Assembly: GCA_035552775.1 (NCBI GenBank) | Contig: DASZKW010000043.1 | Span: 1-64,000, forward strand | DNA length: 64,000 nt | Direction: 5' to 3' | Source: Acidimicrobiales bacterium | Lineage (GTDB): Bacteria; Actinomycetota; Acidimicrobiia; Acidimicrobiales; Palsa-688 | Part shown: one piece after another, positions 1 through 64,000 of the stretch | Layout of the letters: the number at the start of each line of letters is the position of its first letter | Position numbering within the stretch: the stretch's first letter is position 1 | Notes under the pieces: generated by a model | What the model saw: the letters and a program-made list of their open reading frames with translations, nothing else | What the model was told of the DNA's origin: nothing | The model's database searches: none | Translations under genes and position numbers: made by a program

Positions 1-713
1 ACCGGTTCGAGGCTGGGGCGTATCTGGTCGGCACCGAGGCCCTCCAGTTCTTCGAGCGGGTACGTTCCGGTGCCCACGAGCAGGCAGCGGGCTCCGGCCG
101 CCTGAGCGCACTCCAGGTCGCGAGGGGTGTCGCCGACGACCCAGGTGTCGCCGGCTGTGAGCTCCACGCCGTGGCGGCCGGCGACGCGGCGCAGGGCGAC
201 GGGCACCAGTACCCGGCGGTCGGCGTCGTCGCTTCCATAGGCGCCTACCTCCAGGTCGAGCCAGCGCTCCAGGCCGAACGCGGTCAACTTGACGACGGCG
301 TTGGGGGCGACGTTACCGGTGAGCACCGTCGACACCACCCGCCGGTCACAGTGGAGGCGCTCGAGCAGATCGACCACCCCGGGCAATACGTAGCCGTCGG
401 CGGCCATCGCCGCGGCCGCTGCCTCCAGCCCCTCCTCGAGGTGGCGGAGGATCTCGGGCAGAGCCTCGGGAGCGGCGTGCATCAGCTCCAGGTACTCGCT
501 CACGATCTGGGGATCGGTCTTGCCACCCATGCGGACACGGACTTCGGGAGCGCGCCCCAGCACCGCCTCCAGGGCACGGTCGAACACCGCAGCACCGTGG
601 CCGCCGGCGTGGAGCAGCGTCCCGTCCACGTCGAAGAGCACGAGGCGCCGGATCACCGGATCAAGGTACGGAGTTTCTTCGCCGTCACCAGCGGCGGGGT
701 AGACAATGGTCAT
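1..713 (-). CDS. HAD-superfamily hydrolase (C-terminus off left edge of window)
   Basis: Minus-strand translation begins [10 protein letters not shown]...[17 protein letters not shown] (DxDGT motif I) and later [24 protein letters not shown] (motif IV region). ATG at 713..711. The ORF is not in the track because it runs off the edge. Confidence 0.6.
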
Positions 714-2349
714 GCAGATCACTCCGGTGCGCATGACCGAGACGACCGAGTGGAAGGCGCTCGCCGAGCACCAGCGCCAGCTCGCGGACGTCCACCTGCG
801 TGACCTTTTCGCCGAGGATCCGAGCCGGGGCGACACCCTCACCGTCGACGCCGCCGACCTCCACCTCGACTACTCCAAGGGCAGGCTCACCGCCGAGACC
901 ATCCGCCTGCTGGTGGCCGTCGCCGAGCGAGCGGGCCTGCGCGAGCGCATCGACGCCATGTTCGCCGGCGAGCACATCAACACGACCGAGGACCGCGCCG
1001 TGCTCCACGTGGCGTTGAGGGCGCCGCAGGGCGCCGCCCTGACCGTTGACGGCGCCGACGTCGTCGGCCCCGTCCACCGTGTGCTGGAGAAGATGGCCGT
1101 TTTCTCCAACCAGGTTCGCAGCGGCGAATGGCGGGGGGCCACCGGCAAGCGCATCGCCAACGTGGTCAACATCGGCATCGGCGGATCCGACCTCGGGCCG
1201 GCCATGGCCTACGGGGCGCTCCAGCCGTTCGTGGATCGTTCCCTCACCGTCCGCTTCGTGTCCAACGTCGACGGCAGCGATATCTGGGAGGCCACCCGCG
1301 ATCTCGACCCCGCCGAGACGCTGTTCATCGTCAGCTCCAAGACCTTCACCACGACCGAGACCATCACCAACGCCCGCTCGGCGCGGTCGTGGCTCCTGGC
1401 CACCCTGGGAGACCCTTCGGCGGTGGCACGCCATTTCGTCGCCGTGTCCACCAACGCGGCCAAGGTGGCCGAGTTCGGGATCGACACCGACAACATGTTC
1501 GGCTTCTGGGACTGGGTGGGGGGCCGCTACTCCTTCGACTCGGCCATCGGGCTGTCACTGATGATCGCAGTGGGGCCCGACGCATTCTTCGAGATGCTCG
1601 GCGGCTTCCACGCCATCGACGAGCACCTGCGCACCACCCCCTTCGAGCGCAACCTGCCGGTGCTGCTGGGAATGATCGGCGTCTGGTACTACGACCTGTT
1701 CGGGGCCCAGACCCACGCCATCCTCCCGTACAACCACTACCTGGCCAAGTTTCCGAGCTACCTCCAGCAGTTGGACATGGAGAGCAACGGCAAGTCGGTG
1801 ACCCTCGCCGGCGAACCCGTCGACATGGCCACGGGGCCGGTCGTGTGGGGCACCCCCGGTACCAACGGCCAGCACGCCTACTACCAGCTGATCCATCAGG
1901 GCACCCGGCTAATCCCTGCCGATTTCATAGGTTTCCTGCGCCCAGCGCACCGCGTCGGCGACCACCACGACCTGCTCATGGCCAACCTGTTCGCCCAGAC
2001 CGAAGCCCTGGCGTTCGGCAAGACCGCATCAGAGGTTTCCGCCGAGGGGGTGGCCGCCCACCTGGTCCCCCACCGCACGTTCGCCGGCAACCACCCGACC
2101 ACCACCATCCTCGCCCCCGAGTTGTCGCCCCGGGTGCTCGGCGAACTCGTCGCCCTCTACGAGCACAAGGTCCTGACCCAGGGGGTGGTCTGGGGGATCA
2201 ACTCGTTCGACCAGTGGGGCGTGGAGCTCGGCAAGGCGCTCGCGGGCAGGATCGTCCCCGAGCTCACGTCGGAGGCGGAGCCCGAACTGGGCCACGACAG
2301 CTCGACCAACGCCCTCATCCGCAGGTACCGGGGCGCCCGTCGGGGCTGA
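706..2349 (+). CDS. pgi: glucose-6-phosphate isomerase
   Basis: 547-aa ORF with hallmark PGI motifs ([32 protein letters not shown]). Confidence 0.9.
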
Positions 2350-3388
2350 GCGGCACGCCGGCGGGGTCGGGCGGGGGGCCGGCGGGGTCGGGCGGGGGGC
2401 CGGCGGGCGGCCTGGCGGGGTCGGGCGGGGGGTCGGGGGGCGGCCCGGCGGGGTGGGGGGGCGGCCCGGCGGGGTCGGGCGAGTCCGCCTCCATTCTGGG
2501 GACGCAAACCAGGACTCTGTCTTGGTTTGCGTCCCCAGAATGAGTCGGGCCTGCGAAGGTGACCGGCGCGTCCCACGCGGCTCGCCGGGAGGCTCTGCGC
2601 AGGGCGGCTAGGACAGCCTTCCCGAGCACGAGGATGAGCGCGGCGTTGATCACCGCCCGGGGCAGGTCGAAGCCGAGCGAGGTGCTCAGGTCGAACGCCA
2701 CGAAGTGACGCAGGTTGGCGACGGCGCCGGCGCCGGCTTGGTAGGAGATGCTGGTCCCCGATGTCTGCAGGGGCCAGAACCACAAGTTGAGCAGCGCCCC
2801 GTACAGCACGGAAGCGACGGCGACGTAAGCGGCCAGCAGCGCGCATTCGGTACGCCCGGTGGCCCGGGGCAGGCAGCCGGCGCCGAAGCCCATCCACGCC
2901 GCGCCGAACATCTGGAACGGCAACCACGGTCCCACCCCTCCGCTGATCAGGGCGGACGTGACCAGTGTGACCGCGCCCAGGACGAAGCCGAACCCTCGGC
3001 CGAGGACACGGCCGGCGGGCACGAGGAGGAAGAACACCGGCTCGAACCCGGCGACGCCGGGGCCGACCACGCGCAGGGCGCTCCCGCACGCGGCGAGGAC
3101 GCCGAGCATGGCGATGGCCTTGGCGTCGATGGCGCCGTCCGCTATCTCGCTGAGGACGATGGCGAACAGCAGCGGGAGCAGCACGGCGAACTCCCAGGGA
3201 GCGTCGCCGGCGTGTGCCATCGCCGACGGCGATTGTCCGCTGATCACCAGCGGCCATATGAACGACGCCACGCCAAGCGCCGACGCCACCGCCAGCAGGA
3301 CCGACGTTGACGGCCGGAACCGGATGACGCCCGCCGGCCTGGGCGTCGCCAGCCGGGGTGCCCCCCGTGACCTCACTACCCCGCTCAT
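2315..3388 (-). CDS. polytopic membrane protein, putative substrate-capture (S-like) component of the ECF-type transporter; 3' end uncertain
   Basis: ATG at 3388 overlaps the TGA of the upstream ATPase (ATGA). About 290 aa of hydrophobic segments. The ORF reads through the hairpin and a proline-repeat tail to 2315. Confidence 0.45.
2350..2470. repeat. GC-rich tandem repeat (about 21-nt units, ggcggggtcgggcggggggcc) directly after the pgi stop
   Basis: Direct repeats visible in the sequence. They encode a PAGPPPDP repeat on the minus strand at the C-terminus of the downstream ORF. Confidence 0.7.
2493..2541. terminator. perfect 18-bp inverted repeat with 13-nt loop (attctggggacgcaaacc / ggtttgcgtccccagaat), no T-run
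   Basis: Seen directly. It lies between convergent pgi and the ECF-operon end, so it is a likely bidirectional terminator or an RNA processing hairpin. Confidence 0.45.
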
Positions 3389-5100
3389 GCTCGGCCCCCC
3401 GGTGGCCCGTCGGGCTGCGGGCTCCCCAGCGCGCCCGGCAACGCGCCCCCCAGCGCGCCCCCCTGCACGCCTTGCAGCGCGTCGCGCACCTCGCCGACGG
3501 TAAGCCAGGGGTCGGGGGCGAAGACCTTGGCCACCTGGGGGGCGAACACCGGGGAGTGGCACACCATCTGGCGCGCTGGTCCGTCGCCCACCACCGCGCC
3601 GTCGGCCAAGAACACCACCCGGTCGGCGACCTGGGCCGTCAACTCCACGTCGTGGGTGGCGACGACCACGGCGTGGCCGGCGCCGGCCAGATCGCCGAGC
3701 AGGGCGCCCAGCCGGCGCTTGGCGGTGTAGTCGAGGCCTCGGGTCGGCTCGTCGAGCAGCACCAGCGGGGGCTCGGGTGCGAGGATCACGGCGAGGGCGA
3801 GACCGAGGCGCTGACCCTCGGATAGGTCCCGGGGGTGGCGGCCGGGGTCCAGGTCAGCGGCGATGGTGTCCAGCACCGACGCCGTCGTTCCCGTCTTCAG
3901 CCCGCCGTCGCGGTCGGCGGTCGCGCATTCCTCGGCGACGCTCGACGCCCACAGCAACACCCCGGCGTCCTGGGGTACCAGTCCGACCCGGCGGGTCAGC
4001 TCGGCCGGGGTCATGGTGTGCGGCGCCCCGCCGAGCACCCGGACCCTCCCGCCGGTGGGGGCCCGGGCACCGGCGAGGCGGGAGAGGAGCGTGGACTTGC
4101 CCGATCCGTTGCGCCCCATCACCGCCGTGATCTGCCCCCGGTAGAACTCGACGTCGACATGGCGCAGCGCCGGCCGGCCGGCGTAGACCACGGTGAGCGC
4201 TTCGGCGGTGGCAACCGGCCCCCCTGGGGCACCCCGCGGCGCGCCGGCCGGCGCCTGGGCGCCGGCGCCGGCGGCGGCGGCGGCGGCGGTGAGCTCGGCA
4301 CGCAACGGGCCGGCAAATCGGCGGGCGTCGCGCACCGACAGCGGCAGCGGTGACCAGCCGGCCAGGCGCCCGAGCTCGACGATGGGCGGGGCGACGGGAG
4401 AGGTGGCCATCACCTCGGATGGCGGGCCCGTCTGCAAGGGCCGGCCGGCGCCGGGCACGCTGATGACCCGGTCGGCGAATGGGATCACCCGCTCCAGGCG
4501 GTGCTCGGCGACGACGACGGTGAGGCCGACGTCGTGGACGAGGCGGGCCAGCGACGCCAGCACGTCCTCGGCGGCGGCCGGGTCGAGGGCGGAGGTGGGC
4601 TCGTCGAGGACGAGGACCCGGGGGGAGGCGGCGAGCACGGCGCCGATGGCGACCCTTTGCTGCTGGCCGCCCGACAGACTCCGCACGGGGCGGGACCGCA
4701 CCTCGTGGAGTCCGAGAAGGTCGAGGGTGTCCTCCACCCGGCGGCGCATCGCCGCGGGGTCCACCCCGAGGTTCTCCATGGTGTAGGCGAGCTCGTCCTC
4801 GACGACGTCGGTGACGAAGCTGGCGGCCGGATCCTGGCCCACGAAACCGACGAGGTCGGCCATGTCCCGGGGCCGGTGATCGCGGGTGCTGCGCCCGTCC
4901 ACGCTGACCCGACCGCGCAAGTGGCCGCCACTGAAGTGGGGCACCAGGCCGTTGACGGCACGCAACAACGTGGATTTCCCCGAGCCCGTACGACCGATGA
5001 CGACGCACAACTCGCCCTCGGCGACATCGAGCGCCACGTCGCGCAACGTCGGTTCCGGGGCAGCGGGGTAGGAGAAAGAGACGTCGTCGAAGTTGATCAC
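3385..5100 (-). CDS. ECF transporter ATPase, EcfA-EcfA' fusion (two ABC domains)
   Basis: Two Walker A motifs (GRTGSGKST, GRNGSGKST) and two LSGGQ/LSEGQ signatures. The GTG start at 5100 overlaps the TGA of ecfT (GTGA). The upstream 500 aa of the track ORF 3385..6606 is out-of-frame read-through. Confidence 0.8.
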   Translation of the reverse strand: MINFDDVSFSYPAAPEPTLRDVALDVAEGELCVVIGRTGSGKSTLLRAVNGLVPHFSGGHLRGRVSVDGRSTRDHRPRDMADLVGFVGQDPAASFVTDVVEDELAYTMENLGVDPAAMRRRVEDTLDLLGLHEVRSRPVRSLSGGQQQRVAIGAVLAASPRVLVLDEPTSALDPAAAEDVLASLARLVHDVGLTVVVAEHRLERVIPFADRVISVPGAGRPLQTGPPSEVMATSPVAPPIVELGRLAGWSPLPLSVRDARRFAGPLRAELTAAAAAAGAGAQAPAGAPRGAPGGPVATAEALTVVYAGRPALRHVDVEFYRGQITAVMGRNGSGKSTLLSRLAGARAPTGGRVRVLGGAPHTMTPAELTRRVGLVPQDAGVLLWASSVAEECATADRDGGLKTGTTASVLDTIAADLDPGRHPRDLSEGQRLGLALAVILAPEPPLVLLDEPTRGLDYTAKRRLGALLGDLAGAGHAVVVATHDVELTAQVADRVVFLADGAVVGDGPARQMVCHSPVFAPQVAKVFAPDPWLTVGEVRDALQGVQGGALGGALPGALGSPQPDGPPGGRA

Positions 5101-6245
5101 GCCGCGGTCTCCCCGGGCTCGGTGCCCGCGGGTGCTCCGGTACCCTGCGGCGAGCCCGGAAGCGGAGGGGGCGTCAACGCGGCTGGGGCCAGAGCCACCA
5201 GGATGGCCGCCAGCGGAGCCGCCGCCAGCGCCGGCCACTGCGGCGGCGACACGCTCGGATGTATCCCCGCGCCGGTTGCCACCACTGCGACGACGGGTAC
5301 GAGCACGCTCGCCGCGGTGAGCCATTCGGGGCTGCCCCAACGGTCGGGGCGGTACCGGGTACGCGTCGTTCGCCGGCCCCGGGCGACGAGGGCACCGGCG
5401 AGCATCGCCACACCGAGCGGCAGGATCACCGGTCCCACCGGTCCGGGGATGCCCGTCTGGTCCACCAGGGCGGCCACCCCGAGGACGCTCAGTATCAGCC
5501 CGGCGACCGTGGCCACGTCGCCCACCCGCCCGGCCGGCCCGGGCCGGCGCACCCGGCGGCCGTAGCCACGGGCGTCCATTGACGCCGCCAGCTCCAGCGA
5601 GCGGTCGAGGGCTCCTTCGAGCACGGGGACGGCCATACCCCGTACCCCGGCTATGCCCCGCACGGGGCGGCCCCGCAGCCGGCGGGCGTCGCGGATGTTG
5701 CGCACCGTGATCATGGCCTCGGGGGTAAAAGCCAAACCCACGGTCACCGCAACCCCCGCCTCGTAGAGCAGCGACGGCAGGCAGCGCAGCAGCCGGTAGG
5801 GGCTGGCCAGCGAGTTGGCGGCGGCGAAGCAGGCCAGGATCACCGCCAGCTGGAGTCCCTGGTAGAGCGCCCCGAGGATGGCCTCCACCGTCACCGGGCC
5901 GCCGATGCTGACCCCCGCGGCCCACGTGGGCAGCGGGACACGGGGCAAGGCGAAAAGCTGATGACCGCCGACCTTGGCTCCGAAGACGACCTGGATCACC
6001 AGGCGCACCAAGACGATGGTGACCCCGAAGCGGACCGAGACCCCCAGCGTCGCCGCCCATGGGGCGTTGCCCCGCCGGGTGACCACCACCGACGCCACCA
6101 CCGCGAACACCAGCGCCAGCAGCAGCGGGCTGGTGGTGCGCCCGGCGACCACGGCCAGGCCCGCGGCCCACACCCACCACGCCAGGGGATGAAGCGTCCT
6201 CCTGTACGCCTGTACCCGGCCCCGCCCGCCAGAAGCGAGGCTCAC
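5097..6245 (-). CDS. ecfT: ECF transporter transmembrane T component (CbiQ/EcfT family)
   Basis: 382-aa polytopic membrane protein with CbiQ-like architecture. GTGA overlap with the upstream gene at 6242-6245 and with the ATPase at 5097-5100. Confidence 0.75.
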   Translation of the reverse strand: MSLASGGRGRVQAYRRTLHPLAWWVWAAGLAVVAGRTTSPLLLALVFAVVASVVVTRRGNAPWAATLGVSVRFGVTIVLVRLVIQVVFGAKVGGHQLFALPRVPLPTWAAGVSIGGPVTVEAILGALYQGLQLAVILACFAAANSLASPYRLLRCLPSLLYEAGVAVTVGLAFTPEAMITVRNIRDARRLRGRPVRGIAGVRGMAVPVLEGALDRSLELAASMDARGYGRRVRRPGPAGRVGDVATVAGLILSVLGVAALVDQTGIPGPVGPVILPLGVAMLAGALVARGRRTTRTRYRPDRWGSPEWLTAASVLVPVVAVVATGAGIHPSVSPPQWPALAAAPLAAILVALAPAALTPPPLPGSPQGTGAPAGTEPGETAA

Positions 6246-7288
6246 CCCACCTCGCCTCCCCGGCGCCGGTGGCGGCGCTGGTAGGCGACGACGCCCGCGG
6301 CCAAGGCGGCGAGGAGGGCTGCGGTGAGCAGCGCCGGCCAGGCGCTGCCGCCGGTCCGGCGCAGCGAGCCCGACGCGCCGGCCACGGCCCGGGGACCGCC
6401 AACGTTCGAGACCCGGTCCCCCGCCGGCGCCGAGGTGGTGGGGGCATCGAGTGTGGTCCGGGCACCCGTCGCCTGTTTCGGGGTGGGCGCTGCGACGCTG
6501 GACGCGACGGTTGCCGACACGGCCGGCGGGCGCGGCGCTTTCCCTGCCCGGTCACCGGTCGGTGGCGACTGAGCCGGCGCCGACGGCGAACTGCCGCCGC
6601 CCGCACCGGCTGCGACGGCGGCCGTCCCGGCCGGGTTCGACGCGCCGGACGGGGGTGACGAAGCGGGCGAGGAAGGTCCGGGGGGTGGCACAGTGGGCGA
6701 CGTCGCAGCGGGCACCGTCGTCGAGGCTGCGGTCGGAGACGGCGCCGTCGTACCGCAGGTGACGGCGGGGTCCGCCGGGCCGCGCGGCGCCGGGTCGCTC
6801 GGGTTACCGTGGCCGGGGTCTTGGAAACGCCAACCCTGCGTCGTGGCCGCCGACGCGGTGGCGAACGCCGGTCCGGTGTTGGAGTAGCTCCAGCCGCCGG
6901 CCGTGCCCTGCCAGTACGACCAGTAGTCGTACCCGCCGGCGGTGAGGGTCCCGCACCCCGAGGCGGGAGTGCCGTCGATGGCGCAGAGCAGCCCGCTCGG
7001 GTCGTAGCGGGGCGGGGGCCACCCCTCCTGGTTGGAGAGGTCGGCCAACGCCTGCGCGTTGTTGTCCCCGCTCGGGACCTCCACGCAAGCCTGGACGACG
7101 TTTCCCGGCGAGGTGGTGGGGCCGCCGAAGTCGACGACGAACGCCACGTGCGATCCCGTCGCCGCCGCCGCGCACCCCGCGCCGATCGGGCCGGCGAGGC
7201 TCGACGCCGGGAGCCAGGTGGCGGTGCCGACGACCACGCCGGCGGCCAGAGACATCCGCCCCCACCGCCGCGCCCACCGGTTCATCAC
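6242..7288 (-). CDS. secreted, membrane-anchored accessory protein (signal peptide, about 150-aa globular domain, Pro/Ser/Thr-rich linker, C-terminal TM anchor with RRHRRR stop-transfer)
   Basis: N-terminal [33 protein letters not shown]. Conserved domain with a YDYWSYWQG motif, a long PT-rich spacer, then a C-terminal hydrophobic helix plus basic tail. ATGA overlap with the upstream gene. Confidence 0.65.
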
Positions 7289-8748
7289 ACCCCGGGCGGG
7301 TCGGCGCCCATGGCTACCACGGGCCGGTTCAGTTGGGCACCGCCCTCGGAGCCCAAGAACGGGGCGTCTCCGAAGGTGAACACACCACCGTCGGACGCCA
7401 CCAGCCAGTAACCGCGCCCGTCGGCCGTCGGCGCCATCCCCACGATCGGCGCGTTGAGCTTGGCGCCGCCCTCCGACCCGTAGAAGCCGGCGTCGAAGCT
7501 GAACACCCCGCCGTCGGACGCCACCAGGCGGTAGCCCGAACCGGCGGTGGGGTGGGGGTTCTCGGGGAAACTCAGGCCGGCGAGGGCGGGCACCGCCTGC
7601 TCGGTGGCCAGCAGGTTGGCGGTCAGGGCGCCGTTTGCGCCGGCCTGGAACGCGAGGGCCCCCGTAGACGGGCTAGCGGAAATCTGGAGTCCGAGCAGGA
7701 ACGACAGGGCATCGGCGCCTCCCTTGACGAAGCGGGGACCGACGGGGGAGGTCCTGGCGGCGACTAGGGCTTGGATGACCAAGGCGGTGGAGTCCGAGTC
7801 GCTGGGCCCCCCGAAGTACGCCCAGCCTCCGTCGCCACCCTGGACGGCGGCGAGGAAGCCGACGGCGTCGTGGGCGGGAGCGGTCCGCTGGGCGGCGAGG
7901 CCCTCGACGGCAACGGCGGTGGAGTTGGTATCGGGTCCGGTATAGGTGGAGGGGTCGGCCGGCGGGCACGGTGTGGCGGTGTCGGCCCGGTATGCCTCCC
8001 ACCCGCCGCTCTGGCACTGCTGGCCCGTCAGCCACCGCAGCGCCGGGGCTATGACCGCCGTTCCCACGTCGCCGGCCCCGGCGAGGGCGGCTAGGGCCAG
8101 GCCCTGGCGGTACGCACCGTCGTAGGTCGGGTCGGCGCTGCCGAACAGGCCGGCGTCGGTTCCGCTGGTGCGCATGGTGGCGAGGAGCCGCGCCACCAGG
8201 TCGCTTCCGCCGAAACGGCGAGGGTCGACACCGGTGGCGTGAGCGTCGAGGATGAGCAGGGCGAGCCGCCCCGGGTCGTCGACCGGCGGGGTCTGCGAAC
8301 GGTCGACCACGGCGGCGTCGACGTGGGCCTGCAGGTAGGCGATTGCCGGCGCCACAGTTCCCGGGTTGGTTCCGGTGGCGGCGAGGGCCAGGACGGCCTG
8401 GGCGGTGTCGGAGTAGTCGGGTTGACCGGGCGAGGTGGCGGAGGGGATGAAACCGTGGGCGCCGAACTGGCTCGCCAGCCACGTCGAGGCGACAGCGGCG
8501 GCCGGCGACTGGGGGAGCCCGGCCGCGGTCCCAGGCGCACTGGCGGAGGCGCTCAGGCCGGCGAGCGCCGGGGTGGCCGCCAGCGCCGGGGTGGCCGCCA
8601 GCGCCGGGGTGGCCGCCAGCGCCGGGGTGGCCGCCAGCGCCGGGGTGGCGGCGACGGCCGCGGCCAGGGCCGCGGCGGCTACGGGGCGGAGTCGGAAGCA
8701 CAACCGACGGTCGCCGGGTCGGCGCCGGCGGGACGAGAGCGGGACCAT
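7285..8748 (-). CDS. secreted prenyltransferase/terpene-cyclase-like (alpha/alpha-toroid) repeat protein with C-terminal tandem [11 protein letters not shown] repeats
   Basis: ATG at 8748 with an AGGAGG Shine-Dalgarno 8 nt upstream. Signal peptide with an (ATPALA)x5 repeat. Q-x-x-GGW repeat motifs ([22 protein letters not shown]) typical of the prenyltransferase/squalene-cyclase fold. Two C-terminal 40-aa repeats. Confidence 0.65.
8563..8650. repeat. perfect 18-bp tandem repeat x5 (cagcgccggggtggccgc) encoding (ATPALA)n in the signal-peptide region
   Basis: Seen directly in the sequence. Confidence 0.85.
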
Positions 8749-9021
8749 GGTTCGTTTGCCTCCTGGTGAGCGGAGGAGACGAGGAACGCTCCTGCGACGC
8801 CCGGGAAGGGAACCGCACGAACCAACCTTGCTCCGAGGACTGGTTTCGTCGACCCGAAGCAGACGACCGGGCTCATGCTCCAATGGAGCCATCACCGTTG
8901 CGGCACAGCGCCGGGATCGCACCGGACTTCGCTGACATTCGGACCACCCCGCTGGTGGGCCAGGGCCAGCGAAATCTAATCCTGGCCCCCGGGGGTGTCA
9001 AGGTCCGGGGGCTACGGTCAT

Positions 9022-10074
9022 TCAGGCGCTGACGGTGGGCCTGTCGTTTATGGCCCCTTGACGCTCGGCGAGGGGACGCCCGTCGCGCCCGCAGCGCACC
9101 GCGAGGATCTCGGCGCCGATGCTCAGCGCCACCTCCGCGGCGCTGCGCCCGCCGAGGTCGAGGCCGATGGGCCGGTGGATACGCTCCAGGGCGGCGTCGG
9201 TCACCCCTGCGGCCCTCAGGCGTTCGATCCGGCGGGACTGGGTACGCCGGGAGCCCATGGCCCCGACGTACGCGGCGCCGGCAGCCAGGCCGGCGGCCAG
9301 GGCGGGAGCGTCGACATGGGGATCGTGGCTGAGGACCACCAGGGCGGTTGATGCCCCGCCCCATGCCAGCAGCCCGTCGACTTCGGTGAGAGCGTCGGTG
9401 GCGCGGGTCTCCCATCCCAGCAGGCTCGCCTGAGCGGCGATGGCGCCCACCAGCTCGCCGGCGCCGACGACCACGACGCGAGGCGAGGGCACCCAGATGT
9501 CGGCGAGCACCGCGCCGGTGGGATCGTCGAGACGGCGGGTCATGGTGTTGCCCGACCGAAGAGCCTCCACCGCGGCCGCTACCAGTCCGGCGCCGGGCGG
9601 TGTGGCCGGGTCCCCGAGACCGCCCTGCCAGGTCCCGTCGGGATGCACGGCGGTGCCGGCCGGTCCGGCACCAGGCCCGTCGATACGGGTCAACAGGGCG
9701 ACGGGGGCGCGCGCTGCGAGCGCCGCCCACAACTCCTCCGGTACCGCCTCGGCGGGCTGGAGGAGGAGGTCGGCTTGACCGCCGCAGCTCAGTCCCGCAT
9801 CGGCGACCCGCGAGCCGTGCACCTCGATGGCCAGGCGGAACAGGGTGCCCGGGCCGGCGAGGACGTCGGCGGCCGCCTCGGCCACCCGCCCGGCGCCGTA
9901 GCGGCCGAGGATGTCGCCGCGGCGCTCGCCGGCTTCGTTGACCGCCACCAGCTCGTCGCCGGACCAGGTGGAGAAACCTTGCAGCTCGACGACGCGCGCG
10001 AACACGGCCCTCGTGCCCTTTGCGCGCCAGGCCTCGAGCTGGGCGGCCGTCTGCTGAAGTCCTCGGTCGTCCAC
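9022..10074 (-). CDS. XdhC/CoxI-family accessory protein
   Basis: 350-aa ORF with XdhC-like N-terminal and Rossmann-like C-terminal regions (VVVVGAGELVGAIA...). Confidence 0.75.
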   Translation of the reverse strand: MDDRGLQQTAAQLEAWRAKGTRAVFARVVELQGFSTWSGDELVAVNEAGERRGDILGRYGAGRVAEAAADVLAGPGTLFRLAIEVHGSRVADAGLSCGGQADLLLQPAEAVPEELWAALAARAPVALLTRIDGPGAGPAGTAVHPDGTWQGGLGDPATPPGAGLVAAAVEALRSGNTMTRRLDDPTGAVLADIWVPSPRVVVVGAGELVGAIAAQASLLGWETRATDALTEVDGLLAWGGASTALVVLSHDPHVDAPALAAGLAAGAAYVGAMGSRRTQSRRIERLRAAGVTDAALERIHRPIGLDLGGRSAAEVALSIGAEILAVRCGRDGRPLAERQGAINDRPTVSA

Positions 10075-10086
10075 GCCGAACCCCGC

Positions 10087-10857
10087 TCAGGAGGGCCGCG
10101 CCGGCCCGGCGACGACGGCGAAGCGGGGGCTGGAACCGAGGATCCGCTCGGCGACCGGCGCGTCGAGCGACGCCGCCCACTCGACGTCGCGCAGGCGGTG
10201 CAACCGGGGCTGGGACCAACCGGCATCGGCGACCAGGGTGGCCACGGCGGAGGGCGACGTGCCTCCCCCGAGGGGCATGGCGGCGCGCACAGACGTCGGG
10301 TATTCGGCGTGATGGCCACCGCGGGGGGCGCCCCTGGCCGCCCTGCCTGCCGCCACCCGCCCGAGGGTCGACTTGGTCCGGTGACGTAGGCGCTCGAGAG
10401 AGTCGTGGCCTCCCCACATTCCCTCGAACAGGACCAGGCGGCCGCCACCCGAGCTTCGGTGCCAGGCCCGCAGAGCCTCGAGCGGGTCGGGCAGGGTCCA
10501 CAGCAGGTGGCGTTCGATGACCGCGTCGAAGGGGCCGGGGGGTGGCCGCTCGGCCGACCCCTCCACCACCTCGACCTCGAGGCCCTCGCCGGCGGCCTTG
10601 GACTCGAGGCGCGCCAGCATTCCCGGCGACAGATCGAGCGCCGTCACCTGGTGTCCGAGCCGCGCCGCCAGCAGGCTCAAAAAGCCGGTGCCCGCTCCGC
10701 AGTCGAGGACGCGGGCGGGGGCGGGCGGCAGCATTTCGGTCAGAGCGGCCGCCCACGCCGCCCGCTCCGCGGGGGCGGTGGGGTGGTGGTTGGGCACGTT
10801 GTCGTAGATGGCGCTGTCGTCGTCCCAGAAGCGGCGGACCTCGTCGGCGATGGTCAT
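10087..10857 (-). CDS. class I SAM-dependent methyltransferase
   Basis: Motif I VLDCGAGTGFLS. 256 aa. Confidence 0.75.
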   Translation of the reverse strand: MTIADEVRRFWDDDSAIYDNVPNHHPTAPAERAAWAAALTEMLPPAPARVLDCGAGTGFLSLLAARLGHQVTALDLSPGMLARLESKAAGEGLEVEVVEGSAERPPPGPFDAVIERHLLWTLPDPLEALRAWHRSSGGGRLVLFEGMWGGHDSLERLRHRTKSTLGRVAAGRAARGAPRGGHHAEYPTSVRAAMPLGGGTSPSAVATLVADAGWSQPRLHRLRDVEWAASLDAPVAERILGSSPRFAVVAGPARPS

Positions 10858-10930
10858 GCTCCCCAGCCTACGAAGGCTGGAGCGCTCAGTTCTGGCGCGG
10901 CGCTACGCTCCCGCGGTGGCGTCGTACAGC

Positions 10931-11317
10931 ATGAGCCAGGCTGCCCGCCTGCTCGGGGTGAGCGCGGACACCGTCAGGCGCTGGGCCGACGGCGGGCGCC
11001 TGCCGGTGACGCGCCGGCCCGCGGGCCGGCGGGAGGTCGACGGGGAGGAACTGGCCCGGTTGGCCTCGTCGATGGCCGACGACACTGACCTGGGGGCGAC
11101 GGGCAGCCACTCGGCGCGCAACCGCCTGGTGGGCATCGTCACCAAGGTGACCAAGGACGGGGTGATGGCCCAGGTGGAGCTCCAGGCAGGCCCGTTCCGC
11201 ATCGTGTCCCTGCTCAGCCGGGAGGCGGCCGACGAGCTGGCCCTGGCCCCGGGGACCATGGCGGTGGCGTCGGTGAAGTCGACCTCCGTCACCATCGAGC
11301 TGCCGGCACCGACCTGA
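10931..11317 (+). CDS. MerR/excisionase-type HTH plus TOBE (molybdate-binding) domain regulator, ModE-like
   Basis: MSQAARLLGVSADTVRRWADGGRL HTH followed by a TOBE/Mop domain (NRLVGIVTKVTKDG...VELQAGPFRIVSLLSREA). Convergent with modABC. Confidence 0.7.
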   Translation: MSQAARLLGVSADTVRRWADGGRLPVTRRPAGRREVDGEELARLASSMADDTDLGATGSHSARNRLVGIVTKVTKDGVMAQVELQAGPFRIVSLLSREAADELALAPGTMAVASVKSTSVTIELPAPT

Positions 11318-11392
11318 ACGCGCCAGGCCGCTGCCAGCGGCGGCGGCACCCGCTGATGGGCAAGTCGCGGCCGGCGGCTCAGGCGTGGACGA

Positions 11393-11448
11393 GATCGCCG
11401 ACTGGGTACCTTCGTTCCTCGGGGAGTCGACGTAGCAACGCTCGCCTC
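11393..11448. repeat. partial copy (one arm plus adjacent core, about 43/44 nt identity) of the palindromic element at 48444-48540
   Basis: ggtaccttcgttcctcggggagtcgacgtagcaacgctcgcct equals the reverse complement of 48444-48486 with one mismatch. Confidence 0.8.
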
Positions 11449-11491
11449 GGGTAACTGCCCCGGCGGGAGCTTGGCAATACCATCTCGGCCG

Positions 11492-13354
11492 TCAAGGGCC
11501 TGCGCTGATGGGGCGGCCCAGGGAGCGCGGCGACGTCAACTCCTCTTGGCGCCACGCGCCGACCGGGGGTAGGTCGACACGGGCGAAGGACCCGGCCGCC
11601 AGGTCCTCCACCGCCCGGTGGTGGCTGACCAGCACCACGCCGGGGGCGAGCTCGACGGTCGCCTCGCCGCGCCGGCCGAGGTCCACGACGTCGAGGACCC
11701 GCACCGGCCATCGCCCCGCCGCCGAGGGGGCGACCTCCTCGGGGTCGACCGACCACAACACCCGTGCGCCCGGCCGCGCCGCCGCGCCGGGACCCAGATC
11801 GCAGGGCACGACGATCGGCCATGCGCCCGACCCCGCCGCGACCAGCGACGCCCCCGCGACGGTGCCTTCGTGGACGTTGGCCAACCCGAGCAGGTGGGCC
11901 ACTGTGACCGACGCGGGGCGGTCGAACAGCTCCCGGCGCGTGCCGGCCTGGAGGACCCGCCCTCCAGCGAGCACGACTATCTCGTCGGCCAAGGCCGCAG
12001 CCTCCTCGGGGTCGTGGGTCACCACCACGCTGGGCATGCCGGTGTCGACCTGGAGACGGCGCAGCTCGGCGCGCAGGGCGCGGCGAAGGGTGGTGTCCAA
12101 GGCGGCGAGCGGCTCGTCGAGAAGCAGAACCCGGGCCGGAGAGGCCAGGGCCCGGGCGAGGGCGACGCGCTGGCCCTGTCCCCCCGACAGCTCGGCGGGG
12201 TAGCGGGCCTCCAAGCCGTTCAGCCCCAGGCGGTCCAGCCACCACGACGCCCGGCCCGGGGATGCCCCCACGGCGAAGGTGACCTGGTCCCAAACGTCGA
12301 GGTGGGGCACCAGGGCGCCCCCCTGGGGGACGTAGCCCATTCCCCGCTGCTCGGCGCTGAGGGCTCCCAGCTCGTCGTCGCCGACCCTCACCCATCCTTC
12401 GGTCGTCGCCCTCACGCCGGCCAGCAGCTGGAGGGTGAGGCTTTTCCCCGCCCCCGACGGACCCACCACGGCGAGACGGGGGGACCCGGCCCGGTGGGCG
12501 ACGCGCAGGTCGAAGGTGCCGAGGCGCGCCCGGACCGAGAAGTCGAGGGGGAGGCTGGCGCTGGGACGGGGGGCCTCGGGCGGCGGGGGGGGCGGGGGCG
12601 GGCGGCGGCGGCGGCGCAGGTGCCCGACGCCAACGGCCACCAAGGCGGTGGCGATGGCGAGGTCGACGGGCACCTGGGTGGCCGACAGGCCCGTGCTGTC
12701 GAAGCCCACGTATGCGTACACGGGCAGGGAGTAGGGGTGGTAGGCGAGCAGCACGGTGGCGCCGAACTCGCCGAACGCCCGCAGCCAGGTCAGCACCAGG
12801 CCGGCGCGGATCCCAGGCAGCGCTTCGGCGACATCCACACGCCAGAAACGGGACCACCGCCGGTGACCGAGGGTGGCCGCCACCGCGTCGAGGGAAGGGT
12901 CGACGCCGGAAAACCCGGCCCGGGCGGCGACGATCAGGAACGGACCAGCCACGAACGTCTGGGCCAGGACGATGCCCCAGATCGACTCGGTCAGGCGTCC
13001 ACCGCTGTGGCGGCCGAGGAACGTGTACGGCCCGACCACCCGGATGAGCAGCAGGCCGCTCACCAGCGGGGGCAGGGCGAGGGGAAGCTGGACGAGCGCC
13101 CCGACCGTCCCCCACGCCCGGCGGCCCCAGCCCGGCGGCCGGCGGCGGGCGAGGACCCATGCGAGGGGTATGCCGAGGAGCGCTGTCACGGCGGTGGCCA
13201 CGCTGCTGGCCAGCACGGAGGTGCCGAGCGCCGCCCATACGCTGCTGCCACCGAGGCCTTGCCAATGCCCGGGCCCGAGGCGGGTCAGGGTCAGGGCGAC
13301 TGGAACGATGAGGTAGACGGCCAGCACGCCGCCGAGCACGGCGGCGACCGGCAC
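11492..13354 (-). CDS. molybdate ABC transporter permease-ATPase fusion (ModB-ModC), with C-terminal TOBE
   Basis: N-terminal ModB permease (EAA-like loop, 6 TM). Poly-Pro linker [13 protein letters not shown] encoded by a poly-G/C tract near 12590-12625. Then Walker A GPSGAGKS, LSGGQGQRVALARAL, Walker B LLLDEP, and a TOBE tail. GTG start at 13354 with GAGGAGG Shine-Dalgarno. Confidence 0.75.
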   Translation of the reverse strand: MPVAAVLGGVLAVYLIVPVALTLTRLGPGHWQGLGGSSVWAALGTSVLASSVATAVTALLGIPLAWVLARRRPPGWGRRAWGTVGALVQLPLALPPLVSGLLLIRVVGPYTFLGRHSGGRLTESIWGIVLAQTFVAGPFLIVAARAGFSGVDPSLDAVAATLGHRRWSRFWRVDVAEALPGIRAGLVLTWLRAFGEFGATVLLAYHPYSLPVYAYVGFDSTGLSATQVPVDLAIATALVAVGVGHLRRRRRPPPPPPPPEAPRPSASLPLDFSVRARLGTFDLRVAHRAGSPRLAVVGPSGAGKSLTLQLLAGVRATTEGWVRVGDDELGALSAEQRGMGYVPQGGALVPHLDVWDQVTFAVGASPGRASWWLDRLGLNGLEARYPAELSGGQGQRVALARALASPARVLLLDEPLAALDTTLRRALRAELRRLQVDTGMPSVVVTHDPEEAAALADEIVVLAGGRVLQAGTRRELFDRPASVTVAHLLGLANVHEGTVAGASLVAAGSGAWPIVVPCDLGPGAAARPGARVLWSVDPEEVAPSAAGRWPVRVLDVVDLGRRGEATVELAPGVVLVSHHRAVEDLAAGSFARVDLPPVGAWRQEELTSPRSLGRPISAGP

Positions 13355-13371
13355 CCTCCTCGCCAGGCTGG

Positions 13372-14346
13372 TCAGGGGACGGCGCGAAGGTCGGCCCGCA
13401 GGGCGGGGGGTACGGCCGACACGGGCCCGTTGAGCACCGGCGGGGCCGTCAGGGTGAGGCCGGCGCCGGCTAGGGCCCGCCGGCCGGCGCCGGAGTACAA
13501 GAAGGCGACGAAGGCGACGGCCGCGCCCTGGTGGGGGGCGCGTGCGACGACCGTGACGGTGTAGGAGGCGGACAGATGCACAGGGTCCAAGGACACAGTC
13601 GGGATCCCCGCCGCCTCGGCCTCGTTGGCGTAGAAGAAGCCGGCGTCGAGCTGTCCCGATTGCAGCTCGCCGACCAGGCTCTCCTCGGGGAAGACGTTGG
13701 CGGTGCTGGTGATGACGCCCGCCAGGCTGGGAGCGCGGGCCGCCGTCTCGGCCTGTCGGATCGCCTGGAGCGTCAGCTTTCCCTTGGGGTCGAGCTCGGG
13801 ATCGGTCCGACCGAGCAGGAAGCCGGGTTGGGTGACCACGTCGTACCAGGGCATGGACCTGGGGCCGCCGGGCTCGATCTGGGCGGCGAAGCGGCCGTGG
13901 GGGTTGTAGCCGAGCACCAGGGGGGCCGACGCCAGCGAGGCGTACCACGAGACCCAGCCGCCGTTGGCGCTGCCCTCGAGGGCGGCGTCGGCGGTGGGGC
14001 TGGCGGAGACGAACACGTCGGCCTGGCGCACCTTGCCCTTGATCTCGTTGACCAGGGCGTCGGATCCCCCGGCGAACCCGGTGAAGCTGGCACCGTCGGC
14101 GGCGTCGAAAGCCGGCCCGATGGTGGTGGCCATGAGGTGCTCCAGGGAGGCGGCGTAGAGGACGTCCACCGGCCCAGCGGCGCGCCGCGAAGCGGAGGTC
14201 GCCGGCGACGGCCCGCTCGCCGGCGCTGTCGAACCGCAGGCGGTGAGCGCGGCGGTGAGCGCCGCGGTGAGAGCCGCGGTGACGACGGTGCCAGCCACCG
14301 TCTCCACTGAGGTCGCAGACACCGCAAGCAACGGTACCGCGCTCAC
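13372..14346 (-). CDS. modA: molybdate/tungstate-type ABC substrate-binding lipoprotein (ModA-like)
   Basis: Lipobox LTAALTAALTAC. Periplasmic-binding-protein fold motifs. Start assigned to GTG at about 14346 (uncertain). Confidence 0.65.
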   Translation of the reverse strand: MSAVPLLAVSATSVETVAGTVVTAALTAALTAALTACGSTAPASGPSPATSASRRAAGPVDVLYAASLEHLMATTIGPAFDAADGASFTGFAGGSDALVNEIKGKVRQADVFVSASPTADAALEGSANGGWVSWYASLASAPLVLGYNPHGRFAAQIEPGGPRSMPWYDVVTQPGFLLGRTDPELDPKGKLTLQAIRQAETAARAPSLAGVITSTANVFPEESLVGELQSGQLDAGFFYANEAEAAGIPTVSLDPVHLSASYTVTVVARAPHQGAAVAFVAFLYSGAGRRALAGAGLTLTAPPVLNGPVSAVPPALRADLRAVP

Positions 14347-14389
14347 GCATGTGCGGGCAACTTCCGCCGGGTTGGTGCTGCAAGTGCGC

Positions 14390-14411
14390 CGACGACCAGG
14401 GGAGGTCGTCG
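14390..14411. promoter_or_regulatory. 8-bp inverted repeat cgacgacc-N6-ggtcgtcg in the modA/GAF-ANTAR divergent promoter region
   Basis: Seen directly. Candidate operator. Confidence 0.3.
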
Positions 14412-14502
14412 TCCGGGTCCGGTGGCCAACCCCCTCCCCCGGGAGTGATCCCCGCGCCCGATTCTCCGGTATGGCGCCCGGTGGCATATTTTCTTCACCC
14501 GT

Positions 14503-15279
14503 ATGAGCGTGAAGCCGACAGGGAAAGAGACGCTGCTCGCCGAGACTTTCGTCGCCTTGGCCGACACCTTGGTGGACGACTTCGACGTGATCGACACCCT
14601 CACCACCCTCGTCGCCCGGACCATCGCCGTGCTGGGGGCGGAGGAGGCGGGCATCCTCCTGGCCGGCCCGGAGGGCGACCTCCACGTCGTGGCCGCCTCG
14701 AGCGAGGCGGCGCGCCTGTTGGAGCTGCTCCAACTGCAGACCTCCCAGGGCCCGTGCCTGGACTGCGTCGCCAGCGGCCGGCCGGTGCACGGCGACGATC
14801 TGTCCACGAGCTCTCGATGGCCGAAGTTCGCCCCGGTGGCGGCGGAAGCCGGGTTCCTCTCTGTCACCGCGATCCCGTTGCGCCTGCGCGACCGGGTCAT
14901 CGGCGGGCTGAACATGTTCATGGCCGAGCCCGCAGAGGTGGGCGACGACTACCTACGCACCGCCCAAGCCCTAGCCGCGGTGGCGACCATCGCCATCCTG
15001 CAGGACCAAGCGGTCCGGGACGCGCAACGCATCGCCGCCCAGTTGCAAGGTGCCCTCGACAGCCGGACGACGATCGAGCAGGCCAAGGGCATGCTGGCCG
15101 AACGGGCGGGCGTCGACATGGACGAGGCGTTCAACCGCCTGCGCCGCTACTCCCGCGACGCCAACGTCCGCCTGACCGCGCTCGCCGCCAAGGTGGTCGG
15201 CGGGGATCTCCCTGTCGAGGTCAAGTGCGCGTTGCTGTCGTCCCGTCGTTCGCCGGCCGGGCGGGCCACAACCAATTAG
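14503..15279 (+). CDS. GAF-ANTAR RNA-binding antitermination regulator
   Basis: N-terminal GAF-like domain. The C-terminal ANTAR signature includes RTTIEQAKGMLAERAGVDMDEAFNRLRRYSRDANVRL. Confidence 0.8.
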   Translation: MSVKPTGKETLLAETFVALADTLVDDFDVIDTLTTLVARTIAVLGAEEAGILLAGPEGDLHVVAASSEAARLLELLQLQTSQGPCLDCVASGRPVHGDDLSTSSRWPKFAPVAAEAGFLSVTAIPLRLRDRVIGGLNMFMAEPAEVGDDYLRTAQALAAVATIAILQDQAVRDAQRIAAQLQGALDSRTTIEQAKGMLAERAGVDMDEAFNRLRRYSRDANVRLTALAAKVVGGDLPVEVKCALLSSRRSPAGRATTN

Positions 15280-15369
15280 CAATTAGCCCGGCGGCTGGCC
15301 CGGTAGCACCGAGACCACGCGCTTTTCCGGCCGGGAGGAGAGCGCCGGCGTTACATGCTTCCTCGGTCA

Positions 15370-15459
15370 GGGTCCGGCGCCGAACTACTTGGACCGTGGC
15401 CGCGCCGCTGACTGGGCCAACGTCCCCGCAAGAGTGAAAAGTAGTTCGGCGCCGGACCC
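15370..15459. repeat. perfect 21-bp inverted repeat (gggtccggcgccgaactactt / aagtagttcggcgccggaccc) with 48-nt spacer
   Basis: Seen directly. Intergenic between the ANTAR regulator and nfeD-floT. Confidence 0.85.
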
Positions 15460-15474
15460 TTAGTACCATCGGAT

Positions 15475-15726
15475 TTGGTGCACCACGCCTTCTACGATCC
15501 TGGGTCCCAACCCGAAGAACAGCTGCAAGGCCGGATCGGGCGAGTAACGGTCCCGATCCCCGCACGCGGGCCCGGCGAGATCGTGGTCGCCATCCGTGGC
15601 GGGACCGAACGCTTCGCCGCCTGGTGCGACGAGCCTGTTCCCAAGCACGCGTCAGTCGTTGTCGTCGAGGTTCGCTCCCCGCGCTCGGTCGACGTCGCAC
15701 CATTCCCTGAAGCCGACGACCTGTGA
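15475..15726 (+). CDS. NfeD-like OB-fold domain protein (short form)
   Basis: GRVTVPIPARGPGEIVVAIRGGTERFAAWCDEPVPKHASVVVVEV resembles the NfeD C-terminal beta-barrel. It is immediately upstream of flotillin, the classic nfeD-floT pairing. TTG/GTG start uncertain. Confidence 0.5.
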   Translation: MVHHAFYDPGSQPEEQLQGRIGRVTVPIPARGPGEIVVAIRGGTERFAAWCDEPVPKHASVVVVEVRSPRSVDVAPFPEADDL

Positions 15727-15733
15727 GGCCCTG

Positions 15734-17113
15734 ATGTTCTTCTGGCACGTTCCCGCTCCCGACGAGGCCCTTCTCATTTCAGGTTCCAAGCACAAGGACG
15801 GGGCGACGCAGTTCCGCATCGTGACCGGCCACGGGTCGTTCGTCCTACCTGTGAAGCAGAAGGCCCGATTACTGTCGCTCGCCCTGCGAGAGGCCGAGCT
15901 TTTGGAGGAGTGCGTCACCACCCAGGGCATCCCGCTCAAGGTCACGGCCGTCGCGGTGTTCAAGGTGGGCGACGACAACCCGTCCATAGCCAACGCCGCG
16001 AGGCGCTTCCTGGCGGAGCAGAGCCGGATGGAGGAGCTGTGCGGGCGCATCTTCGCCGGCCATCTTCGCTCCATCGTGGGCAGCCTGACAGTCGAGGAGA
16101 TCATCCGCGAGCGCGACAAGGTCGCCCAGGAGGTCAAAGACGGGAGCCATCCCGAAATGGAGAAGCTCGGCATCGTCGTGGACGGCTTCCAGATCCAAGA
16201 GATCGAGGACCCGACCGGCTACATCAAGAACCTGGCTGCCCCCCACGCGGCCGCGGTTGCTTCGGCGGCTCGGATCGCCGCCGCCGAACGAGATCAGGAA
16301 GCTGCAGAAAAAGAGCAGGCGGCGGCACGGGCCAAGGCTCAATTCGAGCGGGAGACGGCGATCGTGCGGGCCAAGGTCGAAGCGGAGGTGCAAGAAGCTC
16401 AGGCCAAAGCCGCCCAAGCCGGACCGTTGTCCCAGGCCCAGGCCTCCCAAAACGTCATCGCCGAGCAGACCGCGCTGGCCGAACGGGAAGCGGCCCTTAC
16501 CGAGAAGCGCCTCGAGTCCCAGGTGCGCCGGCCTGCCGACGCCGAAGCGTACAAGCAGCGCACCCTGGCCGAAGCCGCCCGCGATGCGGTGATGCACAAC
16601 ACGGAGGGCGAAGCGTTCAAGCAGCGGGCCATGGCCGAGGCCAACCGTGACACCACGCTGCTCAACACCGGGGCCGAGGCCTCCCGTCGCCGCTCGCTCG
16701 CGGAAGCCGAAGCCGACGCCCAGCGGGTCTCCGCCCAGGCCGGGGCCGATGCCGTCAAGGCCCGCGCCGATGGTGACGCGTTCGCCCAGCGAGCCACCGC
16801 CACCGCCGAGGCCGATGCCATCAACGCCAGGGCGGCGGCCCTGTCGGGTGAGAACCAGGCTCTCATCGCCGCCAACAAGCTCGTCGACATGCTGCCGTCG
16901 TTGGTGGAAGCGGCGGCTGGAGGCATCTCCGGCTCCAACCTGACCGTGCTCAACGGCTCCCAGGGCGTCAACGAGATGGCCGTCGGCGTCGTCGCCCAGG
17001 GTCTCAGCATCTTCGACACCCTGCGTAAGAGCCTGGCAACCGGAAACGGCGCCCTACGGGTACCTAACGTACCGGCCGACGGCGAAGCTGCGCCCGAGAA
17101 GGTGGCCCGCTAG
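15734..17113 (+). CDS. floT: flotillin (SPFH/band-7 family) with Ala/Glu-rich coiled-coil repeats
   Basis: MFFWHVPAPDEALLISGSK... SPFH domain followed by a long EA-repeat region (AEAYKQRTLAEAARDA...). Confidence 0.8.
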   Translation: MFFWHVPAPDEALLISGSKHKDGATQFRIVTGHGSFVLPVKQKARLLSLALREAELLEECVTTQGIPLKVTAVAVFKVGDDNPSIANAARRFLAEQSRMEELCGRIFAGHLRSIVGSLTVEEIIRERDKVAQEVKDGSHPEMEKLGIVVDGFQIQEIEDPTGYIKNLAAPHAAAVASAARIAAAERDQEAAEKEQAAARAKAQFERETAIVRAKVEAEVQEAQAKAAQAGPLSQAQASQNVIAEQTALAEREAALTEKRLESQVRRPADAEAYKQRTLAEAARDAVMHNTEGEAFKQRAMAEANRDTTLLNTGAEASRRRSLAEAEADAQRVSAQAGADAVKARADGDAFAQRATATAEADAINARAAALSGENQALIAANKLVDMLPSLVEAAAGGISGSNLTVLNGSQGVNEMAVGVVAQGLSIFDTLRKSLATGNGALRVPNVPADGEAAPEKVAR

Positions 17114-17167
17114 AGCCGGCTGCTCGTCTCGGTCGGCGACCCGCTCGTGGGTGGCGGCGGCCCAGCG

Positions 17168-17251
<84 letters not shown>

Positions 17252-17321
17252 GAGTGGGATACCGACCCTATACGACCTGGCACCGGACAAGCACCCGCCG
17301 CAGGTACGATCAGCGACGATC

Positions 17322-18047
17322 ATGGGACTCCAGCAGTTCGAGCGCCGCCTCGAACGCCTCGTCGAAGGGGTGTTCGCAAGGGCCTTCCGCAGCGGGCTCC
17401 AGCCCGTCGAGGTGGGGCGCCGCCTGGCGCGCGAGATGGACCTGAGGCGCCAGGTGGCACCGAAGGGGATCCTGGCGCCCAACCGGTTCATAGTCTCCCT
17501 CTCCCCCGAGGACCGTGCCCGCTTCGCACCCATAGAGGACGAACTGGTCCGTGAGCTGATGTCGGTGGCCAAGGACCACGCCCGCAGCGAGGCTTACTCC
17601 TTCGTCGGGCCGGTGGAGGTGGACCTCGAGACCGACGACGACCTGTCGCCGGGCGTGGTGCTGGTGTCGGGGGAGATGATGGGCGACGAGCGCCCCGCCC
17701 CTGGGCGCGGCGCTCCCACGGGGGCGCCCCCGCGCGGTGCCATGACGGGGGCGCCCCCGCGCCGTGGCGCCACCATCGTCCTGCCGGACGGCCGGCGCCT
17801 GGTGCTGGGAGCCAAGAGCCTGGTCATGGGCCGGCTCCCTGAGTGCGACCTGGTGCTCGCCGACCCCAACGTGAGCCGCCGCCACGCCGAGCTGCGCCCG
17901 GCGGGCAACGGGCGCTTCGAAGTGGCCGATCTGGGCAGCACCAACGGGACCAGGGTGAATGGCATCCCGGTGAGGGGGGCACAGCTTCTCCGCGACGGCG
18001 ACGAGATCACCGTGGGAGCCACGGCCGTGCGCTTCGAGCAGGGCTGA
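17322..18047 (+). CDS. fhaA: FhaA (DUF3662 plus C-terminal FHA domain)
   Basis: MGLQQFERRLERLVEGVFARAFRSG N-terminus and a C-terminal FHA domain (GRLPECDLVLADPNVSRRHAEL...GSTNGTRVNG). Confidence 0.85.
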   Translation: MGLQQFERRLERLVEGVFARAFRSGLQPVEVGRRLAREMDLRRQVAPKGILAPNRFIVSLSPEDRARFAPIEDELVRELMSVAKDHARSEAYSFVGPVEVDLETDDDLSPGVVLVSGEMMGDERPAPGRGAPTGAPPRGAMTGAPPRRGATIVLPDGRRLVLGAKSLVMGRLPECDLVLADPNVSRRHAELRPAGNGRFEVADLGSTNGTRVNGIPVRGAQLLRDGDEITVGATAVRFEQG

Positions 18048-18520
18048 TGCCGAGCTCGCTGCTCACGTTCCTCAAGTACATCTTTTTGGCTGTGCTCTAC
18101 CTGTTCTTCCTGCGGGTGCTGCGGGCCGTGTGGATCGAGCTGCGCGACCCGAAGGTCGTCCCTGCTGGCGCCGGGGCTGCCCCGTCGCCAGCCGGGTCAC
18201 CCGCCGCCAGGCCGGCTCCCCCCCAGCCGGTGGAGCGCCTCACCGTCGTGGCTCCGGTCGAGCGGGCGGGCCACGTTTACCACCTCGGGGAGGAACTGAC
18301 GGTCGGTCGGGCCCCTGGGTGCGGTGTTTCCCTGGCTGACGACAGCTTCGTCTCCCAGCTCCACGCCAGGGTCTTCCGCCGAGATGGTGAGTACTTCGTG
18401 GAAGACCTCGGGTCCACCAACGGGACGCTGCTCAACAACCACAAGGTCGCCGCGCCGGTGGCCCTGCGCCCCGGGGACCGTCTCCAGATCGGCAAGACAG
18501 TGCTGGAGCTGGCCCGGTGA
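18046..18520 (+). CDS. fhaB: FhaB/FipA (TM plus FHA domain)
   Basis: ATG overlaps the fhaA stop (TGATG). N-terminal TM, C-terminal FHA (VSQLHARVFRRDGEYFVEDLGSTNGTLLNN). Confidence 0.8.
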
Positions 18521-18530
18521 GCACGGGTCC

Positions 18531-19832
18531 ATGAGGCTGCGAGCCGGCGCGGCCACCGACATCGGCCTGGTGAGAGCCACCAACCAGGACCAGCTCCTGG
18601 TCGCCTTCCCCCTGTTCGCGGTCGCCGACGGGATGGGGGGACACGCTGCGGGGGAGGTGGCGTCCCGGGTTGCGGTCGAAGCCCTGGGCGCCGCGTTCGG
18701 CGAGCTGGCGGCGCCGACGCCCGAGGGTCTCGGCGCGGCCGCCCGTGCCGCCAACCGGGCGGTGTGGGACCACGCCCAAACCGAACCGGAACTGCGGGGC
18801 ATGGGGACCACGCTCGTGGCCATCGCCTTGGTGGAGGCCGACGGCAGCGAAGAGCTCGCCGTCGCCAACGTGGGTGATTCCCGGGCCTACCGCATGCACG
18901 ACAGCGCCCTCGAGCAGATCACCGTCGACCACAGCCTCGTCCAGGAACTGGTCGACGAGGGCCAGTTGGCCGAGGAGGAAGCCGCCTACCACCCTCAACG
19001 CCACGTGCTGACCCGGGCCCTGGGGGTGGACGCCGCCGTCACCGTCGACCTCATGGAGGTGTCCCCCACACCGGGTGACCGCTTCCTGCTGTGCAGTGAC
19101 GGTCTCGTGCGCGAGGTCGGAGACGACCAGGTGGCGTCCATCCTGCGCCGCTTTTCCGACCCGGACGACTCCGCCCGGGAACTGGTCGCCCAGGCCAAGC
19201 ACAACGGGGGCAACGACAACATCACCGTGGTGGTGGTCGACGTCGTGGCAGACGAGGAACCCACCGTCGCCGATGACGGGCTGGTCGCCGCCAAAGAGGA
19301 GGAGAAAGGAACCGCCGTCGTTCCGCCCAGCCCCGTGCGGGGTGTACGGACCCGGTGGCTGCGCCGGCCTGCGAGCCCCGCCGGCTCAAGAGGCGACCAA
19401 CCGAGCCCCGCCGGCTCAAGAGGCGACCAACCGAGCCCCGCCGACGCCGTGGGCCGGCAGTCCCGGCCGGCGCCGCTGTCGGGGGTGCTCAGTATCCGCG
19501 TGGTCGCCTTCTTGGTCCTGTTCGTCGGCATCCTGGCCCTCGCCGGCGCCGGCGTCGGGCTCTACGCGCGCGGCACCTACTACGTCGGTCTGTCAGGCAC
19601 CCAGCTGATCATCTTCCAGGGCCGCCCCGGCGGCCTGTTGTGGTTCCGGCCCACCATTGCGGCGAGAACCTCACTTACCACCGCCGACGTGCTGCCCTAC
19701 CAAATACCGGTCCTGCGCGCCGGACAAGAAGAGGGCAGCCTGGCCGGCGCCCAGGCGTACGTCCGCAACCTGGCAACCGAGTACTCCCAGGCTCGAGGCG
19801 TGACCACGACCACCGGGACGTCCGCTCCGTGA
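18531..19832 (+). CDS. pstP: PP2C-family Ser/Thr phosphatase PstP
   Basis: VADGMGGHAAGEVAS motif, C-terminal TM. Confidence 0.85.
   Translation: MRLRAGAATDIGLVRATNQDQLLVAFPLFAVADGMGGHAAGEVASRVAVEALGAAFGELAAPTPEGLGAAARAANRAVWDHAQTEPELRGMGTTLVAIALVEADGSEELAVANVGDSRAYRMHDSALEQITVDHSLVQELVDEGQLAEEEAAYHPQRHVLTRALGVDAAVTVDLMEVSPTPGDRFLLCSDGLVREVGDDQVASILRRFSDPDDSARELVAQAKHNGGNDNITVVVVDVVADEEPTVADDGLVAAKEEEKGTAVVPPSPVRGVRTRWLRRPASPAGSRGDQPSPAGSRGDQPSPADAVGRQSRPAPLSGVLSIRVVAFLVLFVGILALAGAGVGLYARGTYYVGLSGTQLIIFQGRPGGLLWFRPTIAARTSLTTADVLPYQIPVLRAGQEEGSLAGAQAYVRNLATEYSQARGVTTTTGTSAP
19371..19443. repeat. 30-bp perfect tandem duplication (ccggctcaagaggcgaccaaccgagccccg x2) inside the pstP linker
   Basis: Seen directly. 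Encodes PAGSRGDQPS x2. Confidence 0.85.
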
Positions 19833-21148
19833 TGGCGGCGATCGCTCGGCGGCCGCCCCGGCGCCGGACCGAGCTCGGCCTGATAATCCTGGCGGTGATC
19901 CTGACCGGCGGCCTGTACACCCTCGCCGGCGAGGGCAAGAGCGGCTCGTTGCCCGCCAACATCGTCCCCTTCCTGATCGTCATCTTCGTGTTGTTGGTGG
20001 TCGCCCACATCGGGATGCGCTTCTTGGCCCCCGACGCCGACCCCGTCCTGCTGCCCATAGCCGGCCTTCTCAACGGGATCGGTTACGTGTTCATCGCCCG
20101 GCTGGTCAAACACGACGCCGCTCTCCAAGCGGTGTGGACCGCGATCGGCGTGGCCGCCTTCTTGGTCACCCTGGCGGTGGTGCGCCGCGGCCGTGACCTG
20201 CAGCGCTACCGCTACAGCTTCGGCCTTCTCGGCGTGGGGCTGCTGCTGCTGCCCCTCGTGCCGGGCATAGGCGAAGACATCAACGGCGCCCGCCTCTACA
20301 TCCACCTCGGCCCGGTGAACTTCGAGCCGGCGGAGGCGGCGAAAATCCTTCTGGCCATCTTCTTCGCGTCGATAATGGTCGAGCGGGCCGAGCTGCTACG
20401 TACCGGGACCCGGCGCATCGGTCGGTTTCTGGTGCTCGACCCCAAATACCTGGCGCCCATCCTGCTCGCGTGGGGCTTCTCGCTCCTGATCCTCACCGCG
20501 GAGAACGACCTGGGGTCGTCGTTCCTGTTCTTCGCCCTGTTCATCGCCATGCTCTTCGTCGCTACCGGCCGCTACTACTACGTCGGCCTCGGCACCGTAC
20601 TGTTCGCCACGGGTGCAGTGTTCGCCCTCAAGTTCATCGGCCACGCCCAGAGCAGGGTCCAGGCGTGGATCAACCCGTGGCCGCACTACAACACCAACGG
20701 TTACCAGATCATCCAAGGCTGGTTCGCCATCGCCGCGGGCGGCGTGTTCGGCGACGGGCCCGGCCAGGGAACGCCCCAGCAGATCCCCGAGGCTCCCACC
20801 GACTTCATCTTCGCCGTCATCGCCGAGGAGATCGGGCTGGTAGGCGCCACCGCTGTCCTCATCGGGATCCTGCTCATGGTCGGTACCGGCCTGCGCATCG
20901 CGCTACGGGCCGAGCGCCCCTTCGAAAAGCTCCTAGCCACCGGCCTGTCCCTCATCCTCGGGATCCAGACCTTCGTCATCGTCGCCGGGGTGACGCGGTT
21001 GATCCCGCTCACCGGCATCACCCTGCCCTTCGTGTCCTACGGAGGGTCGTCGCTCGTCACCAACTACGTCCTGCTCGCATTGCTGCTTCGCCTTTCCCAT
21101 GACACCAACTCGGCGACGGCGGAACTGGTCGAGGCGGTGGCGGCGTGA
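19832..21148 (+). CDS. rodA: SEDS-family peptidoglycan glycosyltransferase RodA/FtsW
   Basis: Ten-TM SEDS protein. ATG overlaps the pstP stop. Confidence 0.85.
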   Translation: MAAIARRPPRRRTELGLIILAVILTGGLYTLAGEGKSGSLPANIVPFLIVIFVLLVVAHIGMRFLAPDADPVLLPIAGLLNGIGYVFIARLVKHDAALQAVWTAIGVAAFLVTLAVVRRGRDLQRYRYSFGLLGVGLLLLPLVPGIGEDINGARLYIHLGPVNFEPAEAAKILLAIFFASIMVERAELLRTGTRRIGRFLVLDPKYLAPILLAWGFSLLILTAENDLGSSFLFFALFIAMLFVATGRYYYVGLGTVLFATGAVFALKFIGHAQSRVQAWINPWPHYNTNGYQIIQGWFAIAAGGVFGDGPGQGTPQQIPEAPTDFIFAVIAEEIGLVGATAVLIGILLMVGTGLRIALRAERPFEKLLATGLSLILGIQTFVIVAGVTRLIPLTGITLPFVSYGGSSLVTNYVLLALLLRLSHDTNSATAELVEAVAA

Positions 21149-22680
21149 ACCCCCAGATCCGCCTGGTCGGTGTGGGTCTGATCGTGTTGTTCGTCGGTCT
21201 TTTCGCCCAGCTCAACTACCTGCAGGTGTTCCACGCCTCCGCCTTGGACGCCAAGCCGCAGAACAGCCGCCGAATCATCAAGGAATACGACAGTCCCAGG
21301 GGCAACATCGTGTCGGCTGACGGGACCTTGCTCGCCTACTCCAAGCCCGTCAACAGCAACTTCAAGTACCAGCGTGTGTACCCGCAGGGTTCGCTGTTCG
21401 GCCAGATCACAGGCTTCTTCTCCTTCACCTATGGAAGCGACGGGGCAGAGAAGACCTACGACAGGGTGCTGACCGGCGCCACGTCCCAGTTCAACCTCCC
21501 GACCAGCCTCAAGGGCCTGGAGAACGAACTGGCCAACTCCAACAAGGCCCAGAACATCATCCTCACCCTGTCGACCAAGTTGCAGACGGTGGCGGCCAAG
21601 GCTCTCGGTAACCGCGTCGGCTCCGTGGTCGCCCTCGACCCCAAGACCGGGGCCATTCTCGCCATGTACTCCTCCCCCACCTTCGACCCCAACCTGTTGT
21701 CGTCGACCAGCCAGGCCCAGGCGACCCAGAACTACCAGTCGCTCGTGCATGCACCCGGCAACCCCCTGTCGTCTGGCGCCTACCGCAACCGCTTCCCGCC
21801 CGGATCCACTTTCAAGATGCTCACCGCCTCCGCCGTTTACGACCGCGACCCGTCGCTGGCCACCAAGAACTACCCGGTTTCGAGCGGCCTGCCGCTGCCT
21901 GACACGAAAGGCCAGACCCTCAACAACTTCGCAGGCGAGCGCTGCGGTGGCCAGCTTCTGGAGGACTTCACGGTCTCGTGCAACAGCGCCTTCGGAGCAA
22001 TCGGCCTCGACCTCGGAGCGCAGAACCTCGCTGCCGAGGCCCGCGCGTTCGGCTTCGACCAGACGCCGCCTCTCGACCTGCCCGCCGTGGCCCAGTCCTA
22101 CTTCCCCCCCGCGTCGTCGTTCGCCCAGAATCCGCCGGCGCTGGCCAAGTCGGCCATCGGCCAGGAGAACGTGGCCGCCACGCCCCTGGAGATGGCGCTG
22201 GTGGCGGGCGGGCTGGCCAACGGGGGCGCCATCATGGTCCCCCACATCCTGGCCCGGGTGACCAACTCGCAGAACCAGGTGGTGAGCACGTTCCAGCCCT
22301 CGACCTGGCTCAACGCCACCTCCGGGCAGACGGCCGCCCAGATGGCCACCCTCATGCAGTCAGTCGTCTACTCCGCCAACGGAACCGGCGTCGCAGTGCA
22401 GATCCCCGGGATCCGGGTGGCAGGCAAGACGGGCACCGCCCAGACGGGAACGGGCACCATCGACGCCTGGTTCGCCAGCTTTGCTCCGGTAAGCAACCCC
22501 ACCATCGCTGTCGGCGTGCTGGTGGAGAACCAGCCGGCCGGCAACCAGTACCAGGGAGGGACCATCGCCGCTCCGATCGCCAAGGCCATGCTCGAGGCGG
22601 ACTTGAGCGGGGGTGGCACCGCCCCGGCCGGCGGGGCGCCGGCCGGCGCCACGACCACAACCACCGCCCCTAGGCTCTGA
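21145..22680 (+). CDS. pbpA: class B penicillin-binding protein PbpA
   Basis: Transpeptidase motifs STFK, SCN, KTGT. GTGA overlap with rodA. Confidence 0.85.
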   Translation: MNPQIRLVGVGLIVLFVGLFAQLNYLQVFHASALDAKPQNSRRIIKEYDSPRGNIVSADGTLLAYSKPVNSNFKYQRVYPQGSLFGQITGFFSFTYGSDGAEKTYDRVLTGATSQFNLPTSLKGLENELANSNKAQNIILTLSTKLQTVAAKALGNRVGSVVALDPKTGAILAMYSSPTFDPNLLSSTSQAQATQNYQSLVHAPGNPLSSGAYRNRFPPGSTFKMLTASAVYDRDPSLATKNYPVSSGLPLPDTKGQTLNNFAGERCGGQLLEDFTVSCNSAFGAIGLDLGAQNLAAEARAFGFDQTPPLDLPAVAQSYFPPASSFAQNPPALAKSAIGQENVAATPLEMALVAGGLANGGAIMVPHILARVTNSQNQVVSTFQPSTWLNATSGQTAAQMATLMQSVVYSANGTGVAVQIPGIRVAGKTGTAQTGTGTIDAWFASFAPVSNPTIAVGVLVENQPAGNQYQGGTIAAPIAKAMLEADLSGGGTAPAGGAPAGATTTTTAPRL

Positions 22681-22685
22681 CGAAG

Positions 22686-24656
22686 ATGCCGCCGCCGCAG
22701 CAGCAACAGGTCTTCAGCGACCGCTACGAGCTCGTCCGCCATGTCGCCCGTGGGGGCATGGCCCAGGTGTACCTGGCGAAGGACCTTCTCCTCGACCGCC
22801 CGGTGGCCCTCAAGGTCCTATTCCCGGAACTGTCGGTCGACCAGTCCTTCGTCGAGCGCTTCCGGCGGGAGGCCCAGGCCGCCGCCAACCTGTCCCACCC
22901 CAACATCGTCTCGATCTACGACTGGGGCCAGGGCGAGCAGACCTACTTCATAGTCATGGAGTACATCGACGGCCACACGCTCTCCTCGCTCATCCGCCAA
23001 GGCCTACCCGGTCCTGAAGGCCAGCCCCCCACTCCCCTCGACGCCGGCCGGGCCGCCGCCATCGGCGCCGACGTGGCGTCGGCGCTCGAGTTCGCCCACC
23101 GCCACAACGTCATCCACCGCGACGTCAAGCCCGGCAACGTCCTGCTCGACAAGTCGGGCCAGGTGAAGGTCACCGACTTCGGCATCGCCCGCGCCGTCGG
23201 TGCCAAGGAGGGGCTGACCCAGACGGGCGCGGTCATGGGCACGGCCACCTACTTTTCCCCCGAGCAGGCCCAGGGCTACTCGGTCGACGCCCGCAGCGAC
23301 ATCTACTCGCTCGGGGTGGTGCTCTACGAGATGGTGGTCGGCCGCACGCCCTTCGACGGCGACAATCCGGTGGCCATCGCCTACAAGCACGTGCGCGAGG
23401 TACCTGTGCTGCCGAGCGTGGCCAACCCGGCGGTGCCCAAGTCCTTCGAGGCCATCATCATGCAGGCCATGGCGAAGGATCCCGACGCCCGCTACCAGAC
23501 GGCCGACGCCCTGCGCGCCGACCTCATGCGCTTCCATCTGGGGCAGGGGGTCATGGCTCCGGAGGTGACCCCCACAATGGTGGCAGCGACGGGGGTCCTC
23601 CCCCCCGCCCGGGTCGCGCGCGACGCCACCGTGGTACGCGACGGTGCCGTGCTCGAAGACGAGGAGCGTTCGCGCACGGCCTTGTGGGCCGCCCTGCTGC
23701 TCCTGCTCCTCGCGCTGCTCGGCGTGCTCATCTTCTTCCTCGGACGCCATTTCGGCCTGTGGGCAACGGGCGCCAAGACCCTCACCGTGCCCACCAACCT
23801 GGTGGGCCAGCCCTACAACTCGGCCCGCGCCGAGCTGACCAGGGACGGGTTCACGGACGTGGCCAAGGCCACCAGGTCGAGCACCCAACCCGTCGACCAG
23901 GTGCTCGCCAGCACGCCGACCGGCGGCAGCCAGATGAAGGCCAACGGCTTGCTGACCCTGGATGTCAGCGGCGGTCCCGCCCAGGTCGGCGTGCCCAACG
24001 AACAGGGCCAACCCCAGGCCGCCGCCGTCGCCGACCTCACCAGCAAGGGCTTCCAGGACACCGTCAGCACCCAGCCCTCTCCCACCGTGGGGCAGGGCAT
24101 CGTGATCAGCCAGACCCCGCCCGGCGGCGCCACCGCCGCGCAAGGCTCGACGGTCAACCTGGTGGTCTCCAGCGGTCCGGCGACTGTCGCGGTGCCCTCG
24201 GTGGCCAACGACGACCCCACCACGGCCGACAACGCCCTCCACGCCGCTGGGCTCAACCCGACCCAGAAGAACCAGGCCTCGAGCCGGGTCAAAGGTGGCC
24301 TCGTCATCGGGACCAACCCGCCGGCGGGAACGCAGGTGACCCCGGGGTCGGCTGTCACCGTCTACGTGTCCACCGGGCCGGCGCAGGTGACGGTGCCCAA
24401 CGTCGACGGCCAGACGCTCCAGCAGGCGCAGGCCATGCTCAGCGCCGCGGGCCTCACCCCCAGCGTGACCGAGCAGCCGGTGACCGACCCGAGCCAGAAC
24501 AACCAGGTGCTGTCGTCCAACCCGGCGCAGGGGACGACGGTCAACCAGGGGTCCACGGTGACTCTGGTGGTCGGCCAGTACACGGCGCCCTCGACGACCA
24601 CCACCGCCCCGCCGGCGACAACGACCACCACGGCCGGTACCACGACGACGGGATAG
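22686..24656 (+). CDS. pknB: Ser/Thr protein kinase PknB with four PASTA domains
   Basis: Kinase motifs (HRDVKPGNVLL, DFG, SPEQ). TM. Four PASTA repeats. C-terminal Thr/Pro-rich tail. Confidence 0.9.
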   Translation: MPPPQQQQVFSDRYELVRHVARGGMAQVYLAKDLLLDRPVALKVLFPELSVDQSFVERFRREAQAAANLSHPNIVSIYDWGQGEQTYFIVMEYIDGHTLSSLIRQGLPGPEGQPPTPLDAGRAAAIGADVASALEFAHRHNVIHRDVKPGNVLLDKSGQVKVTDFGIARAVGAKEGLTQTGAVMGTATYFSPEQAQGYSVDARSDIYSLGVVLYEMVVGRTPFDGDNPVAIAYKHVREVPVLPSVANPAVPKSFEAIIMQAMAKDPDARYQTADALRADLMRFHLGQGVMAPEVTPTMVAATGVLPPARVARDATVVRDGAVLEDEERSRTALWAALLLLLLALLGVLIFFLGRHFGLWATGAKTLTVPTNLVGQPYNSARAELTRDGFTDVAKATRSSTQPVDQVLASTPTGGSQMKANGLLTLDVSGGPAQVGVPNEQGQPQAAAVADLTSKGFQDTVSTQPSPTVGQGIVISQTPPGGATAAQGSTVNLVVSSGPATVAVPSVANDDPTTADNALHAAGLNPTQKNQASSRVKGGLVIGTNPPAGTQVTPGSAVTVYVSTGPAQVTVPNVDGQTLQQAQAMLSAAGLTPSVTEQPVTDPSQNNQVLSSNPAQGTTVNQGSTVTLVVGQYTAPSTTTTAPPATTTTTAGTTTTG

Positions 24657-24728
24657 ACCAAGCGAGGTAGCGGCTACGCGGGGCCATGCCGAGCGTCCCG
24701 GTCGGGCGTGGAGCAGGGTCGGGCGCCG

Positions 24729-25337
24729 TCAGGTAGGCACGGCGGAGAGGGCCTCTGGTTGACCGCAGGCGGCCAGCCAGTTGGCCACCAGGCGGTGGCC
24801 GGCGGTGGTGAGTATCGACTCGGGGTGGAACTGCACCCCCTCGACAGCCAGGGAGCGGTGCCTCAGGCCCATGACGGTGCCGTCGTCTGCCCAGGCGCTG
24901 ACCTCCAACGCGGCGGGGATGGCGTCGGGCGCCACCACCAGGGAGTGGTACCGGGTGCCTACCAGAGGCTCGGGGAGGCCGGCGAAGACGCCGCGACCGT
25001 CGTGGCTCACCTCGGAAGTCTTGCCGTGCATCAGCCGAGCGGCGCGCTCGACGCGGCCGCCGAACACCTCGGCGATGCACTGGTGACCGAGACAGACCCC
25101 GAGGATCGGCACCCGCCCGGCCAGCGCCGCTATCGCGGGGCTGGCGATGCCGGCGCCGGCCGGGCGGCCGGGCCCGGGTGACACGAGCATGCCGTCGGGG
25201 CCGAGCGCCTCGATCCCAGCCACGTCGGTGGCGTCGTTGCGGACGACCACGGGATCGGCGCCGAGCTCGCCTAGGTACTGGACCAGGTTGTACACGAACG
25301 AGTCGTAGTTGTCGACGACGACGATCCGGGCGCCCAC
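24729..25337 (-). CDS. trpG: anthranilate/aminodeoxychorismate synthase component II (glutamine amidotransferase)
   Basis: GVCLGHQ catalytic Cys motif. Conserved position next to pknB as in mycobacteria. Confidence 0.85.
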   Translation of the reverse strand: MGARIVVVDNYDSFVYNLVQYLGELGADPVVVRNDATDVAGIEALGPDGMLVSPGPGRPAGAGIASPAIAALAGRVPILGVCLGHQCIAEVFGGRVERAARLMHGKTSEVSHDGRGVFAGLPEPLVGTRYHSLVVAPDAIPAALEVSAWADDGTVMGLRHRSLAVEGVQFHPESILTTAGHRLVANWLAACGQPEALSAVPT

Positions 25338-25400
25338 CCGACCAAGGCTAGGGCCCTAGGGCGCCGGACGGTGCGGCCTTCGTTCACCTATCGTGGGGGC

Positions 25401-25688
25401 ATGGCCAGAAGGACCAAGGACGCGCCTGGTCGGGTAACCCCCAAGGGCGGTCCTGCAAAATCGCGAGCGGCGGTGACGTCGGGCCGCTATACGGCGCCGA
25501 TACCGAGCGAGTACCGCTCCAGCCCGTGGTGGACGCCGGTGGTCATGCTGGCGTTCTTCGGCCTCGGCATCCTGTGCATCCTGCTCAACTACCTGAGCAT
25601 CCTGCCCGGCGGGGCGAGTAACGCTTACCTGCTGACGGGCTTGGGCCTCATCGTGGTCGGCTTCATCATCGCCACCCGCTGGCACTGA
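25401..25688 (+). CDS. crgA: cell division protein CrgA
   Basis: Two-TM small protein ending ...IATRWH, as in mycobacterial CrgA. Confidence 0.75.
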   Translation: MARRTKDAPGRVTPKGGPAKSRAAVTSGRYTAPIPSEYRSSPWWTPVVMLAFFGLGILCILLNYLSILPGGASNAYLLTGLGLIVVGFIIATRWH

Positions 25689-25929
25689 CGCCGCCCGCCG
25701 CGTGACCGGCGGGTTAACGGGGCCTCCTCGGTAGTTACAGAGGTGTGACACTCCCCAGATTTGTCCACAGTCTGGGGATAAGAAAAATCTGGGTGGTCAG
25801 ATGGGCTTCGGTCCTATGAGGGTCGCGGTCATGGCAACCCCTGACTAATGGGGTTGCGCCGGGTACCCTCGCTCGGTTCCACCTCGGGCGCCGCAGCGGC
25901 CCGGCTGGCGATCGGACCCACACGAGAAG

Positions 25930-26919
25930 ATGTCCCGTCCGTATAGATCTCCCCATCTGCGCACGGTCGGCCTCTATGCATTGACCCTGTGGGCCGTAAT
26001 CACGCTCGTATTCGTGCTACCCCGGCTGCTGCCCGGCGATCCCCTGGCCAGCCTCAGCGATCCGAGCAGCGGCAACTTCCTCTACGACCCGACCGCCCGA
26101 GCCAAGATCGCCGCCTACTACGGGTTGAACAAACCGCTCGTCAACCAGTACTTCGCCTACCTGGCAGGCCTGGCCCATGCCCAACTCGGCTGGTCAATCT
26201 CGCAGAACACTCCCGTCACCACCATCATCGCCCGGCGCCTGCCTTGGACCCTGCTGCTAATGGTGACCGCGTTGGCATTGTCGTCGGTGATCAGCTTCCT
26301 GACCGGGGTGACAGCTGCCTGGCACCGGGGGGACCGGATCGACCGCGCGCTGATCGTAGCGCTCTCGGCGGCGCGCACGATCCCCGACTACGCCGTGGCG
26401 AGCCTCCTTCTGGTCGCCTTGGCGGTCGTGGTGCCGGTGTTCCCGCTGGCGGGAGCCAAGACCGCCTTCGCCAGCTACTCGTCGCCTTTCGCGGCCATCG
26501 GTGACGTCGGCCGCCACATGGTCCTACCGGTCGTGGCGCTGACCGCGGGACTGGCGGGCAACAAGTTCCTCACCGTCCGCAACACGGTCATCTCCACCCT
26601 CGGGGAGGACTACATGCTGCTGGCCCGGGCCAAGGGGCTCCCGCGCCGGCTGCTCAAGTACCGTCACTCCGGTCGCAACGCCCTTCTCCCGTTCGTGACC
26701 GCCGTGGGCATCCAGACCGGTTTCGCGGTCGGCGGGGCTCTGTTCGTGGAGACCGTCTTCTCCTACCCCGGCATGGGCACCCTGATGAACGCGGCTGTGA
26801 CCGCCCGGGACTATCCACTGCTCCAGGGCAGCTTCTTGGTGCTGGCAACTGTCGTCTTGGTGGTCAACCTGGTCGTCGAGTTGGCCTACGGGCGGCTGGA
26901 CCCCCGCGTGCGGGTATGA
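25930..26919 (+). CDS. ABC peptide/nickel-type permease (DppB/NikB family)
   Basis: Six-TM permease with EAA loop (ARAKGLPRRLLKYRHSGRNALLP). Confidence 0.85.
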   Translation: MSRPYRSPHLRTVGLYALTLWAVITLVFVLPRLLPGDPLASLSDPSSGNFLYDPTARAKIAAYYGLNKPLVNQYFAYLAGLAHAQLGWSISQNTPVTTIIARRLPWTLLLMVTALALSSVISFLTGVTAAWHRGDRIDRALIVALSAARTIPDYAVASLLLVALAVVVPVFPLAGAKTAFASYSSPFAAIGDVGRHMVLPVVALTAGLAGNKFLTVRNTVISTLGEDYMLLARAKGLPRRLLKYRHSGRNALLPFVTAVGIQTGFAVGGALFVETVFSYPGMGTLMNAAVTARDYPLLQGSFLVLATVVLVVNLVVELAYGRLDPRVRV

Positions 26920-27803
26920 CCCTGCCCGCCGTGACCGGCGATGCAGCGGTCCGAGCGCGAGCGGTCCCGTTCTGGCGCCGGCGCCCGGGGATGGGGCTGG
27001 TCGGTGGCGTCGTCGTAGGCGCCTTCGCAGTGCTGGCCGCGCTGGGCGGGACGCTCGCCCCCTACCGGCCGTCGGCCATCACCGGTGCGACCCTCCAGGC
27101 GCCAGGGACCGGCCATCTCCTAGGCACCAACGGCATCGGCCAGGACGTGGCCACCCAGCTGATCCTGGGTACACGGGTCTCGCTGGTGGTGGCCGTGCTC
27201 GCCGGCGTAGGCACCGTGGCGCTCGGGGGGATCGTGGGGATCGGGGCCGGCTGGTCCAGGGGCTGGGTGGACGCCGTGCTGATGCGTTTCACCGACGTGG
27301 TGCTGGTGTTGCCCAAACTGCCGCTGCTGCTGCTGGTAGGCGCCTTGACGGGTGGCTCCGTGGTGGCGTTGGCCGGGCTGATCGCTGCCACCTTCTGGCC
27401 GATGACCGCACGCATCTTGCGCTCCCAGGTCCTCACTTTGCGGTCGCGCACCCATATCCGGGCGGCCACCGGCTTCGGGGCGGGGTCCTGGTACCAGCTA
27501 CGCCATCACATCCTCCCCGACCTGGGACTGCTCCTCATCGCCGACCTCATCCCCGCGGCCGGACGGGCGGTCGCCCTGCAGGCGGGCCTGGCCTTCCTCG
27601 GGGTGGGCAACCCCGCCCAGCCCAGCTGGGGTGCCATGATGCGTGATGCCCTCAATTACCCGTACCTGTTCGAGACTTCGGCGTGGTTGTGGTGGCTGGT
27701 CCCGCCCGTGCTGTGCATCATGGCGCTGGTGATCGGCGTGACTTTGCTCGGCACGGCGGCTGAGACCCGCGTAAGCCCCCGGCTGGCCCGCCACCAGCGC
27801 TAA
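26916..27803 (+). CDS. ABC peptide/nickel-type permease (DppC/NikC family)
   Basis: Permease with EAA-like loop. Overlaps the previous gene. Confidence 0.85.
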   Translation: MTLPAVTGDAAVRARAVPFWRRRPGMGLVGGVVVGAFAVLAALGGTLAPYRPSAITGATLQAPGTGHLLGTNGIGQDVATQLILGTRVSLVVAVLAGVGTVALGGIVGIGAGWSRGWVDAVLMRFTDVVLVLPKLPLLLLVGALTGGSVVALAGLIAATFWPMTARILRSQVLTLRSRTHIRAATGFGAGSWYQLRHHILPDLGLLLIADLIPAAGRAVALQAGLAFLGVGNPAQPSWGAMMRDALNYPYLFETSAWLWWLVPPVLCIMALVIGVTLLGTAAETRVSPRLARHQR

Positions 27804-27809
27804 GCCGCC

Positions 27810-29570
27810 ATGAGCTCCCCGAGGCTGCGTGTCGAGGACCTGCGGGTCACCTACCCGGGGAATCGGCCGGTGACGGCGCTCGCCGGCGTCGACCTGACGC
27901 TGGACGCCGGGAGCTGCCTGTGCGTGCTCGGCGAGTCGGGATCCGGCAAGTCGACTCTGGCTCACGGCCTGATCGGGCTCCTCGGCGATGCCGAGGTCGC
28001 TGGCCGCATCCGGCTGGAGGGCGAGGACCTCGCCGACCAGGGCGACTGGCAGCGCGTGCGCTGGCGCCAAATTTCGATAGTGCTGTCGTCGGGCACAGCG
28101 CTCAACCCGGTGCTGCGCATCGGGGACCAAATCGCCGAGCCGCTAAAGGTACACGGGGGAGCGAGCTCAGGAGCAGCCAATGCGCGGGTCGACGCGCTGC
28201 TCGACCAGGTCGGCCTGGGACCGTGGGCGGCAGGGCGTTTCCCTAGGGAGCTTTCGACCGGCCAGCGCAGGCTGGCCATGATTGCGGTGGCGCTGGTTTG
28301 CGACGCTCCGGTGGTCCTCCTGGACGAGCCGACTTCGGGGCTCGACCCGCAAACTCGCAGGGAGCTACTGCGCCTGCTGGGCGCGCTCCGCGACGAGGGC
28401 CGCAGCCTGCTCATGCTCACCCACGACCTGGCCGCCGCCCGGGCCCTGGCCGACGAGGTGCTCGTGTTGTACCGGGGGTGGGTGGCCGAACGGGGACCGG
28501 CGGCCGCCGTGCTCGACGATCCGCGCCACCCCTACTCCTTCGGGCTACTCAACGCCAATCCCAGCCTGGGGTCGGTGAAGGAGCTGCGCGGCATCCGCGG
28601 CGACCCCCCCGACCCGAGCCAGGTGGCGGTCGGGTGCCCGTTCGTCGAGCGCTGCACCCAGGCCATCCCCGCCTGTGTGAAGCAGCGGCCCCCCGAGATC
28701 CCACCCGACGGCGAGGACGGGCCGCGGCACGTGGCCTGCGTCCGCGCCGGTCTGGTCCCGGTCCTCGAGCTGCGGGCGATCACCAAGAGCTACCTTCTCC
28801 GCCAGGGCCCGCTCGGCCATCAGCATGTGGCCGCCGTGGCAGGGGTCGATCTAACCGTCCGCGAGTCCGAGGTGGTCGGCCTGGTCGGCCGCAACGGGGC
28901 TGGCAAGTCGACCCTCGCCCAGATATGCGCCCGCCTCCTCGAGCCTGACGCTGGCGAGGTTCGCCTGGAGGGGACCGACGTGCTGGCGCTGACCGGGCGC
29001 GACTTGCGCCGGGCCCGGGCCCGGGTGCAGATGCTCTTCCCCGACCCGCTCGAGGCGCTGTCTGCCCGGTTCACGGTCGGCCGGCTGGTGCGCGAGCCGC
29101 TCGACGTCCAGGAGGTCGGCGACCCTGAATGGCGCGACGAGGAGGTGACCCGCCTCCTCGGCCAGGTTCGCCTGCCCGCGTCCGCGGTCCTCGACCGGAG
29201 GACCCACGAGCTCTCCACCGGCCAGCTCCAGCGGGTGGCGCTGGCCAGGGCACTGGCGCTGGCTCCCAAGCTGCTCGTGGCCGACGAGCCCGTGGAGCAC
29301 CTGGACCCCTCCGAGCGGGCCAAGGTGCTGCAGCTGTTGAAGACCATCCAGGTGGAACGGGGAATGGCCATGTTGCTGGTCTCCCATGACCTGGGGGTCG
29401 TGCTGCGCGTCGCCGACCGGGTGGTGGTGGTCGACGGCGGCCGGGTCGTTGAGGAGGGGCCGAGCGCCCAGATACTCCGCCACCCCGCGCATCCGGTCAC
29501 CCGCCAGCTTTTGGAGGCCAGCGGAGCGGAGATCGCTGATCGGTTTTCCGGCCTACTTGACCCGGTATAG
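27810..29570 (+). CDS. fused double ABC ATPase (DppD-DppF-like)
   Basis: Two Walker A motifs (GESGSGKST, GRNGAGKST), two signature motifs, and a C-terminal oligopeptide-ABC C-terminal region. Confidence 0.85.
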   Translation: MSSPRLRVEDLRVTYPGNRPVTALAGVDLTLDAGSCLCVLGESGSGKSTLAHGLIGLLGDAEVAGRIRLEGEDLADQGDWQRVRWRQISIVLSSGTALNPVLRIGDQIAEPLKVHGGASSGAANARVDALLDQVGLGPWAAGRFPRELSTGQRRLAMIAVALVCDAPVVLLDEPTSGLDPQTRRELLRLLGALRDEGRSLLMLTHDLAAARALADEVLVLYRGWVAERGPAAAVLDDPRHPYSFGLLNANPSLGSVKELRGIRGDPPDPSQVAVGCPFVERCTQAIPACVKQRPPEIPPDGEDGPRHVACVRAGLVPVLELRAITKSYLLRQGPLGHQHVAAVAGVDLTVRESEVVGLVGRNGAGKSTLAQICARLLEPDAGEVRLEGTDVLALTGRDLRRARARVQMLFPDPLEALSARFTVGRLVREPLDVQEVGDPEWRDEEVTRLLGQVRLPASAVLDRRTHELSTGQLQRVALARALALAPKLLVADEPVEHLDPSERAKVLQLLKTIQVERGMAMLLVSHDLGVVLRVADRVVVVDGGRVVEEGPSAQILRHPAHPVTRQLLEASGAEIADRFSGLLDPV

Positions 29571-29621
29571 TCCAGCGACTCCCACGGAGTCCGATCTCGA
29601 CGGGGAAGGGATGCACTCCCA

Positions 29622-31274
29622 GTGACACGACGCTACGTGACCGCCTTCGCCTGCGCCGCTGTGCTGGCGCTCGGACTTACGGCGTGCGGGAGCTCCGGCG
29701 CCAAAAAAGCCAGCGGCGCGGGCCCCTTAACATTGCGTTTCGCCGGCTCCAGCCAGGGAGCTGGCTATCCCACCCCGTTCGCCGCCATCCGGGGGCCAGG
29801 ACAGCTGCTGACAACCTTCATGTTCGACACCCTGGCCTTCCCCGACGTCACCGGTCAGCCGAAGCCGTGGCTCGCCCAGTCCTGGCAGGAGTCTGCCGAT
29901 GGCAAGACGTGGACCTTCCAGCTTCACCCCAAGGTCACCTGGCAGGACGGCAAGCCGCTCACGTCGGCCGACGTGGTGTTCAGCTTCAATTACGACCTGC
30001 ACGGGCCGGGAGAGGCGACCGGCGTCGCCCAAGGCATCAACTACATCCGCAACGTCACCGCCACGGGGCCCGACACGGTGGTCATCAAGCTCAAAGCCCC
30101 CGAAGCCTCGTTCCTCTCCGACATCGCCGGGGCGTTCGGGGTGGCCATCATCCCCCAGCACATCTGGGCGGCGGTGAGCGACCCCGCCCATTTCCAGGGG
30201 CCCCAGTCGCTGATCGGATCGGGCCCGTACCGGCTGAAGACGTTCGACCTGAGCACCGGCAGCTACGACTTCGTGGCCAACGACGGATTCTACCTCGGCA
30301 GGCCCACTGTCCAGCAGTTCCAGATCATCCCGGAAAACAACCCGCTGGTTGCCCTCCAGCAAGGACAGCTGACTTCGGCCTCCACGTCCAACGGCGTGTT
30401 CCCCCAGGCGGAGTTCAACCTACTCAGCAAGAGCTTCAAGTTGCTGACAGCCCCGGGAGAGTTCAACGAGGCTCTCTTTTTCAACCTGGCCGGCGGCTCC
30501 CCCTACAACCAGGTGGATTTCCGCCACGCGGTGGCCTACGCCCTGAACCGCCAGGACATGCTCGACCGGCTGGCAGACGGGCGCGGCGTTCCCGGTAGCG
30601 CCGGCGGCCTGGGGCCTGACAACCCCTACCTCGACAACAACGTGGCGTCCTACCCCTACGACCCGGCCAAGGCAAAAGCACTCCTCGACCAGCTCGGGAT
30701 CAAGGCTGCCGCCGGTGCCACCTTTCGCACAAGCCCCGACGGTGCGTCCCTGACGATCCCGCTTCTCGCCAGCGCGGCCGACATCCAGCAGGCACAGCTC
30801 GTCCAGCAGTACCTGCGGGCGGTGGGCCTCAACGTGCAGATCACCTCGGTCGACCAGCCGACCTCCGACGCAGCCGACGCGAGCGGGCACTACAAGATGG
30901 CCATCGTGCACTTTGGCGGCCTGGGCAGCGATCCGAGCGGGCTCATCCAAAGGTTCGCCTCCTCCTCCAAGAGCAAGTCGTTCACCCGGGTGACCGGCTA
31001 CCACGACCCGGCCTTCGACAAGCTGGCCGCCGAGCAGGCCACCACGGTCGACGTCGCCCATCGCAAGCAGCTCGTCGACCAGATGCAGGTACTCCTGGCC
31101 AACGACCTGCCCGAGTTGCCCCTCTACATCCCTGAACAGATCACCTTCGTGAACGCCAAGGTGTTCCACGGGTGGGCCTACACGCCGGCGTGCCCGCCTT
31201 GCGGGGCGGGTATGAACAAGCGGATGCTGGTGAGCGGTAGCGCTGCCCCGGCGCCGAGCAATTCGTCGACATAG
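29622..31274 (+). CDS. family-5 ABC substrate-binding lipoprotein (DppA/NikA-like)
   Basis: Lipobox LGLTAC. 550 aa SBP_bac_5 architecture. Confidence 0.85.
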   Translation: MTRRYVTAFACAAVLALGLTACGSSGAKKASGAGPLTLRFAGSSQGAGYPTPFAAIRGPGQLLTTFMFDTLAFPDVTGQPKPWLAQSWQESADGKTWTFQLHPKVTWQDGKPLTSADVVFSFNYDLHGPGEATGVAQGINYIRNVTATGPDTVVIKLKAPEASFLSDIAGAFGVAIIPQHIWAAVSDPAHFQGPQSLIGSGPYRLKTFDLSTGSYDFVANDGFYLGRPTVQQFQIIPENNPLVALQQGQLTSASTSNGVFPQAEFNLLSKSFKLLTAPGEFNEALFFNLAGGSPYNQVDFRHAVAYALNRQDMLDRLADGRGVPGSAGGLGPDNPYLDNNVASYPYDPAKAKALLDQLGIKAAAGATFRTSPDGASLTIPLLASAADIQQAQLVQQYLRAVGLNVQITSVDQPTSDAADASGHYKMAIVHFGGLGSDPSGLIQRFASSSKSKSFTRVTGYHDPAFDKLAAEQATTVDVAHRKQLVDQMQVLLANDLPELPLYIPEQITFVNAKVFHGWAYTPACPPCGAGMNKRMLVSGSAAPAPSNSST

Positions 31275-31299
31275 CCGTAGCCAAACCCCGGAGGTTCAG

Positions 31300-31947
31300 A
31301 TGTCCGCCACCGACCAAGAGACCATTCGCCGGATCGAGGACTTCCACGGACACATGTGCCCCGGGCTAGCGATGGGCATCCGGGCCGCCGAGGTGGCGCT
31401 GGAGTGTATTGGAGCCCACGCGGCGGACGAGGAGGTAGTGGCCATCGTCGAGACCGACATGTGCGGCGTCGACGCCATACAGTTCCTGACCGGCTGCACC
31501 TTCGGTAAGGGCAATCTCATCCACTTGGACTACGGCAAGAACGCCTACACGTTCTGCCGTCGCTCCGACGGTCGGGCGATCCGGGTTACCGGCAAGGCCC
31601 GCGCGTGGGGTGGAGAGGACCCCGAGTGGCAGCGCCTGTTCACTTCCGTGCGGGGCGGCGGCGCCACCCCCGAGGAGCACCGGCGCTTCACCACGTTGCA
31701 CCGCGCCCGGGCAGAGCGAGTCCTGTCTGCCCCCATCGACGATCTCTACGAGGTGGCCAAAGTGGACGTCGAGGTGCCGGCGAGGGCACGCATCCACACC
31801 TCGCTGCCCTGCGCCAACTGCGGCGAGAACACCATGGAGACCCGGGTGCGGCTTCTTCGGGGCCGCCAACTGTGCCCTCCCTGCTTCGAGGCCGAGCTGG
31901 CCGGTCGCCATCCGGTCGCCATGCGCGGGGCGCCCAGTTCCACCTGA
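31300..31947 (+). CDS. FmdE-family protein with C-terminal zinc ribbon
   Basis: FHGHMCPGLAMGIRAAEVAL N-terminal FmdE-like motif. C-terminal CANCGEN...CPPCFEAE zinc ribbon. Confidence 0.65.
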   Translation: MSATDQETIRRIEDFHGHMCPGLAMGIRAAEVALECIGAHAADEEVVAIVETDMCGVDAIQFLTGCTFGKGNLIHLDYGKNAYTFCRRSDGRAIRVTGKARAWGGEDPEWQRLFTSVRGGGATPEEHRRFTTLHRARAERVLSAPIDDLYEVAKVDVEVPARARIHTSLPCANCGENTMETRVRLLRGRQLCPPCFEAELAGRHPVAMRGAPSST

Positions 31948-32015
31948 CCCGTTCGAGCGGCGCCCGACCCGTTCGAGCGGCGCCCGACCCATCCGAGTTG
32001 CGCCGTGCCGACGGC

Positions 32016-33212
32016 TCAACCGAGACGCTCGATGATCATTGCGTTGGCCAGCCCGCCACCTTCGCACATGGTCTGGAGCCCGTAGCGGCCGCCGCTTCGG
32101 CCCAGCTCGAACACCAAGGTGGCGAGCAACTTGGTGCCCGAAGACCCCAGGGGATGACCGAGGGCGATCGCCCCCCCGTTGACGTTGACCCGGCTCATGT
32201 CGGGGCGAAGCTCCTGCTCCCAGGCCAACACGACTGACGCGAAGGCCTCGTTGATCTCGACCGCGTCGATGTCGTCGATGGTCAGCTTGGCCTTCTCCAG
32301 CACCTTGCGGGTGGCGGGGATGGGACCGGTGAGCATGGTTACGGGATCGACGCCTGCCAGGGCAAAGGCGTGGAACCGGGCCAGCGGCGTGAGACCGAGA
32401 GCGGCGCATCGCTCCTCGCTCATGATGAGAGCAGCTGACGCGCCGTCGGTGATCTGCGAGGAGTTGCCGGCGGTGATCTTGCCATCCGGCTTGAACGCCG
32501 GCTTCAAGTTGGCCAAAGTCTCGGCGGTGGTGCCCGGTCGGATCCCTTCGTCGGCGGTGACGGTCTCGCCGGTAGCGACGATCTTGCCCGTTTCCTTGTC
32601 CTTGACCCTCGCCGCCACGGGCACGATCTCCTGGTCGAAGCGGCCCTCCTCGGTGGCTCGGACCGCCAGTTGCTGGCTGCGGGCGCCGAAGGCGTCGAGA
32701 TCGGCACGCGACAGGTCCCACCGGTCGGCGATGAGCTCTGCGGAGATGCCCTGAGGGACCAGACCGCCTACTGCGGCGTAGCGCTCGGCCACCGTCGGGC
32801 CGAAGGGGACGCCAACGCCGGGGACAATGGCCGAAGCGCCCATGGGTACCAGGCTCATCACCTCGACGCCGGCGGCGACGACCACGTCGTAGGCCCCGGA
32901 CATGACGCCCTGGGCGGCGAAGTGCACCGCCTGCTGCGACGACCCGCACTGGCGGTCGATGGTCGTGGCCGGCACGGACTCGGGCCAACCCGCGGCCAGC
33001 ACGGCGTTACGCCCGACGTTGATGGACTGGGCGCCGACCTGCATGACGCAGCCCATGATCACGTCCTCGACCATTTCGGGGTCGAGGTCGTTGCGTGCGG
33101 CCAAGGCCTCGAGGACCGCAGCCGCCAAGTCGACGGGATGCCACCCCGACAGCTTCCCGTTGCGCTTGCCCCCGGCGCTGCGGACGGCGTCGACGATCAC
33201 GGCGGTGGTCAT
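32016..33212 (-). CDS. acetyl-CoA C-acetyltransferase (thiolase)
   Basis: Catalytic motifs: Cys (DRQCGSSQQAV), NGGAIALGHPLGSSG, CEGGGLANAM. Confidence 0.9.
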   Translation of the reverse strand: MTTAVIVDAVRSAGGKRNGKLSGWHPVDLAAAVLEALAARNDLDPEMVEDVIMGCVMQVGAQSINVGRNAVLAAGWPESVPATTIDRQCGSSQQAVHFAAQGVMSGAYDVVVAAGVEVMSLVPMGASAIVPGVGVPFGPTVAERYAAVGGLVPQGISAELIADRWDLSRADLDAFGARSQQLAVRATEEGRFDQEIVPVAARVKDKETGKIVATGETVTADEGIRPGTTAETLANLKPAFKPDGKITAGNSSQITDGASAALIMSEERCAALGLTPLARFHAFALAGVDPVTMLTGPIPATRKVLEKAKLTIDDIDAVEINEAFASVVLAWEQELRPDMSRVNVNGGAIALGHPLGSSGTKLLATLVFELGRSGGRYGLQTMCEGGGLANAMIIERLG

Positions 33213-33313
33213 GTGGGCTCCTCGGGCGTAAAAGAACAGTGGTCAGTGACCATTGTGCGGCGTCCCCGCCGCAAACGAGTCGCCGGCCCCGCGAACGGGC
33301 CGAGGCGCGGGAA

Positions 33314-33343
33314 GGGCGCCCGCACACGACGGGCGCCCTTTTT
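33314..33343 (+). terminator. Rho-independent terminator (gggcgcccg cacacga cgggcgccc TTTTT)
   Basis: 9-bp GC stem, 7-nt loop, T5 run on the + strand. No + strand gene ends here, so it is possibly bidirectional for prx or marks an unannotated small transcript. Confidence 0.6.
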
Positions 33344-33365
33344 CCCACTGTATTCGGCTGTGGCG

Positions 33366-34001
33366 CTACTTGTTCGGTTGGGGTGTCAGGCGCAGGTACG
33401 GGCGCTTGGTCTCCCAGCCCCTGGGAAACTTCTCCTTGGCCGCCTCGTCGCTGATGGCGGGGGATATCACCACGTCGCCTCCGTCGACCCAGTCGGCGGG
33501 CGTGGACACCGAGAACTTGGCCGTCAACTGCAACGAGTCGATCACCCGCAGGATCTCGGCGAAGTTGCGTCCCGTGCTCTGGGGATAGGTGATGGTCAAC
33601 TTCACCTTCTTGTCCGGACCGATCACGAACACCGAGCGGACCGTGACCGTGTCGCTGGCGTTGGGGTGGATCATGCCGTACAGGTCGGCCACCTTGTGGT
33701 CCGGGTCGGCGATGATCGGGAAGTTCATCTTGGTGTCCTGGGTGTCGTTGATGTCGTCCAGCCAGTCCTTGTGGGATTCCACGGAATCCACGCTGACCGC
33801 GATGACCTTGGTGTTGCGCTTGTCGAACTCGTCCTTGAGCTTGGCCACCGCCCCCAGTTCGGTGGTGCACACCGGCGTGAAGTCCTTGGGATGGGAGAAC
33901 AGCACGCCCCACCCGTCACCCAGCCACTCGTGGAAGTGCACCGTGCCCTCTGTGGTGTCCGCGGTGAAGTCCGGTGCCTCGTCACCTAGCTGCAATGCCA
34001 T
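33366..34001 (-). CDS. 1-Cys peroxiredoxin (Prx6-like)
   Basis: FTPVCTTE peroxidatic Cys motif. 211 aa. Confidence 0.85.
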   Translation of the reverse strand: MALQLGDEAPDFTADTTEGTVHFHEWLGDGWGVLFSHPKDFTPVCTTELGAVAKLKDEFDKRNTKVIAVSVDSVESHKDWLDDINDTQDTKMNFPIIADPDHKVADLYGMIHPNASDTVTVRSVFVIGPDKKVKLTITYPQSTGRNFAEILRVIDSLQLTAKFSVSTPADWVDGGDVVISPAISDEAAKEKFPRGWETKRPYLRLTPQPNK

Positions 34002-34116
34002 GCATCCTCCTCAGAGTCGTCTCGAGAGTCGTCTCGACTACGGTCGCCTGCCAGGCTATCCCCAACTGGCCCGAAAGTCGACTTGACTGATCACCTTTTC
34101 CGAGGTCAGTGGGTGG

Positions 34117-35328
34117 TCAAGGCGGATCCTCGGCACCATCGGCGGTGGTTGCGGGCTTCGGCCGGCGGGTGACCCGTCTCAGGGCGCGTGCCAAAGTAGC
34201 AGGATAGGCAGCGGCGCGTGAGGCGTCGGCGGCGACGCTAGGTGTCGCGGCGGCGGGTGGTTCGGGGTGGGGACCACCATGCTTGCCGTCGAGCGACTGC
34301 GAAGCCACCTCGGAGCCAGCGGGCGCGGCCCCGGACCCGTCCGCCGGCAGAGGTGCGCCGTCGGGAGCATCGCCGTTGCCGGCGGGCGTGGTGACCCACG
34401 CCAGTCCGTCGGTGCGGAGGCGTTCCAATATCCTCAAGCGGAGTTCCCGGGCGACGCGTTGGTGCTGGCCGGGCCCGGTGCGGACGGACACCCGCATGGT
34501 GACACCGCCGGCGTCGACGGAGGCCACACCGGCGAAGTTGGGCTGACCGATGATGCACGACGCCCACTGCGGATCGTCGGCCATTGCCCTGGCCTCCTCC
34601 TCGGCCACCCGTCCGGTGCGCTGAAGGTCGGTTCCAAGGGGGACGACCACCTCCACGAGCGCGACGCTGTCGCCCTCGGAGTTGTTTCCCACGGTGCGGA
34701 TGTCGCCGTTCGGCACGTACCAGACCACGCCGTCGATGGACCGGATACGCGTCACGCGGAGCGTCACGCCTTCGACGGTGCCCGACGTCGACCCCACCAC
34801 GATGTTGTCGCCCACCTCGTACTGGTCCTCGGCCAGGATCAGGAGTCCCGAGAGGAAATCCTTGACGAGCGTCTGGGCACCGAAGCCGACCGCCGCGCCG
34901 ATGACGGTGGCGCCGGCGACGAAGGGCGTCAGGTTGATCCCGACCTCGCTGAAGATCGTGAGGAAGGCGATCACCCAGATCACCGCCCGGAAAACCGCCG
35001 ACACCACCCCGGCGATGGTCTCCGCCCGCTCCGTGCCCCGGGCGGTGGCCGCCCTCAGCGGCGAGACGAAGTGCACGGCGGACACCAGCCGCCGGGAGAA
35101 GCGCCTTTCGAGGCGGGTGAGGACGAAGGCGACCACCAGGACCACGGCCACCTTGAGCGGCCCGATTGCCCAGACCTGAACGGTGTGAGCGGTGCCGGCG
35201 TTGACGCCGAGGTCTTGGTGAAGGAGCTGGTAGATCACCCCACGGTCGCCGGACACGGCGCCGGTGTCGGCGGCGGCACGGATCCCGGTGGCCACGTTGC
35301 TCAGAATGACCGCGTCAACCCCCGACAT
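34117..35328 (-). CDS. mechanosensitive ion channel family protein (MscS-like)
   Basis: TM helices followed by an MscS beta-domain. Start uncertain (35328 or 35355). Confidence 0.7.
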   Translation of the reverse strand: MSGVDAVILSNVATGIRAAADTGAVSGDRGVIYQLLHQDLGVNAGTAHTVQVWAIGPLKVAVVLVVAFVLTRLERRFSRRLVSAVHFVSPLRAATARGTERAETIAGVVSAVFRAVIWVIAFLTIFSEVGINLTPFVAGATVIGAAVGFGAQTLVKDFLSGLLILAEDQYEVGDNIVVGSTSGTVEGVTLRVTRIRSIDGVVWYVPNGDIRTVGNNSEGDSVALVEVVVPLGTDLQRTGRVAEEEARAMADDPQWASCIIGQPNFAGVASVDAGGVTMRVSVRTGPGQHQRVARELRLRILERLRTDGLAWVTTPAGNGDAPDGAPLPADGSGAAPAGSEVASQSLDGKHGGPHPEPPAAATPSVAADASRAAAYPATLARALRRVTRRPKPATTADGAEDPP

Positions 35329-36037
35329 TGACGCCGACCAGGCGACCGATGGCAAAAGCGAACCCGGCCGCCAGCATGCTCACCACCAGCTGACGTAGCG
35401 CAGATCGCCACATGGAGCGCCCCGTCGCCCGGGCGAGCAGGGTCCCGATGACGATGGCGCTGCCGGCAGCGAGTGCCACCGACAGTGCCTCGGCGAGCGT
35501 GCTGGTGGTGAAGAACCACGGCAAGAGGGGGATCACCGCCCCCAGGGCGAAGCTGGCGAACGACGACACCGCGGCCAGGTAGGGCGACCCGAGCGAGCTC
35601 GGGTCGACGCCCAGTTCCTCCCGGGCGTGCGTCTCGAGGGCCATCTCTGGCGTGCGCATCATCTCCGAGGCCATCTCTCCCGCGATGTCGGGGGCGACAC
35701 CCCGGGACTCGTAGATGTCGGCCAGCTCGCGTTGCTCGGCGACGGGTGAACGCTTCAGCTCCCGCCGCTCCATGTCCAACTCATGCTGGAGCAGCTCGGA
35801 TTGGGCGTGCATGGAGACATACTCGCCTGCGGCCATCGAGAAAGCGCCGGCGAGGAGCCCGGCGAAGCCAGCCAGGCGCACGTAGGGACCCGCGCTCTGG
35901 GCTCCGGCGACACCGATGATGAGCGAGACGTTTGTCACCAGACCGTCGCTGACGCCGAACACGGCGGCGCGAGCCGCGCCGCCCTGCACGTTGCGGTGGT
36001 GGCTCTCGGGTTGGTCCGTGGTGCTGCGAGTGGACAT
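35315..36037 (-). CDS. VIT1/CCC1-family Fe/Mn transporter
   Basis: MSTRSTTDQPESHHRNVQGGAARAAVFGVSDGLVTNVSLIIGVAGA..., the VIT family signature region. Confidence 0.75.
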   Translation of the reverse strand: MSTRSTTDQPESHHRNVQGGAARAAVFGVSDGLVTNVSLIIGVAGAQSAGPYVRLAGFAGLLAGAFSMAAGEYVSMHAQSELLQHELDMERRELKRSPVAEQRELADIYESRGVAPDIAGEMASEMMRTPEMALETHAREELGVDPSSLGSPYLAAVSSFASFALGAVIPLLPWFFTTSTLAEALSVALAAGSAIVIGTLLARATGRSMWRSALRQLVVSMLAAGFAFAIGRLVGVNVGG

Positions 36038-36326
36038 CGCTGGGACGGCACCCTTCGGGTCCGGGGATGATGGCCGGCGTGGACCACCGGTCTTCGTGAC
36101 CCACCAGGCTACGCGCCCGGCGGTCAGGCGGTGGATGGCCCGGACAGCTACGACGACTTGTGCAGGTCGTGGCCGACGATACCGGCACGGAGACGACCGC
36201 GGGCCGGTTACCCGACTCCCCGTCGCTGCTCTAAGATGACCGGCGAGCCAGCGGGCCGCAGGATCGCGCGCGCCGACGCCACCCGGGCGTGTGGCGCCGA
36301 GGCACCCGCCAGGGACCGAGGAGGCC

Positions 36327-36971
36327 ATGGGTGAAGCGCACATATCAACCGAACACCAGGCGGCGAGCCAAGCGACACGGTTTCCGGCACCGGATGTCCA
36401 CGCGTGCCGGTCAGGCGATCATCAAGTCCAGGCGGCTCAAGGGCCGCAAGCGCCTCTCGGCCTGATCTGGCGTGTCCGCAGGCGGGGTACCTTCGGTGAA
36501 CTCCACCGGGCCCGGACGCGGCGCGGGGCCCCGGGAGGGACCCGGCAGGGCGTGGCGGCCGGCACCAGAGCGCAGCGTCACCGTCGTGGGCCTATCACGG
36601 TATCTTGGGTGGGCGACGACTGGTCGGTACCGCCCCGCGTCGGTTTTGCTGTGGGCCGCAACGTTGGCTCCGCGGTGCTCCGAAATCGCCTCAAGCGCCA
36701 ACTGAGGGCGATCTTGGGGTCCGAAGCCGCCCGCCTTTCGGCCGGCGCCTACCTGGTTCGGGTGGCACCAGACGCCATTCACCTATCCTTCCATGATCTA
36801 CAGATCACTTTGGTGCAAACACTCGATACCATGGGCCTTCTGAAAGAGGCTCCCGCCAGTGCTGCATCGACGGCGAGTACCGCCTCTGTGTCGAGTACCG
36901 CCTCTGTGTCGAGTACCGCCTCGGTGTCGAGCAGTGACGTAGGGCACAGCGAAGCGAGAGCCGGTGGTTGA
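36327..36971 (+). CDS. rnpA: ribonuclease P protein component RnpA (long form; 5' part overlaps rpmH out of frame; C-terminal Ser/Thr repeat tail)
   Basis: RnpA core ([26 protein letters not shown]). The only canonical in-frame start is the ATG at 36327, 4 nt before the rpmH GTG. No ATG/GTG/TTG lies between the rpmH stop and the core. Confidence 0.55.
36331..36465 (+). CDS. rpmH: 50S ribosomal protein L34
   Basis: GTG-initiated [52 protein letters not shown] Shine-Dalgarno upstream. Confidence 0.9.
36875..36928. repeat. 18-bp tandem repeat x3 (gagtaccgcctctgtgtc) in the rnpA 3' tail
   Basis: Seen directly. Encodes STASVS repeats. Confidence 0.8.
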
Positions 36972-37305
36972 CGAGCCCTTGAATGGCGCTTCGGTCCTAT
37001 CGGCCCCCGCTGTACGCGTACTGGATCGGCCGGCGCCAGGCGGTGCCATCCGGGGGCGACGCCCCGCCGCCGATGAGGTCTCGTCGGCCCGGGGATGGTC
37101 GCGGCTGCTCGTAGGTCTCATCCAGATCTACCAACTGGCTCGGAGTGGTCGAGTATCGCCGTGCCGCTTCACTCCGACGTGCTCCCAGTACGCCGTAGAA
37201 GCCCTTTCCCGCCATGGCGTCACGCGGGGCCTGCGTTTGACCGCCGGCCGCCTCGTGCGCTGCCGCCCCGGGGGTCCCTTCGGAGCGGACCCCGTCCCGG
37301 AATGA
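36964..37305 (+). CDS. yidD: membrane protein insertion efficiency factor YidD
   Basis: LIQIYQLARSGRVSPCRFTPTCSQYAVEAL...RLVRCRPGGPFGADPVP. Confidence 0.7.
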   Translation: MVDEPLNGASVLSAPAVRVLDRPAPGGAIRGRRPAADEVSSARGWSRLLVGLIQIYQLARSGRVSPCRFTPTCSQYAVEALSRHGVTRGLRLTAGRLVRCRPGGPFGADPVPE

Positions 37306-37312
37306 GGAACTG

Positions 37313-38854
37313 ATGTACTCCTTCCTTAACCCGATCGCCAAGCCGATCGCCGCCGTTTTGGCCGCGTTCTACAGCCTGATCCCGAACTTCGGCGTCGACA
37401 TCTTGGTGCTGGCGCTGATCTGGATGGTGATCATCTCGCCGCTGACGCTCAAGTCGACGCGCTCGATGCTCGCCATGCAGGCCCTCCAGCCGGAGATCAA
37501 GCGCCTACAGGAAAAGCACCGCAACGACAGGCAGGCCTTCGCCCAGGCCCAGATGGACCTGTTCCGCGAGCGGGGAGTGAGCCCGTGGGGATCGTGCCTT
37601 CCTACCATCCTGCCCCTGCCCGTGTTCTTCGCCCTCTTCCAGGTGATCGACGGTCTCAGCCGGATGGTGAAGAACAGCGCAGGTCACCTGGTGTCAAGCC
37701 CGCGCTACCTCGACACTCACTCGGCGATATACCACGCCATCACCACGGCCAAGGGGCACATCAACGCCTTCGGCCTCGACCTTTCCAAGAACCCTCTGTC
37801 GCCGCACTCGTCGTTCGCCGGCGCCCTGCCGTACTACCTGCTTCTGCTGATCATGATCGGCACGCAGTACTACCAGACGTCGATGATGATGAACCGCAAC
37901 CCGGCGGCTGCGCAGAACCCGCAGATGAAGATGATGAAGTACCTGCCGATCGTCTTCGGCGTCATCCTCATCCGGTTCCCCGCCGGCGTCATCCTCTACT
38001 ACGCCATGTCGAACGTGTGCCGTATCGCCCAGCAGTGGGCCATGTACCGATACGACCCCAAGGTGAAGAGCCTGGTGGTGCAAGAGGTCAATGAGATAGA
38101 GGCCAAGACCCGCGAGATCGACAAGGCGGACAAGGCCAACAAGGACCCGTCCGGCAGGTCCCTTCCCTCCAAGGCAGCGCCGGCAAAGCCGCCGGCGGCC
38201 GGGCGTCCCCGGCTGCGTGACCTGCTCTCGCCGCCTGCGGCGCCCGACCAGGCCAGACCTTCCAACGCGACGGCGGGGCGCGACAGGGGCTCGAGGCCCA
38301 AGGGCGCCCCGCCGGCCGGTAGCAACAGGTCCGGCGGTCAGGGCACCATGGCCCCTGGTGCCAAGTCGGCCAAGGGCAATCCGGGAGCCACTCGAAAGGC
38401 GCCCGGAGACTCGAGCAACCGGACCGCCGGCAATGGCAACGGGTCAAACCGGGTCAAGCCGAATGGGAAGGGCTCGGACATATCCAAGAAAAGCTCAGGT
38501 GGCGCACCGGCCGGCGCCAGAGGCAACCCGGGGGCCGGGAGCGGCTCCGGAAGCGCCCGTGGCGCCGCCAAGGCAGGCCCCGGCAAGCCGGGCGCGCCCG
38601 GCACCGGCACGGGGTCTTCTGGCACGGGGTCTTCTGGCACGGGGTCTTCGGGCACCGTGTCTCCGAGCCCTGCGGCTCCTGGCGCGGCGTCGCCAGCCAC
38701 GACCCCCCCGAACACCACCTCCAACGGGTCCGGCTCCAACGGCTCGGGTGGAGGGCAACGAGCATCCACAGGCGCACCTCGTACCGGCGCCGGGGCCAAG
38801 CGCAACATTCCGCCCCCTCGCCGCGGCCGCTCGAAGAAACGTAGAGGCCGCTGA
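37313..38854 (+). CDS. yidC: membrane protein insertase YidC with about 250-aa Gly/Ser/Pro-rich basic C-terminal tail
   Basis: Five-TM 60-kDa-IMP core. The tail ends RRGRSKKRRGR. Contains 15-bp tandem repeats. Confidence 0.85.
   Translation: MYSFLNPIAKPIAAVLAAFYSLIPNFGVDILVLALIWMVIISPLTLKSTRSMLAMQALQPEIKRLQEKHRNDRQAFAQAQMDLFRERGVSPWGSCLPTILPLPVFFALFQVIDGLSRMVKNSAGHLVSSPRYLDTHSAIYHAITTAKGHINAFGLDLSKNPLSPHSSFAGALPYYLLLLIMIGTQYYQTSMMMNRNPAAAQNPQMKMMKYLPIVFGVILIRFPAGVILYYAMSNVCRIAQQWAMYRYDPKVKSLVVQEVNEIEAKTREIDKADKANKDPSGRSLPSKAAPAKPPAAGRPRLRDLLSPPAAPDQARPSNATAGRDRGSRPKGAPPAGSNRSGGQGTMAPGAKSAKGNPGATRKAPGDSSNRTAGNGNGSNRVKPNGKGSDISKKSSGGAPAGARGNPGAGSGSGSARGAAKAGPGKPGAPGTGTGSSGTGSSGTGSSGTVSPSPAAPGAASPATTPPNTTSNGSGSNGSGGGQRASTGAPRTGAGAKRNIPPPRRGRSKKRRGR
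38606..38655. repeat. 15-bp tandem repeat x3 (ggcacggggtcttct) in the yidC tail
   Basis: Seen directly. Encodes GTGSS repeats. Confidence 0.8.
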
Positions 38855-38857
38855 GCG

Positions 38858-39919
38858 ATGGAATGGGTCGAGACCACGGGTCGAACCATCGAAGAAGCCA
38901 AAGAAGCAGCTCTTGACGAACTGGGCGTCGATCAGCACGACGCCGAGTTCGAGGTGGTCACGGAAGCCCGGTTGGGTCTTTTCGGTCGCCTTCGTTCGGA
39001 AGCCCGGGTGCGGGCGCGCGTGCGCCCGACCGCCCCCCGCGCCAAAGATGACCGCCGTGACCGGCGGCGCCGCCGTAAGTCTGAACCCGAGAGTGATACC
39101 GTGGTCTCCGACGCTGGTGGCGCCGACGCGAGGACCGGGCTCGGTACCGGCGAAAAGGCACCCGCGGGCCCGAGCCGGCGGCCCAGGACCAGCGCTCCAC
39201 CGCGGCCCACAGGGGATGGTACGACGGGGCCCTCGGTTACGCCTTCGGCGGACGCCCTACCCTCGGCGGGGGACGCTGACAGACCCAAGTCCCCCGGGGT
39301 CAACGCCCGCTCGACGGATACCCAATCGGGCAATGGGCGGCGCGCCGGCAACGGCGATGGAGCGCGATCCCCGAGAAATGAACGCCCGGCGCGTCCTGGG
39401 CGGACCGCAGATTCATCCAAGCAATCGAGACCCGAGGAGGCAGGACCGGTGGAGGTGGCGCTTGAGGAGCAGGGCCAGGTGGCGCAGGACTTCCTGCGAG
39501 GGCTCATGGACGAGTTGGGTCTGGGCGCCGCGATCCGGGTCGCCCGACCGGACGAGGACACCCTGGAGCTGGGCTTGGAGGGTGACGACCTGGGCGTCCT
39601 CATTGGACAGAAGGGGGCCACGCTGTTCGCCCTCCAGGACCTGACCCGCACCGTGGTCCAACGGCGCACGGGCGCCTCCAACGGCCGTCTGCTGGTCGAC
39701 GTAGGCGGTTATCGCCAAAAGCGCCACCAGGCGTTGGCCCGCTTCGCCGAGCAGGTCGCGGAGCAGGTTCGGTCCTCCGGTTCGCGCAGGGCGATGGAGC
39801 CGATGAATGCCTCCGACCGCAAGGTCGTCCACGACACCATCAACCGCATCGATGGCGTCCAGACCACATCCGAGGGCGAGGATCCCCGGCGCTATGTGGT
39901 CGTTCTGCCCCTCGACTAA
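38858..39919 (+). CDS. Jag/KhpB RNA-binding protein (Jag-N, KH, R3H)
   Basis: N-terminal MEWVETTGRTIEEAKEAALDELG. C-terminal KH/R3H region (VHDTINRIDGVQTTSEGEDPRRYVVV). Confidence 0.8.
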   Translation: MEWVETTGRTIEEAKEAALDELGVDQHDAEFEVVTEARLGLFGRLRSEARVRARVRPTAPRAKDDRRDRRRRRKSEPESDTVVSDAGGADARTGLGTGEKAPAGPSRRPRTSAPPRPTGDGTTGPSVTPSADALPSAGDADRPKSPGVNARSTDTQSGNGRRAGNGDGARSPRNERPARPGRTADSSKQSRPEEAGPVEVALEEQGQVAQDFLRGLMDELGLGAAIRVARPDEDTLELGLEGDDLGVLIGQKGATLFALQDLTRTVVQRRTGASNGRLLVDVGGYRQKRHQALARFAEQVAEQVRSSGSRRAMEPMNASDRKVVHDTINRIDGVQTTSEGEDPRRYVVVLPLD

Positions 39920-39967
39920 CGCAGGCCCGGCGATCCGGCCGGTCGGCGACCCTCCCGTTCCGCCCCG

Positions 39968-40594
39968 TTGACCGAGGGCGAGCGCCGTCAGCTGGTCGAT
40001 GTGCTCGAGCAGGCGCGGGAGTGGGGCTTCGTGGGCCCGGGAGACCTCGATGCCCACGTCGAGCACAGCCTGGCCTTCTTGCCGTTGTGCGGTCCGGCCC
40101 AGGCTGGGACTGATCTGGCTGTTGACCTCGGAAGTGGGGGAGGGTTACCCGGCCTTGTCCTGGCCCTCGTCCAAGTCGACCGCCCCTGGTTGCTGTTGGA
40201 CGCCAACCGGCGCCGCACCGACTTCCTCATCACCGCCGTCCGCCAACTCGGAATCGGTGACCGCACAAAGGTGATATGCCAGCGTGCCGAAGTCGCAGGC
40301 CGGGGTCCCCTCCGAAACAGCGCCACGCTGGTGGTGGCCCGAGGTTTCGCCGCTCCTGGTCCCACCGCCGAGTGCGCCGCTCCCCTACTGGGGGTCGATG
40401 GCATGCTCGTCGTCGCCGAACCGCCCGGTGGGGCCCCCACTCGTTGGCCAGCAACCCAACTCGCCGATCTAGGGTTGGACTTCGACAGCATGACCACCGA
40501 GCCTGTCGCCCTCAGGCGCTTCCGCCAGGTGCGGCCCTGCCCGGATCGTTATCCACGCCGGGTGGGCATCCCGGGCAAGCGTCCCCTGTTCTGA
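39968..40594 (+). CDS. rsmG: 16S rRNA m7G527 methyltransferase RsmG
   Basis: LDLGSGGGLPGLVLAL motif. TTG start. Confidence 0.8.
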   Translation: MTEGERRQLVDVLEQAREWGFVGPGDLDAHVEHSLAFLPLCGPAQAGTDLAVDLGSGGGLPGLVLALVQVDRPWLLLDANRRRTDFLITAVRQLGIGDRTKVICQRAEVAGRGPLRNSATLVVARGFAAPGPTAECAAPLLGVDGMLVVAEPPGGAPTRWPATQLADLGLDFDSMTTEPVALRRFRQVRPCPDRYPRRVGIPGKRPLF

Positions 40595-40626
40595 TACTGG
40601 CCCCGTGGTTCCCCCTGGAAGGGTTG

Positions 40627-40642
40627 CGTTCCACGTGAAACC
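40627..40642. promoter_or_regulatory. parS: parS centromere-like site (cGTTCCACGTGAAACc, 1 mismatch to the TGTTTCACGTGAAACA consensus)
   Basis: Palindrome in the rsmG-parA intergenic region, where parS sites usually lie. Confidence 0.6.
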
Positions 40643-40734
40643 TTGGCTCTCGGCTGGATCTCTAGACTTGCCTCTCTGGGTCCCTAAAGCGAAATACTTG
40701 CTTCTGCTGGTGGCGCCGACGCACCATAGGGGGG

Positions 40735-42060
40735 ATGACAGAACCTGAGGAGTTGCGGGAGCGGGCCGCCTCCATATTTCAGCAGCTGCGAAATCAGCCC
40801 CATGTCGCTGACGACTACGAGCCCAGCACCGGAGAGGACGTCGCGTCCAGCACCGGAGAGGACGTCGCGTCCAGCGCTCTACCCGGCACCGCAGAAGACG
40901 GGGCCGAAGACACGGGCACGGACTCGGACCCCGCCGATCACGTCGACCTCACCCGCCCTTCTGCTCCCGAGAACGGCGATCCCGGCCTAAGCAACCCCGT
41001 TGTTACCGACTCCGCCGTCGCCCAGCCGTCGTCGGTCCTCCTAGGAATGACGACGGTGCCGGACCTTCCTGAAGCCCGGGTCACGAGCGATCCCGACGCG
41101 GGCGCAAAGGGTGGCACCGTACCGGCCGAGGTGACTCCCACCGTCCCACGCCGATCGGTGCAGGCTTCAGCTCTGGGCGAGGGTGGTGTCGGTTTTGCCC
41201 TCAGCGGGGCTGAGCTCTCTGCCCTCTCCCCGGAGCGTGAGCGCGAGTCGGGAACACGCCGGCATCCCGGGAGCGACCGACCCCTGCCCCGGGTCTTGGC
41301 CATCGCCAACCAGAAGGGTGGCGTGGGCAAGACCACCACGGCTGTGAACCTCGGAGCGACCCTGGCCGAGCTCGGCTACCGGGTCCTGGTCGTCGACCTT
41401 GATCCCCAAGGCAACGCCACCACCGGCCTCGGGGTGAACCCCCGCAACCTCGACGCCTCGGTGTACGACGTCATCCTCCACGAGACCCCGATCGAGGACT
41501 GCATCGAGCCGTCGAGCCTGCGGAACCTGTTCATCGTTCCCGCCACCATCGACCTGGCCGGTGCCGAGATCGAACTCGTTCCCGCTTTCAGCCGGGAACT
41601 ACGCCTCCGCAGGGCGATTGACAGTGTCAAGGACGACTTCGAGTTCATCCTCATCGACTGTCCCCCGTCCCTCGGTCTGCTCACCGTGAACGGCTTGGCC
41701 GCGGCCAGCGAGGTTGTCGTGCCCATCCAGTGCGAGTATTACGCCCTCGAAGGCCTGGGCCAGCTCCTACGCAACGTGAACCTGGTCAAGTCCAACCTCA
41801 ACCCCAACCTCGAGGTGACCACCATCATCCTCACCATGTTCGATGCCCGTACCAGGCTGGCCGAGCAGGTAGTGGACGAGGTGCGCTCTCATTTCGGTGA
41901 CCGAGTCTGTCGTCATATAGTCCCTCGCACGGTGCGATTGAGCGAGGCCCCCTCGTTCGGACAACCCATCATCGTCTTCGACTCCTCCTCACGGGGAGCG
42001 ATCGCTTATCGGGAGTTGGCCAAGGAGGTAAGTGGTGGCGCGCCGCAGCGGATTGGGTAA
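40735..42060 (+). CDS. parA: chromosome partitioning ATPase ParA with about 190-aa acidic N-terminal extension
   Basis: Deviant Walker A KGGVGKTT. Extension contains a 24-bp tandem duplication (STGEDVAS x2). Confidence 0.8.
   Translation: MTEPEELRERAASIFQQLRNQPHVADDYEPSTGEDVASSTGEDVASSALPGTAEDGAEDTGTDSDPADHVDLTRPSAPENGDPGLSNPVVTDSAVAQPSSVLLGMTTVPDLPEARVTSDPDAGAKGGTVPAEVTPTVPRRSVQASALGEGGVGFALSGAELSALSPERERESGTRRHPGSDRPLPRVLAIANQKGGVGKTTTAVNLGATLAELGYRVLVVDLDPQGNATTGLGVNPRNLDASVYDVILHETPIEDCIEPSSLRNLFIVPATIDLAGAEIELVPAFSRELRLRRAIDSVKDDFEFILIDCPPSLGLLTVNGLAAASEVVVPIQCEYYALEGLGQLLRNVNLVKSNLNPNLEVTTIILTMFDARTRLAEQVVDEVRSHFGDRVCRHIVPRTVRLSEAPSFGQPIIVFDSSSRGAIAYRELAKEVSGGAPQRIG
40824..40871. repeat. 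24-bp perfect tandem duplication in the parA N-terminal extension
   Basis: cagcaccggagaggacgtcgcgtc x2. Confidence 0.85.
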
Positions 42061-42943
42061 GGGCCTAGGGGCCCTTATCCCCAACGAAGTGGTGGGCGAT
42101 CGGTCGTCGGCCCTGCTCGACATACCGGTGGCGTCGATCAGGCCCAACCCCCACCAACCCCGGGCACACTTCGACGAGGAAACTCTGGCCTCCCTGGCCG
42201 CCTCGATTCGCGAGCTCGGCGTACTCCAGCCCATCCTCGTCCGGCAGGTCGCAGACAACGACTTCGAGTTGGTCGCCGGCGAACGTAGGTGGCGCGCGGC
42301 ACGACGCGCCGGGTTGCCCACCATCCCCGCCATCGTGCGCAACGTCACCGATATCGCCAGCGTGGAGCAGGCGCTGGTGGAAAACCTGCACCGCCAAGAC
42401 CTGAATCCCCTGGAAGAGGCCGCCGCCTACCAGCAGCTCATCGAGGATTTCGGTCTCACCCACGAGCAGCTGTCGGGTCGTGTCGGCAGAAGCCGGGTCA
42501 CCATCACCAACACCCTGCGGCTGTTCCAGCTACCACCCGCCGTCCAGAAGCTGGTGGCCGACGGGCAGCTGTCCGCCGGTCACGCCCGCGCTCTACTCGG
42601 TACCCCCGACCGCTCCTACCAGGAGGCTCTCGCCCGGCGGGCCGTCGGCGAGCAGCTCTCGGTGCGCTCGGTGGAGGACTCGGTACGTGATCGCAACGAG
42701 CTGGGGGGGGCGACGGGGGGTGTCGCCAAGCGCACGGATGCGCCGCGGCCTCCGGGGATCCTGGAGCTCGAGGAGATCCTGTCGGCCCGCCTCGACACCC
42801 GGGTCAGGGTCGACCTGCGCGCCCGGCGGGGCAAGGTGGTAATCGAATTTGCCACGCTGGAGGACCTGGAAAGGATCTACCGGGCGATGACCGAACCGCT
42901 TGACGGCCATCGGGTCAGTCCGCAAGCCTCGACCCACACCTGA
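42032..42943 (+). CDS. parB: chromosome partitioning protein ParB
   Basis: GLGKGLGALI N-terminus. ParB box LVENLHRQDLNPLEEA. HTH. Confidence 0.85.
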   Translation: MVARRSGLGKGLGALIPNEVVGDRSSALLDIPVASIRPNPHQPRAHFDEETLASLAASIRELGVLQPILVRQVADNDFELVAGERRWRAARRAGLPTIPAIVRNVTDIASVEQALVENLHRQDLNPLEEAAAYQQLIEDFGLTHEQLSGRVGRSRVTITNTLRLFQLPPAVQKLVADGQLSAGHARALLGTPDRSYQEALARRAVGEQLSVRSVEDSVRDRNELGGATGGVAKRTDAPRPPGILELEEILSARLDTRVRVDLRARRGKVVIEFATLEDLERIYRAMTEPLDGHRVSPQASTHT

Positions 42944-42963
42944 GAGTCTCCCCTCCTTCACCT

Positions 42964-42994
42964 CGTCCACAGGCTGTGCATCAATCTGTGGACG
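42964..42994. terminator. 9-bp perfect inverted repeat (cgtccacag-N13-ctgtggacg) between convergent parB and cwlM-like gene
   Basis: Seen directly. Each arm resembles a DnaA box (TCGTCCACA vs TTGTCCACA). Confidence 0.4.
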
Positions 42995-43038
42995 AAGTAT
43001 TCGGACGACTACGGGGTGGGACGCCTACGGGGGGACGC

Positions 43039-43920
43039 CTACTCGGGGAAGGGCCGCTCCACCCAGCGATCGAGGGCGGACAGGAGAGCATCGGCGATCT
43101 CAGCGGCGCGCATGACGGCGACCGACGCCGGACCGATCTCCACCAGGACCGCTGGCATCCGGGTTTCCCGCAGGATGGTGATGCGCATGCCCCGGCAACC
43201 GGTACCGGGGATACGGAGCCGTGCCGGTAGATCCTCGTGGACAAGACCGGCGAGGTGGCGCCCGGCTTCCGAACAGAAGCCGTTGTGGCCCAAGAAGTAA
43301 GCGGTGCGACATCCGTCCAGGTCCGGGTCGAGCCGCACCCCGAGGTATACGTCGACCTTGGCGGCGTTGGCCTGCGCCGCCTGGGCGGATTCGTCGAGGT
43401 CGTGCAGGCTCAGCACCTCGGCTCCTCCCCGGCGCAACGCCCGGCGGATGGCGTCGGCCAGCGCCGCCAGTCCTCCGGTCTCGCCGACCGCGATGCGCCA
43501 GCCCCGCAGGGTGCGGGGAGCGTCGCTCAGGCGTACCCGCTCCCGGATGCCCGCCACGAGCACCGTCCCGGTTATCTTCGCCGTGTAGCTACGCAACAGC
43601 TGCACGGTTCCCGGACCGCAGATCCCGTCTTCGGTCAGGCCCAGGTTGCGCTGGAACTCACAGACCGCGGCGTGCGTTTGGGGCCCGAAGATCCCGTCCA
43701 CCCGGCCGGCGTCGAAACCGAGGGCGCCCAGCTGGCGCTGCAGGGAGGCCACGTCGTCGCCCCGCAGCATCCCTCGCCGGTAGTACAAGAGCCGCTCGCC
43801 CAAGGTCCGCCCGGCCTCCACCAACGCGTTCCAGGTCTGATGGCCGCAGACGGCATCCACCCTCAGCCCGTGGCTGGCCTGGAACACACGGACAGCGGCG
43901 ACGGTGCCCGGACCGAACAA
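43039..43920 (-). CDS. CwlM-like protein: two peptidoglycan-binding domains plus degenerate amidase_3-like domain; 5' end unresolved
   Basis: PG_binding_1 repeats (GPGTVAAVRVFQASHGLRVDAVCGHQTWNAL; DGIFGPQTHAAVCEFQRNLGLTEDGICGPGTVQLL). The annotated TTG start truncates the first domain (see findings). Confidence 0.6.
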   Translation of the reverse strand: MFGPGTVAAVRVFQASHGLRVDAVCGHQTWNALVEAGRTLGERLLYYRRGMLRGDDVASLQRQLGALGFDAGRVDGIFGPQTHAAVCEFQRNLGLTEDGICGPGTVQLLRSYTAKITGTVLVAGIRERVRLSDAPRTLRGWRIAVGETGGLAALADAIRRALRRGGAEVLSLHDLDESAQAAQANAAKVDVYLGVRLDPDLDGCRTAYFLGHNGFCSEAGRHLAGLVHEDLPARLRIPGTGCRGMRITILRETRMPAVLVEIGPASVAVMRAAEIADALLSALDRWVERPFPE

Positions 43921-44174
43921 GCCCTCTGGGTCGGGCGCGGTGCTGATGCCGAGGGCCTGCAGACGCTGCTGCAGATCCGTGGCCGCCGCTCCGATGGTCC
44001 CTTCGACCAGAGGGAGCCCGCCCTCACCCCTCGCCGCAGTGCCCCCTACGGGAGTGCTGTGCGCCGGGTGGTACCGGTCCCCGGAAACAGGGCCGCCTAC
44101 AGGAAAAGAGCCCGCTGCCGGAGCAGAGGCCTCTGCCCCTACAGGAGCGGGGCCCTCTACCGGAACGGAGCCCT

Positions 44175-44501
44175 CTACAGGAATTGATTTAGCTCCTCGA
44201 GTAGCTGACCCTTGCCCTTGGCACCGACGAGACGGAGCCGCGGCTCACCGTCCTTGAACAGGATGAGGGTAGGGATGCTCATCACGTCGAAGCGTCGAGC
44301 CAACTCGAGGTTGTCGTCCACGTTGATCTTGGCGATGCGCAACCTTCCCTCCGTGTCGGATGCGATCTCGTCGAGCACGGGAGCGATCATCTTGCATGGC
44401 CCGCACCACTCGGCCCAGAAGTCGACGAGGACAGCTCCCTCAGCCCCTTTGATCTCCTCATCGAACGTTTGATCCGTGAGCGTCAATGCGCCTTCAGCCA
44501 C
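44175..44501 (-). CDS. trxC: thioredoxin
   Basis: WCGPC active site. GTG start giving about 108 aa. Confidence 0.85.
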   Translation of the reverse strand: MAEGALTLTDQTFDEEIKGAEGAVLVDFWAEWCGPCKMIAPVLDEIASDTEGRLRIAKINVDDNLELARRFDVMSIPTLILFKDGEPRLRLVGAKGKGQLLEELNQFL

Positions 44502-44616
44502 TGAACTCGACCTCCTGGAAGTATGCGGGACATCTGCCCCACGCGACTGCTGCAACGCCGGGCGGCAGGACCCACATTCCGGTCCTACCCAAGGCCGCCG
44601 TGCGACTTGTGTCCTC

Positions 44617-45618
44617 TCAGCCTGACCAATCCTCGGTCACGGCCACCTCGCCGGCGCCCGCGCCCTCCAACCACCGCTCGGCGTCGATGGCGGCCATGCA
44701 GCCCGATCCCGCAGCGGTGACGGCCTGGCGGTAGGTGTGGTCCTGCACGTCGCCGCACGCGAAGACTCCCTCGACGTTGGTGCGGGTGCCGTCGTGGGTG
44801 AGGAGATAGCCGGCGTCATCCATGTCCAGCTGACCTTGGAACAGGGCGGTGTTGGGCACGTGGCCGATGGCCACGAACACACCGGTGGCGTCCAGCGTGC
44901 TCTCCTCGCCGGTCACCACGTTTCGCAGGGCGACGCCCTCGACCATGTTGTCACCCAACACGTCGGTCACCACCGTGTCCCAGATGAAATCCACCTTGGG
45001 GTTGGCGAACGCTCGGTCCTGCATGATCTTGGACGCTCGCAACTCCTTGCGCCTGTGGATCACGGTCACCTGGTCGCCGAACTTGGCCAGGTGGTTGGCC
45101 TCCTCCAGGGCGGAGTCTCCGCCCCCCACCACGGCGATGTGGTGGCCGCGGAAGAAAAAACCGTCACACGTGGCGCACGTCGACACCCCGTGGCCGAGCA
45201 GACGCGATTCCGACTCCAACCCGAGCATGAGCGAGCGGGCGCCGGTGGACACGATGATCGAGCGAGCAGTGAACTCGATCTCCGCTCCCGTCGAAGGGTC
45301 GGTGGCCCACACCCGGCGGGGACGCCCCGAGAAGTCAACCCGAACAACTTTCGAGGTCACGAACTCGGCCCCGAAACGCTCGGCCTGGGCACGCATGGTG
45401 ATCATGAGTTCGGGCCCCATGACGGCGTCCGCGAAGCCGGGATAGTTCTCCACTTCGGTGGTGAGCATCAGTTGGCCACCGGGTTGGTCGCTCGTGGACG
45501 ACGGCTGTCCCTCGATCACCAAGGGGTGCAAGTTGGCCCGGGCCGTGTAGATGGCCGCCGTGAGACCCGCGGGGCCCGAACCGACGATGATCACGTTGCG
45601 CATCGCGCTATCCGACAT
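44617..45618 (-). CDS. trxB: thioredoxin-disulfide reductase
   Basis: GSGPAG FAD motif. CATC redox-active site. GGGDSA NADPH motif. Confidence 0.9.
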   Translation of the reverse strand: MSDSAMRNVIIVGSGPAGLTAAIYTARANLHPLVIEGQPSSTSDQPGGQLMLTTEVENYPGFADAVMGPELMITMRAQAERFGAEFVTSKVVRVDFSGRPRRVWATDPSTGAEIEFTARSIIVSTGARSLMLGLESESRLLGHGVSTCATCDGFFFRGHHIAVVGGGDSALEEANHLAKFGDQVTVIHRRKELRASKIMQDRAFANPKVDFIWDTVVTDVLGDNMVEGVALRNVVTGEESTLDATGVFVAIGHVPNTALFQGQLDMDDAGYLLTHDGTRTNVEGVFACGDVQDHTYRQAVTAAGSGCMAAIDAERWLEGAGAGEVAVTEDWSG

Positions 45619-45642
45619 TTCCTACCTCGTCTCTTGGACCGC

Positions 45643-46026
45643 TCAGTCATCCCGAGCGGCCCGCTTCCGCCAGAAGAACGCCCCCGCGAGCATGAATATT
45701 GCACCTAGCACGGCATACGACGTCCACACCCGCCGGCCTTCGGGATGAAACGGCAGGTAGACGTGCAGGCGGACGACGGCTATGACCACGAGAATCAAAG
45801 CGGTGGTTCCCGCCGCCGCTGCCACCAGGCCGAACACGACGCCTCTAGCCACCTTGGTGACCGGCACCGTCGTCTTGTCCCGTACCGTCTCCACCACGAA
45901 TTCGATGTGATCCGCCACGCTGAGCGTCCAATCCGAACCGGTGGGGGCCGGCGCCGGCCGGGGGCGGTCCGCGGACACAGGCGTCGTCGTCGACCGGGTG
46001 GGATCTGACGGGGCGGTATCTGACAT
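45643..46026 (-). CDS. hypothetical two-TM membrane protein
   Basis: 127-aa ORF. Hydrophobic segments VVFGLVAAAAGTTALILVVIAVV and AVLGAIFMLAGAFFW. Codon bias is coding-like. Confidence 0.4.
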   Translation of the reverse strand: MSDTAPSDPTRSTTTPVSADRPRPAPAPTGSDWTLSVADHIEFVVETVRDKTTVPVTKVARGVVFGLVAAAAGTTALILVVIAVVRLHVYLPFHPEGRRVWTSYAVLGAIFMLAGAFFWRKRAARDD

Positions 46027-46130
46027 GGGCGTCTCCTACCCTGGCTCACCTGCGACGACTCTGCTCAGCCTGCAAGCACGCTGGTCACCCGATGCGACGG
46101 TGACATGACGGGTCGGTAAGGTCACCAGCC

Positions 46131-46508
46131 GTGCGGACTGTACTCGCCGTCGCGGTCGGTGCCGCCCTGGCGGCCGTCGCGGCGGTGATCCTCGGAGAGT
46201 ACAACTTCAGCGGGGCCGTGCCGTGGGTGGCCGGTGTGGCGGTACCCGCGGTCATGGGAGAGGCGGTGGTCCTGATAAACGGGCGGGGCGAACCCGAGCT
46301 GTGGCTGGCGGTGGCAGCGCTCTCCGCCGGGGGTCTGGCTTGGGGGGCGTGGCTGTCGGAGGGCAGCGGCCTGAGCCCCCTGCCCCTGGACGGCTGGGTG
46401 GCCATCGCGCTGGGAGCGCTGGTCCCCATCGTGTTCGCCCTCGGCGGCCGCCGTCAGGGGAAAAGAACACCCACCAAAGCCGACGAAGCTCACTCAGGTC
46501 ACCTGTAA
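46131..46508 (+). CDS. hypothetical membrane protein
   Basis: 125-aa Ala/Leu-rich ORF with three hydrophobic segments. Weak evidence. Confidence 0.3.
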   Translation: MRTVLAVAVGAALAAVAAVILGEYNFSGAVPWVAGVAVPAVMGEAVVLINGRGEPELWLAVAALSAGGLAWGAWLSEGSGLSPLPLDGWVAIALGALVPIVFALGGRRQGKRTPTKADEAHSGHL

Positions 46509-48389
46509 CTCGCTGATCGACAGGGTGAGCGCCGGCCCGGTGTCAGTCATCCACAGCAGAACCCAACTCCCGGAGCGGTTCCCGAGATCGAATGTCGTCG
46601 ACCCGGCGATGTCGGTGTGCGTGGCGGTGAGTGGCCCCCAGGCGGCCAGGTCGGCGCCATCGGCGCCGGCGACGTAGGTGCTGGCCGCCCAGCCCTGGGT
46701 GGGCGAGGTCACCGACAGGCGCTGGAGGGGCTGGGTACCGACCAGGTGGATGGCGAGGCCCTCGCCGCCGTAGCCGGCGAAATCGCGGCCGTAGTAGCGC
46801 GACGTCTGCCAGGCCGTGCGGTCATTGCCGTCGTAGGTGTACTTGACGTCCTGAGGGTTGTCGGCATGTTTCTGGGGCGGCACGATCCACACCGAAACGT
46901 CACTGATCGTCACCGTGGTGCCGGACGCCCCCGCCGAGTTCGGGTGCCCCCCCCCGTGGCCGCCGACGACGAGCATGCCGGCCACCACCACCCCGGCGAT
47001 CGCCAATGCCCCAACGACGAGGCCCGGTGCCCGGCGACGCCGGCGGCGGCCCGGCGGGGGGCCGGCCCGACCGGGGGTCTCCTGGGTCGGCCGGTGCCGG
47101 CCGGGGGACTGCTGGGCGGGCCAGGCTCTACCGGTGCCCCCCTGCGGCGGGAAAGCCCCGCCGGCGCCCGCCGGAGCCGGCCAGGCCCTGCCGGCGGCTT
47201 CCTGGGCCGGGCCGACCCCCGCCCAATAGGGACCGGCGGCTGCCCTGGCACCCGTCGCCGTCTGGCGATCGGTGCGTGTGTCGGGAATGCCAGCCTCCGC
47301 CGCCTCTTCCTGCCGGCCCCGCCCAGCCACCTCGGTGTGCGACGCGTCCGATCGTCGATCCCGAGGTCCGGCCGAGTTAGCCCCCTCCGTGAGGGAACGG
47401 GCCGGGCGCTGCTGATGGCCTCTTGGTCCCGCCGGACCCTGCCCCGCCGGGCCGGCACCTCCGTCGGGACGGCGCTCACCGAGACGCCGGCGCCGGCCGG
47501 GTGCCCCGACCGGGGGAGGCGAATCGGTGGCCTGCAGGCCGACGAGCATCTGGCTCAAGGCGGTGGCCGAGGGCACCCGCCGGGCGGGGTCTGTGGCCAG
47601 CATCTCCGCCACCAGGGCGTCGAGGGGCCCCGACACGTCGGCACGAAGGCTGCGCAACCGCGGTGCGGGTCGGTCTAGGCGGGCCATGGCCATGGCCATC
47701 TCGCTTTCGCCATCGAACGGCGACCGCCCGGCCAGCATCTCGAATGTCACCACTCCGAGTGCGTACACGTCGGCGCGGGCGTCGGGCTCGATGCCCTGCA
47801 CCTGCTCGGGGCTCAGGTAGCGCGGGGTCCCCAGGACCATGCCGGTGCGGGTGAGGTCCATGCCCAGGCTCTCGGCCGCCTTGGCGATGCCAAAATCTGT
47901 GACCTTTACACCGGGCACCTCGGCGCCGTCGTCGAACAACAAGATGTTCGCCGGTTTGATATCGCGGTGAATGATCCCGGCCCGGTGGGCGTGGACCAGC
48001 GCGTCCGCGATCTGGGAGGTGATCCCGACGGCCAGCCACGGGGGGAGCATCCCCCGCGTCGCGAGATACTGCCGCAGGGTGTCGCCGCGCACCAGTTCCA
48101 TCACGATGTAGGTGGTTGGTCCGTCCACTCCGGCGTCGAAGGTGGCGACCACCCTCGGGTGGACGAGACGGGCGGCGGCGATCGCCTCACGCCGGAAGCG
48201 TTCGAGGAAGATCTCGTCGGTGGCGTATTGGCGCTGGAGGACCTTGATCGCCACCGCCCGGCTGAGGACCTGGTCGTGGGCCTCCCACACGTCGGCCATG
48301 CCCCCCCTGGCGATGGGGCGGACCAATCTGTAACGCCCACTCAGGACCTGGTCGACGGTCAGAGGCGCTGGGGCGTCAGGTCCGGGCAC
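46494..48389 (-). CDS. active Ser/Thr protein kinase with TM segment and C-terminal extracellular discoidin/galactose-binding-like domain
   Basis: Intact catalytic motifs (Gly loop ARGGMADV, VAIK, HRDIKPANILL, DFG, SPEQ). Long disordered linker, one TM (VVGALAIAGVVVAGMLVV), and a 150-aa beta-rich C-terminal domain. GTG start at 48389. Confidence 0.8.
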   Translation of the reverse strand: MPGPDAPAPLTVDQVLSGRYRLVRPIARGGMADVWEAHDQVLSRAVAIKVLQRQYATDEIFLERFRREAIAAARLVHPRVVATFDAGVDGPTTYIVMELVRGDTLRQYLATRGMLPPWLAVGITSQIADALVHAHRAGIIHRDIKPANILLFDDGAEVPGVKVTDFGIAKAAESLGMDLTRTGMVLGTPRYLSPEQVQGIEPDARADVYALGVVTFEMLAGRSPFDGESEMAMAMARLDRPAPRLRSLRADVSGPLDALVAEMLATDPARRVPSATALSQMLVGLQATDSPPPVGAPGRRRRLGERRPDGGAGPAGQGPAGPRGHQQRPARSLTEGANSAGPRDRRSDASHTEVAGRGRQEEAAEAGIPDTRTDRQTATGARAAAGPYWAGVGPAQEAAGRAWPAPAGAGGAFPPQGGTGRAWPAQQSPGRHRPTQETPGRAGPPPGRRRRRRAPGLVVGALAIAGVVVAGMLVVGGHGGGHPNSAGASGTTVTISDVSVWIVPPQKHADNPQDVKYTYDGNDRTAWQTSRYYGRDFAGYGGEGLAIHLVGTQPLQRLSVTSPTQGWAASTYVAGADGADLAAWGPLTATHTDIAGSTTFDLGNRSGSWVLLWMTDTGPALTLSISELQVT

Positions 48390-48443
48390 GACGCCGGCAA
48401 GGCTACCGGCCGAAGTTGCCGCCCTGGCATCAACACGATGTAC

Positions 48444-48540
48444 CAAGGCGAGCGTTGCTACGTCGACTCCCCGAGGAACGAAGGTCCAGGGTAACCGTCC
48501 GAGTCGGCGACAGCATCGTCGACGTAGCAACGCTCGCCTT
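48444..48540. repeat. perfect 23-bp inverted repeat (aaggcgagcgttgctacgtcgac / gtcgacgtagcaacgctcgcctt) with 51-nt spacer; member of a repeated element family
   Basis: Seen directly. Lies between degV and the kinase in a locally low-GC stretch. Partial second copy at 11393-11448. Confidence 0.85.
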
Positions 48541-48700
48541 TGTAAGTCCCGGCAAAATCGTGGCCTGTGGTAACGAATCGGAGCCCCGACTACGCCCGTC
48601 CGGCATCTTGTGTGCAGTTCCCGGGGATATAGCCAATGTTTCTGCAGTTAAGGTCAGCGCCGGCCGGCGACGGGGGAGGTTTTCGGCCCAGCGGGCTCTG

Positions 48701-49561
48701 CTAGTGGCCTGCGGGGGCAGGGCGGGCGCGGAGCATGGCCACGCCGATGGCGCCGGGACCACAGTGTGTCCCGATGACGGGGCCGATCTCGCCCACCACA
48801 ATGGGTACTGCCGGCTTGACGTCGGCAATGAGGGCGAGAAAGTCGTCGAGGTCGGGGGCGTCCGCCCCGAACGCGGCCATGCGCTCGAGCGGCCCTGCGG
48901 CGTGAACCTTGGCGGCCAGGTAACGCAGCGAACGACCCCGCGTCCGCTGCTTGGATTCCTCGGCCACCTCCCCGTCGCGCACCTCGATCACCGGTTTGAT
49001 GGCGAGCATCGATCCGATCATGGCCTGGGCGCCGCCGATGCGGCCTCCGTTGCGGAGATTCTCCAAGGTGTCGAAGGCGGCGAACACCAGCAGGCGGCTC
49101 TGGGCCCCGGCGACGGCGTCGGCCACCTCGTCGAGGCCTTTCTCCTCCTCCGCGGCCTGGGCGGCGATGAGCACCTGCAGCCCCTGTCCCAGGGTGACGT
49201 TGAGCGAGTCCACCACGAGCACCGGTAACCGTCCTTGCAGGTCCCGTGCCGCTTGCCGTGCGGCCTCGATCGTCGCCGACAGCTTCGAGGACAGGCTCAC
49301 ACACACGACTCCGTCGGCGCCCTCGCCGGCCATGCGGACGAAGGCCTCTCGGAAGTGGCCCGGCGACGGTGCCGCGGTGGCCGGCAGCCCGGCGAAGCTG
49401 CGCGCCCGGGCCCAGAAGTCCTTGGTCGGCAGTTCCTCGCGATCGACCAGTTCCTCGTCGCCGAAGCGGATCCGCAGCGGTACGAGACCTATGCCGTGCT
49501 CGGTGAGCACCTCGTCGGGAAGATCGCAAGCGCTATCGGTCACGACGCGGATACCGGGCAT
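48701..49561 (-). CDS. DegV-family fatty-acid-binding protein
   Basis: MPGIRVVTDSACDLP N-terminus typical of DegV. Confidence 0.8.
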   Translation of the reverse strand: MPGIRVVTDSACDLPDEVLTEHGIGLVPLRIRFGDEELVDREELPTKDFWARARSFAGLPATAAPSPGHFREAFVRMAGEGADGVVCVSLSSKLSATIEAARQAARDLQGRLPVLVVDSLNVTLGQGLQVLIAAQAAEEEKGLDEVADAVAGAQSRLLVFAAFDTLENLRNGGRIGGAQAMIGSMLAIKPVIEVRDGEVAEESKQRTRGRSLRYLAAKVHAAGPLERMAAFGADAPDLDDFLALIADVKPAVPIVVGEIGPVIGTHCGPGAIGVAMLRARPAPAGH

Positions 49562-49626
49562 GGCCCCCCTCTAGGTGACGTTGTTGTGAATGTTCGGACC
49601 ACGACGCTCCCCCGATGGTGACACGC

Positions 49627-52041
49627 TCAGCCGGCCGGGCGCCGCACACGAAGCACGTTGCGGACCTCGGCCACCCCGAGCCACAAGGCGACGAGGATGT
49701 ACACCGCCGCTCCCACCGCGCCGAGCACCACCACCCGCAACAACAGCACGGCGATCGCACCGCTGTTGGGAAGGAGGGCCGAGAGCCCCTCGAGCACCGC
49801 GGCCATGACAGCGGTCGCCAGCACCACCCTGAACGCGGCGACGAAGACGGCCGAGCCCTGCAGACCACCGGCTTTGACCCGTAGGTGGGCGAAGGACGCG
49901 ACGGCCGCCACCGAGTACGCCCCGATCCAGCCGATGACCAGACCCTTGACGCCGAGCATGGGGTAGAGACCCACCCCCACGAGCAAGGTGAGGGCGTTCT
50001 CGAAGCAGTAACGCCAGAACATCGAGCGGGTGTCCTTCATCGACTGGTATGCACGCATGAGAAGCAGGTACACGCTGAACCCGGGCAGGCCCACGGCGAA
50101 GATTGCGACGAGCACCCCGGTCAGGTGGGCCTCGCCGACCGACACCCGGCCGTGGCGCAGGGCAAGGCGGAGCAGGGGCTCGGCGAGGATGGCGTAGCCC
50201 ACGCCGGCGGGGACCATGATGGCGAGGGTGAGACGCAGGCCCGAACCCATCCGCGCCCTGAACGCTCGCAGCCGGCCGGCCGACCAGCGCTCGGCGAGAT
50301 CCGGGGCGATCACCGACGCGATGGACACCGCGAATATGGCGTAAGGCAGCTGGAAGAACTGGTAGGCGTAGTTGAACGCGGTCACGTCGCCGCTACGGGA
50401 GCTGGCCAGGAGCTGGATCACGTAAAAGCTCACCTGGTTGGCCAGCACGGCCCCGAATGTCCACCCCGACAGCCGCAATACCGTGCGCACCGCAGGATGC
50501 CCCGGCTCCCATACCGGGCGGAGGCGGACGCCCGTGCCGAGCAAGGCCGGCAGCTGGGCGCCGAACTGGACGAGGTAGCCGGCGGTGGTCCCGAGACCGA
50601 GGACGAGTATGGCGGCCTCGTCCCGCGCGAAGCCGGTCAGGGTGAGCGAGTGGGCCACCACGCCGGTCAGGATCACCGCGGCGACGGTCACGAGGTTGCA
50701 AACGATGGGGGAAAAGGCGGGCGCCGCGAACCGGCGCCGCGCGTTTAGCAGCGCCGTTGTCACCGCGATGGCCCCGAGGAGGAATAGCTGGGGCGCGAAG
50801 AGGCGCAACAGGTGGGTGGCGAGTTGGCGTTCGGCCCCGATGGCCGCCCCATGGTCCCTCACCAACAGCAGGTCGATGATGAGGGGGGCGGCCAACCAGA
50901 ACAGCGCCGTCAGCACCACCAGGGCGGCGGTGATGGTGGTAACCACGGCCGAGATGGACCTGTCCCCCTCGCGGCGGTCCCGCCGGGCCAGTTCTTCCAC
51001 GAAAACCGGTATCAGGGTGGCCGACAGCACCCCGCCGAGAACGAGGTCGTAGATGCTGTTGGGCATGTTGTTGGCCAGGTTGTAGGCGTCGGCCAGGCGG
51101 TCGACACCCAGCACCCAAGCCAGGGCGAGGACCTTGCCAAAGCCGGTGAGGCGGGACAGGAGGGTGCCCACGGCCATCATCGACGTGTTGCGGGAGAACG
51201 ACCGGCGCTCGTCGGCACCTTCCACCGGCAGACGCACGGGTGATGGCGGAGCGGGCGGGCGCGTCCCCCCGGGCTCGGGGGGTGGGGGCGGTGGCACGGG
51301 CCTTGTCGGCGACGACGGCACTCCGGGCCCGACGGGGGGCGCCGGCCGACCCGTTCGACCAGGCGGCGTGGCCGGCGCGGCCGGGGGAGGGGCCGGCGCG
51401 GGCGCGACCGGGGGGGCGGCTCGATCGGGCGGCGCGGCCGGCGCCGCCGGCGGGGAGGCGGGCAGGATCACCGGCTGGTCCGAAGGCTCGCCCCGGCGCA
51501 ACGTCGTCGGCGCCCGTGTCGGCGGGGGGGGGATTGCGGGGAGCGCCGGCCGGCGACTGCCTGCTCCCTGGCGGTCGTCGGGGCGTTCCCGGGCCGTGGT
51601 CTCGACTGGACCGCCGTCCGGCTCGAGGACCCGCACCCCCGAGCTGACCCGGAAGCCGGGCCGGACGGAGCCGGGCTGGTCGGGCGGTTCGATGCGACGC
51701 TGCGGACCCACGCGGACGGCATCGACGCCCACAGCGGCCACCGGGCCCGACAGCCCGGTGGTTGCCATCCCTATCGACGTGTAATCCGGGTAGTGGGGGG
51801 CGCCGTAGTCGGGCCCGGAGGCGTCCGCGTCGCCCTCGTCATCCACCTCGTCCGCCCGGCCCCCCCTGGCCGACCGGTAGTCGTGGGCTGGACCGTAGAC
51901 CTTGTCCCCCGAGCGGTGGTCCTTCGCGCCATCGTGGCGCCCCGGGCTCACCTCCGGTGCCCAGCCCGGGGTGGGCGGTCCGGATACTCCGGCGGCGGGG
52001 ACGCAAAGAACTCGGCCACCACGGGATCGTCGTCGACCCAC
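49627..52041 (-). CDS. murJ: lipid II flippase MurJ/MviN with an apparent roughly 280-aa proline-rich N-terminal extension (start uncertain; core begins near 51190)
   Basis: 14-TM MurJ core from MMAVGTLLSRLTGFGKV. The upstream in-frame region is Pro/Ala-rich with high GC3. Confidence 0.75.
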   Translation of the reverse strand: MGRRRSRGGRVLCVPAAGVSGPPTPGWAPEVSPGRHDGAKDHRSGDKVYGPAHDYRSARGGRADEVDDEGDADASGPDYGAPHYPDYTSIGMATTGLSGPVAAVGVDAVRVGPQRRIEPPDQPGSVRPGFRVSSGVRVLEPDGGPVETTARERPDDRQGAGSRRPALPAIPPPPTRAPTTLRRGEPSDQPVILPASPPAAPAAPPDRAAPPVAPAPAPPPAAPATPPGRTGRPAPPVGPGVPSSPTRPVPPPPPPEPGGTRPPAPPSPVRLPVEGADERRSFSRNTSMMAVGTLLSRLTGFGKVLALAWVLGVDRLADAYNLANNMPNSIYDLVLGGVLSATLIPVFVEELARRDRREGDRSISAVVTTITAALVVLTALFWLAAPLIIDLLLVRDHGAAIGAERQLATHLLRLFAPQLFLLGAIAVTTALLNARRRFAAPAFSPIVCNLVTVAAVILTGVVAHSLTLTGFARDEAAILVLGLGTTAGYLVQFGAQLPALLGTGVRLRPVWEPGHPAVRTVLRLSGWTFGAVLANQVSFYVIQLLASSRSGDVTAFNYAYQFFQLPYAIFAVSIASVIAPDLAERWSAGRLRAFRARMGSGLRLTLAIMVPAGVGYAILAEPLLRLALRHGRVSVGEAHLTGVLVAIFAVGLPGFSVYLLLMRAYQSMKDTRSMFWRYCFENALTLLVGVGLYPMLGVKGLVIGWIGAYSVAAVASFAHLRVKAGGLQGSAVFVAAFRVVLATAVMAAVLEGLSALLPNSGAIAVLLLRVVVLGAVGAAVYILVALWLGVAEVRNVLRVRRPAG

Positions 52042-54530
52042 AACGCGATCGCCTCCTCCGGGCGGCCAGCCGTCCCGGCTGCGGGCTCGGGTTCGGGCTG
52101 CACCACACCATCGTCGGGCTGCGCCACACCATCGTCGGGCTGCGGGGCACTGTCCGCCCGCTCCGGGACACCCTCGCCGGGCTCGGGGGCGGCTGGTGCA
52201 CCGTTTGCCGACTCCCCGTCCGCGAGCCGCCCGCTCGCCGCTTCTCGTTTGCCCGGTGCCGTTGCTCGGACTGCTCCGGGCAAGGACCGGGTCCCCTCGA
52301 CGGGCAGGGCCGCGCCGTTGCCTGCTCCGCGCCCCGATAGGGCGACCTCGGCACCCGGGCTGGCGACCGACGCGTCGCCTGAGCCGTCGCCTCCTTCGTC
52401 AACTGGGGGAAGCGGGGGGTCGACCAGTTGGCGGGCCCGCCGGCCGTGGCGTCGGTCGCGCACCCACCACACGCCAAGCAGCAACACCGCACCGATCATG
52501 AGAATTATCGCCACCACCGACACCGCGGTGCTGCGCACCGTGTAGTGGGCCTGTCCGAGCACGAGCGAACCGTCCCCCGAGCGCAGGGCGAGCTGGAGGG
52601 TGAAGACCCCGGTGGTCCTGGCCACCACCGGGACGCGCAAGGTGGTGGCCGGTCCCGTGAGGCTGAGGCTGCACACGACGGTGGTGGCGTCGCTCGACTG
52701 GCAGGTGCCCTCGGGGGGTTTGAACGAGTGGAAGGTCAGCTTTTGGCTGGTGAGCTGGAGGCGGACGCGGGCGACGCCGCTGCTGGTGCTCAGGACGGTG
52801 ACTGGGACGTTGCCGTTCTGGGAGGTGAGGGTTAGCGACACGCCCGGCGGCAACCGCACGCGGCCCGTCGCCGCCGAGAGGTCGTGTGCGACGCTGCCCA
52901 GGGCCGTCGAGCGCCGGCGGGCCGACAGGTCACTGGACTCGCCTACAAGCACCCGGCGCGCAAAGGCCCCGGCCTGGGCAGTGGCGGTGGGAAACGTCGA
53001 CTCGAAGGCGCTCAGCTGACGGCGCACGGCTCGCACGGCGGCCGCCTCGGAAAAGGTGTCGGTGGGCGGGCGGGGTGACACCAGGGACCGGCTGAGCGGG
53101 GTCGTGGCGCGAGGGACGCTGGCGAAGAGCTGGTCGAGTGTCATCGGCTGCAGAAGCGGGTTGCCGTGCAACCCGTCGAGAACCGTCTCGATGAACGCTG
53201 TGTTCGCGGTCCAGCTGCGCGGGGTCAGGACCCCGATGCCTCGTTGGTCGCCCGGCGTCTCGGTCTCGATCATGGACAGCTCGGCCAGCAGCTGGTCGGC
53301 CTGCAGGACCTGGTCCCCGGTGTTGGTGAAATGACGATCGAGATTGGTGTCTGCCCCGAGCACCGAGGTGGTGCCAGGCGACGCTTGGTTCACCCCCGGT
53401 GTCTCCAGCGAAGTGGGCTGCGCGAACGTCGTCTGCTGGCCCGCCGGCAGTGGGTCGAGGTCGCCGTCGGGCACGACGAGGCGGACAGCTCCGCGAGCCT
53501 CCAACACCCCCGCCGTCGAAGGGTCGAGGGGTCCGTCCACCGCCCACGTGCCCGGGTCGGCGGATGTCTGCAGGGTGGTTTGCAGGGTGCCGGCGCCGGC
53601 GCGCAGCTGGGCGCGTACCTCGCCGTCGAGGCCGGCCGCCTCCAGGGCGGGAAGGTCGAGTGCGACGTAGGGGGCGGGGAGGACCTGGTCGGGACCCGCC
53701 GCCACCGCCGAAAGCGCCGCTAAGGGGGCTTTACCCGACGCGCCGGCCGCGCTCAGCGAGTCGAGCGTCTGGGGGTCGGGTATCACCGAAACGGCCACGC
53801 CCGGGTGGGCGTCGAGGACGCCGATCTCGCCGCCGAGGCCGGTTACCGTGCTCGCCGACAACCGGCCGGGCTCGCCTGAGTTGGTGAGAGCCGGCGCGGC
53901 ACGCACCGGCAGGACCCAGGACACGGCCAGCTTGGGGAACCCGTTGGCCGTGGGTACCCACACCAGGTAGGTGGTGAGCGGATCACCCAGGAAGGCGCCG
54001 TTGGACCGGTTCACCACCCCGATCTGGACGGGATAGACACCGTTGTTGGTGCTGTTCAGCCCGATGCTGGACAGCCCTCCGGGCGGCGGCGGGGCGGCAG
54101 AATCGATCGGCAGCACGACCTCGGACCCTCCGCCCGGGCCGGCGGGCAGCGTGGAGACCGGTACCTGACCGCTCTGCCAGATGTAGCTGCCCCGCATCTG
54201 ACCGGCGAGGGTCGTCTCGAAGTCCGTGGTCGTGGTCAGCCGCGGGTATACGTACATGGCGAGCGCGGCATCCGCAGGGGCGTTCGGCGAGACTCGCACG
54301 TCCATGACGAACTGGGCGCCTGCGCCCCCTCCGACCCAGGGTGACTGGTCGACGACGCTGAGCAGGGCACTGGGGGACGACGAGGGCAACGAAGGGGGCG
54401 TCGTCGTCGTCGTGGTCGACGGCCCCGGGTTGTGGTGCGGTGACGCGGACGCCACCGGGGTGGCACCGAAAGAGGTGAGCACGGCGCCGCACGCGGCCAG
54501 GGCGCGCCACCACGGCCGGCGCCGGGTCAC
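51948..54530 (-). CDS. Rv3909-like large secreted protein (signal peptide, C-terminal TM and acidic cytoplasmic tail)
   Basis: 860 aa. The GTG start overlaps the GNAT stop (GTGA). Signal peptide WWRALAACGAVLTSFGATPVASA. TM AVSVVAIILMIGAVLLLGVWWV. 21-bp tandem repeat in the tail. Confidence 0.65.
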   Translation of the reverse strand: MTRRRPWWRALAACGAVLTSFGATPVASASPHHNPGPSTTTTTTPPSLPSSSPSALLSVVDQSPWVGGGAGAQFVMDVRVSPNAPADAALAMYVYPRLTTTTDFETTLAGQMRGSYIWQSGQVPVSTLPAGPGGGSEVVLPIDSAAPPPPGGLSSIGLNSTNNGVYPVQIGVVNRSNGAFLGDPLTTYLVWVPTANGFPKLAVSWVLPVRAAPALTNSGEPGRLSASTVTGLGGEIGVLDAHPGVAVSVIPDPQTLDSLSAAGASGKAPLAALSAVAAGPDQVLPAPYVALDLPALEAAGLDGEVRAQLRAGAGTLQTTLQTSADPGTWAVDGPLDPSTAGVLEARGAVRLVVPDGDLDPLPAGQQTTFAQPTSLETPGVNQASPGTTSVLGADTNLDRHFTNTGDQVLQADQLLAELSMIETETPGDQRGIGVLTPRSWTANTAFIETVLDGLHGNPLLQPMTLDQLFASVPRATTPLSRSLVSPRPPTDTFSEAAAVRAVRRQLSAFESTFPTATAQAGAFARRVLVGESSDLSARRRSTALGSVAHDLSAATGRVRLPPGVSLTLTSQNGNVPVTVLSTSSGVARVRLQLTSQKLTFHSFKPPEGTCQSSDATTVVCSLSLTGPATTLRVPVVARTTGVFTLQLALRSGDGSLVLGQAHYTVRSTAVSVVAIILMIGAVLLLGVWWVRDRRHGRRARQLVDPPLPPVDEGGDGSGDASVASPGAEVALSGRGAGNGAALPVEGTRSLPGAVRATAPGKREAASGRLADGESANGAPAAPEPGEGVPERADSAPQPDDGVAQPDDGVVQPEPEPAAGTAGRPEEAIALWVDDDPVVAEFFASPPPEYPDRPPRAGHRR
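52090..52139. repeat. 21-bp tandem repeat x2 (ctgcgccacaccatcgtcggg) in the tail of the Rv3909-like gene
   Basis: Seen directly. Encodes PDDGVAQ/PDDGVVQ. Confidence 0.75.
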
Positions 54531-55246
54531 CGGAGGCCGGCCGAGAGCACCGACAACCCGGACGGTTCCTCCCGGAAGCCGGCCGCGAGGTAGAGGGCGA
54601 GGGCGACGTCGTTTCCCACCTGGGTGTTCACCAGTGCGCGCCGAGCCCCCCGCCGGCGCAGCCAGTGCAAGCCGTCGAGGAGGAGGCGCCTCCCGGTACC
54701 GGTGCCCTGACCGGCGGGATCGACCGCCAGGCGCTGGACGAAACCGCGCCTGACCGCCCGGCCGCAAATTGCGTAGCCGATGACGTGGCCTTGGTCACCG
54801 ATCGCGGTGCGCACCCGGGTGTGGGGGGTGGCGCTGATGGCGTCGAGCAGGGTCCGGGCGTCGAACCGCCAGAACGTGGAAAACGCCGCTCTGTCGACGG
54901 CGAGGATGTCGGCGTGCCGTGACCGCCCGCCGCGCCGCAGCACCAGACCGTCAGGCACGGCGGGCAACGGGGGGCGGAGATCGACACCCAGCAGATGAAG
55001 GCGTTGCTCCACCGCGAAGCCGGCGGCGAGGAAACCGCCCTGCTCGGCAGGCAACAAGGCACCGGTGACGACCCGGGCGAAACCCCGATCGGCGAGGATC
55101 GCCAAGCAGCGCTTGACGAACTCGGAGGAGGGCAGGGGCGAGTTGGGCAGCGGTGCCAGGTAGGCGACATGGCGATCACCCCGCCACGGACCGGTCCGGG
55201 CACGTTCGTGCCCCCAGCGCAGCACGTCAGCGGTGGGGACGCTCAT
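54527..55246 (-). CDS. GNAT-family N-acetyltransferase
   Basis: Acetyl-CoA binding motif RLAVDPAGQGTGTGRRLL. Confidence 0.75.
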   Translation of the reverse strand: MSVPTADVLRWGHERARTGPWRGDRHVAYLAPLPNSPLPSSEFVKRCLAILADRGFARVVTGALLPAEQGGFLAAGFAVEQRLHLLGVDLRPPLPAVPDGLVLRRGGRSRHADILAVDRAAFSTFWRFDARTLLDAISATPHTRVRTAIGDQGHVIGYAICGRAVRRGFVQRLAVDPAGQGTGTGRRLLLDGLHWLRRRGARRALVNTQVGNDVALALYLAAGFREEPSGLSVLSAGLR

Positions 55247-55453
55247 GCCAAGCCGGGCCAGGATCCTAGCGAAACCACCGCGGCTGGCGATCCCTCCGAA
55301 GGGCCGCCTGACGAGCGCGAACAGCGAAGCGGCAGTTCGGCGTGCTCGGCGTCAACCCACCATGCGGCTCTTTCATGGTCGCTCACGGCAGACATCAAGA
55401 GTAGTGCCACCCCCCAGGCTCATCCGTACGGTTCCCCAGGTAGCCTGGCGGCT

Positions 55454-56470
55454 GTGACCGGTGCCACCGTCCTGATCGAGTCGCACCCCGACAGCGGTGC
55501 CCACGACACCGGTCCCGCCCACCCCGAACACCCTGGTCGCCTCGACGCAGTCCTCCGGGGCATCCACGCCGCCGGCGTCGACGACGCCCTCCTCCCGGTC
55601 ATCCCCCGCCCGGCCTCGCGCGCCGAGCTCGAGGCTGTTCACGACAGCGAGTACCTCGATGCCATGGAGGCGTTCTGCGCCCGGGGCGGGGGCGCCGTGG
55701 ACGCCGACACAGTGGCCTGCTCCCGTTCGTGGCAGGCCGCGCTCGTCGCCGCCGGTGCGGGCATCGACGCCACCGAACGCCTGCGGGCCGGGGAGGCCGA
55801 CGCCGCCTTCATCGCCGTACGCCCACCCGGTCATCACGCCACCGCCAGGCGGGCCATGGGGTTCTGCCTGCTCAACAACGTGGCGGTGACCGCGGCGGCG
55901 CTGGCCGATTCAGGCGAACGTGTCCTGATCGTCGACTACGACGCCCACCACGGCAACGGCACCCAGGGCGTCTTCTGGGACGACGGGCGGGTGACGTACC
56001 TGTCGCTGCACCAGTGGCCGTTCTACCCGGGCACCGGGTCCCTCGAGGAGTCCGGGAAAGGTGCCGGCGCCGGCGCCACCGTCAACGTGCCGCTGCCCGC
56101 CGGGACCACCGGCGACGTCTACCTGGCTGCCTTCGACGAGGTCATAGCTCCCGTCGCCGAACGGGCCCGACCCACCTGGGTCATCATCTCCGCCGGCTTC
56201 GACGCCCACCGTGACGATCCCCTGTGCAACCTGTCGCTGTCGGCCGGTGACTACTCGGAGCTCACGGCCAGGATCTCCTCGCTGGTTCCCCCGGGGAGGC
56301 GCCTGGTGGTGCTCGAAGGGGGCTACGACCTCGACGCCCTGGCTGCCTCCGCCGGCGCCTGCGTGGCCGCCCTGGCCGGTGGGCGCTACCAGCCCGAGCC
56401 TTCCACCAACGGGGGCCCCGGCCGCGAGGTGGTCGACGCCGTCCGCCGCCTCCACGTGGACGGGCGTTGA
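55454..56470 (+). CDS. histone deacetylase-family protein (AcuC/HDAC class)
   Basis: HP..P.R...L motifs, DYDAHHGNG, GGGY. GTG start chosen to avoid the antisense overlap with the GNAT gene. Confidence 0.75.
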   Translation: MTGATVLIESHPDSGAHDTGPAHPEHPGRLDAVLRGIHAAGVDDALLPVIPRPASRAELEAVHDSEYLDAMEAFCARGGGAVDADTVACSRSWQAALVAAGAGIDATERLRAGEADAAFIAVRPPGHHATARRAMGFCLLNNVAVTAAALADSGERVLIVDYDAHHGNGTQGVFWDDGRVTYLSLHQWPFYPGTGSLEESGKGAGAGATVNVPLPAGTTGDVYLAAFDEVIAPVAERARPTWVIISAGFDAHRDDPLCNLSLSAGDYSELTARISSLVPPGRRLVVLEGGYDLDALAASAGACVAALAGGRYQPEPSTNGGPGREVVDAVRRLHVDGR

Positions 56471-56575
56471 CCGGGGTATGTGCGGGGGTGGCCGCCTGAA
56501 GCCGGAAGGGGACAGGGCGGCGGGCGAGCCCAGCGGTAGGAGGTCGCCACTTTCCCCAACAGTCACGCACCCATC

Positions 56576-57682
56576 GTGTCGATGGAATGTACCGTGCTCG
56601 ACTTTCCCGCCCTCCTGCGTTTCACCGTCGACCAGGGAGCATCGGACCTCCATATGCGCGTCGGCGCCCCCCCGAGGGTGAGGGTCGACGGCGAACTACG
56701 CCTGACCCCGTTCCCGGCGGTGGAATCCGACGAGGCTGAGGCCCTGCTCGCCCGGGTGATGCCAGCGGACCGCAGGGCCGAATTCTTGGCTACCGGCGAG
56801 GCCGACTTCTCCGTGTCCGAGGCAGGGCTGGGTCGGTTCCGGGCCAACGCATTCCGTCAGCGGGGCAGCATCGGGCTGGTGTTGCGCCGAGTCGTGCCCG
56901 CAGCCCGCACCGTCGCCGAGATGGGCCTGCCGGCGGTGGTGACCCGCCTGTCCGACGAAGCCCGAGGGATGGTGCTGGTAACGGGGCCGACGGGGTCGGG
57001 CAAGACCACCACCCTCGCCGCCATGATCGACCACATCAACCGCACCCGGGCGGTCCACATCATCACCATCGAGGATCCCATCGAGGTCACTCATCCTGAC
57101 AAGAAGGCGATCATCAGCCAGCGCGAGATCGGCAACGACACGACAAACTTCGCCCAGGCCATGCGCCGGGCGCTGCGCCAGGACCCCGACGTCATCCTCA
57201 TCGGGGAGATGCGTGACGCCGAGACCGTCAGCGCCGCACTGTCCGCGGCGGAAACCGGCCACCTCGTCCTGTCCACCCTGCACACGACCAACGCGGAGGA
57301 GACCATCAACCGGGTGGTCGACTTCTTCCCCCCCCATCAGCAGCACCAGGTCCGCCTCACGCTGGCGTCGGTCCTGCGCGGCGTGATCAGCCAGCGCCTG
57401 GTCCCCAGGGCCGACGGCGAGGGCAGGGTGGCGTCCATCGAGGCGATGGTGGCGACAGGACGGATCGCGGACCGCATCATCGATCCCGGCGGCGGTCAGG
57501 GCGAGACCATCACCGAGCTCATCGCCGAGGGCGAGTACCACGGGATGCAGACCTTCGACCAGAGCCTGTTCTCCCTCTACCAGCAGGGCCAGATCACGTT
57601 GCGCGCCGCGCTTTCGAGTGCGTCCAACGCCCACGACCTGAGGGTGGCCCTGCAGGGTGCGGGGCTGCTGGCCACCGCCTGA
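56576..57682 (+). CDS. pilT: type IV pilus retraction ATPase PilT
   Basis: GASDLHM. Walker A GPTGSGKTT. PilT signature AIISQRLV-like (VISQRLVPRADGEGRVASIE). Confidence 0.85.
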   Translation: MSMECTVLDFPALLRFTVDQGASDLHMRVGAPPRVRVDGELRLTPFPAVESDEAEALLARVMPADRRAEFLATGEADFSVSEAGLGRFRANAFRQRGSIGLVLRRVVPAARTVAEMGLPAVVTRLSDEARGMVLVTGPTGSGKTTTLAAMIDHINRTRAVHIITIEDPIEVTHPDKKAIISQREIGNDTTNFAQAMRRALRQDPDVILIGEMRDAETVSAALSAAETGHLVLSTLHTTNAEETINRVVDFFPPHQQHQVRLTLASVLRGVISQRLVPRADGEGRVASIEAMVATGRIADRIIDPGGGQGETITELIAEGEYHGMQTFDQSLFSLYQQGQITLRAALSSASNAHDLRVALQGAGLLATA

Positions 57683-57723
57683 TCAGCCCGGTACGCCGCC
57701 GGGGCGTCGGTAGGCTGCGCCGT

Positions 57724-59154
57724 GTGATTCCCGAGCGCCTGCAGCCCCTAGTCACCGAGCTAGGTGGACTAGCCGAGCGCTTCAGCGCGTCAGGGCACCG
57801 GCTCTATCTCGTCGGAGGAGTGGTACGCGACGCGGTGCTCGGGCGCCTGGCGCCCGACGGCGACCTCGACTTCACCACCGACGCCACCCCCGACGAGATC
57901 GAGGCCATCGTCGTCGGCTGGGCTGACGCGGTTTGGACCCAGGGCAAGCGGTTCGGGACCATCGGCATGCGCAAGAACGGCATGGCCGGCGGGTCGGGGG
58001 GTGGCGGGTCGGGGGGCGGCGATCGGGTGCTGGAGATCACGACCCACAGGGCGGAGATGTACCACCCCGACTCGAGGAAACCCGACGTGGTGTTCGCCGA
58101 CGCCGTCGAGACCGACCTGTCGCGGCGGGACTTCACTGTCAACGCCATGGCCCTGTCGTTGCCGGACCTGACCCTGATCGACCCCTTCGACGGGGTTGGC
58201 GACCTCGGCGCCGGCCGGCTCCGCACGCCGCTTTCCCCCGACGAGTCCTTCGGCGACGACCCCCTCCGCATGATGCGGGCGGCGCGTTTCATCGCCGCCT
58301 ACGACCTGACCCCCGAGCCCGAGCTGGTCGACGCCATCGTGCGCCTCCGCGGTCGGCTCGAGATCGTTTCCGACGAGCGCATCCGCGACGAGCTCGACAA
58401 ACTGGTGGTCGTCGAGCGACCCGGCGCCGGTCTTTGGTTCCTGGTGCGCACCGGGTTGGCCGAGGAGTTCCTGCCCGAGCTGCCGGCCATGGCCCTAGAG
58501 CAGGACCCGATCCACCGCCACAAGGATGTCCTGGCTCACACCATCGCCGTGGTCGAGAAGACCTCAGTGGACCGGTTGCTGCGCTTGGCCGCCCTCTTCC
58601 ACGACGTCGGAAAGCCCAAGACCCGGTCGTTCGGGCCCGGCGGGACGGTGTCGTTCCACCACCACGAGGTGGTGGGGGCCCGCATGACGCGCGACCGGAT
58701 GAGGGCGCTGCGGTATTCGACCGAGGACGTGGAGATCGTGACCCGCCTGGTGGAGCTCCACCTTCGTTTCCACACCTACCGCATGGGCTGGACCGACAGC
58801 GCCGTGCGCCGATACGTGCGCGACGCCGGGCCCCTCCTCGAGCGCCTCAACGAGCTCACCCGCTGCGACTGCACCACCCGCAACGAGGCGAAGGCCCGCA
58901 GCCTGGCACGGCGCATGGACGAGCTCCAGGAACGCATCGCCGAGCTGGAGGCGAGCGAGGAGCTCGCCGCCATACGACCCGACCTCGACGGGCGCGCCGT
59001 CATGGCGCGCCTCGGGATCGGACCGGGACCGGCGGTCGGCGAGGCGCTGGCGTTCCTGCTCGAGCTGCGCTTGGAGGAGGGCCCGCTCGACGAGGAGGAG
59101 GCAGGCCGGCGCCTCGACACCTGGTGGGAAGCCCGGAATCCGGGCTCTAGCTGA
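57724..59154 (+). CDS. CCA tRNA nucleotidyltransferase / poly(A) polymerase with HD domain
   Basis: Nucleotidyltransferase motif GGVVRD...DGDLDF. HD motif LFHDVGK. Gly-rich insertion GGSGGGGSGGG. Confidence 0.85.
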   Translation: MIPERLQPLVTELGGLAERFSASGHRLYLVGGVVRDAVLGRLAPDGDLDFTTDATPDEIEAIVVGWADAVWTQGKRFGTIGMRKNGMAGGSGGGGSGGGDRVLEITTHRAEMYHPDSRKPDVVFADAVETDLSRRDFTVNAMALSLPDLTLIDPFDGVGDLGAGRLRTPLSPDESFGDDPLRMMRAARFIAAYDLTPEPELVDAIVRLRGRLEIVSDERIRDELDKLVVVERPGAGLWFLVRTGLAEEFLPELPAMALEQDPIHRHKDVLAHTIAVVEKTSVDRLLRLAALFHDVGKPKTRSFGPGGTVSFHHHEVVGARMTRDRMRALRYSTEDVEIVTRLVELHLRFHTYRMGWTDSAVRRYVRDAGPLLERLNELTRCDCTTRNEAKARSLARRMDELQERIAELEASEELAAIRPDLDGRAVMARLGIGPGPAVGEALAFLLELRLEEGPLDEEEAGRRLDTWWEARNPGSS

Positions 59155-59166
59155 CGCTTTGGCGGA

Positions 59167-59904
59167 TCAGTTGCCTTCCTTGCGCGCCCGCACGATGAGC
59201 GTCCGCGGCACCATGGTGAAGGTGTCGCGCCAGAACTGGCTCCGGGGACCGGACGGCACAGGCTCAGGCTCGAGCACCAGGTCCACCTTGTAGCTGGCCC
59301 GGACCAGACCCATGTACAGGTCGGCAAAGGTGTGGCGGTAGTCGGTAAAAGCGATGCCCGCCCACGTGTAGTCGATGGGTCGCCTGTCGAAGTACGACCG
59401 GCGTACGAGCAGGGGGGGAACGGCGTCGTCGTCGATCATGTCGTAGGCGGGGTGAGGGAGGCTGAACACGAGCGGCGCCCCCACCTTGAGTACCCGGTGG
59501 ACCTGGCGGAATACCCGGTTGAGGTCCTCGACGTAGCCGAAGGCGTAAGCCGAAAATGCCAGGTCGATCGTGTCGGCCCGGAGGAAGGCGAGGTCGGCGA
59601 GGTCGCCTTGGCGGAGCTCGACGCGCACCTCCTCCCGCTCGCAGAGGCGGCGGGCGAAGGCCAGCTGCTCGATCGAGAAATCGACCCCTATGGCCGTCGC
59701 GCCCGCCCTGGCGAACGAGATCGAGCACTGGGCGCCTCCGCATCCCAGCTCGAGGACCCGCTTGCCCTTCAGGTCACCGAGCAGGCGCAGCTCCGCTTCG
59801 GTGGCGATGTCGGGGCCGTAGTGGGCGGTGCTGGTGGGCAGCTGCGCTCCCGCCTGGTAAATCGTTGCGTAGCGGTCCCACGCCGCGGCGTTGTCGGTCG
59901 GCAT
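59167..59904 (-). CDS. class I SAM-dependent methyltransferase
   Basis: Motif I VLELGCGGAQ. Confidence 0.8.
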   Translation of the reverse strand: MPTDNAAAWDRYATIYQAGAQLPTSTAHYGPDIATEAELRLLGDLKGKRVLELGCGGAQCSISFARAGATAIGVDFSIEQLAFARRLCEREEVRVELRQGDLADLAFLRADTIDLAFSAYAFGYVEDLNRVFRQVHRVLKVGAPLVFSLPHPAYDMIDDDAVPPLLVRRSYFDRRPIDYTWAGIAFTDYRHTFADLYMGLVRASYKVDLVLEPEPVPSGPRSQFWRDTFTMVPRTLIVRARKEGN

Positions 59905-59911
59905 CTCGCGC

Positions 59912-60988
59912 CTACGAACCGGCGGCGGCGAACTCCTCCACCATGCGGTGGGCCTCGTCGTCGTGGTACTGCACCGGAGGCGACTTCATGAAGTAGGCCG
60001 ACGGTCCGAGCAGCGGGCCGCCGATGCCCCGGTCGGTGGCCAGCTTGGCGCAGCGCACGGCGTCGATGATGACTCCGGCGGAGTTGGGTGAGTCCCACAC
60101 CTCGAGCTTGAGCTCGATGTTCAGGGGCACGTCTCCGAAGTTGCGGCCTTCGAGGCGAATGTAGGCCCACTTGCGGTCGTCCAGCCAGGCCACGTGATCC
60201 GAGGGACCGATGTGGACGTCGTCGGCCGCGATGCCGTTGTCGATCTGGCTGGTCACCGACTGGGTCTTGGAGATCTTCTTCGATTCGAGGCGCTCGCGCT
60301 CGAGCATGTTCTTGAAGTCCATGTTGCCACCGACGTTGAGCTGATAGGTCCGGTCGAGCACCAGACCCCTGTCCTCGAACAGGCGGGCCAGGATGCGGTG
60401 CACGATCGTCGCCCCGACCTGGCTCTTGATGTCGTCGCCGACGATGGGAACGCCGGCGTCGGTGAACTTCTGGGCCCATTCTGGGTCACTGGCGATGAAC
60501 ACGGGAATGGCGTTGACGAAAGCCACCTTGGCGTCAAGGCACGCTTGGGCGTAGTGCTTCTGGGCCACTTCGGAGCCGACAGGCAGGTACGACACGAGGA
60601 CATCGGCGCGCGCGTCACGAAGCGCCTGGGCCACGTCGACGGGCCCGGCGGGGGATTCCTCGATGGTCTCGCGGTAGTACTTCCCGAGGCCGTCGAGCGT
60701 CGGGCCCCGTTGAACGCTCACGCCCAACTCGGTGACGGTGGCGAACCGGACGGTGTTGTTCTGCCCCGCAAAGATCGCCTTGCCGAGATCGAGCCCGACC
60801 TTGGCCGCATCGACGTCGAAGGAGGCGACGAACTCGACGTCGCCCACGTGGTACCCGCCGAGGCTCACGTGCATCAGGCCCGGCACGGTGTCACCGGGGT
60901 CTGCGTGGCGGTAGTACTCCACCCCCTGGATCAAGGAGCTGGCGCAGTTTCCTACCCCGGCGATAGCCACGCGGATGGTGTTGCTCAT
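59912..60988 (-). CDS. ino1: myo-inositol-1-phosphate synthase
   Basis: [27 protein letters not shown]-terminus. Full-length bacterial/archaeal Ino1 architecture. The upstream 350 aa of the track ORF is read-through. Confidence 0.9.
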
Positions 60989-61677
60989 AGCTGTTGGACC
61001 TCCATCGATGACGCGGAGCCAACGGCCCCGTCGGGCGGATCTGATACAGGCGAATCGGGCAGACGCCGCTCGGACCCGATCAGGCGTTCGACCCAGGAGA
61101 TGTCCCGTTCTGTCGTCTCCCGGTCGTGTTCGATCAAGCTGCGGGCGTAGGTGTCGAGACGGTCCCGCCCCGCCCGAATGCGAGCACCGAGCCGTGTCCT
61201 GCGCTCGACGAGCTCTACCCGCCGGCGCTCGAGCAACCCGAGTCGCCCAGCGGTGGGAAGGTGGCGGGCAAAGGTAAGCCGCAGGCCGAAAAGTCTGTCG
61301 TCGTCGGCCGTGCGGTTGTCGAGCGTCAGCAACTCCTCGAAGCGTGCCTCGCCCTCGGGGGTGATGCCGTAGACCTTCTTGCCCCGACTGCCGCGAGCCA
61401 CCCCTGAGCGGGCCCGGAAGGCGGCGAACTCCCCGCCGAGCGAGCCGGTGTGGGGGATGGCGGCGGGCGGCCCGAGAGCTTCGACCGCCTTGAGCGCACC
61501 ACGGGCCTCGAGACGGGCGAGGGCCGGGTAAAGCGAGCCGAACGAGACCCCCTTGGACAAGCTCAAGAGGTCGGTCAGGCGCTTCTTGAGCTCGTAGCCG
61601 TGGAATTCGTGGTCCTTGAGCAGGCCCAGGATGGCCAACTCCAACACGTTGGCCCGGTGATGCCCGTCGTCGCGCAT
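60985..61677 (-). CDS. PadR-family transcriptional regulator
   Basis: Winged helix [23 protein letters not shown]...[20 protein letters not shown] overlap with ino1. Confidence 0.8.
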
Positions 61678-61708
61678 TGCGCAACACTATAACGCGTTTC
61701 GTGAGACG

Positions 61709-61733
61709 TGCGATATATCGCTTAGATATATCG
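61709..61733. promoter_or_regulatory. AT-rich palindromes gcGATATATCgc and aGATATATCga in the padR upstream region (candidate PadR operator / promoter)
   Basis: Seen directly. The only AT-rich 60 bp in the neighbourhood. Confidence 0.5.
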
Positions 61734-61775
61734 ACCTGTAAACGGGTCATCGCCGGCGGGCCAGCCGGCGGCGCC

Positions 61776-61910
61776 GGGCCGCAGGGCGCCGCGGGCCGCG
61801 GGCCGCGGGCCGCGGGGGCAGCGGGGGCAGCGGGCAGCGGGGGCGGCGGGGGCAGCGGGGGCAGCCGGCCCCGGGGGCGGCGGGCGGCGGGGGCGGCGGC
61901 GTGTAGGGGT
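61776..61910. repeat. GC-rich short tandem repeats (gggccgc / gggggcagc units)
   Basis: Seen directly between padR and the next gene. Confidence 0.7.
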
Positions 61911-61921
61911 AGGCTTCGGCG

Positions 61922-62335
61922 GTGATGAGCTTCCGTCCGGAGTCGATGAGGGGCGCCCCCTCGGGTGGGCGGGTGGGCGGTCACATCGACTACCGGCTGG
62001 CACGCAACGCGGTGATCAGCGAGTACCGCAAGGGGCGCCTGTCGCGCCTGGACGTGTGCGACGCCCACCCTGAACTGCTGAGGGCGGCTACCAACGTGGG
62101 GGAGCCGTCACGGGAGCAATGCCCCATATGCGAGGCGGACAACGTGCGCCTGGTGTCCTACGTGTTCGGGAGCCGCCTGCCGCCGAGCGGGCGGTGCGTC
62201 ACCTCCAAGCGCGAGATGGCCAAGCTGTCGCGCTCGGCGCGGGACCTGGCCTGTTACGTCGTCGAGGTTTGCCCGAGCTGCTCGTGGAACCACCTGGCAC
62301 AGACGTTCGCCATAGGGTCCGCCCGCCAGGCGTGA
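61922..62335 (+). CDS. DUF5318-like Cys-rich protein (Rv0049-like, conserved upstream of ponA1)
   Basis: CPICEADN...CPSC zinc-ribbon-like cysteines. Conserved position before ponA1. Confidence 0.65.
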
Positions 62336-62348
62336 AGGGCGACATGAC

Positions 62349-62438
62349 GGGTTCGGCGGCACGGGCGGGTTCGGCGGCACGGGCGGGTTCGGCGGCACGG
62401 GCGGCTGCGGCGGCACGGGCGGGTGCCGCGGCACGGAC
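62349..62438. repeat. 18-bp tandem repeat x5 (gggttcggcggcacgggc, last two copies diverged)
   Basis: Seen directly in the Rv0049-like/ponA1 intergenic region. Confidence 0.85.
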
Positions 62439-62496
62439 CGCCTTTTTCCCCCCGGTGTTCGCCTACCCAGTCTGCCGGTAGGTCCGGCGCATTCCG

Positions 62497-64000
62497 ATGG
62501 TCACCGACGTCCGATCGCCGCGCCGCCCGGCGGACCGACGTCCCGCCACCAGCAAGGCGCCGGCCGGCAGACGGCCGACCGCCAAGCCGCCGGCGCGCAA
62601 ACAGCGCGGTCGCCGGTGGTGGCGCTTCCGCCGCCCCCTCTTCGTGGTCGGCTTCGTCGCCTTCGCAGTGGTGGCCGGCGGTATCTACTACGTCGCCCAG
62701 ACGCCCCTACCGAAACCGCCGGCGCTGGCCCAGACCAGCTTCGTGTACGACTCCGCCGGCAACGTCCTGGCGTCGTTCGACGCCGGCCAGAACCGCGTCA
62801 ACGTGTCCCTACGCCAGGTGCCCCAGGTCCTGATCGACGCGGTGGTGTCCACCGAGGACCGCCACTTCTTCACCGAGGGTGCCCTCAACCCCCTGAGCAC
62901 CGTGAGGGCCTTGTGGTCGGACCTGAGCGGCGGCACTCTCCAGGGCGGCTCGACCATCACCCAGCAGTACGTGAAGGTGACCTACACCGCCTCCCAGCGC
63001 ACCATCGCCCGCAAGATCAAAGAGGCGGTCATCGCCGAGAAGGTCGACCGCAAGTACACCAAGACCCAGATCCTGCAGGACTACCTCAACACCATCTACT
63101 TCGGTCGCGGAGCCTACGGCGTGCAAGCCGCGTCCAAGGCCTACTTCGGCGAGGACGTGGGGCGGCTCGACCTATCCCGGGCGTCGTTGCTTGCCGGTCT
63201 CATCCACGACCCCGAGGGCGACGACCCGACTCACGACCTGCCCGCAGCGCGGGAACGCCAGGCGGTGGTGCTCGCCGGCATGCTGCGCGACCACAAGGTC
63301 AGCGCCGCCCAGGTACGCGCCGTGGAAGCCACCCCGATGTCGAGTTACGTCGTGAGCCCGACGGTAGGCACCGGCATCACCATGAACGCGGCCAACGGGG
63401 ACCAGTACTTCATCGACGACGTGCGCCAACAACTCGTCGCCCGCTTCGGACCGGCCGTGGTCTACGGCGGCGGCCTGCGGGTGACCACCACCCTCGACCC
63501 GACCCTGCAGGCGGACGCCTACAACGCCGTTTACCGAACGGCCGGGAGCTTGAACCCGGCAAAGGGCGACCCGGCGGGCGCCCTCGTGTCGGTGGACGAC
63601 CAGGGCAACGTCAGAGCCATGGTCGGCGGCCAGGACTACGCCAGCTCGCAGGTCAACCTGGCGCTCGGCAAGGCCGGCGGGGGAAGCGGGCGGCAGGCGG
63701 GGTCCACGTTCAAGGCGTTCCTCCTGGCCCAGTTGGTGAAAGAGGGGTACTCGGTGGAGTCCCAGGTCCCCGCCCCCCCCGAGGTGGTGGTGGCCCACGG
63801 CAATTCGAACGGCGGCCCCTGGGTCGTCAAGAACTTCGAGAGCGAGAGCCCGGGCAAGGCGGTGTCGGTAGTCGATGCAACGGCCCAGTCCATCAACACC
63901 GTCTTCGCCCAGTTGGTAGAGAAGATCGGCCCCTCCGCCCTCGAACAGATCGCCATCCAGATGGGGATCAGCCCCTCCGAGGTCGGCGACTACCCGTCCC
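62497..64000 (+). CDS. ponA1: class A penicillin-binding protein PonA1 (transglycosylase-transpeptidase), 3' end beyond window
   Basis: Basic N-terminus plus TM. GT51 motifs (EDRHFFTEGALNP, GGSTITQQYVK, RKIKEAVIA). Start of transpeptidase STFK. Not in the track because no stop lies within the window. Confidence 0.85.
   Translation, partial: MVTDVRSPRRPADRRPATSKAPAGRRPTAKPPARKQRGRRWWRFRRPLFVVGFVAFAVVAGGIYYVAQTPLPKPPALAQTSFVYDSAGNVLASFDAGQNRVNVSLRQVPQVLIDAVVSTEDRHFFTEGALNPLSTVRALWSDLSGGTLQGGSTITQQYVKVTYTASQRTIARKIKEAVIAEKVDRKYTKTQILQDYLNTIYFGRGAYGVQAASKAYFGEDVGRLDLSRASLLAGLIHDPEGDDPTHDLPAARERQAVVLAGMLRDHKVSAAQVRAVEATPMSSYVVSPTVGTGITMNAANGDQYFIDDVRQQLVARFGPAVVYGGGLRVTTTLDPTLQADAYNAVYRTAGSLNPAKGDPAGALVSVDDQGNVRAMVGGQDYASSQVNLALGKAGGGSGRQAGSTFKAFLLAQLVKEGYSVESQVPAPPEVVVAHGNSNGGPWVVKNFESESPGKAVSVVDATAQSINTVFAQLVEKIGPSALEQIAIQMGISPSEVGDYPS

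Follow-up and report, generated by a model that had tools for sequence, protein, structure and literature searches.

The canonical rule is that ECF transporters work without solute-binding proteins, and an operon that joins ECF genes to genes for two exported proteins raises the question of what these partners do and which substrate is carried. Such an operon is located on the minus strand of the window, the 64,000-nucleotide stretch of an Acidimicrobiales bacterium (GCA_035552775.1 DASZKW010000043.1:1-64000) analysed here. A preliminary description had proposed an uncharacterised substrate-capture module and guessed at a vitamin, a corrinoid or a metal chelate. Among these guesses, the corrinoid is the best supported (by riboswitch, toroid, gene fusion and conservation), and the locus probably encodes a system for the import of corrinoids (vitamin B12 or cobinamide), controlled by a riboswitch and equipped with capture proteins at the cell surface.

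Organization and conservation of the operon

Five co-directional ORFs extend from 8748 to 2315 in the order toroid protein (g1), beta-domain protein (g2), EcfT (g3), EcfA-A' (g4) and S component (g5):

7285-8748, minus strand: g1, predicted secreted alpha/alpha-toroid protein of 487 aa (HMMs, AF2 model, Foldseek)
6242-7288, minus strand: g2, transcobalamin-beta-like protein (SLBB/DUF4430 fold) probably of the SCO2322 family, membrane-tethered
5097-6245, minus strand: g3, EcfT, transmembrane coupling component of 382 aa (weak Pfam CbiQ match, NCBI name, motifs)
3385-5100, minus strand: g4, fused EcfA-EcfA' double ATPase of 571 aa (two ABC_tran domains)
2315-3388, minus strand: g5, S component, substrate-specific membrane protein of 357 aa (database names, PF12822 in relatives)

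The preliminary description had all five ORFs chained by 4-nt overlaps between start and stop codons. This holds for three junctions, GTGA at 6245-6242 (g2/g3), GTGA at 5100-5097 (g3/g4) and ATGA at 3388-3385 (g4/g5), and the starts of g3, g4 and g5 are those found in the NCBI record of the same MAG. The g1/g2 junction at 7288-7285 is GTGA and not ATGA as had been read; an alternative ATG of g2 at 7285 overlaps the stop codon by 1 nt (TGATG), and in the public annotation g2 begins 30 nt downstream, with ATG 7255 (337 aa). It is the only junction whose coupling hinges on the choice of the start. The 545 aa formerly attributed to g1 correspond to the longest ORF from GTG 8922, which would cross the riboswitch described below. 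From ATG 8748, preceded by AGGAGG and already the end coordinate given for the operon, the protein has 487 aa.

The locus was surveyed in 60 species-level loci with enough upstream DNA. The genes T-AA'-S and the riboswitch core are present in 60/60 loci, g2 in 57/60 (adjoining EcfT in all 57) and g1 in 34/60. As g1 is absent from 22 to 26 of the 60 loci, it is not essential to the system. The same five genes, again with 4-nt overlaps, are found in Streptomyces, and the g5 profile also led to a Nanopelagicales locus (L062) in which an RF01482 match precedes g1-g2-T-AA'-S. The arrangement is far from chance; its gene order recurs in all 60 species-level loci and in Streptomyces.

The leader and its predicted cobalamin riboswitch

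The leader comprises 273 nt between xdhC (ending at 9022) and the ATG of g1 at 8748. Three elements were located in this region:

8973-9001, minus strand: candidate sigma-70-like promoter, TTGACA and TAGATT separated by 17 nt, shortly before the riboswitch (consensus match)
8816-8959, minus strand: predicted cobalamin (AdoCbl-type) riboswitch aptamer (Rfam RF01482, model built from relatives only, core motif)
8759-8778, minus strand: candidate expression platform, in which the anti-SD CUCCUC (8778-8772) pairs with the SD AGGAGG (8764-8759)

The promoter candidate matches 10 of 12 consensus positions and is the only promoter-like site in 2000-9300 (0.1 expected from shuffles), which is consistent with a function as promoter.

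A riboswitch search of the leader, suggested in the preliminary description, detected a cobalamin riboswitch at 8959-8816 with a score below the Rfam thresholds in the window: RF01482 reaches 39.0 bits (E 1.7e-5) for a gathering score of 50, and RF00174, the other family of clan CL00101 considered, has no match in the window in the gathering-score run. The match is nevertheless specific. R1, a model for which 36 relatives were used and the window was not, reaches 33.3 bits (E 1.6e-6) at 8959-8826; no other match of R1 in the 64 kb exceeds 9.3 bits. The conserved core pattern, GGGAA..CCGGU..AA.CCGG..CUG..CCGCAAC.GU, is represented in the window leader by GAAGUCCGGUGCGAUCCCGGCGCUGUGCCGCAACGGU (8930-8894). 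It occurs in 58/60 loci, and in 60/60 when up to three substitutions are allowed, always once per locus, on the operon strand and 5' of the first gene. Rfam gathering scores are passed by six orthologous leaders, with the top score of 66.7 bits (RF01482) in the Nanopelagicales leader L062, followed by L003 (43.9), L004 (37.2), L058 (36.5), L002 (33.3) and L001 (31.8). Compensatory changes were observed at 9 of the 18 predicted pairs in an alignment of 62 leaders, among which the window riboswitch has the most divergent B12-box half.

The SD AGGAGG sits 10 nt before ATG 8748, and CCUCC pairs with GGAGG in both the MFE and the centroid folds. Since the fold energy of this platform is no better than that of shuffles (z -0.5), SD sequestration is put forward only as a possible mechanism of the switch.

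The ECF module

The protein g3 matches Pfam CbiQ below the gathering score (E 5.8e-4, 20 bits, cutoff 25). It is named [quoted passage not shown] by NCBI (HWG73432.1), has several TM segments and contains the motifs ARRLRG (position 187) and DARGYG, two coupling motifs of the Ala-Arg-Gly type; its orthologues from Streptomyces and from locus L084 match PF02361. The protein g4 carries two ABC_tran domains on one chain (E 8e-53), each half with a full set of Walker A, signature and Walker B motifs, and scores just under the equivalog cutoffs of ECF_ATPase_1 (291 bits) and ECF_ATPase_2 (280 bits). The identities given to these two proteins in the preliminary description, EcfT and fused EcfA-EcfA', agree with these results.

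The membrane protein g5, formerly described with 290 aa, has 357 aa and consists of a conserved core of ~280 aa with ~6-7 hydrophobic segments, followed by a Pro-rich tail of 75 aa which is found in this genome only and is absent from 20 relatives. Both the tail and a size above that of typical S components, which had been pointed out before, were thus observed. More than 5300 homologues of g5 were found. The identical protein P0001 is named "ECF transporter S component" by NCBI, and relatives are named likewise by JGI. No Pfam match was obtained for g5 itself; PF12822 is matched by 2 of 21 relatives (best E 6.5e-9) and also by the 58% identical orthologue of L084. Neither g5 nor the 21-sequence profile A1 detected a solved S component in the PDB, including ECF-CbrT, at E up to 10.

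With EcfT, two ATPase domains and a co-encoded S component all present, the transporter is an ECF transporter of group I (dedicated module). Its one departure from the definition of ECF transporters, which have no extracytoplasmic solute-binding protein, is the presence of two exported proteins conserved in the operon. This is the feature that separates the subgroup from other ECF transporters.

The membrane-tethered beta domain

The protein g2 is composed of a signal peptide, an ectodomain of 125 aa with four conserved Cys, a stalk of ~150 aa rich in Pro, Thr, Ser and Ala, a C-terminal TM helix (residues 315-333) and the terminal RRHRRR. The YDYWSYW motif, the linker (Pro/Thr/Ser) and the C-terminal anchor reported earlier are all present. 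The ectodomain has the beta-grasp fold of the transcobalamin clade, and its best fold matches are corrinoid-binding domains; identity to transcobalamin beta domains is 11-16%. By sequence, the ectodomain has no match in Pfam, DUF4430 (PF14478) included, at E up to 10, and a PDB search with the domain profile detected neither a transcobalamin nor a DUF4430 chain. Membership in the SCO2322 family is probable: NCBIfam NF040672 scores 68.8 bits for a cutoff of 85, and a precomputed match to PF28005 exists in the public g2 copy P0121 and in all 54 homologues. The alignment of Streptomyces members is permuted.

B12 riboswitches commonly precede, and control, cobalt transporters. The operon could hence be read as a cobalt (or nickel) importer of the CbiMNQO/NikMNQO kind, in which the riboswitch would signal a demand for cobalt by B12 synthesis and the secreted proteins would be accessories that bind metals or metallophores, comparable to NikK/NikL or CbiN. 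The score of g4 above the NCBIfam cbiO cutoff (TIGR01166; 240.7 bits, cutoff 211.8) and the weak CbiQ match of g3 fit this reading, but both models describe the common ECF module and not its substrate. Likewise, one fold match of g2, 3U7Z, was deposited in the PDB as "putative metal binding protein", whereas the best matches are the corrinoid-binding domains. No CbiM, CbiN or NikM match was found in Pfam for g5 and 20 relatives, and relatives match PF12822, the vitamin-type S family. In addition, the pair formed by a toroid and a beta-grasp domain is the architecture that encloses a whole corrin ring (PMC1796856). We consider cobalt or nickel import unlikely.

The secreted toroid protein and its natural fusion to the beta domain

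In g1, the signal region containing (ATPALA)5 precedes a toroid (residues ~75-400) and two repeats of 41 aa resembling YVTN propellers (residues 405-487). The features noted in the preliminary description were recovered: (ATPALA)5 is encoded by a perfect tandem repeat (18 bp x 4.8, 8564-8649), the QxxGGW motifs are represented by QQCQSGGW and QGGDGGW, and the two repeats contain GY[RW]LVASDGGVF. The match to NCBIfam SCO2321_fam (NF053823; 204 bits, equivalog cutoff 300) covers only model positions 32-228 of 405; the Streptomyces SCO2321 protein shares the toroid with g1 and has its own C-terminal part where g1 has the propeller repeats. Relatives have six such repeats, with a match to 1L0Q, a YVTN beta-propeller (E 2.8e-6). 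As only two are found in the window, and as g1 is missing from the public protein set of the MAG, this copy may be defective or mis-assembled.

An AF2 model was made from 7285-8580 (residues 57-487). It has pLDDT above 90 over model residues 20-340, which correspond to the toroid, and we confidently predict an alpha/alpha toroid from it. The closest Foldseek matches are class II terpene cyclases (E 8e-9), with the intrinsic factor alpha domain (E 4e-4, TM 0.62) and transcobalamin (E 6e-4) in the middle of the list; the toroid alone is therefore not specific for B12.

In one relative, a single protein (P0329) contains a g1-like toroid fused to a g2-like domain, in the order of transcobalamin and with a linker and a TM anchor. 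Its toroid part is 41% identical to g1 (E 7e-56) and its beta part 43% identical to g2 (E 3e-24). The gene follows a riboswitch core, and the genes for CbiQ, AA' and an S component matching PF12822 come after it. The preliminary description had named as evidence against a capture module a lack of co-occurrence of the two secreted proteins with ECF genes in related genomes and a lack of S-component homology in the membrane protein. Since the secreted partners co-occur with ECF genes in relatives (57/60 loci for g2, 34/60 for g1), are fused to each other once and accompany a membrane protein with S-component homologues, these tests do not refute the proposal, and the results support an ECF transporter with a substrate-capture module.

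The toroid also suggests another reading, in which g1 is an extracytoplasmic enzyme modifying terpenoids or prenyl groups, the operon exports or remodels an isoprenoid-linked compound of the envelope, and the ECF neighbourhood reflects envelope biogenesis and not uptake. In Pfam, the PDB and Foldseek, g1 indeed matches squalene-hopene and class II terpene cyclases best, and it contains QxxGGW-like motifs. However, g1 has this fold in common with the cyclases without their catalytic DxDD motif (no D.DD in its sequence), and its scores are below the cutoffs (SQHop_cyclase_C, 23.1 bits for 26.1; TIGR01787, 21.7 bits for 322.7), for which we rejected its assignment as a class II terpene or squalene-hopene cyclase. 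The protein is secreted, away from the prenyl diphosphate pools, and is dispensable where g2 is kept. A toroid of its type is found fused to a transcobalamin-like beta domain, ECF transport is directed inwards, and a predicted B12 riboswitch stands at the head of the operon. This reading is highly improbable.

Comparison with known systems

The novelty claimed for the module was overstated. The design is real and widespread in Actinobacteria, and was already predicted in 2007: Burroughs, Balaji, Iyer and Aravind described extracellular transcobalamin-like SLBB domains and alpha/alpha toroids in CbiO/CbiQ operons as predicted scavengers of B12 or its precursors (PMC1796856). As in our locus, CbiO-like ATPase and CbiQ-like membrane genes are accompanied there by a toroid and by a beta-grasp domain from the transcobalamin clade that is secreted or anchored, and fusions with a beta-propeller occur occasionally. 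That survey was centred on low-GC Gram-positives and archaea, whereas the beta domain studied here probably falls into the SCO2322 family of Actinobacteria, members of which escape the DUF4430 HMM. Anchoring is by a C-terminal TM helix here and by a sortase motif there; the toroid mostly forms a protein of its own here and carries six YVTN-like repeats; and our description further includes the riboswitch and a defined family of S components.

B12 import by an ECF transporter is known from ECF-CbrT of Lactobacillus delbrueckii (Santos et al. 2018, PMC5997447). This transporter is, like the system proposed here, an ECF-type ABC importer for cobalamin or cobinamide with an S component docking on EcfT-EcfAA'. 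CbrT uses a shared (group II) module and has no extracytoplasmic partner, whereas g5, with ~280 aa, has its own module (group I); the families are distinct, as no sequence similarity was found with g5 alone or with the 21-sequence profile against solved S components. The acI Actinobacteria without B12 synthesis carry ECF modules behind cobalamin/AdoCbl riboswitches (2017, PMC5301498). These modules are of the same family, as illustrated by the Nanopelagicales locus; that paper noted the ECF module and the riboswitches only and did not discuss the surface proteins and their transcobalamin-like folds. Finally, g1 and g2 resemble the two halves of the animal proteins transcobalamin, intrinsic factor and haptocorrin, here split into two genes and with the low identity given above. 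The beta domain is membrane-tethered here and would deliver its ligand to an ECF transporter, whereas the animal proteins deliver to an endocytic receptor.

The operon Lsa1836-1840 of L. sakei (bioRxiv 10.1101/864751) has the same list of parts (S, AA', T, beta-like and alpha-like proteins, the last two separate) in five genes, and its proposed mechanism, capture outside the cell followed by hand-over to the S component, is the same. It was linked to haem and not to B12, and ECF-type haem uptake exists in S. lugdunensis (PMC7299338), so that a haem or other tetrapyrrole importer has to be considered here. The likeness is one of architecture, and both the gene order (S-AA'-T-beta-alpha for alpha-beta-T-AA'-S here) and the phylum differ. 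The cobalamin riboswitch core precedes the operon in all 60 relatives and six leaders pass the Rfam thresholds, and expression would therefore follow B12 status rather than iron or haem. Among the ten window proteins scanned, none was haem-related. Haem import is thus very unlikely.

Proposed mechanism and significance

For corrinoid import, we propose the following sequence. Transcription would start from the promoter near 9000 and the leader would fold into the cobalamin riboswitch. With enough intracellular B12, the riboswitch would silence the translationally coupled operon as a whole, probably by masking the SD of g1. When B12 is scarce, g1 and g2 would be exported, the beta-grasp domain of g2 being carried on its flexible stalk of ~150 residues and anchored in the membrane by the C-terminal helix. 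The beta domain would bind the corrinoid and the g1 toroid would close over it, as suggested by the analogy to transcobalamin and intrinsic factor. The loaded capture module would then pass its ligand to the S component g5, which, docked on EcfT (g3), would move it across the membrane at the expense of ATP hydrolysis by g4.

We lean, with some reservation, towards a more general interpretation, that of a binding-protein-dependent corrinoid ECF importer: a split bacterial transcobalamin, made of a stalked beta domain and, in ~60% of lineages, a toroid-propeller lid, would dock on S components from a hitherto uncharacterised family without sequence relationship to CbrT, and would be the main route of B12 entry in abundant, often B12-auxotrophic Actinomycetota. 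If this is true, the system would serve the Acidimicrobiia, the Nanopelagicales/acI and Streptomyces, and would depart mechanistically from the rule that no solute-binding protein takes part in ECF transport.

Operon organization and gene starts

The G+C content of the window is 70-77%. For three of the five operon proteins, NCBI has identical entries, which come from a 91-kb contig of an Acidimicrobiales metagenome-assembled genome. The operon and its surroundings comprise the following features.

Genes of the operon and flanking features in the window
706-2349, plus strand: pgi, converging on the g5 tail and overlapping the 3' end of g5 by 35 nt
3388-2315, minus strand: g5, S component, 357 aa, start as in the public annotation
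5100-3385, minus strand: g4, fused EcfA-EcfA', 571 aa, start as in the public annotation
6245-5097, minus strand: g3, EcfT, 382 aa, start as in the public annotation
7288 or 7285 to 6242, minus strand: g2, SCO2322-family protein, start depending on the choice made
8748-7285, minus strand: g1, toroid protein, 487 aa from ATG 8748
10074-9022, minus strand: xdhC (XdhC), upstream of the operon, in an apparently molybdenum-related neighbourhood
10857-10087, minus strand: methyltransferase, same neighbourhood
10808-11317, plus strand: MerR/TOBE (ModE-like) regulator, same neighbourhood
14383-11492, minus strand: long ORF with BPD_transp_1 and ABC_tran domains, same neighbourhood
14503-15279: GAF-ANTAR antiterminator-type regulator
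17168-17251, minus strand: tRNA gene (Rfam, 54.3 bits)
21145-24656: PBP transpeptidase followed by a PASTA Ser/Thr kinase, a PknB-like pair

The genes flanking the operon are unrelated to it, and the upstream region 9022-14383 appears to be molybdenum-related. The five-gene minus-strand operon with start/stop overlaps announced in the preliminary description is confirmed, apart from small corrections of coordinates and length. Three junctions, all formed by publicly annotated start codons, display 4-nt overlaps (GTGA 6245-6242, GTGA 5100-5097 and ATGA 3388-3385). The g1/g2 junction, GTGTGATGA, is the one where coupling hangs on the choice of start: a GTG start gives the 4-nt overlap originally proposed and an ATG start a 1-nt overlap, whereas the public annotation begins g2 at ATG 7255. 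We prefer an upstream start, GTG or ATG at the junction, because it places an Arg-rich n-region before the hydrophobic core, as expected of a signal peptide.

The length of 545 aa initially given for g1 corresponds to the maximal ORF from GTG 8922, which lacks a Shine-Dalgarno (SD) sequence and would be translated through the riboswitch aptamer. ATG 8748, with AGGAGG located 10 nt upstream, is the plausible start and yields a predicted product of 487 aa. Terminator-like matches inside the operon (3 found for 1.5 expected) are at chance level and were disregarded.

The leader and its riboswitch

The leader is the 273-nt gap between xdhC and g1. Scanning the whole window at the Rfam gathering threshold reported nothing in the leader. 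A search of the region itself matched the AdoCbl aptamer RF01482 at 8958-8816 with 39.0 bits (E 1.7e-5 for the region searched; gathering score 50), which by itself is no more than suggestive. It is the related loci that identify this leader as a predicted cobalamin riboswitch. The g5 profile retrieved 80 species-level loci, and at least 565 genomes encode a relative. The Rfam gathering score is reached before the operon in five loci for RF00174 (L001, L002, L003, L004 and L058, 31.8-43.9 bits) and in L062 for RF01482 (66.7 bits). The stringent core pattern GAAG..C.GGU...C.GG..CUG..CCGCAA..GU was counted in the 60 loci with at least 6.5 kb of upstream DNA. It is present in 58 of them, the remaining two matching with at most 3 substitutions, and it occurs once per locus, on the operon strand and 5' of the first gene, without exception. 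RNAalifold detected 18 pairs in 62 leaders, 9 of which show compensatory changes. When a covariance model was trained on 36 relatives, without the window, it gave a single match in the 64-kb window, at 8959-8826 (33.3 bits, E about 1.6e-6), the next best reaching 9.3 bits.

Directly upstream of the aptamer, the sequence TTGACA-17-TAGATT (9001-8973) is the only sigma-70-like promoter match in the 7.3 kb searched. The stretch separating aptamer and start codon contains CUCCUC (8778-8772), which can form a hairpin with the SD AGGAGG (8764-8759). The energy of this hairpin is not distinguishable from that of shuffled sequences, so that translational control through SD sequestration is here only inferred. 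About 20 nt 3' of the aptamer, most of the leaders L001-L080 (alignments A5 and A7) contain a strongly conserved block, CCGUCGAGA(A/C)..., of which the window carries a degenerate version, GUCCUCGGAG. This block may belong to the expression platform or act as a kissing-loop partner.

The transporter core

The ECF module proposed earlier (EcfT, a double ATPase and a membrane component) is borne out by the NCBIfam and Pfam models and by the NCBI/JGI names. Both ABC ATPase domains of g4 are complete; the protein reaches 291 and 280 bits on the pair of ECF-ATPase models in NCBIfam and scores above the cutoff of the cbiO subfamily model. The protein g3, named EcfT by NCBI, displays a weak match to Pfam CbiQ and the motifs ARRLRG and DARGYG. 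With about 6-7 hydrophobic segments, g5 itself matches nothing in Pfam or NCBIfam, but more than 5300 homologues bear the NCBI/JGI name "ECF transporter S component", and PF12822 (ECF_trnsprt) is matched by 2 of 21 g5 relatives and by the 58%-identical orthologue in locus L084. The g5 core is highly conserved: across Acidimicrobiia it is 62-77% identical, and over 100 positions are invariant. A Pro-rich tail of 75 residues (PDPAGPPP-like; window 2315-2540, encoded by 21/54-bp repeats) is found only in this genome and is missing in all 20 aligned relatives.

Searching the PDB by sequence with g5 gave nothing meaningful, and a 21-sequence g5 profile recovered no relevant solved structure. Since neither g5 nor its profile matches any solved S component, CbrT of ECF-CbrT included, g5 is to be considered, on sequence grounds, a putative S-component family separate from CbrT.

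The tethered beta domain of g2

The protein g2 consists of a signal peptide, a domain of 125 residues, a Pro-, Thr-, Ser- and Ala-rich stalk of some 150 residues, a transmembrane helix (315-333) and the stop-transfer sequence RRHRRR. It scores 68.8 bits on the NCBIfam model of the SCO2322 family (cutoff 85), and its public copy has a precomputed PF28005 match. Four Cys, the motifs VVVDFG and YxYWSYW and a 16-residue motif are nearly invariant among its relatives.

The preliminary description had pointed to DUF4430-like families. By sequence, g2 has no DUF4430 match in Pfam at E values up to 10 and nothing meaningful in the PDB, and the g2-domain profile found no relevant solved structure. Matches to PsaF (E 0.3) were dismissed, the string "SGLLC..DGLP" being all that is in common. 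The likeness to transcobalamin beta was recovered at the level of the fold. The AlphaFold2 model of the domain (pLDDT 83, pTM 0.78) was compared with the PDB, and the structure comparison and Foldseek agree on the top-ranked proteins. Because DUF4430 is unmatched and sequence methods miss the relationship to transcobalamin, our claim is limited to a predicted transcobalamin-beta-like fold.

The toroid and propeller repeats of g1

In g1, a signal region with a perfect (ATPALA)5 is followed by a domain of some 320 residues and then by two GY[RW]LVASDGGVF repeats of 41 residues. The large domain is modelled as an alpha/alpha toroid with pLDDT above 90. Single-domain class II terpene cyclases are the best Foldseek matches (E 8e-9), and the PDB sequence search returned only weak matches to squalene-hopene cyclase, as would suit an enzymatic role. 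Significant Foldseek matches further include the alpha domain of intrinsic factor (E 4e-4, TM 0.62) and that of transcobalamin (E 6e-4). The class II cyclase motif DxDD was looked for in g1 and is absent; since the protein is moreover exported, a binding role appears more likely than catalysis.

The relatives of g1 are about 600-700 aa long and carry six propeller-like repeats, often nearly identical (P0175, P0181, P0196 and P0215), for which the YVTN beta-propeller in an S-layer protein from Methanosarcina is a match (1L0Q, E 2.8e-6). The C-terminus of the window's g1 (7285-7540) has just two of these 41-aa repeats. The public protein collection lacks the two-repeat g1 under each start tried. 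Possible explanations are a deletion, a pseudogene call or a tandem-repeat collapse in the short-read assembly, and the length of the relatives, about 620 aa, would argue for repeat collapse or deletion. The (ATPALA)5 tract, inside or just after the signal peptide, is an 18-bp tandem repeat (8564-8649, 4.8 copies, 100% match). It is missing in the relatives and may be hypervariable and slippage-prone.

Co-occurrence and fusion in related loci

Gene order was counted in the 60 loci with enough upstream DNA. EcfT, EcfAA' and the S component are colinear in all 60, and in 57 the gene immediately before EcfT is of g2 type. A toroid gene of g1 type precedes g2 in 34 loci (with propeller repeats in 29 of the 34), and in 22 of the 60 the riboswitch lies directly before g2, with no space for g1. 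The protein g2 is the constant partner and g1 an optional extra. In Streptomyces, the same five genes (Prenyltrans/SQHop-like gene, SCO2322, CbiQ, AA' and S) are joined by 4-nt overlaps and preceded by a sub-threshold RF00174 match.

An exhaustive search with the g2-domain profile recovered 4076 cluster representatives at E values up to 0.001, the SCO2322 domain comprising more than 4000 clusters at 50% identity. Among the 150 strongest of these 4076 matches, fusion proteins were found. In P0329 (676 aa), the signal peptide is followed by a toroid resembling that of g1 (41% identity, E 7e-56) and by a counterpart of the g2 domain (43% identity, E 3e-24), then by a PT linker and a transmembrane anchor; transcobalamin has its domains in this order. 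Its gene (L084, 3998-6028) has a riboswitch core upstream and CbiQ, AA' and a PF12822 S component downstream. P0365 is another single-chain fusion of toroid and beta domain with PT linker and anchor, and such chains amount to a "bacterial transcobalamin" arranged as in animals. The P0329 fusion, the conservation of the operon and the common riboswitch show that g1 and g2 are predicted to cooperate with each other and with the ECF module, and the co-occurrence expected at the outset is thus found.

Two variant arrangements were observed. In the Streptomyces SCO2321/SCO2322 orthologues (L082, 6796-8642), the g2 alignment segments are swapped, the YWSFW half preceding the VVDFG...LLCAI half, and the alignment to the g1 toroid is also in shifted order; this suggests that the beta domain is circularly permuted or that the toroid repeats are shifted in register. 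In L066, the riboswitch core lies directly before EcfT (5715-5750) and the genes of g1 and g2 type follow the S gene at a distance of about 2 kb (11090-12854). Capture genes can therefore sit away from the riboswitch-proximal position.

Proposed function and relation to known systems

Cleavage of intrinsic factor can yield an alpha and a beta fragment, which come together again on cobalamin, the beta fragment binding first. This order would fit g2 alone sufficing in about 40% of lineages. From the parts, order, coupling, class of regulation, folds, co-occurrence and fusion described here, the following scheme can be proposed. At low B12, the operon would be expressed and the stalk-tethered beta domain of g2 would capture a corrinoid near the wall surface. 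The toroid g1 would cover it in the manner of transcobalamin, whose alpha and beta domains hold B12 between them (PMC1796856 and the structures matched by the fold comparison). The ligand would then be handed to g5 and translocated on the EcfT-EcfAA' motor, as in other ECF transporters (PMC5997447, PMC10368641). Corrinoid import is in our view the probable function of the system, and it is plausible that capture proceeds through a transcobalamin-like clamp from which the S component receives the ligand.

Haem was proposed as the substrate in Lactobacillus sakei, where an ECF operon of five genes, two of them for distinct exported proteins of beta-like and alpha-like type, is linked to haem uptake (bioRxiv 10.1101/864751). 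Here, haem is made less likely by the universal riboswitch, the S component of PF12822 type and the corrinoid-domain fold, which also speak against the uptake of cobalt and an enzymatic role of g1.

The capture module on an ECF transporter, as first described, is supported by fold, fusion, operon and riboswitch, but its novelty was overstated. Burroughs et al. (2007) defined the SLBB superfamily and reported bacterial, mostly secreted transcobalamin-clade domains fused to or associated with alpha/alpha toroids and occasionally beta-propellers, in operons with CbiO-like and CbiQ-like genes and in hosts without B12 synthesis; scavenging of B12 or its precursors was already predicted (PMC1796856). 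ECF modules preceded by cobalamin/AdoCbl riboswitches were noted in B12-auxotrophic acI Actinobacteria (Kang et al. 2017; PMC5301498), and locus L062 shows these modules to be members of the family of the present operon. The operon is therefore an actinobacterial example of a known design, and the concept itself is not new. ECF-CbrT, the biochemically proven ECF importer of B12, differs in having no surface partner and an S sequence unrelated to g5. A full-text literature search for SCO2321-2325 found nothing relevant. New here are the fold-level identification of the SCO2322 family as putatively transcobalamin-beta-like, the natural toroid-SLBB fusion, the quantified conservation of riboswitch, g2 and T-AA'-S (g3 to g5), and the recognition of an apparently distinct S-component family.

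To our knowledge, B12 uptake in actinobacteria is poorly characterized, with the exception of the mycobacterial BacA. B12 is made by few microorganisms and used by many, so that the way in which abundant soil and freshwater Actinobacteria obtain it shapes community dependencies. SCO2321 and SCO2322, widely annotated families without function, gain a concrete and testable role, being tied to a distinct ECF S family by fold, natural fusion, operon and riboswitch. If true, surface capture feeding an ECF transporter would call into question the textbook distinction between ECF transporters and binding-protein-dependent ABC importers, and the two-domain B12 clamp of animal transcobalamin would gain a bacterial model.

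What the first reader, a model, noticed from the sequence alone, without database searches (positions are those of the whole stretch)
25690..31947. Dpp/Nik-like ABC operon with unusual gene order, fused ATPases and a terminal FmdE-like zinc-ribbon protein; structured low-GC leader
Gene order is permease, permease, fused double ATPase, lipoprotein SBP, FmdE-family protein. The SBP is last rather than first, and the FmdE protein is appended 26 nt downstream. The 240-nt leader (25690-25929) is noticeably lower in GC. It holds two hairpins (ccccaga-N11-tctgggg at 25753-25777; gcaacccc-N8-ggggttgc at 25834-25857) and a perfect actinobacterial DnaA-box 9-mer TTGTCCACA (25761-25769) in the first loop. 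FmdE-like proteins are recurrently linked to metal handling. This could be a metal-chelate or Ni/Co-type importer under riboswitch or repressor control.
Basis: partly seen in the sequence, partly recalled or inferred. Interest (0 to 1): 0.55.

Follow-up and report, generated by a model that had tools for sequence, protein, structure and literature searches.

The report
Nickel-type ABC importer with FmdE partner
A five-gene operon in an Acidimicrobiales genome encodes a peptide/nickel-family ABC importer plus a small metal-binding FmdE protein; this pairing recurs across many phyla, sometimes beside nickel-hydrogenase genes, but the structured leader in front of it is not a conserved riboswitch.

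Summary
The genes are as described: permease, permease, fused double ATPase, lipoprotein binding protein, and an FmdE + zinc-ribbon protein, packed as one operon after crgA. The gene order and the fused ATPase are normal for Actinobacteria (M. tuberculosis OppBCDA/DppABCD).

The 241-nt leader holds the two hairpins and the TTGTCCACA 9-mer. None of these exceeds chance. No Rfam family matches. Orthologous operons in other genomic contexts have unrelated or almost no upstream DNA. The one near-identical relative has lost hairpin 2. Riboswitch control is not supported.

The FmdE link is real:
- 42 of 80 species-level FmdE loci carry a Dpp/Nik-type ABC system within 10 kb.
- 11 more carry a FecCD-type metal-chelate system.
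- 7 of 8 distinct loci reached through the transporter's own genes have FmdE.
- 9 distantly related Dpp-type loci have none.
- 10 of 80 loci, plus two loci of the window's own SBP subfamily, also carry [NiFe]-hydrogenase genes, and a CooC-like ATPase recurs nearby.

The binding protein lacks E. coli NikA's six ligand residues, so it is not a NikA orthologue.

Best reading: a nickel- or metal-chelate importer with FmdE as a cytoplasmic metal-handling accessory. It is one ordinary member of a widespread but uncharacterised module. The link between FmdE and metal transporters was noted in 2010.

The parts
25371..25688 (+). crgA (upstream neighbour, not part of the operon). It marks the conserved pbpA-pknB-trpG-crgA block.
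   Evidence: Pfam CrgA, E=2.7e-10. Context.
25689..25929 (+). Intergenic leader (241 nt). It presumably holds the crgA terminator-like hairpin and the operon's promoter or 5' UTR. It is not a recognised or conserved RNA element.
   Evidence: No Rfam match. No sigma-70-like promoter or intrinsic terminator found. Folding z=-2.74. No homology to the upstream DNA of orthologous operons.
25694..25713 (+). GC-rich hairpin (CCCGCCG-N6-CGGCGGG) 6 nt after the crgA stop codon. Possibly a crgA 3' hairpin.
   Evidence: I6.: -16 kcal/mol, z=-2.1.
25752..25778 (+). Hairpin 1 or inverted repeat (TCCCCAGA-N11-TCTGGGGA), with TTGTCCACA (25761-25769) in the loop. An alternative 3' arm lies at 25782-25793.
   Evidence: Kept with one loop substitution in the near-identical relative L093, where the alternative arm is deleted. 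Absent from all other orthologous operons.
25834..25857 (+). Hairpin 2 (GCAACCCC-N8-GGGGTTGC).
   Evidence: Destroyed in L093.
25930..26919 (+). ABC permease 1 (DppB/NikB-type).
   Evidence: BPD_transp_1, E=3.7e-32. The best NCBIfam model is Opp2B 'nickel ABC transporter permease', 224 bits, below its 350-bit cut-off.
26916..27803 (+). ABC permease 2 (DppC/NikC-type). Its start overlaps the permB stop by 4 nt.
   Evidence: BPD_transp_1, E=3.9e-18. Gaps.
27810..29570 (+). Fused double ATPase. Walker A motifs start at residues 41 and 360. The linker domain carries Cys276/282/289/310 (nt 28635-28739).
   Evidence: Two ABC_tran domains plus oligo_HPY. The spacing C-x5-C-x6-C-x20-C resembles the [4Fe-4S] ligands Cys284/290/297/315 of E. 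coli DppD. The Fe-S domain also occurs in the fused M. tuberculosis OppD (PMC12136057).
29622..31274 (+). Lipoprotein substrate-binding protein, family 5. Lipobox Cys22. Subfamily signatures GYPTP and RGPG. C-terminal CPPC at residues 524-527 (nt 31191-31202).
   Evidence: SBP_bac_5, E=1.3e-67. Lipobox. Best PDB hit is E. coli NikA, E=1.7e-33, but the NikA ligand residues are not kept. Signatures.
31300..31947 (+). FmdE-family protein. The N-terminal domain has the His16/His18/Cys20/Cys55 metal site. The C-terminal treble-clef finger uses Cys171/174/192/195.
   Evidence: PF02663, E=1e-44. PDB hits 2gvi, 2glz and 3d00. The ligand residues are invariant or near-invariant in 24 homologues. They match the Zn/Ni site described in PMC2954224.
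31946..31997 (.). 20-nt tandem repeat (2.2-2.6 copies) in the 68-nt spacer between the FmdE stop and the convergent thiolase stop.
32016..33212 (-). Convergent thiolase gene. It marks the 3' end of the operon.
   Evidence: Thiolase_N and Thiolase_C. The same neighbour is found in L125/L126.

Best explanation
The region is one operon. It encodes a peptide/nickel-family (Opp/Dpp/Nik, 'PepT') ABC importer: two permeases, one polypeptide with both ATPase domains, and a lipid-anchored extracellular binding protein. A cytoplasmic FmdE-family protein with a His2Cys2 metal site and a Cys4 zinc ribbon completes it.

Shown:
- The gene content and tight packing.
- The five-gene module is conserved as a unit in different genomic contexts.
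- FmdE is specifically linked to this transporter subfamily, and also to FecCD-type metal-chelate importers.

Inferred:
- The cargo is a transition metal or metal chelate, most likely nickel.
- The lipoprotein captures the cargo outside the cell, and the permease-ATPase complex translocates it.
- FmdE then handles the metal on the cytoplasmic side, either as first acceptor or chaperone, or by releasing it from its ligand.
- In many relatives FmdE's start overlaps the ATPase stop, which suggests it works with the ATPase subunits.

The leader is ordinary intergenic DNA with lineage-specific hairpins, not a riboswitch.
For: Operon and families.

The module is conserved across contexts.
- The same five genes in the same order follow a glyoxalase-family gene in L081/L082.
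- They follow a CooC-like gene and precede the his operon in L085/L086.
- L125/L126 keep the SBP-FmdE-thiolase end of the window's layout.

FmdE linkage among 80 species-level FmdE loci.
- 38 have a PepT binding protein or permease within 10 kb; 42 if the fused ATPase is counted.
- In 29 the nearest PepT gene is <=300 nt away, and in 21 of those it is on the same strand.
- 11 carry FecCD, Peripla_BP_2 or TonB-receptor genes.

Sampling that did not start from FmdE.
- permB-first: L098, L100 and L106 all have FmdE. Nine distant PepT loci with long flanks have none.
- SBP-first: L125/L126, L127, L128 and L129 have it; L123/L124 do not.

Binding protein. The FmdE-linked SBPs from Actinobacteria to ANME archaea share G[YFH]PxP and RGPG signatures. 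The equally distant SBPs of L116 and L119, which lack FmdE, do not have them.

Metal site. H16, H18, C20 and C55 are conserved. They equal the Zn/Ni site of the solved homologues.

Nickel context.
- [NiFe]-hydrogenase small or large subunit, HycI, HypC or HypD genes lie within 10 kb in 10 of 80 species loci.
- The same is true of L127 and L128, whose SBPs are 65% and 60% identical to the window's.
- A MinD-class ATPase with a deviant Walker A and a G-C-x-C-x-x-H motif recurs there. JGI names its relatives 'CO dehydrogenase maturation factor'.
- I estimated the chance rate of lying within 10 kb of a hydrogenase gene at about 1%. Under that assumption, 10 of 80 has a binomial P of about 9e-9.

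From my own knowledge: both ABC types linked to FmdE have known nickel-specific members, E. coli NikABCDE and H. pylori NiuBDE.
Against: - The window's 64 kb holds no hydrogenase, Hyp, CooC-like or operon-type methyltransferase gene. The nickel link is therefore borrowed from orthologues.
- Most hydrogenase-adjacent loci use a second, different SBP subfamily. Only L046, L127 and L128 belong to the window's subfamily.
- The SBP keeps none of E. coli NikA's R97, W100, R137, W398, Y402 and H416. It is about equally distant from NikA, DppA, a mannoside binder and others.
- Of all NCBIfam models matched, only nickel_nikE reaches its cut-off (338 vs 333 bits). That score is inflated because two ATPase domains are summed.
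- One close relative (SBP 80% identical, L123/L124) has no FmdE next to the operon.
- The solved homologues bind Zn in crystals, and the nickel seen in 2GLZ could be a purification artefact (my inference; PMC2954224 reports mixed Zn/Ni).
- No experiment on any member of this FmdE clade was found.
Confidence: 0.55

Rival explanations
1. An ordinary oligopeptide or dipeptide nutrient importer, like M. tuberculosis OppABCD. The FmdE gene merely sits next to it and has an unrelated role.
For: - PepT family with the same layout as the M. tuberculosis Opp and Dpp systems (PMC2923189, PMC12136057).
- Peptide-type NCBIfam models score about as well as nickel ones.
- The NikA ligand residues are absent.
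- L123/L124 lack FmdE.
Against: - FmdE stays with this transporter subfamily through many rearrangements of gene order and across phyla. Its start often overlaps the ATPase stop.
- Distant PepT loci lack it, 0 of 9.
- FmdE also pairs with FecCD-type chelate importers and with hydrogenase and CooC-like genes.
Confidence: 0.15
2. The importer carries another metal or an organic metallophore complex (Zn, Co, Cu, or an opine- or siderophore-like chelate) rather than nickel. FmdE and, in relatives, an O-methyltransferase would process the ligand.
For: - Zn occupies the FmdE site in crystals, and an unidentified ligand sits 1.8 Å from the conserved Cys (PMC2954224).
- A PF00891 O-methyltransferase lies inside the orthologous operon in L008, L098 and L127-L129, and next to it in L006, L010, L013, L016, L034, L100 and L123.
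- The FecCD-type partners are typical chelate importers.
- The SBP has a clade-specific CPPC motif.
- Staphylopine (Cnt) models give weak hits.
Against: - The only enzyme context that recurs is [NiFe]-hydrogenase plus a CooC-like ATPase.
- No metallophore biosynthesis genes were seen in any locus.
- The window has no methyltransferase.
Confidence: 0.2
3. FmdE is a metal-sensing regulator of the operon rather than a chaperone. It would act on transcription through its zinc ribbon, or gate the ATPase post-translationally.
For: - The C-terminal finger matches the DksA/TraR C4 model.
- Axelrod et al. raised regulation and metal sensing as possible roles (PMC2954224).
- Fusions of FmdE to transcriptional regulators are reported in Methanosaeta (PMC11237513).
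- A nickel chaperone that controls an ABC importer has a precedent in H. pylori (title and abstract of PMC7840056).
Against: - No DNA-binding domain is present.
- No conserved operator lies upstream of orthologous operons.
- FmdE is far more conserved (about 50-77% identity across phyla) than the SBPs it accompanies (27-60%). This fits a core biochemical role better than a locus-specific regulator.
Confidence: 0.12
4. The leader is a metal- or cofactor-sensing riboswitch or attenuator that controls the operon.
For: - Three hairpins and an alternative pairing, 25754-25765 with 25782-25793.
- Folding z=-2.74.
- Hairpin 1 is kept in L093.
Against: - No Rfam family matches, even at E<=10.
- Relatives have 10-104 nt or unrelated DNA in front of permB.
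- In L093 hairpin 2 and the alternative arm are lost. The only change in hairpin 1 is a loop base, so there is no covariation.
- No terminator-like site was found.
Confidence: 0.03

Closest known systems
E. coli NikABCDE nickel importer
   Same: - Same ABC family: two permeases, two ATPase domains and a family-5 binding protein.
- NikA is the best solved-structure match to the SBP.
- In relatives the module sits beside [NiFe]-hydrogenase genes. From my own knowledge, nik serves the hydrogenases in E. coli.
   Different: - The SBP shows only family-level similarity to NikA (phmmer E=1.7e-33) and keeps none of the six NikA ligand-contact residues.
- The ATPases are fused and the SBP is a lipoprotein.
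- No nikR gene or NikR operator was looked for or recognised.
- An FmdE gene is present, which nik lacks.
M. tuberculosis OppABCD / DppABCD
   Same: - Gene order B-C-D-A (PMC2923189).
- A single polypeptide with two NBDs joined by a Cys4 Fe-S-type domain, and a lipoprotein SBP (PMC12136057).
   Different: - Those systems import peptides (PMC2923189, PMC12136057) and have no FmdE partner (my knowledge).
- The window's SBP belongs to a separate clade with the GYPxP and RGPG signatures.
FmdE family (PF02663): Ta1109 (2GVI), Dhaf_2992 (2GLZ), SYN_00638 (3D00), and FmdE of the methanogen fmd operon
   Same: - Same fold and domain pair.
- Same FHGHxC...C metal motif and Cys4 treble clef.
- Axelrod et al. 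2010 already noted that most family members lie next to metal-ion transporters.
   Different: - No member has a demonstrated function.
- The specific coupling to a PepT subfamily, and the hydrogenase and CooC-like neighbourhood, were not found in the papers searched.
H. pylori NiuBDE (FecCD-type nickel importer) and S. aureus CntABCDF (opine-metal importer)
   Same: They show that both ABC types found next to FmdE can carry nickel or metal chelates (my knowledge). Cnt models give weak hits to the window's proteins.
   Different: No close sequence relationship. Neither system has an FmdE gene (my knowledge).

Membership tests
PepT (Opp/Dpp/Nik) ABC importers | Two BPD_transp_1 permeases, two ABC_tran domains with an oligo_HPY extension, and a family-5 SBP in one operon | tested here: met
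Actinobacterial fused-NBD PepT systems (MtbOpp/MtbDpp type) | Both NBDs in one polypeptide, joined by a Cys4 Fe-S-type domain, with a lipoprotein SBP | tested here: met
   586-aa ATPase with Walker A motifs starting at residues 41 and 360, and C276/C282/C289/C310. Lipobox LTAC. Compared with PMC12136057. Actual Fe-S binding was not tested.
NikA-type nickel-binding proteins (E. coli NikA) | Ligand-contact residues R97, W100, R137, W398, Y402, H416 | tested here: not met
   The aligned residues are A, V, F, G, S and K. The alignment in these loops is of moderate confidence.
NikA-type nickel-binding proteins (E. coli NikA) | Score above the curated NCBIfam cut-off (TIGR02294) | tested here: not met
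   137.8 bits against a cut-off of 393.
Nickel uptake systems in general | Genomic association with nickel enzymes or their maturation genes | tested here: inconclusive
   Met in orthologues (L046, L127, L128) and in 10 of 80 FmdE loci. Not met in the window itself.
Nickel uptake systems in general | Control by a nickel regulator (NikR, Nur or similar) or a NiCo riboswitch | tested here: inconclusive
   No NiCo or other riboswitch. No palindrome is shared upstream of orthologous operons. Regulator genes and operators were not searched systematically.
FmdE family (PF02663) | Pfam domain above the gathering score | tested here: met
   152.3 bits against 22.9.
FmdE family (PF02663) | FHGHxC motif plus a distal Cys forming the His2Cys2 metal site | tested here: met
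   F15-H16-G17-H18-M19-C20 and C55 are invariant or near-invariant. They correspond to His16/His18/Cys20/Cys61 of Ta1109.
FmdE family (PF02663) | C-terminal Cys4 treble-clef zinc finger (two-domain subtype) | tested here: met
   C171, C174, C192 and C195 are invariant. zf-dskA_traR hit. The fold matches 2gvi.
FmdE family (PF02663) | Association with formylmethanofuran dehydrogenase genes (the original FmdE) | tested here: not met
   No fmd or fwd genes in the window or in the neighbourhoods that were annotated. According to PMC2954224, only 13 of 208 family members have that context.
Riboswitch or other cis-regulatory leader RNA | Match to a described RNA family | tested here: not met
Riboswitch or other cis-regulatory leader RNA | Structure conserved with covariation in relatives | tested here: not met
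   Only L093 is alignable. Hairpin 2 and the alternative arm are lost there, and there is no compensatory change. Other orthologous operons have unrelated leaders.
DnaA-box / oriC element | A cluster of DnaA boxes above chance | tested here: not met
   One exact box. With <=1 mismatch, 5 are found in the window vs 6.8 expected.

The most novel reading that the evidence does not exclude
FmdE, whose function has been unknown since it was found in the methanogen fmd operon, is a dedicated cytoplasmic nickel (or metal-chelate) hand-off factor. It would dock on the ATPase side of Nik-like and FecCD-like importers and pass the metal on to maturation ATPases of the CooC type and so to [NiFe]-hydrogenases. 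The window's operon would then be a minimal, experimentally tractable example from an aerobic actinobacterium.
Probability: 0.3. Interest if true: 0.6.

Novelty: new member of a known kind. Interest (0 to 1): 0.3.

Why it matters
The window's operon is one of thousands of copies of a widespread module, so by itself it is ordinary.

The comparative result has some value. It ties an old orphan family (FmdE, PF02663) to one subfamily of Nik-like ABC importers, to FecCD-type importers, and repeatedly to [NiFe]-hydrogenase and CooC-like genes in aerobic soil lineages: Acidimicrobiia, Gaiellales, Rubrobacterales and Chloroflexota. These lineages include groups reported to scavenge atmospheric hydrogen (PMC6776052, PMC7174314). 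How they obtain and route nickel is little studied, as far as I know. A defined five-gene unit makes the question testable by heterologous expression.

The result also removes a false lead. The leader is not a riboswitch, and the gene order is not unusual.

Tried and rejected
- Rfam: the leader and operon at E<=10, then the whole window and eight related loci at gathering score. Only tRNAs were found.
- Leader conservation: blastn of the leader against all fetched loci gave only chance-level hits inside coding regions. Pattern searches for both inverted repeats and the DnaA box upstream of 22 orthologous operons found them only in the window and L093.
- Promoter and terminator scan of 25300-26100: nothing.
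- Small ORFs in the leader: only short ones of 24-32 aa on the + strand, with no supporting evidence.
- Hydrogenase, Hyp, CooC-like, PadR and methyltransferase homologues in the window: none. The one hit was a weak, unrelated methyltransferase match at about 10.5 kb.
- Literature on FmdE function: essentially only the 2010 structural-genomics paper.
- Foldseek of an AlphaFold model of FmdE against the PDB to April 2026: only the three uncharacterised FmdE structures.
- Rfam scan for a SECIS element near the in-frame TGA of the CooC-like gene in L024: no hit.
- My first crude ORF caller picked antisense ORFs in high-GC loci. I replaced it with a codon-position GC filter. Counts that matter rest on tblastn instead.
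- Zur, Nur, NikR and IdeR operator consensus sequences, recalled from memory, do not match the leader by eye. This was not tested formally.
Full report
**What is there.** The window comes from an Acidimicrobiales metagenome-assembled genome. The FmdE protein is 100% identical to an NCBI entry named 'MAG TPA: FmdE family protein [Acidimicrobiales bacterium]'. Five ORFs lie on the + strand between crgA (25371-25688) and a convergent thiolase gene (32016-33212):
- two BPD_transp_1 permeases (25930-26919, 26916-27803);
- a 586-aa protein with two ABC_tran domains and an oligo_HPY domain after the first (27810-29570);
- an SBP_bac_5 protein (29622-31274);
- a 215-aa protein with PF02663 (FmdE, E=1e-44) and a C4 zinc finger (31300-31947).

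The gaps are -4, 6, 51 and 25 nt, and GGAGG precedes the FmdE start. The SBP begins with a lipoprotein signal whose lipobox is LTAC (Cys22). The descriptive part of the finding is therefore correct.

**Gene order and fusion are not unusual.** The M. tuberculosis opp operon is Rv1283c oppB, Rv1282c oppC, Rv1281c oppD, Rv1280c oppA (PMC2923189). [quoted passage not shown] The window's ATPase has Cys276/282/289/310 between its two NBDs. This spacing is close to the [4Fe-4S] ligands Cys284/290/297/315 of E. coli DppD. The layout is the standard actinobacterial one.

**The leader.**
- It is 241 nt long, with GC 0.646. The window mean is 0.702, with sd 0.044 for 240-nt windows. Parts of the operon are just as low.
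- Both hairpins and the TTGTCCACA 9-mer are exactly where stated. A third hairpin lies just after the crgA stop, and there is an alternative pairing for hairpin 1.
- None is statistically remarkable. The inverted-repeat patterns and the DnaA-type 9-mer occur no more often in the window than in dinucleotide shuffles. Folding z-scores are -2.1 to -2.7.
- No sigma-70-like promoter or intrinsic terminator was found.
- Rfam gives nothing in the leader, even at E<=10. The whole window and eight related loci give nothing but tRNAs.

**The conservation test.** The same five-gene operon occurs in other genomic places:
- directly after a glyoxalase-family gene, with a 10-35-nt gap (L081, L082);
- after a CooC-like gene, with a 104-nt gap (L085, L086);
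- divergent from a methyltransferase gene (L123).

None of these upstream regions resembles the window's leader. Only L093 shares the crgA-permB junction; its PermB is 95% identical. There, hairpin 1 and the 9-mer are kept with a single loop substitution. However, 15 nt including the alternative arm are deleted, and hairpin 2 is destroyed. I conclude that the leader is ordinary, lineage-specific intergenic DNA. Hairpin 1 may be a local operator or a structure at the 3' end of the crgA transcript, but I cannot test that.

**The binding protein.**
- E. coli NikA is the best solved-structure match (E=1.7e-33). A mannoside binder, Brucella NikA, DppA and CtaP follow within about 25 bits.
- The best NCBIfam model, nickel_nikA, scores 138 bits against a cut-off of 393.
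- The NikA residues mutated in entry 2NOO, together with His416, mark the Ni-(His)2 pocket: R97, W100, R137, W398, Y402 and H416. They align with A, V, F, G, S and K in the window's protein.
- The protein is thus not a NikA orthologue. It belongs to its own clade, marked by G[YFH]PxP and RGPG near the N-terminus.
- Actinobacterial members with >=43% identity also carry a C-terminal C-[PS]-P-C motif.

**The FmdE link is real.** A scan of one genome per species returned 80 loci that encode close relatives of the FmdE protein.
- 38 of the 80 have a PepT-type SBP or permease within 10 kb; 42 if the fused ATPase is counted.
- In 29 the nearest such gene is within 300 nt, and in 21 of those it is on the same strand.
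- Eleven others carry Peripla_BP_2, FecCD or TonB-receptor genes, which are type II metal-chelate importers.
- Many of the remaining loci are short contigs.
- Gene order varies widely: FmdE may be first, last, divergent, or overlapping the ATPase stop. The adjacency survives all of this. It spans Actinomycetota, Chloroflexota, Desulfobacterota, Deinococcota and ANME/Methanosarcina-type archaea.

**Sampling that did not start from FmdE.**
- Among permB orthologues (>=65% identity) from metagenomes, all three contigs that reach far enough have FmdE (L098, L100, L106). Nine loci with only distant PermB relatives (28-37%) and long flanks have none.
- Among SBP homologues chosen only for contig length, L125/L126, L127, L128 and L129 have FmdE. 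L123/L124 do not; a DUF302 gene follows the SBP there.
- Axelrod et al. [quoted passage not shown]

**Which metal?**
- The FmdE protein keeps the His2Cys2 site (H16, H18, C20, C55). That site held Zn, or a Zn/Ni mixture, in the solved homologues. It also keeps the Cys4 treble clef.
- [NiFe]-hydrogenase small and large subunit, HycI, HypC or HypD genes lie within 10 kb of FmdE in 10 of the 80 species loci.
- The same holds for L127 and L128, whose SBPs are 65% and 60% identical to the window's and carry the CPPC motif. L046, which has the window's gene order, also has hydrogenase genes downstream.
- A MinD-class ATPase recurs beside these modules, and directly upstream of permB in L084-L087, L102 and L106. 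It has a deviant Walker A (GKGGxGKT) and an invariant G-C-x-C-x-x-H motif. JGI names its relatives 'CO dehydrogenase maturation factor'.
- CooC is a MinD-class ATPase that inserts nickel (PMC9164220). That its nickel site is a CXC motif is from my own memory.
- From my own knowledge, both ABC types that accompany FmdE have nickel-specific members: NikABCDE and H. pylori NiuBDE.
- Against this, the window's 64 kb has no hydrogenase, Hyp or CooC-like gene. Most hydrogenase-adjacent loci use a different SBP subfamily. Zinc, cobalt or a metallophore cannot be excluded.
- An O-methyltransferase (PF00891) sits inside many orthologous operons. This hints that an organic ligand may be involved.

**Mechanism proposed.**
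- Shown: a compact operon for a PepT-type ABC importer with a conserved, specifically associated FmdE gene.
- Inferred, about 0.55: the cargo is a metal or metal chelate, most likely nickel, and FmdE acts on the cytoplasmic side.
- Inferred, about 0.3: FmdE is the first acceptor or hand-off factor and works at the ATPase subunits. This is suggested by the overlap between the ATPase stop and the FmdE start in L127-L129.
- FmdE is much more conserved (about 50-77% identity across phyla) than the SBPs it accompanies (27-60%). This fits a core biochemical role better than a locus-specific regulatory one.
- An AlphaFold model (pLDDT 84) matches only the three uncharacterised FmdE structures in the PDB up to April 2026. 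No papers on the function of this clade were found.

**Verdict.** It is overstated on the leader and on how unusual the layout is. The metal-importer reading is supported by context, and the riboswitch reading is not. The operon is a new member of a known, widespread but experimentally uncharacterised kind. Interest is modest.

**Side observation.** The most interesting thing seen lies outside the window, in related loci. The CooC-like ATPase gene has an in-frame TGA exactly at a conserved Cys of its metal motif in several lineages. This is a candidate selenoprotein.

Noticed in passing
L024 11828(-), L029 11517(-), L043 11751(-), L038 8694(-), L084 4233(+), L102 7193(+), L106 2782(+): The CooC-like MinD-class ATPase gene next to the FmdE/ABC module and hydrogenase genes has an in-frame TGA.
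- In Gaiellaceae and Rubrobacteraceae MAGs the TGA replaces the first Cys of the G-C-x-C-x-x-H motif.
- In Acidimicrobiales contigs it replaces the third Cys of G-C-P-C-C-G. All 120 full-length homologues listed have GCPCCG.
- The reading frame continues with homology for about 150 residues. A hairpin with GU in its loop starts 13-16 nt downstream.
- Gene callers split the gene in two.
This is a candidate selenocysteine-containing nickel chaperone. No report of it was found in the library searched. The in-frame TGA was also confirmed in L087, a lower-quality assembly variant of the L084 locus; its position was not mapped.
   Followed up: partly
window 31191-31202 (SBP residues 524-527): A C-terminal C-P-P-C motif (YTPxCPPCG..NKR) in the extracellular binding protein. 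It is conserved in all actinobacterial orthologues with >=43% identity (CSPC in two). More distant FmdE-linked SBPs have Gly-rich sequence there. It could be a disulfide or a thiolate metal site.
   Followed up: partly
window 28635-28739 (ATPase residues 276-310): C-x5-C-x6-C-x20-C in the linker between the two ATPase domains. It resembles the [4Fe-4S] ligands of E. coli DppD/DppF, and an Fe-S domain also occurs in M. tuberculosis OppD (PMC12136057).
   Followed up: partly
L008 3990-4931, L098 about 11643-12572, L127 9681-10673, L128 9777-10754, L129 9688-10635; adjacent in L006, L010, L013, L016, L034, L100, L123: A PF00891 O-methyltransferase lies inside or beside the orthologous transporter operon, usually between the SBP and the ATPase. 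It is absent from the window. This hints that the cargo or a co-ligand is an organic molecule.
   Followed up: partly
L047 10633-11082, L064 11896-12444, L073 10628-11068, L079 11153-11887, L038 12862-13263(-); DUF3842 in L017, L030, L040, L041, L069, L076: TrmO_N ('tRNA methyltransferase O' N-domain) genes and DUF3842 genes recur next to FmdE, mostly in FecCD-type or transporter-less loci. FmdE-TrmO fusions are reported in Methanosarcinales and Archaeoglobales (PMC11237513). A 361-aa 'long' FmdE paralogue sits beside the normal one in L056, L064 and L076.
   Followed up: no
L021 9221-9973, L028 2818-3480: In two Chloroflexota loci a membrane protein with PF09819 ('ABC-type cobalt transport system, permease component') lies between the CooC-like ATPase and FmdE. 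The cluster follows HycI and NifU-Rieske hydrogenase maturation genes.
   Followed up: no
L123 / L124 (SBP 80% identical to the window's): An exception to the FmdE adjacency. The operon ends with the SBP, followed by a convergent DUF302 gene, with no FmdE within the contig.
   Followed up: no
window 42963-42995: A perfect 10-bp inverted repeat, TCGTCCACAG-N13-CTGTGGACGA, lies about 20 nt after the parB stop. It amounts to two inverted DnaA-box-like 9-mers (TCGTCCACA). It shares the core GTCCACAG with the loop of leader hairpin 1. Another near-match lies at 43236-43244.
   Followed up: no
window 22686-43000: Synteny. The order is pbpA-pknB-trpG-crgA, then the ABC/FmdE module, thiolase, AhpC, MscS and VIT1, then rnpA-yidD-yidC-jag-gidB-parA-parB, then amidase and trxB. 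From my own knowledge, M. tuberculosis has the dnaA-dnaN-recF-gyrB-gyrA block between crgA and rnpA. That block is missing here, so the module occupies an origin-proximal position without dnaA.
   Followed up: partly
window 31946-31997: A 20-nt unit (GACCCGTTCGAGCGGCGCCC) repeated 2.2-2.6 times, starting at the last two bases of the FmdE stop codon, plus an 11-nt duplication (CCGGTCGCCAT) inside the 3' end of the gene at 31901-31922.
   Followed up: no
L081 about 3990-4025 (upstream of the glyoxalase gene that precedes the operon): A fragment that looks like the 3' end of a tRNA (GGTCGTCGGTTCGAACCCGACCTCGGGCTCA) lies in the 537-nt spacer upstream of the glyoxalase-operon unit. It may be a remnant of an integration site. 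The module does appear in several different genomic contexts.
   Followed up: no
L085 / L086 5710-8331 and 2948-5569: In these contigs the second permease and the double ATPase are called as a single 873-aa protein. The near-identical L084/L087 show the same genes broken into pieces. This may be a real fusion or an assembly frameshift.
   Followed up: no

Follow-up and report, generated by a model that had tools for sequence, protein, structure and literature searches.

In the DNA analysed here, a stretch of 64,000 nucleotides from the contig DASZKW010000043.1 of an Acidimicrobiales bacterium (assembly GCA_035552775.1; hereafter the window), rnpA is probably translated from the ATG at position 36327, with rpmH, starting at GTG 36331, nested out of frame within its 5′ part. 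We assign this reading, which is drawn from comparative sequence analysis, a probability of about 0.7. It is the best supported one because starts at two positions upstream of the rpmH start, -4 and -19, recur among relatives, because their occurrence is complementary to that of canonical start codons at the rpmH/rnpA junction, because stop codons are avoided in the overlapping frame, and because in-frame linkers occur between rpmH and the conserved part of rnpA. The initial annotation of the window had proposed the same long RnpA, which is now backed by several comparative lines. Its argument that the absence of another canonical start forces the use of this ATG is insufficient by itself, however, since some relatives have a canonical start neither upstream nor at the junction, three of them with a closed overlapping frame.

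The sequence of the window and the translation of its open reading frames place rpmH wholly inside the rnpA ORF, in the -1 frame and without an intervening stop (Table 1). Coordinates of both starts and of the rpmH stop had been given correctly before, as had the overlap of the first 45 RnpA codons with rpmH in another frame; the size of 215 aa proposed for RnpA has to be corrected to 214 aa, the stop being the 215th codon. L34 is matched over its full length by PF00468 (positions 1-44 of 44, E=1.1e-20) and by TIGR01030 (E=1.5e-17), and RnpA scores above threshold with both PF00825 (E=1.4e-12, 48 bits vs. a cut-off of 22.3) and TIGR00188 (E=3.1e-11, 43.5 vs. 38.35). The genes yidD, yidC, and jag/khpB follow on the 3′ side. 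A single Shine-Dalgarno (SD) sequence is shared by the two starts, as the initial annotation had suggested, but it reads GAGGAGG rather than GGAGGAGG. The GGAGG core of this SD is separated from ATG 36327 by 2 nt and from GTG 36331 by 6 nt; in an alternative register, the 5′ GAGG sits 5 nt before the ATG.

At the junction, the rpmH stop is read as Leu-Ile in the rnpA frame (CTG 36462, ATC 36465), and ATC TGG then leads into RnpA. The overlap of CTG 36462 with the rpmH TGA had been recognized correctly. In its geometry, CUGA resembles AUGA, and UGAUC resembles UGAUG. In the window, no ATG, GTG or TTG occurs in the rnpA frame from the rpmH stop up to the conserved N-terminal helix of RnpA, and the conventional arrangement, with a canonical start at or closely after the rpmH stop, is thus not found here. 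The first canonical codon after rpmH is GTG 36552 (residue 76), 29 codons past the junction, and the Pfam match begins fifteen bases later, at 36567. The earlier statement that no canonical start precedes the RnpA core therefore holds if the core includes helix α1, as both homolog conservation and structural alignment indicate, but fails if the core is taken to start with the Pfam match. Likewise, ATG 36327 is not the only canonical start as had been claimed, since the in-frame GTG 36291 also lies upstream with no stop in between. The tandem-repeat tail described for the RnpA C-terminus was recovered (18 nt x 3.2 copies) and is missing from homologs. Searches for further signals gave little: the start region (36280-36380) shows nothing notable in RNA structure (MFE z-score 0.39), a scan of 35900-37400 returned no matches to sigma-70 promoters or intrinsic terminators, and the only Rfam match in the whole window is a tRNA (17168-17251).

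Table 1. Features of the rpmH/rnpA locus, in positions of the window.
Feature	Position	Strand	Remarks
Shine-Dalgarno sequence GAGGAGG (context cGAGGAGGcc)	36318..36324	+	One SD for both start codons; based on sequence
ATG, proposed rnpA start (ATGgGTG)	36327..36329	+	4 nt 5′ of the rpmH start; equivalent ATG in homologs
rpmH (L34, 44 aa)	36331..36465	+	GTG start, TGA stop 36463-36465; Pfam and TIGRFAM matches
Long rnpA ORF, 214 aa (215 codons incl. stop)	36327..36971	+	Stop TGA 36969-36971; PF00825 and TIGR00188
45-codon N-terminal RnpA extension	36327..36461	+	-1 frame of rpmH; weakly conserved, predicted to be disordered
Junction codons CTG-ATC over the rpmH stop (cTGAtc)	36462..36467	+	Candidate non-canonical re-initiation site; homologous to TTG/GTG/ATG starts in relatives
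RnpA fold, residues 46-170	36462..36836	+	Helix α1 at 53-67, β-sheet, RNR motif; from AF2, Foldseek and PDB profile alignment
Lineage-specific 20-aa insertion between α1 and β1	36516..36575	+	Absent in 21/21 homologs; low pLDDT; includes in-frame GTG 36552
18-nt tandem repeat, 3.2 copies	36874..36931	+	Encodes (STASVS)n in the RnpA C-terminal tail; TRF score 109, 97% matches
In-frame GTG of a 226-aa ORF	36291..36293	+	No stop up to ATG 36327; no obvious SD; no conserved counterpart

Relatives of the locus were collected from several sources. A collection of 5.8 billion proteins yielded 21 homologs with 35-51% identity; all of them have the extension, and their sequences start with M[GSDR]E at the equivalent ATG. 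A genome scan with one genome per species gave 346 relatives, of which the best 80 were examined; except for one MAG labelled Acidobacteriota, these 80 are labelled Acidimicrobiia or Actinomycetota, and relatives include Acidimicrobiaceae, Iamiaceae, Microthrixaceae, Ilumatobacteraceae, Rhabdothermincola, and Acidiferrimicrobium sp. IK. Because the genome loci had been retrieved partly with a pattern from the extension itself, a second set was retrieved from metagenomes with L34 alone. The tally that follows combines both sets and comprises the 126 loci in which rnpA directly adjoins the end of rpmH and lies in its -1 frame.

Three start architectures emerge from this tally. The comparison with rnpA/rpmH loci of relatives, which the initial annotation had proposed as a check, showed that ATG-n-GTG recurs beyond chance, with the ATG at -4 in 65 of the 126 loci including the window; it was found in 56 of 81 genome loci (from the best 80 of 346) and, among the 75 loci of the L34-only retrieval, in 9. 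The 56 genome loci share the consensus G-A-G-G-A-G-G-C-n-ATG-n-GTG, while the bases that flank the ATG vary (-5: A9/C29/G18; -1: A35/C4/G17). A canonical start in the same frame at -19 is present in 11 loci. In six of them (L058, L064, L086, L100, L108, L114), a GTG or ATG at -19 is preceded at 4-5 nt by an AGGAGG or GGGAGG of its own, and the SD of rpmH comes to lie within rnpA codons (MVEEA...); in three others (L054, L063, L066), the start is a TTG that was produced by tandem duplication of the ribosome-binding site. All nine have a CTGA junction, whereas the remaining two (L115, L148) combine a GTG at -19 with a retained TTG junction start. The other 50 of the 126 loci have no upstream start, and their junction start is usually a TTG, GTG or ATG that overlaps or follows the rpmH stop. 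Upstream in-frame starts other than those at -4 and -19 are scattered over non-homologous positions in relatives.

In a rough neighbor-joining tree, a clade with the junction TTGA is basal, and the ATG at -4 characterizes a large derived clade with scattered losses in about ten lineages, which weigh against the use of this ATG. One relative, L082, has an L34 98% identical to that of the window and a similar upstream neighbourhood. It shows the conventional arrangement: its rpmH starts with ATG, the rpmH stop is followed by a 16-nt spacer, rnpA begins with ATG ATC TGG (MIW), and a CGT AAG closes the overlapping frame. A lineage with ATGgATG (L103, L105, L122, L136) may be another independent case of nesting.

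Upstream and junction starts tend to replace each other. Of the 126 loci, those with an upstream start have a canonical junction codon in 9 cases and a non-canonical one in 67, as compared to 38 and 12, respectively, for those without (Fisher p=1.8e-13, a value not corrected for phylogeny, with many separate lineages involved; taken together, the statistics of this comparison correct for shared ancestry only in part). In loci with the ATG at -4, the junction codon drifts between CTG, CTA, TTG, GTA, and GTG, followed by ATC, ATT, ACC, AGC, AGT or GGA, and judged from these sequences the drift resembles that of an internal hydrophobic residue (Leu or Val). At one of these junctions, CTA GGA in L052, a near-cognate start is absent altogether. 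Moreover, in two loci with the ATG at -4, the rpmH stop is separated from the WRI motif by additional codons that keep the frame, 8 in L022 and 6 in L052, without a canonical start there.

None of the 76 nested candidates has a stop in the overlapping frame, but 6 of 24 conventional high-GC loci do (p=1.1e-4). An open frame alone was discarded as evidence: chance alone leaves this frame open in about 67-75% of high-GC rpmH genes, the probability being 0.67 under synonymous permutation within the gene, and among high-GC loci whose junction reads TTGA, closure is rare as well (1 of 17 loci of the sample retrieved with L34 alone). Weight is therefore placed only on the excess over this expectation and on codons with T in the third position. 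In the 56 genome loci with the ATG at -4, T-ending codons that would create a stop (before AA, AG or GA) occur at 0 of 358 sites, as opposed to 11.8% at harmless sites; after correction for a twofold context bias in neighbouring genes, 14-18 such codons would be expected. A parsimony count on the tree gives the same picture, with 33 third-position substitutions at the four sites that are always dangerous, none of which created a stop, and with T involved in 95 of 292 changes at safe sites.

An AlphaFold (AF2) model of the long RnpA, built from 22 sequences, predicts residues 1-45 without secondary structure (pLDDT 50-59), a helix at residues 53-67, and a high-confidence core at 83-170 (pLDDT 87-97). 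The model matches the solved RnpA structures 1a6f, 4jg4, and 6ov1 with Foldseek TM scores of 0.79-0.88. In a PDB profile alignment, residues 6-9 of solved RnpA pair with profile positions 48-49 (W48/R49), which implies that the normal N-terminus of the family maps to within a few residues of the rpmH stop. Alignment of the homologs agrees with this: the segment LIWRVRxRxTFxxL is kept in all of them, with L46 and F56 invariant and I47, W48, R49, and L59 nearly so, and R119, N120, and R124 are invariant as well, with the RNR motif present. By alignment and model, the RnpA fold is thus placed to begin at the rpmH/rnpA junction. The conserved residues of the extension, on the other hand, are those fixed by codons of L34. 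Selection on its amino acids was looked for in the four-fold sites of rpmH and left no sign there, as their entropy is not reduced (1.32 bits in nested loci vs. 1.38 bits in loci with a junction start). This lack of additional constraint fits a passenger peptide, as reported for Thermus, and the first 45 residues of RnpA are probably such a peptide, weakly constrained and, according to the prediction, disordered.

Several other readings of the locus have to be weighed against translation from ATG 36327. A start at GTG 36291 would yield 226 aa, still with rpmH inside; this codon is in frame without an intervening stop, and the homologs P0002 and P0007 are extended upstream by some gene callers. 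However, it is not preceded by any SD-like sequence and has no conserved counterpart, the further upstream starts of relatives being scattered where those at -4 and -19 recur, which makes its use highly unlikely. GTG 36552 is the first canonical codon past rpmH, and NCBI has a comparable truncated model (HEX3539240.1, L030). The resulting protein of 139 aa would lack helix α1, though, while the segment 36462-36551 is conserved as protein and forms this very helix, which aligns to solved RnpA; moreover, the codon sits in an insertion unique to the lineage of the window, with the nearest GGAGG 13 nt upstream. It was rejected as a start, with hardly any chance left to it. Finally, the missing junction start might be an artefact, either because an error in sequencing or assembly conceals a conventional start or because rnpA is a decaying pseudogene. 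None of 11 candidate RnpA forms tested appears to have a protein entry from the source record, and JGI called no gene in the corresponding interval of L163, a JGI metagenome contig. This contig, however, comes from an independent assembly, shares the gene neighbourhood, and shows 100% identity over the 761 nt of window positions 36240-37000, a range that takes in ATG, junction, insertion, and repeat. This rules out a sequencing error, named in the initial annotation as an observation that would overturn its proposal. In addition, the same architecture is found in more than 60 other assemblies, and the ORF is intact, with an RNR motif and a high-confidence RnpA fold. The probability of an artefact is practically nil.

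The main alternative is termination-reinitiation, in which ribosomes that finish L34 at UGA 36463-36465 restart at CUG 36462 or AUC 36465 to make an RnpA of about 168-169 aa, the ATG at -4 being incidental or minor. The CTG lies exactly at the position of the TTG, GTG or ATG starts of relatives, NCBI annotates relatives with the ATG at -4 from a junction CTG or ATC, and a weak start could suffice where RnpA is needed at about 1/130 of L34 (PMC9945441). Furthermore, nine loci (L021, L045, L046, L077, L080, L101, L110, L141, L157) have no canonical start either upstream or at the junction; L074 shows the same pattern outside of the 126-locus tally, and the -4 position reads ACG in L021 and ATC in L074. 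As the overlapping frame is closed in L110, L141, and L157, a start at CUG or AUY (the latter overlapping the stop by one base) seems obligatory there, barring contig errors. Going by these sequences, non-canonical re-initiation at the rpmH stop evidently occurs somewhere in Acidimicrobiia. The check on initiation at CTG 36462, which had also been suggested in the initial annotation, hence gave a divided answer: relatives have a TTG, GTG or ATG start at this position, and three appear to need a non-canonical start, but loci with the ATG at -4 share no single junction codon (CTG-ATC, CTG-ACC, GTA-ATC, CTG-AGC, CTG-AGT, CTA-GGA). Re-initiation would also leave unexplained why the ATG at -4 is kept between variable neighbours, why starts at -19 come with their own SD, why upstream starts are complementary to canonical junction starts, and why the overlapping frame is free of stops. 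In any case, initiation at the SD-adjacent AUG would necessarily give the long protein. We therefore regard re-initiation as an unlikely main route to RnpA in the window, although a small contribution from CUG or AUC could coexist with the nested start.

If translation from ATG 36327 is accepted, one GAGGAGG ribosome-binding site would serve both starts. The distance of the GGAGG from the GTG (6 nt) and from the ATG (2 nt, or 5 nt via the 5′ GAGG) would lead most ribosomes to the well-spaced GTG and thus to L34, the abundant product, while a minority would choose the closely spaced ATG and read through rpmH in the -1 frame. A spacing of only 2 nt between GGAGG and ATG is suboptimal by E. coli rules. 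Minority use of the ATG would fit the measured stoichiometry in E. coli, where L34 is in about 130-fold excess over RnpA (PMC9945441). In the rnpA frame, the L34 stop would be decoded as Leu-Ile (CUG AUC) and translation would proceed through the RnpA fold, producing a 214-aa RnpA with rpmH nested inside its first 46 codons, and the partitioning between the two starts might set the L34:RnpA ratio. As to the likely origin, a conventional 4-nt overlap (TTGA), as still found in basal Acidimicrobiia, would have gained an upstream in-frame start, after which the junction start would have decayed to CTG, GTA or CTA. A broader proposal is that nesting is the majority state in the class Acidimicrobiia and evolved independently there, that lineages switched repeatedly among three modes of rnpA initiation (a shared-SD start at -4, an own-SD start at -19, and an overlap with the rpmH stop, including non-AUG re-initiation at CUG or AUY), and that competition between start sites on one mRNA determines the L34:RnpA ratio. 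For this proposal as a whole, we see an even chance of being correct.

The annotation of these loci is heterogeneous. The source record of the window contains L34 (HWG73460.1, identical to the protein described here) and YidC (HWG73462.1), and rnpA apparently received no protein model. At NCBI, rpmH is called; for rnpA, the model starts at CTG or ATC, is truncated, or is apparently missing. The models for relatives with the ATG at -4 include MCU4186127.1 with 126 aa and HET7487935.1 with 111 aa, both from CTG, and WP_410051074.1 with 125 aa. JGI and other Prodigal-type callers produce the long nested rnpA and omit rpmH, or call nothing. The practical consequence of the present analysis concerns the annotation of rpmH and rnpA in Acidimicrobiia, and the locus bears on the study of translation initiation and of RNase P. 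If L34 serves as a single-copy marker, miscalls could distort completeness estimates as well as the RnpA models of Acidimicrobiia MAGs. Beyond annotation, nesting would, if true for a second clade that is much larger and apparently independent, become a recurrent rather than a one-off solution. The -4, -19, and junction variants provide natural material on how ribosomes partition between adjacent starts, and may inform how ribosome and RNase P synthesis are linked. Should the switching among three modes be true, the class would represent a natural experiment on the rise and decay of dual-coding starts, and Acidiferrimicrobium sp. IK, a named strain, is a possible experimental system.

Compared to the conventional coupled rpmH-rnpA operon, the window shows the same order (rpmH-rnpA-yidD-yidC-jag) and an RnpA fold that begins at the rpmH stop. 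The conventional type is represented in basal Acidimicrobiia by TTGATCTGG, in which TTG overlaps TGA, and in L082 by the spacer and the ATG described above; the window differs in that the junction CTG is non-canonical and an ATG-initiated ORF spans all of rpmH. The rnpA models of NCBI PGAP (MCU4186127.1, WP_410051074.1, HET7487935.1) refer to the same kind of locus and the same RnpA core, yet do not imply nesting, as they start at CTG or ATC on the rpmH stop or at a downstream codon with loss of helix α1; the JGI/Prodigal-type models have the long nested ORF without rpmH. The AUGUG and GUGUG sites of E. coli (pqiA, tamA, narQ; PMC9841429) are similar in that two close starts in different frames compete on one initiation region. 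There, however, the start codons overlap with an offset of 2 nt and the alternative ORFs are short, whereas the offset is 4 nt here and both frames encode essential, conserved proteins.

The closest counterpart is found in Thermus. The Thermus RnpA extension is said to be dispensable in vitro. In T. thermophilus and T. filiformis, rpmH lies out of frame in the 5′ part of rnpA, with starts 4 nt apart, the upstream one being that of rnpA; according to later summaries of the original work, they form an AUGGAUG behind one GGAGG (Feltens et al. 2003, PNAS 100:5724; via PMC9841429 and bioRxiv 10.1101/520783). These later sources cite it as the only described bacterial pair of essential genes on one ambiguous start site (PMC9841429, 2022; bioRxiv 10.1101/520783), and a retapamulin study names two known internal starts that are out of frame, this one included. 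A full-text search of a limited literature collection found no reports of nested rpmH/rnpA in Acidimicrobiia or other Actinobacteria. The window shares the defining features, as the initial annotation had proposed: rpmH lies inside rnpA in another frame, and two starts 4 nt apart stand behind a single SD. The N-terminal RnpA extension is poorly constrained in both cases, as far as the available accounts of Thermus go. The differences concern the phylum (Deinococcota vs. Actinomycetota, class Acidimicrobiia), the motif (AUGGAUG vs. AUGgGUG, with rpmH always starting with GUG in the Acidimicrobiia loci), and the RnpA fold, which starts immediately at the rpmH stop here. Nesting in Thermus has been proven at the protein level and is compared here by its published description, whereas the Acidimicrobiia case is known from sequence. 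Since basal Acidimicrobiia have a TTGA junction start, the distribution suggests that nesting arose convergently with Thermus and that common descent is unlikely; sister lineages within the class with other solutions (the start at -19 with its own SD, the TTGA junction) likewise point to an independent origin. The Acidimicrobiia locus would thus represent a new, class-wide case of the known but very rare Thermus-type arrangement, with a -19 own-SD variant and a minority of loci that apparently re-initiate non-canonically.

The choice of the rpmH start codon follows a strict pattern where an ATG stands just ahead of it. In all 61 of the 61 Acidimicrobiia loci with an ATG 4 nt before the rpmH start (position -4), rpmH starts with GTG and in none with ATG or TTG; loci that lack an upstream rnpA start use GTG (33), ATG (12) or TTG (5). 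The exclusive use of GTG could indicate a tuned competition between the two start codons, or merely shared ancestry.

A second nested architecture is found in six related loci (L058, L064, L086, L100, L108, L114), in which a GTG or ATG at -19 starts rnpA. This codon is preceded, at a distance of 4–5 nt, by its own AGGAGG or GGGAGG, which lies about 30 nt upstream of rpmH. Since the start at -19 and its own Shine-Dalgarno sequence both stand upstream, the Shine-Dalgarno sequence of rpmH is read as the Glu-Glu codons of RnpA (MVEEA...). In three further loci (L054, L063, L066), the start codon at -19 is a TTG, which arose when the whole ribosome-binding site was duplicated in tandem; L063 carries three copies of this site.

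Ten loci (L110, L141, L157, L045, L046, L077, L080, L101, L021, L074) have neither a canonical upstream start nor a canonical codon at the junction with the rpmH stop, where CTG, GTA or CTA is found, followed by ATC or ATT. The codon exactly at -4 is ACG in L021 and ATC in L074, and L101 has a GTG at -18, which is one base off the rnpA frame. Because stops close the upstream frame in L110, L141 and L157, a CUG or AUY overlapping the rpmH stop would be the start of RnpA in these three loci, and RnpA seems to depend on it there. A conventional layout is present in the relative L082 (2327-2500), which encodes an L34 98% identical to that of the window and has a similar upstream neighbourhood: the ATG-started rpmH and its stop are followed by a 16-nt spacer and then by rnpA, which begins ATG ATC TGG. 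In L082, CGT AAG puts a stop into the overlapping frame. The spacer looks like the product of a short duplication in place (GCGTGA...GCATGA).

Annotation pipelines disagree systematically on rpmH and rnpA, as a comparison of L001, the near-identical metagenome contig L163 and NCBI models illustrates. In L001 (5001-5474), a long rnpA is annotated but no rpmH, and in L163 the interval between VIT1 and yidC (2725-4001) is without any called gene. The NCBI models (MCU4186127.1, WP_410051074.1, HET7487935.1, HEX3539240.1) give rpmH together with an rnpA that starts from CTG or ATC, or is truncated by 25 codons. The RnpA protein is apparently missing from the window's own record.

Features of the rpmH/rnpA neighbourhood in the window
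Feature	Position	Strand	Remarks
Divergent MscS-like and VIT1-like genes	34117-36037	minus	Assigned by synteny with L163
RnpA insertion, 20 aa	36516-36575		Gly/Arg/Ala-rich; between helix alpha1 and strand beta1; unique to lineage
RnpA tail, 44 aa	36837-36968		Ser/Thr/Ala-rich; (STASVS)n repeat; unique to lineage
Earliest possible yidD start, GTG 36964	36964-36971		8-nt overlap with rnpA stop (GTGGTTGA)
YidC	37313-38854		Low-complexity C-terminal tail, roughly 260 aa
Jag/KhpB	38858-39919		Long Arg/Pro/Asp-rich linker from Jag_N to KH domains

Neither the RnpA insertion nor the tail occurs in any of the homologs compared, and disorder is predicted for both. Gly, Ser, Pro and Ala dominate the YidC tail, which contains GTGSS repeats, and YidC differs in length between the near-identical JGI copy and the window (518 vs 513 aa). 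The earliest GTG is only a possible start of yidD, as the first 46 residues of the frame that it opens lie outside the Pfam YidD match, which sets in at residue 47. Upstream of rpmH, the MscS-like and VIT1-like genes take the place of dnaA and of the classical dnaA-dnaN-recF-gyrB block found directly upstream in L001 (1-4608). The lineage of the window thus has a rearranged gene cluster in the origin region.

Four peat and soil metagenome contigs (L103, L105, L122, L136; GC 0.62-0.67), in which L34 ends in RLSV, form a lineage apart. Their start region reads GGAAGGAAGTGG-ATG-g-ATG, and rnpA lies in the overlapping frame, which is open. A GTG overlapping the rpmH stop is a second candidate besides the upstream ATG, so the rnpA start is ambiguous. 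The AUGGAUG motif of these four loci is shared with Thermus.
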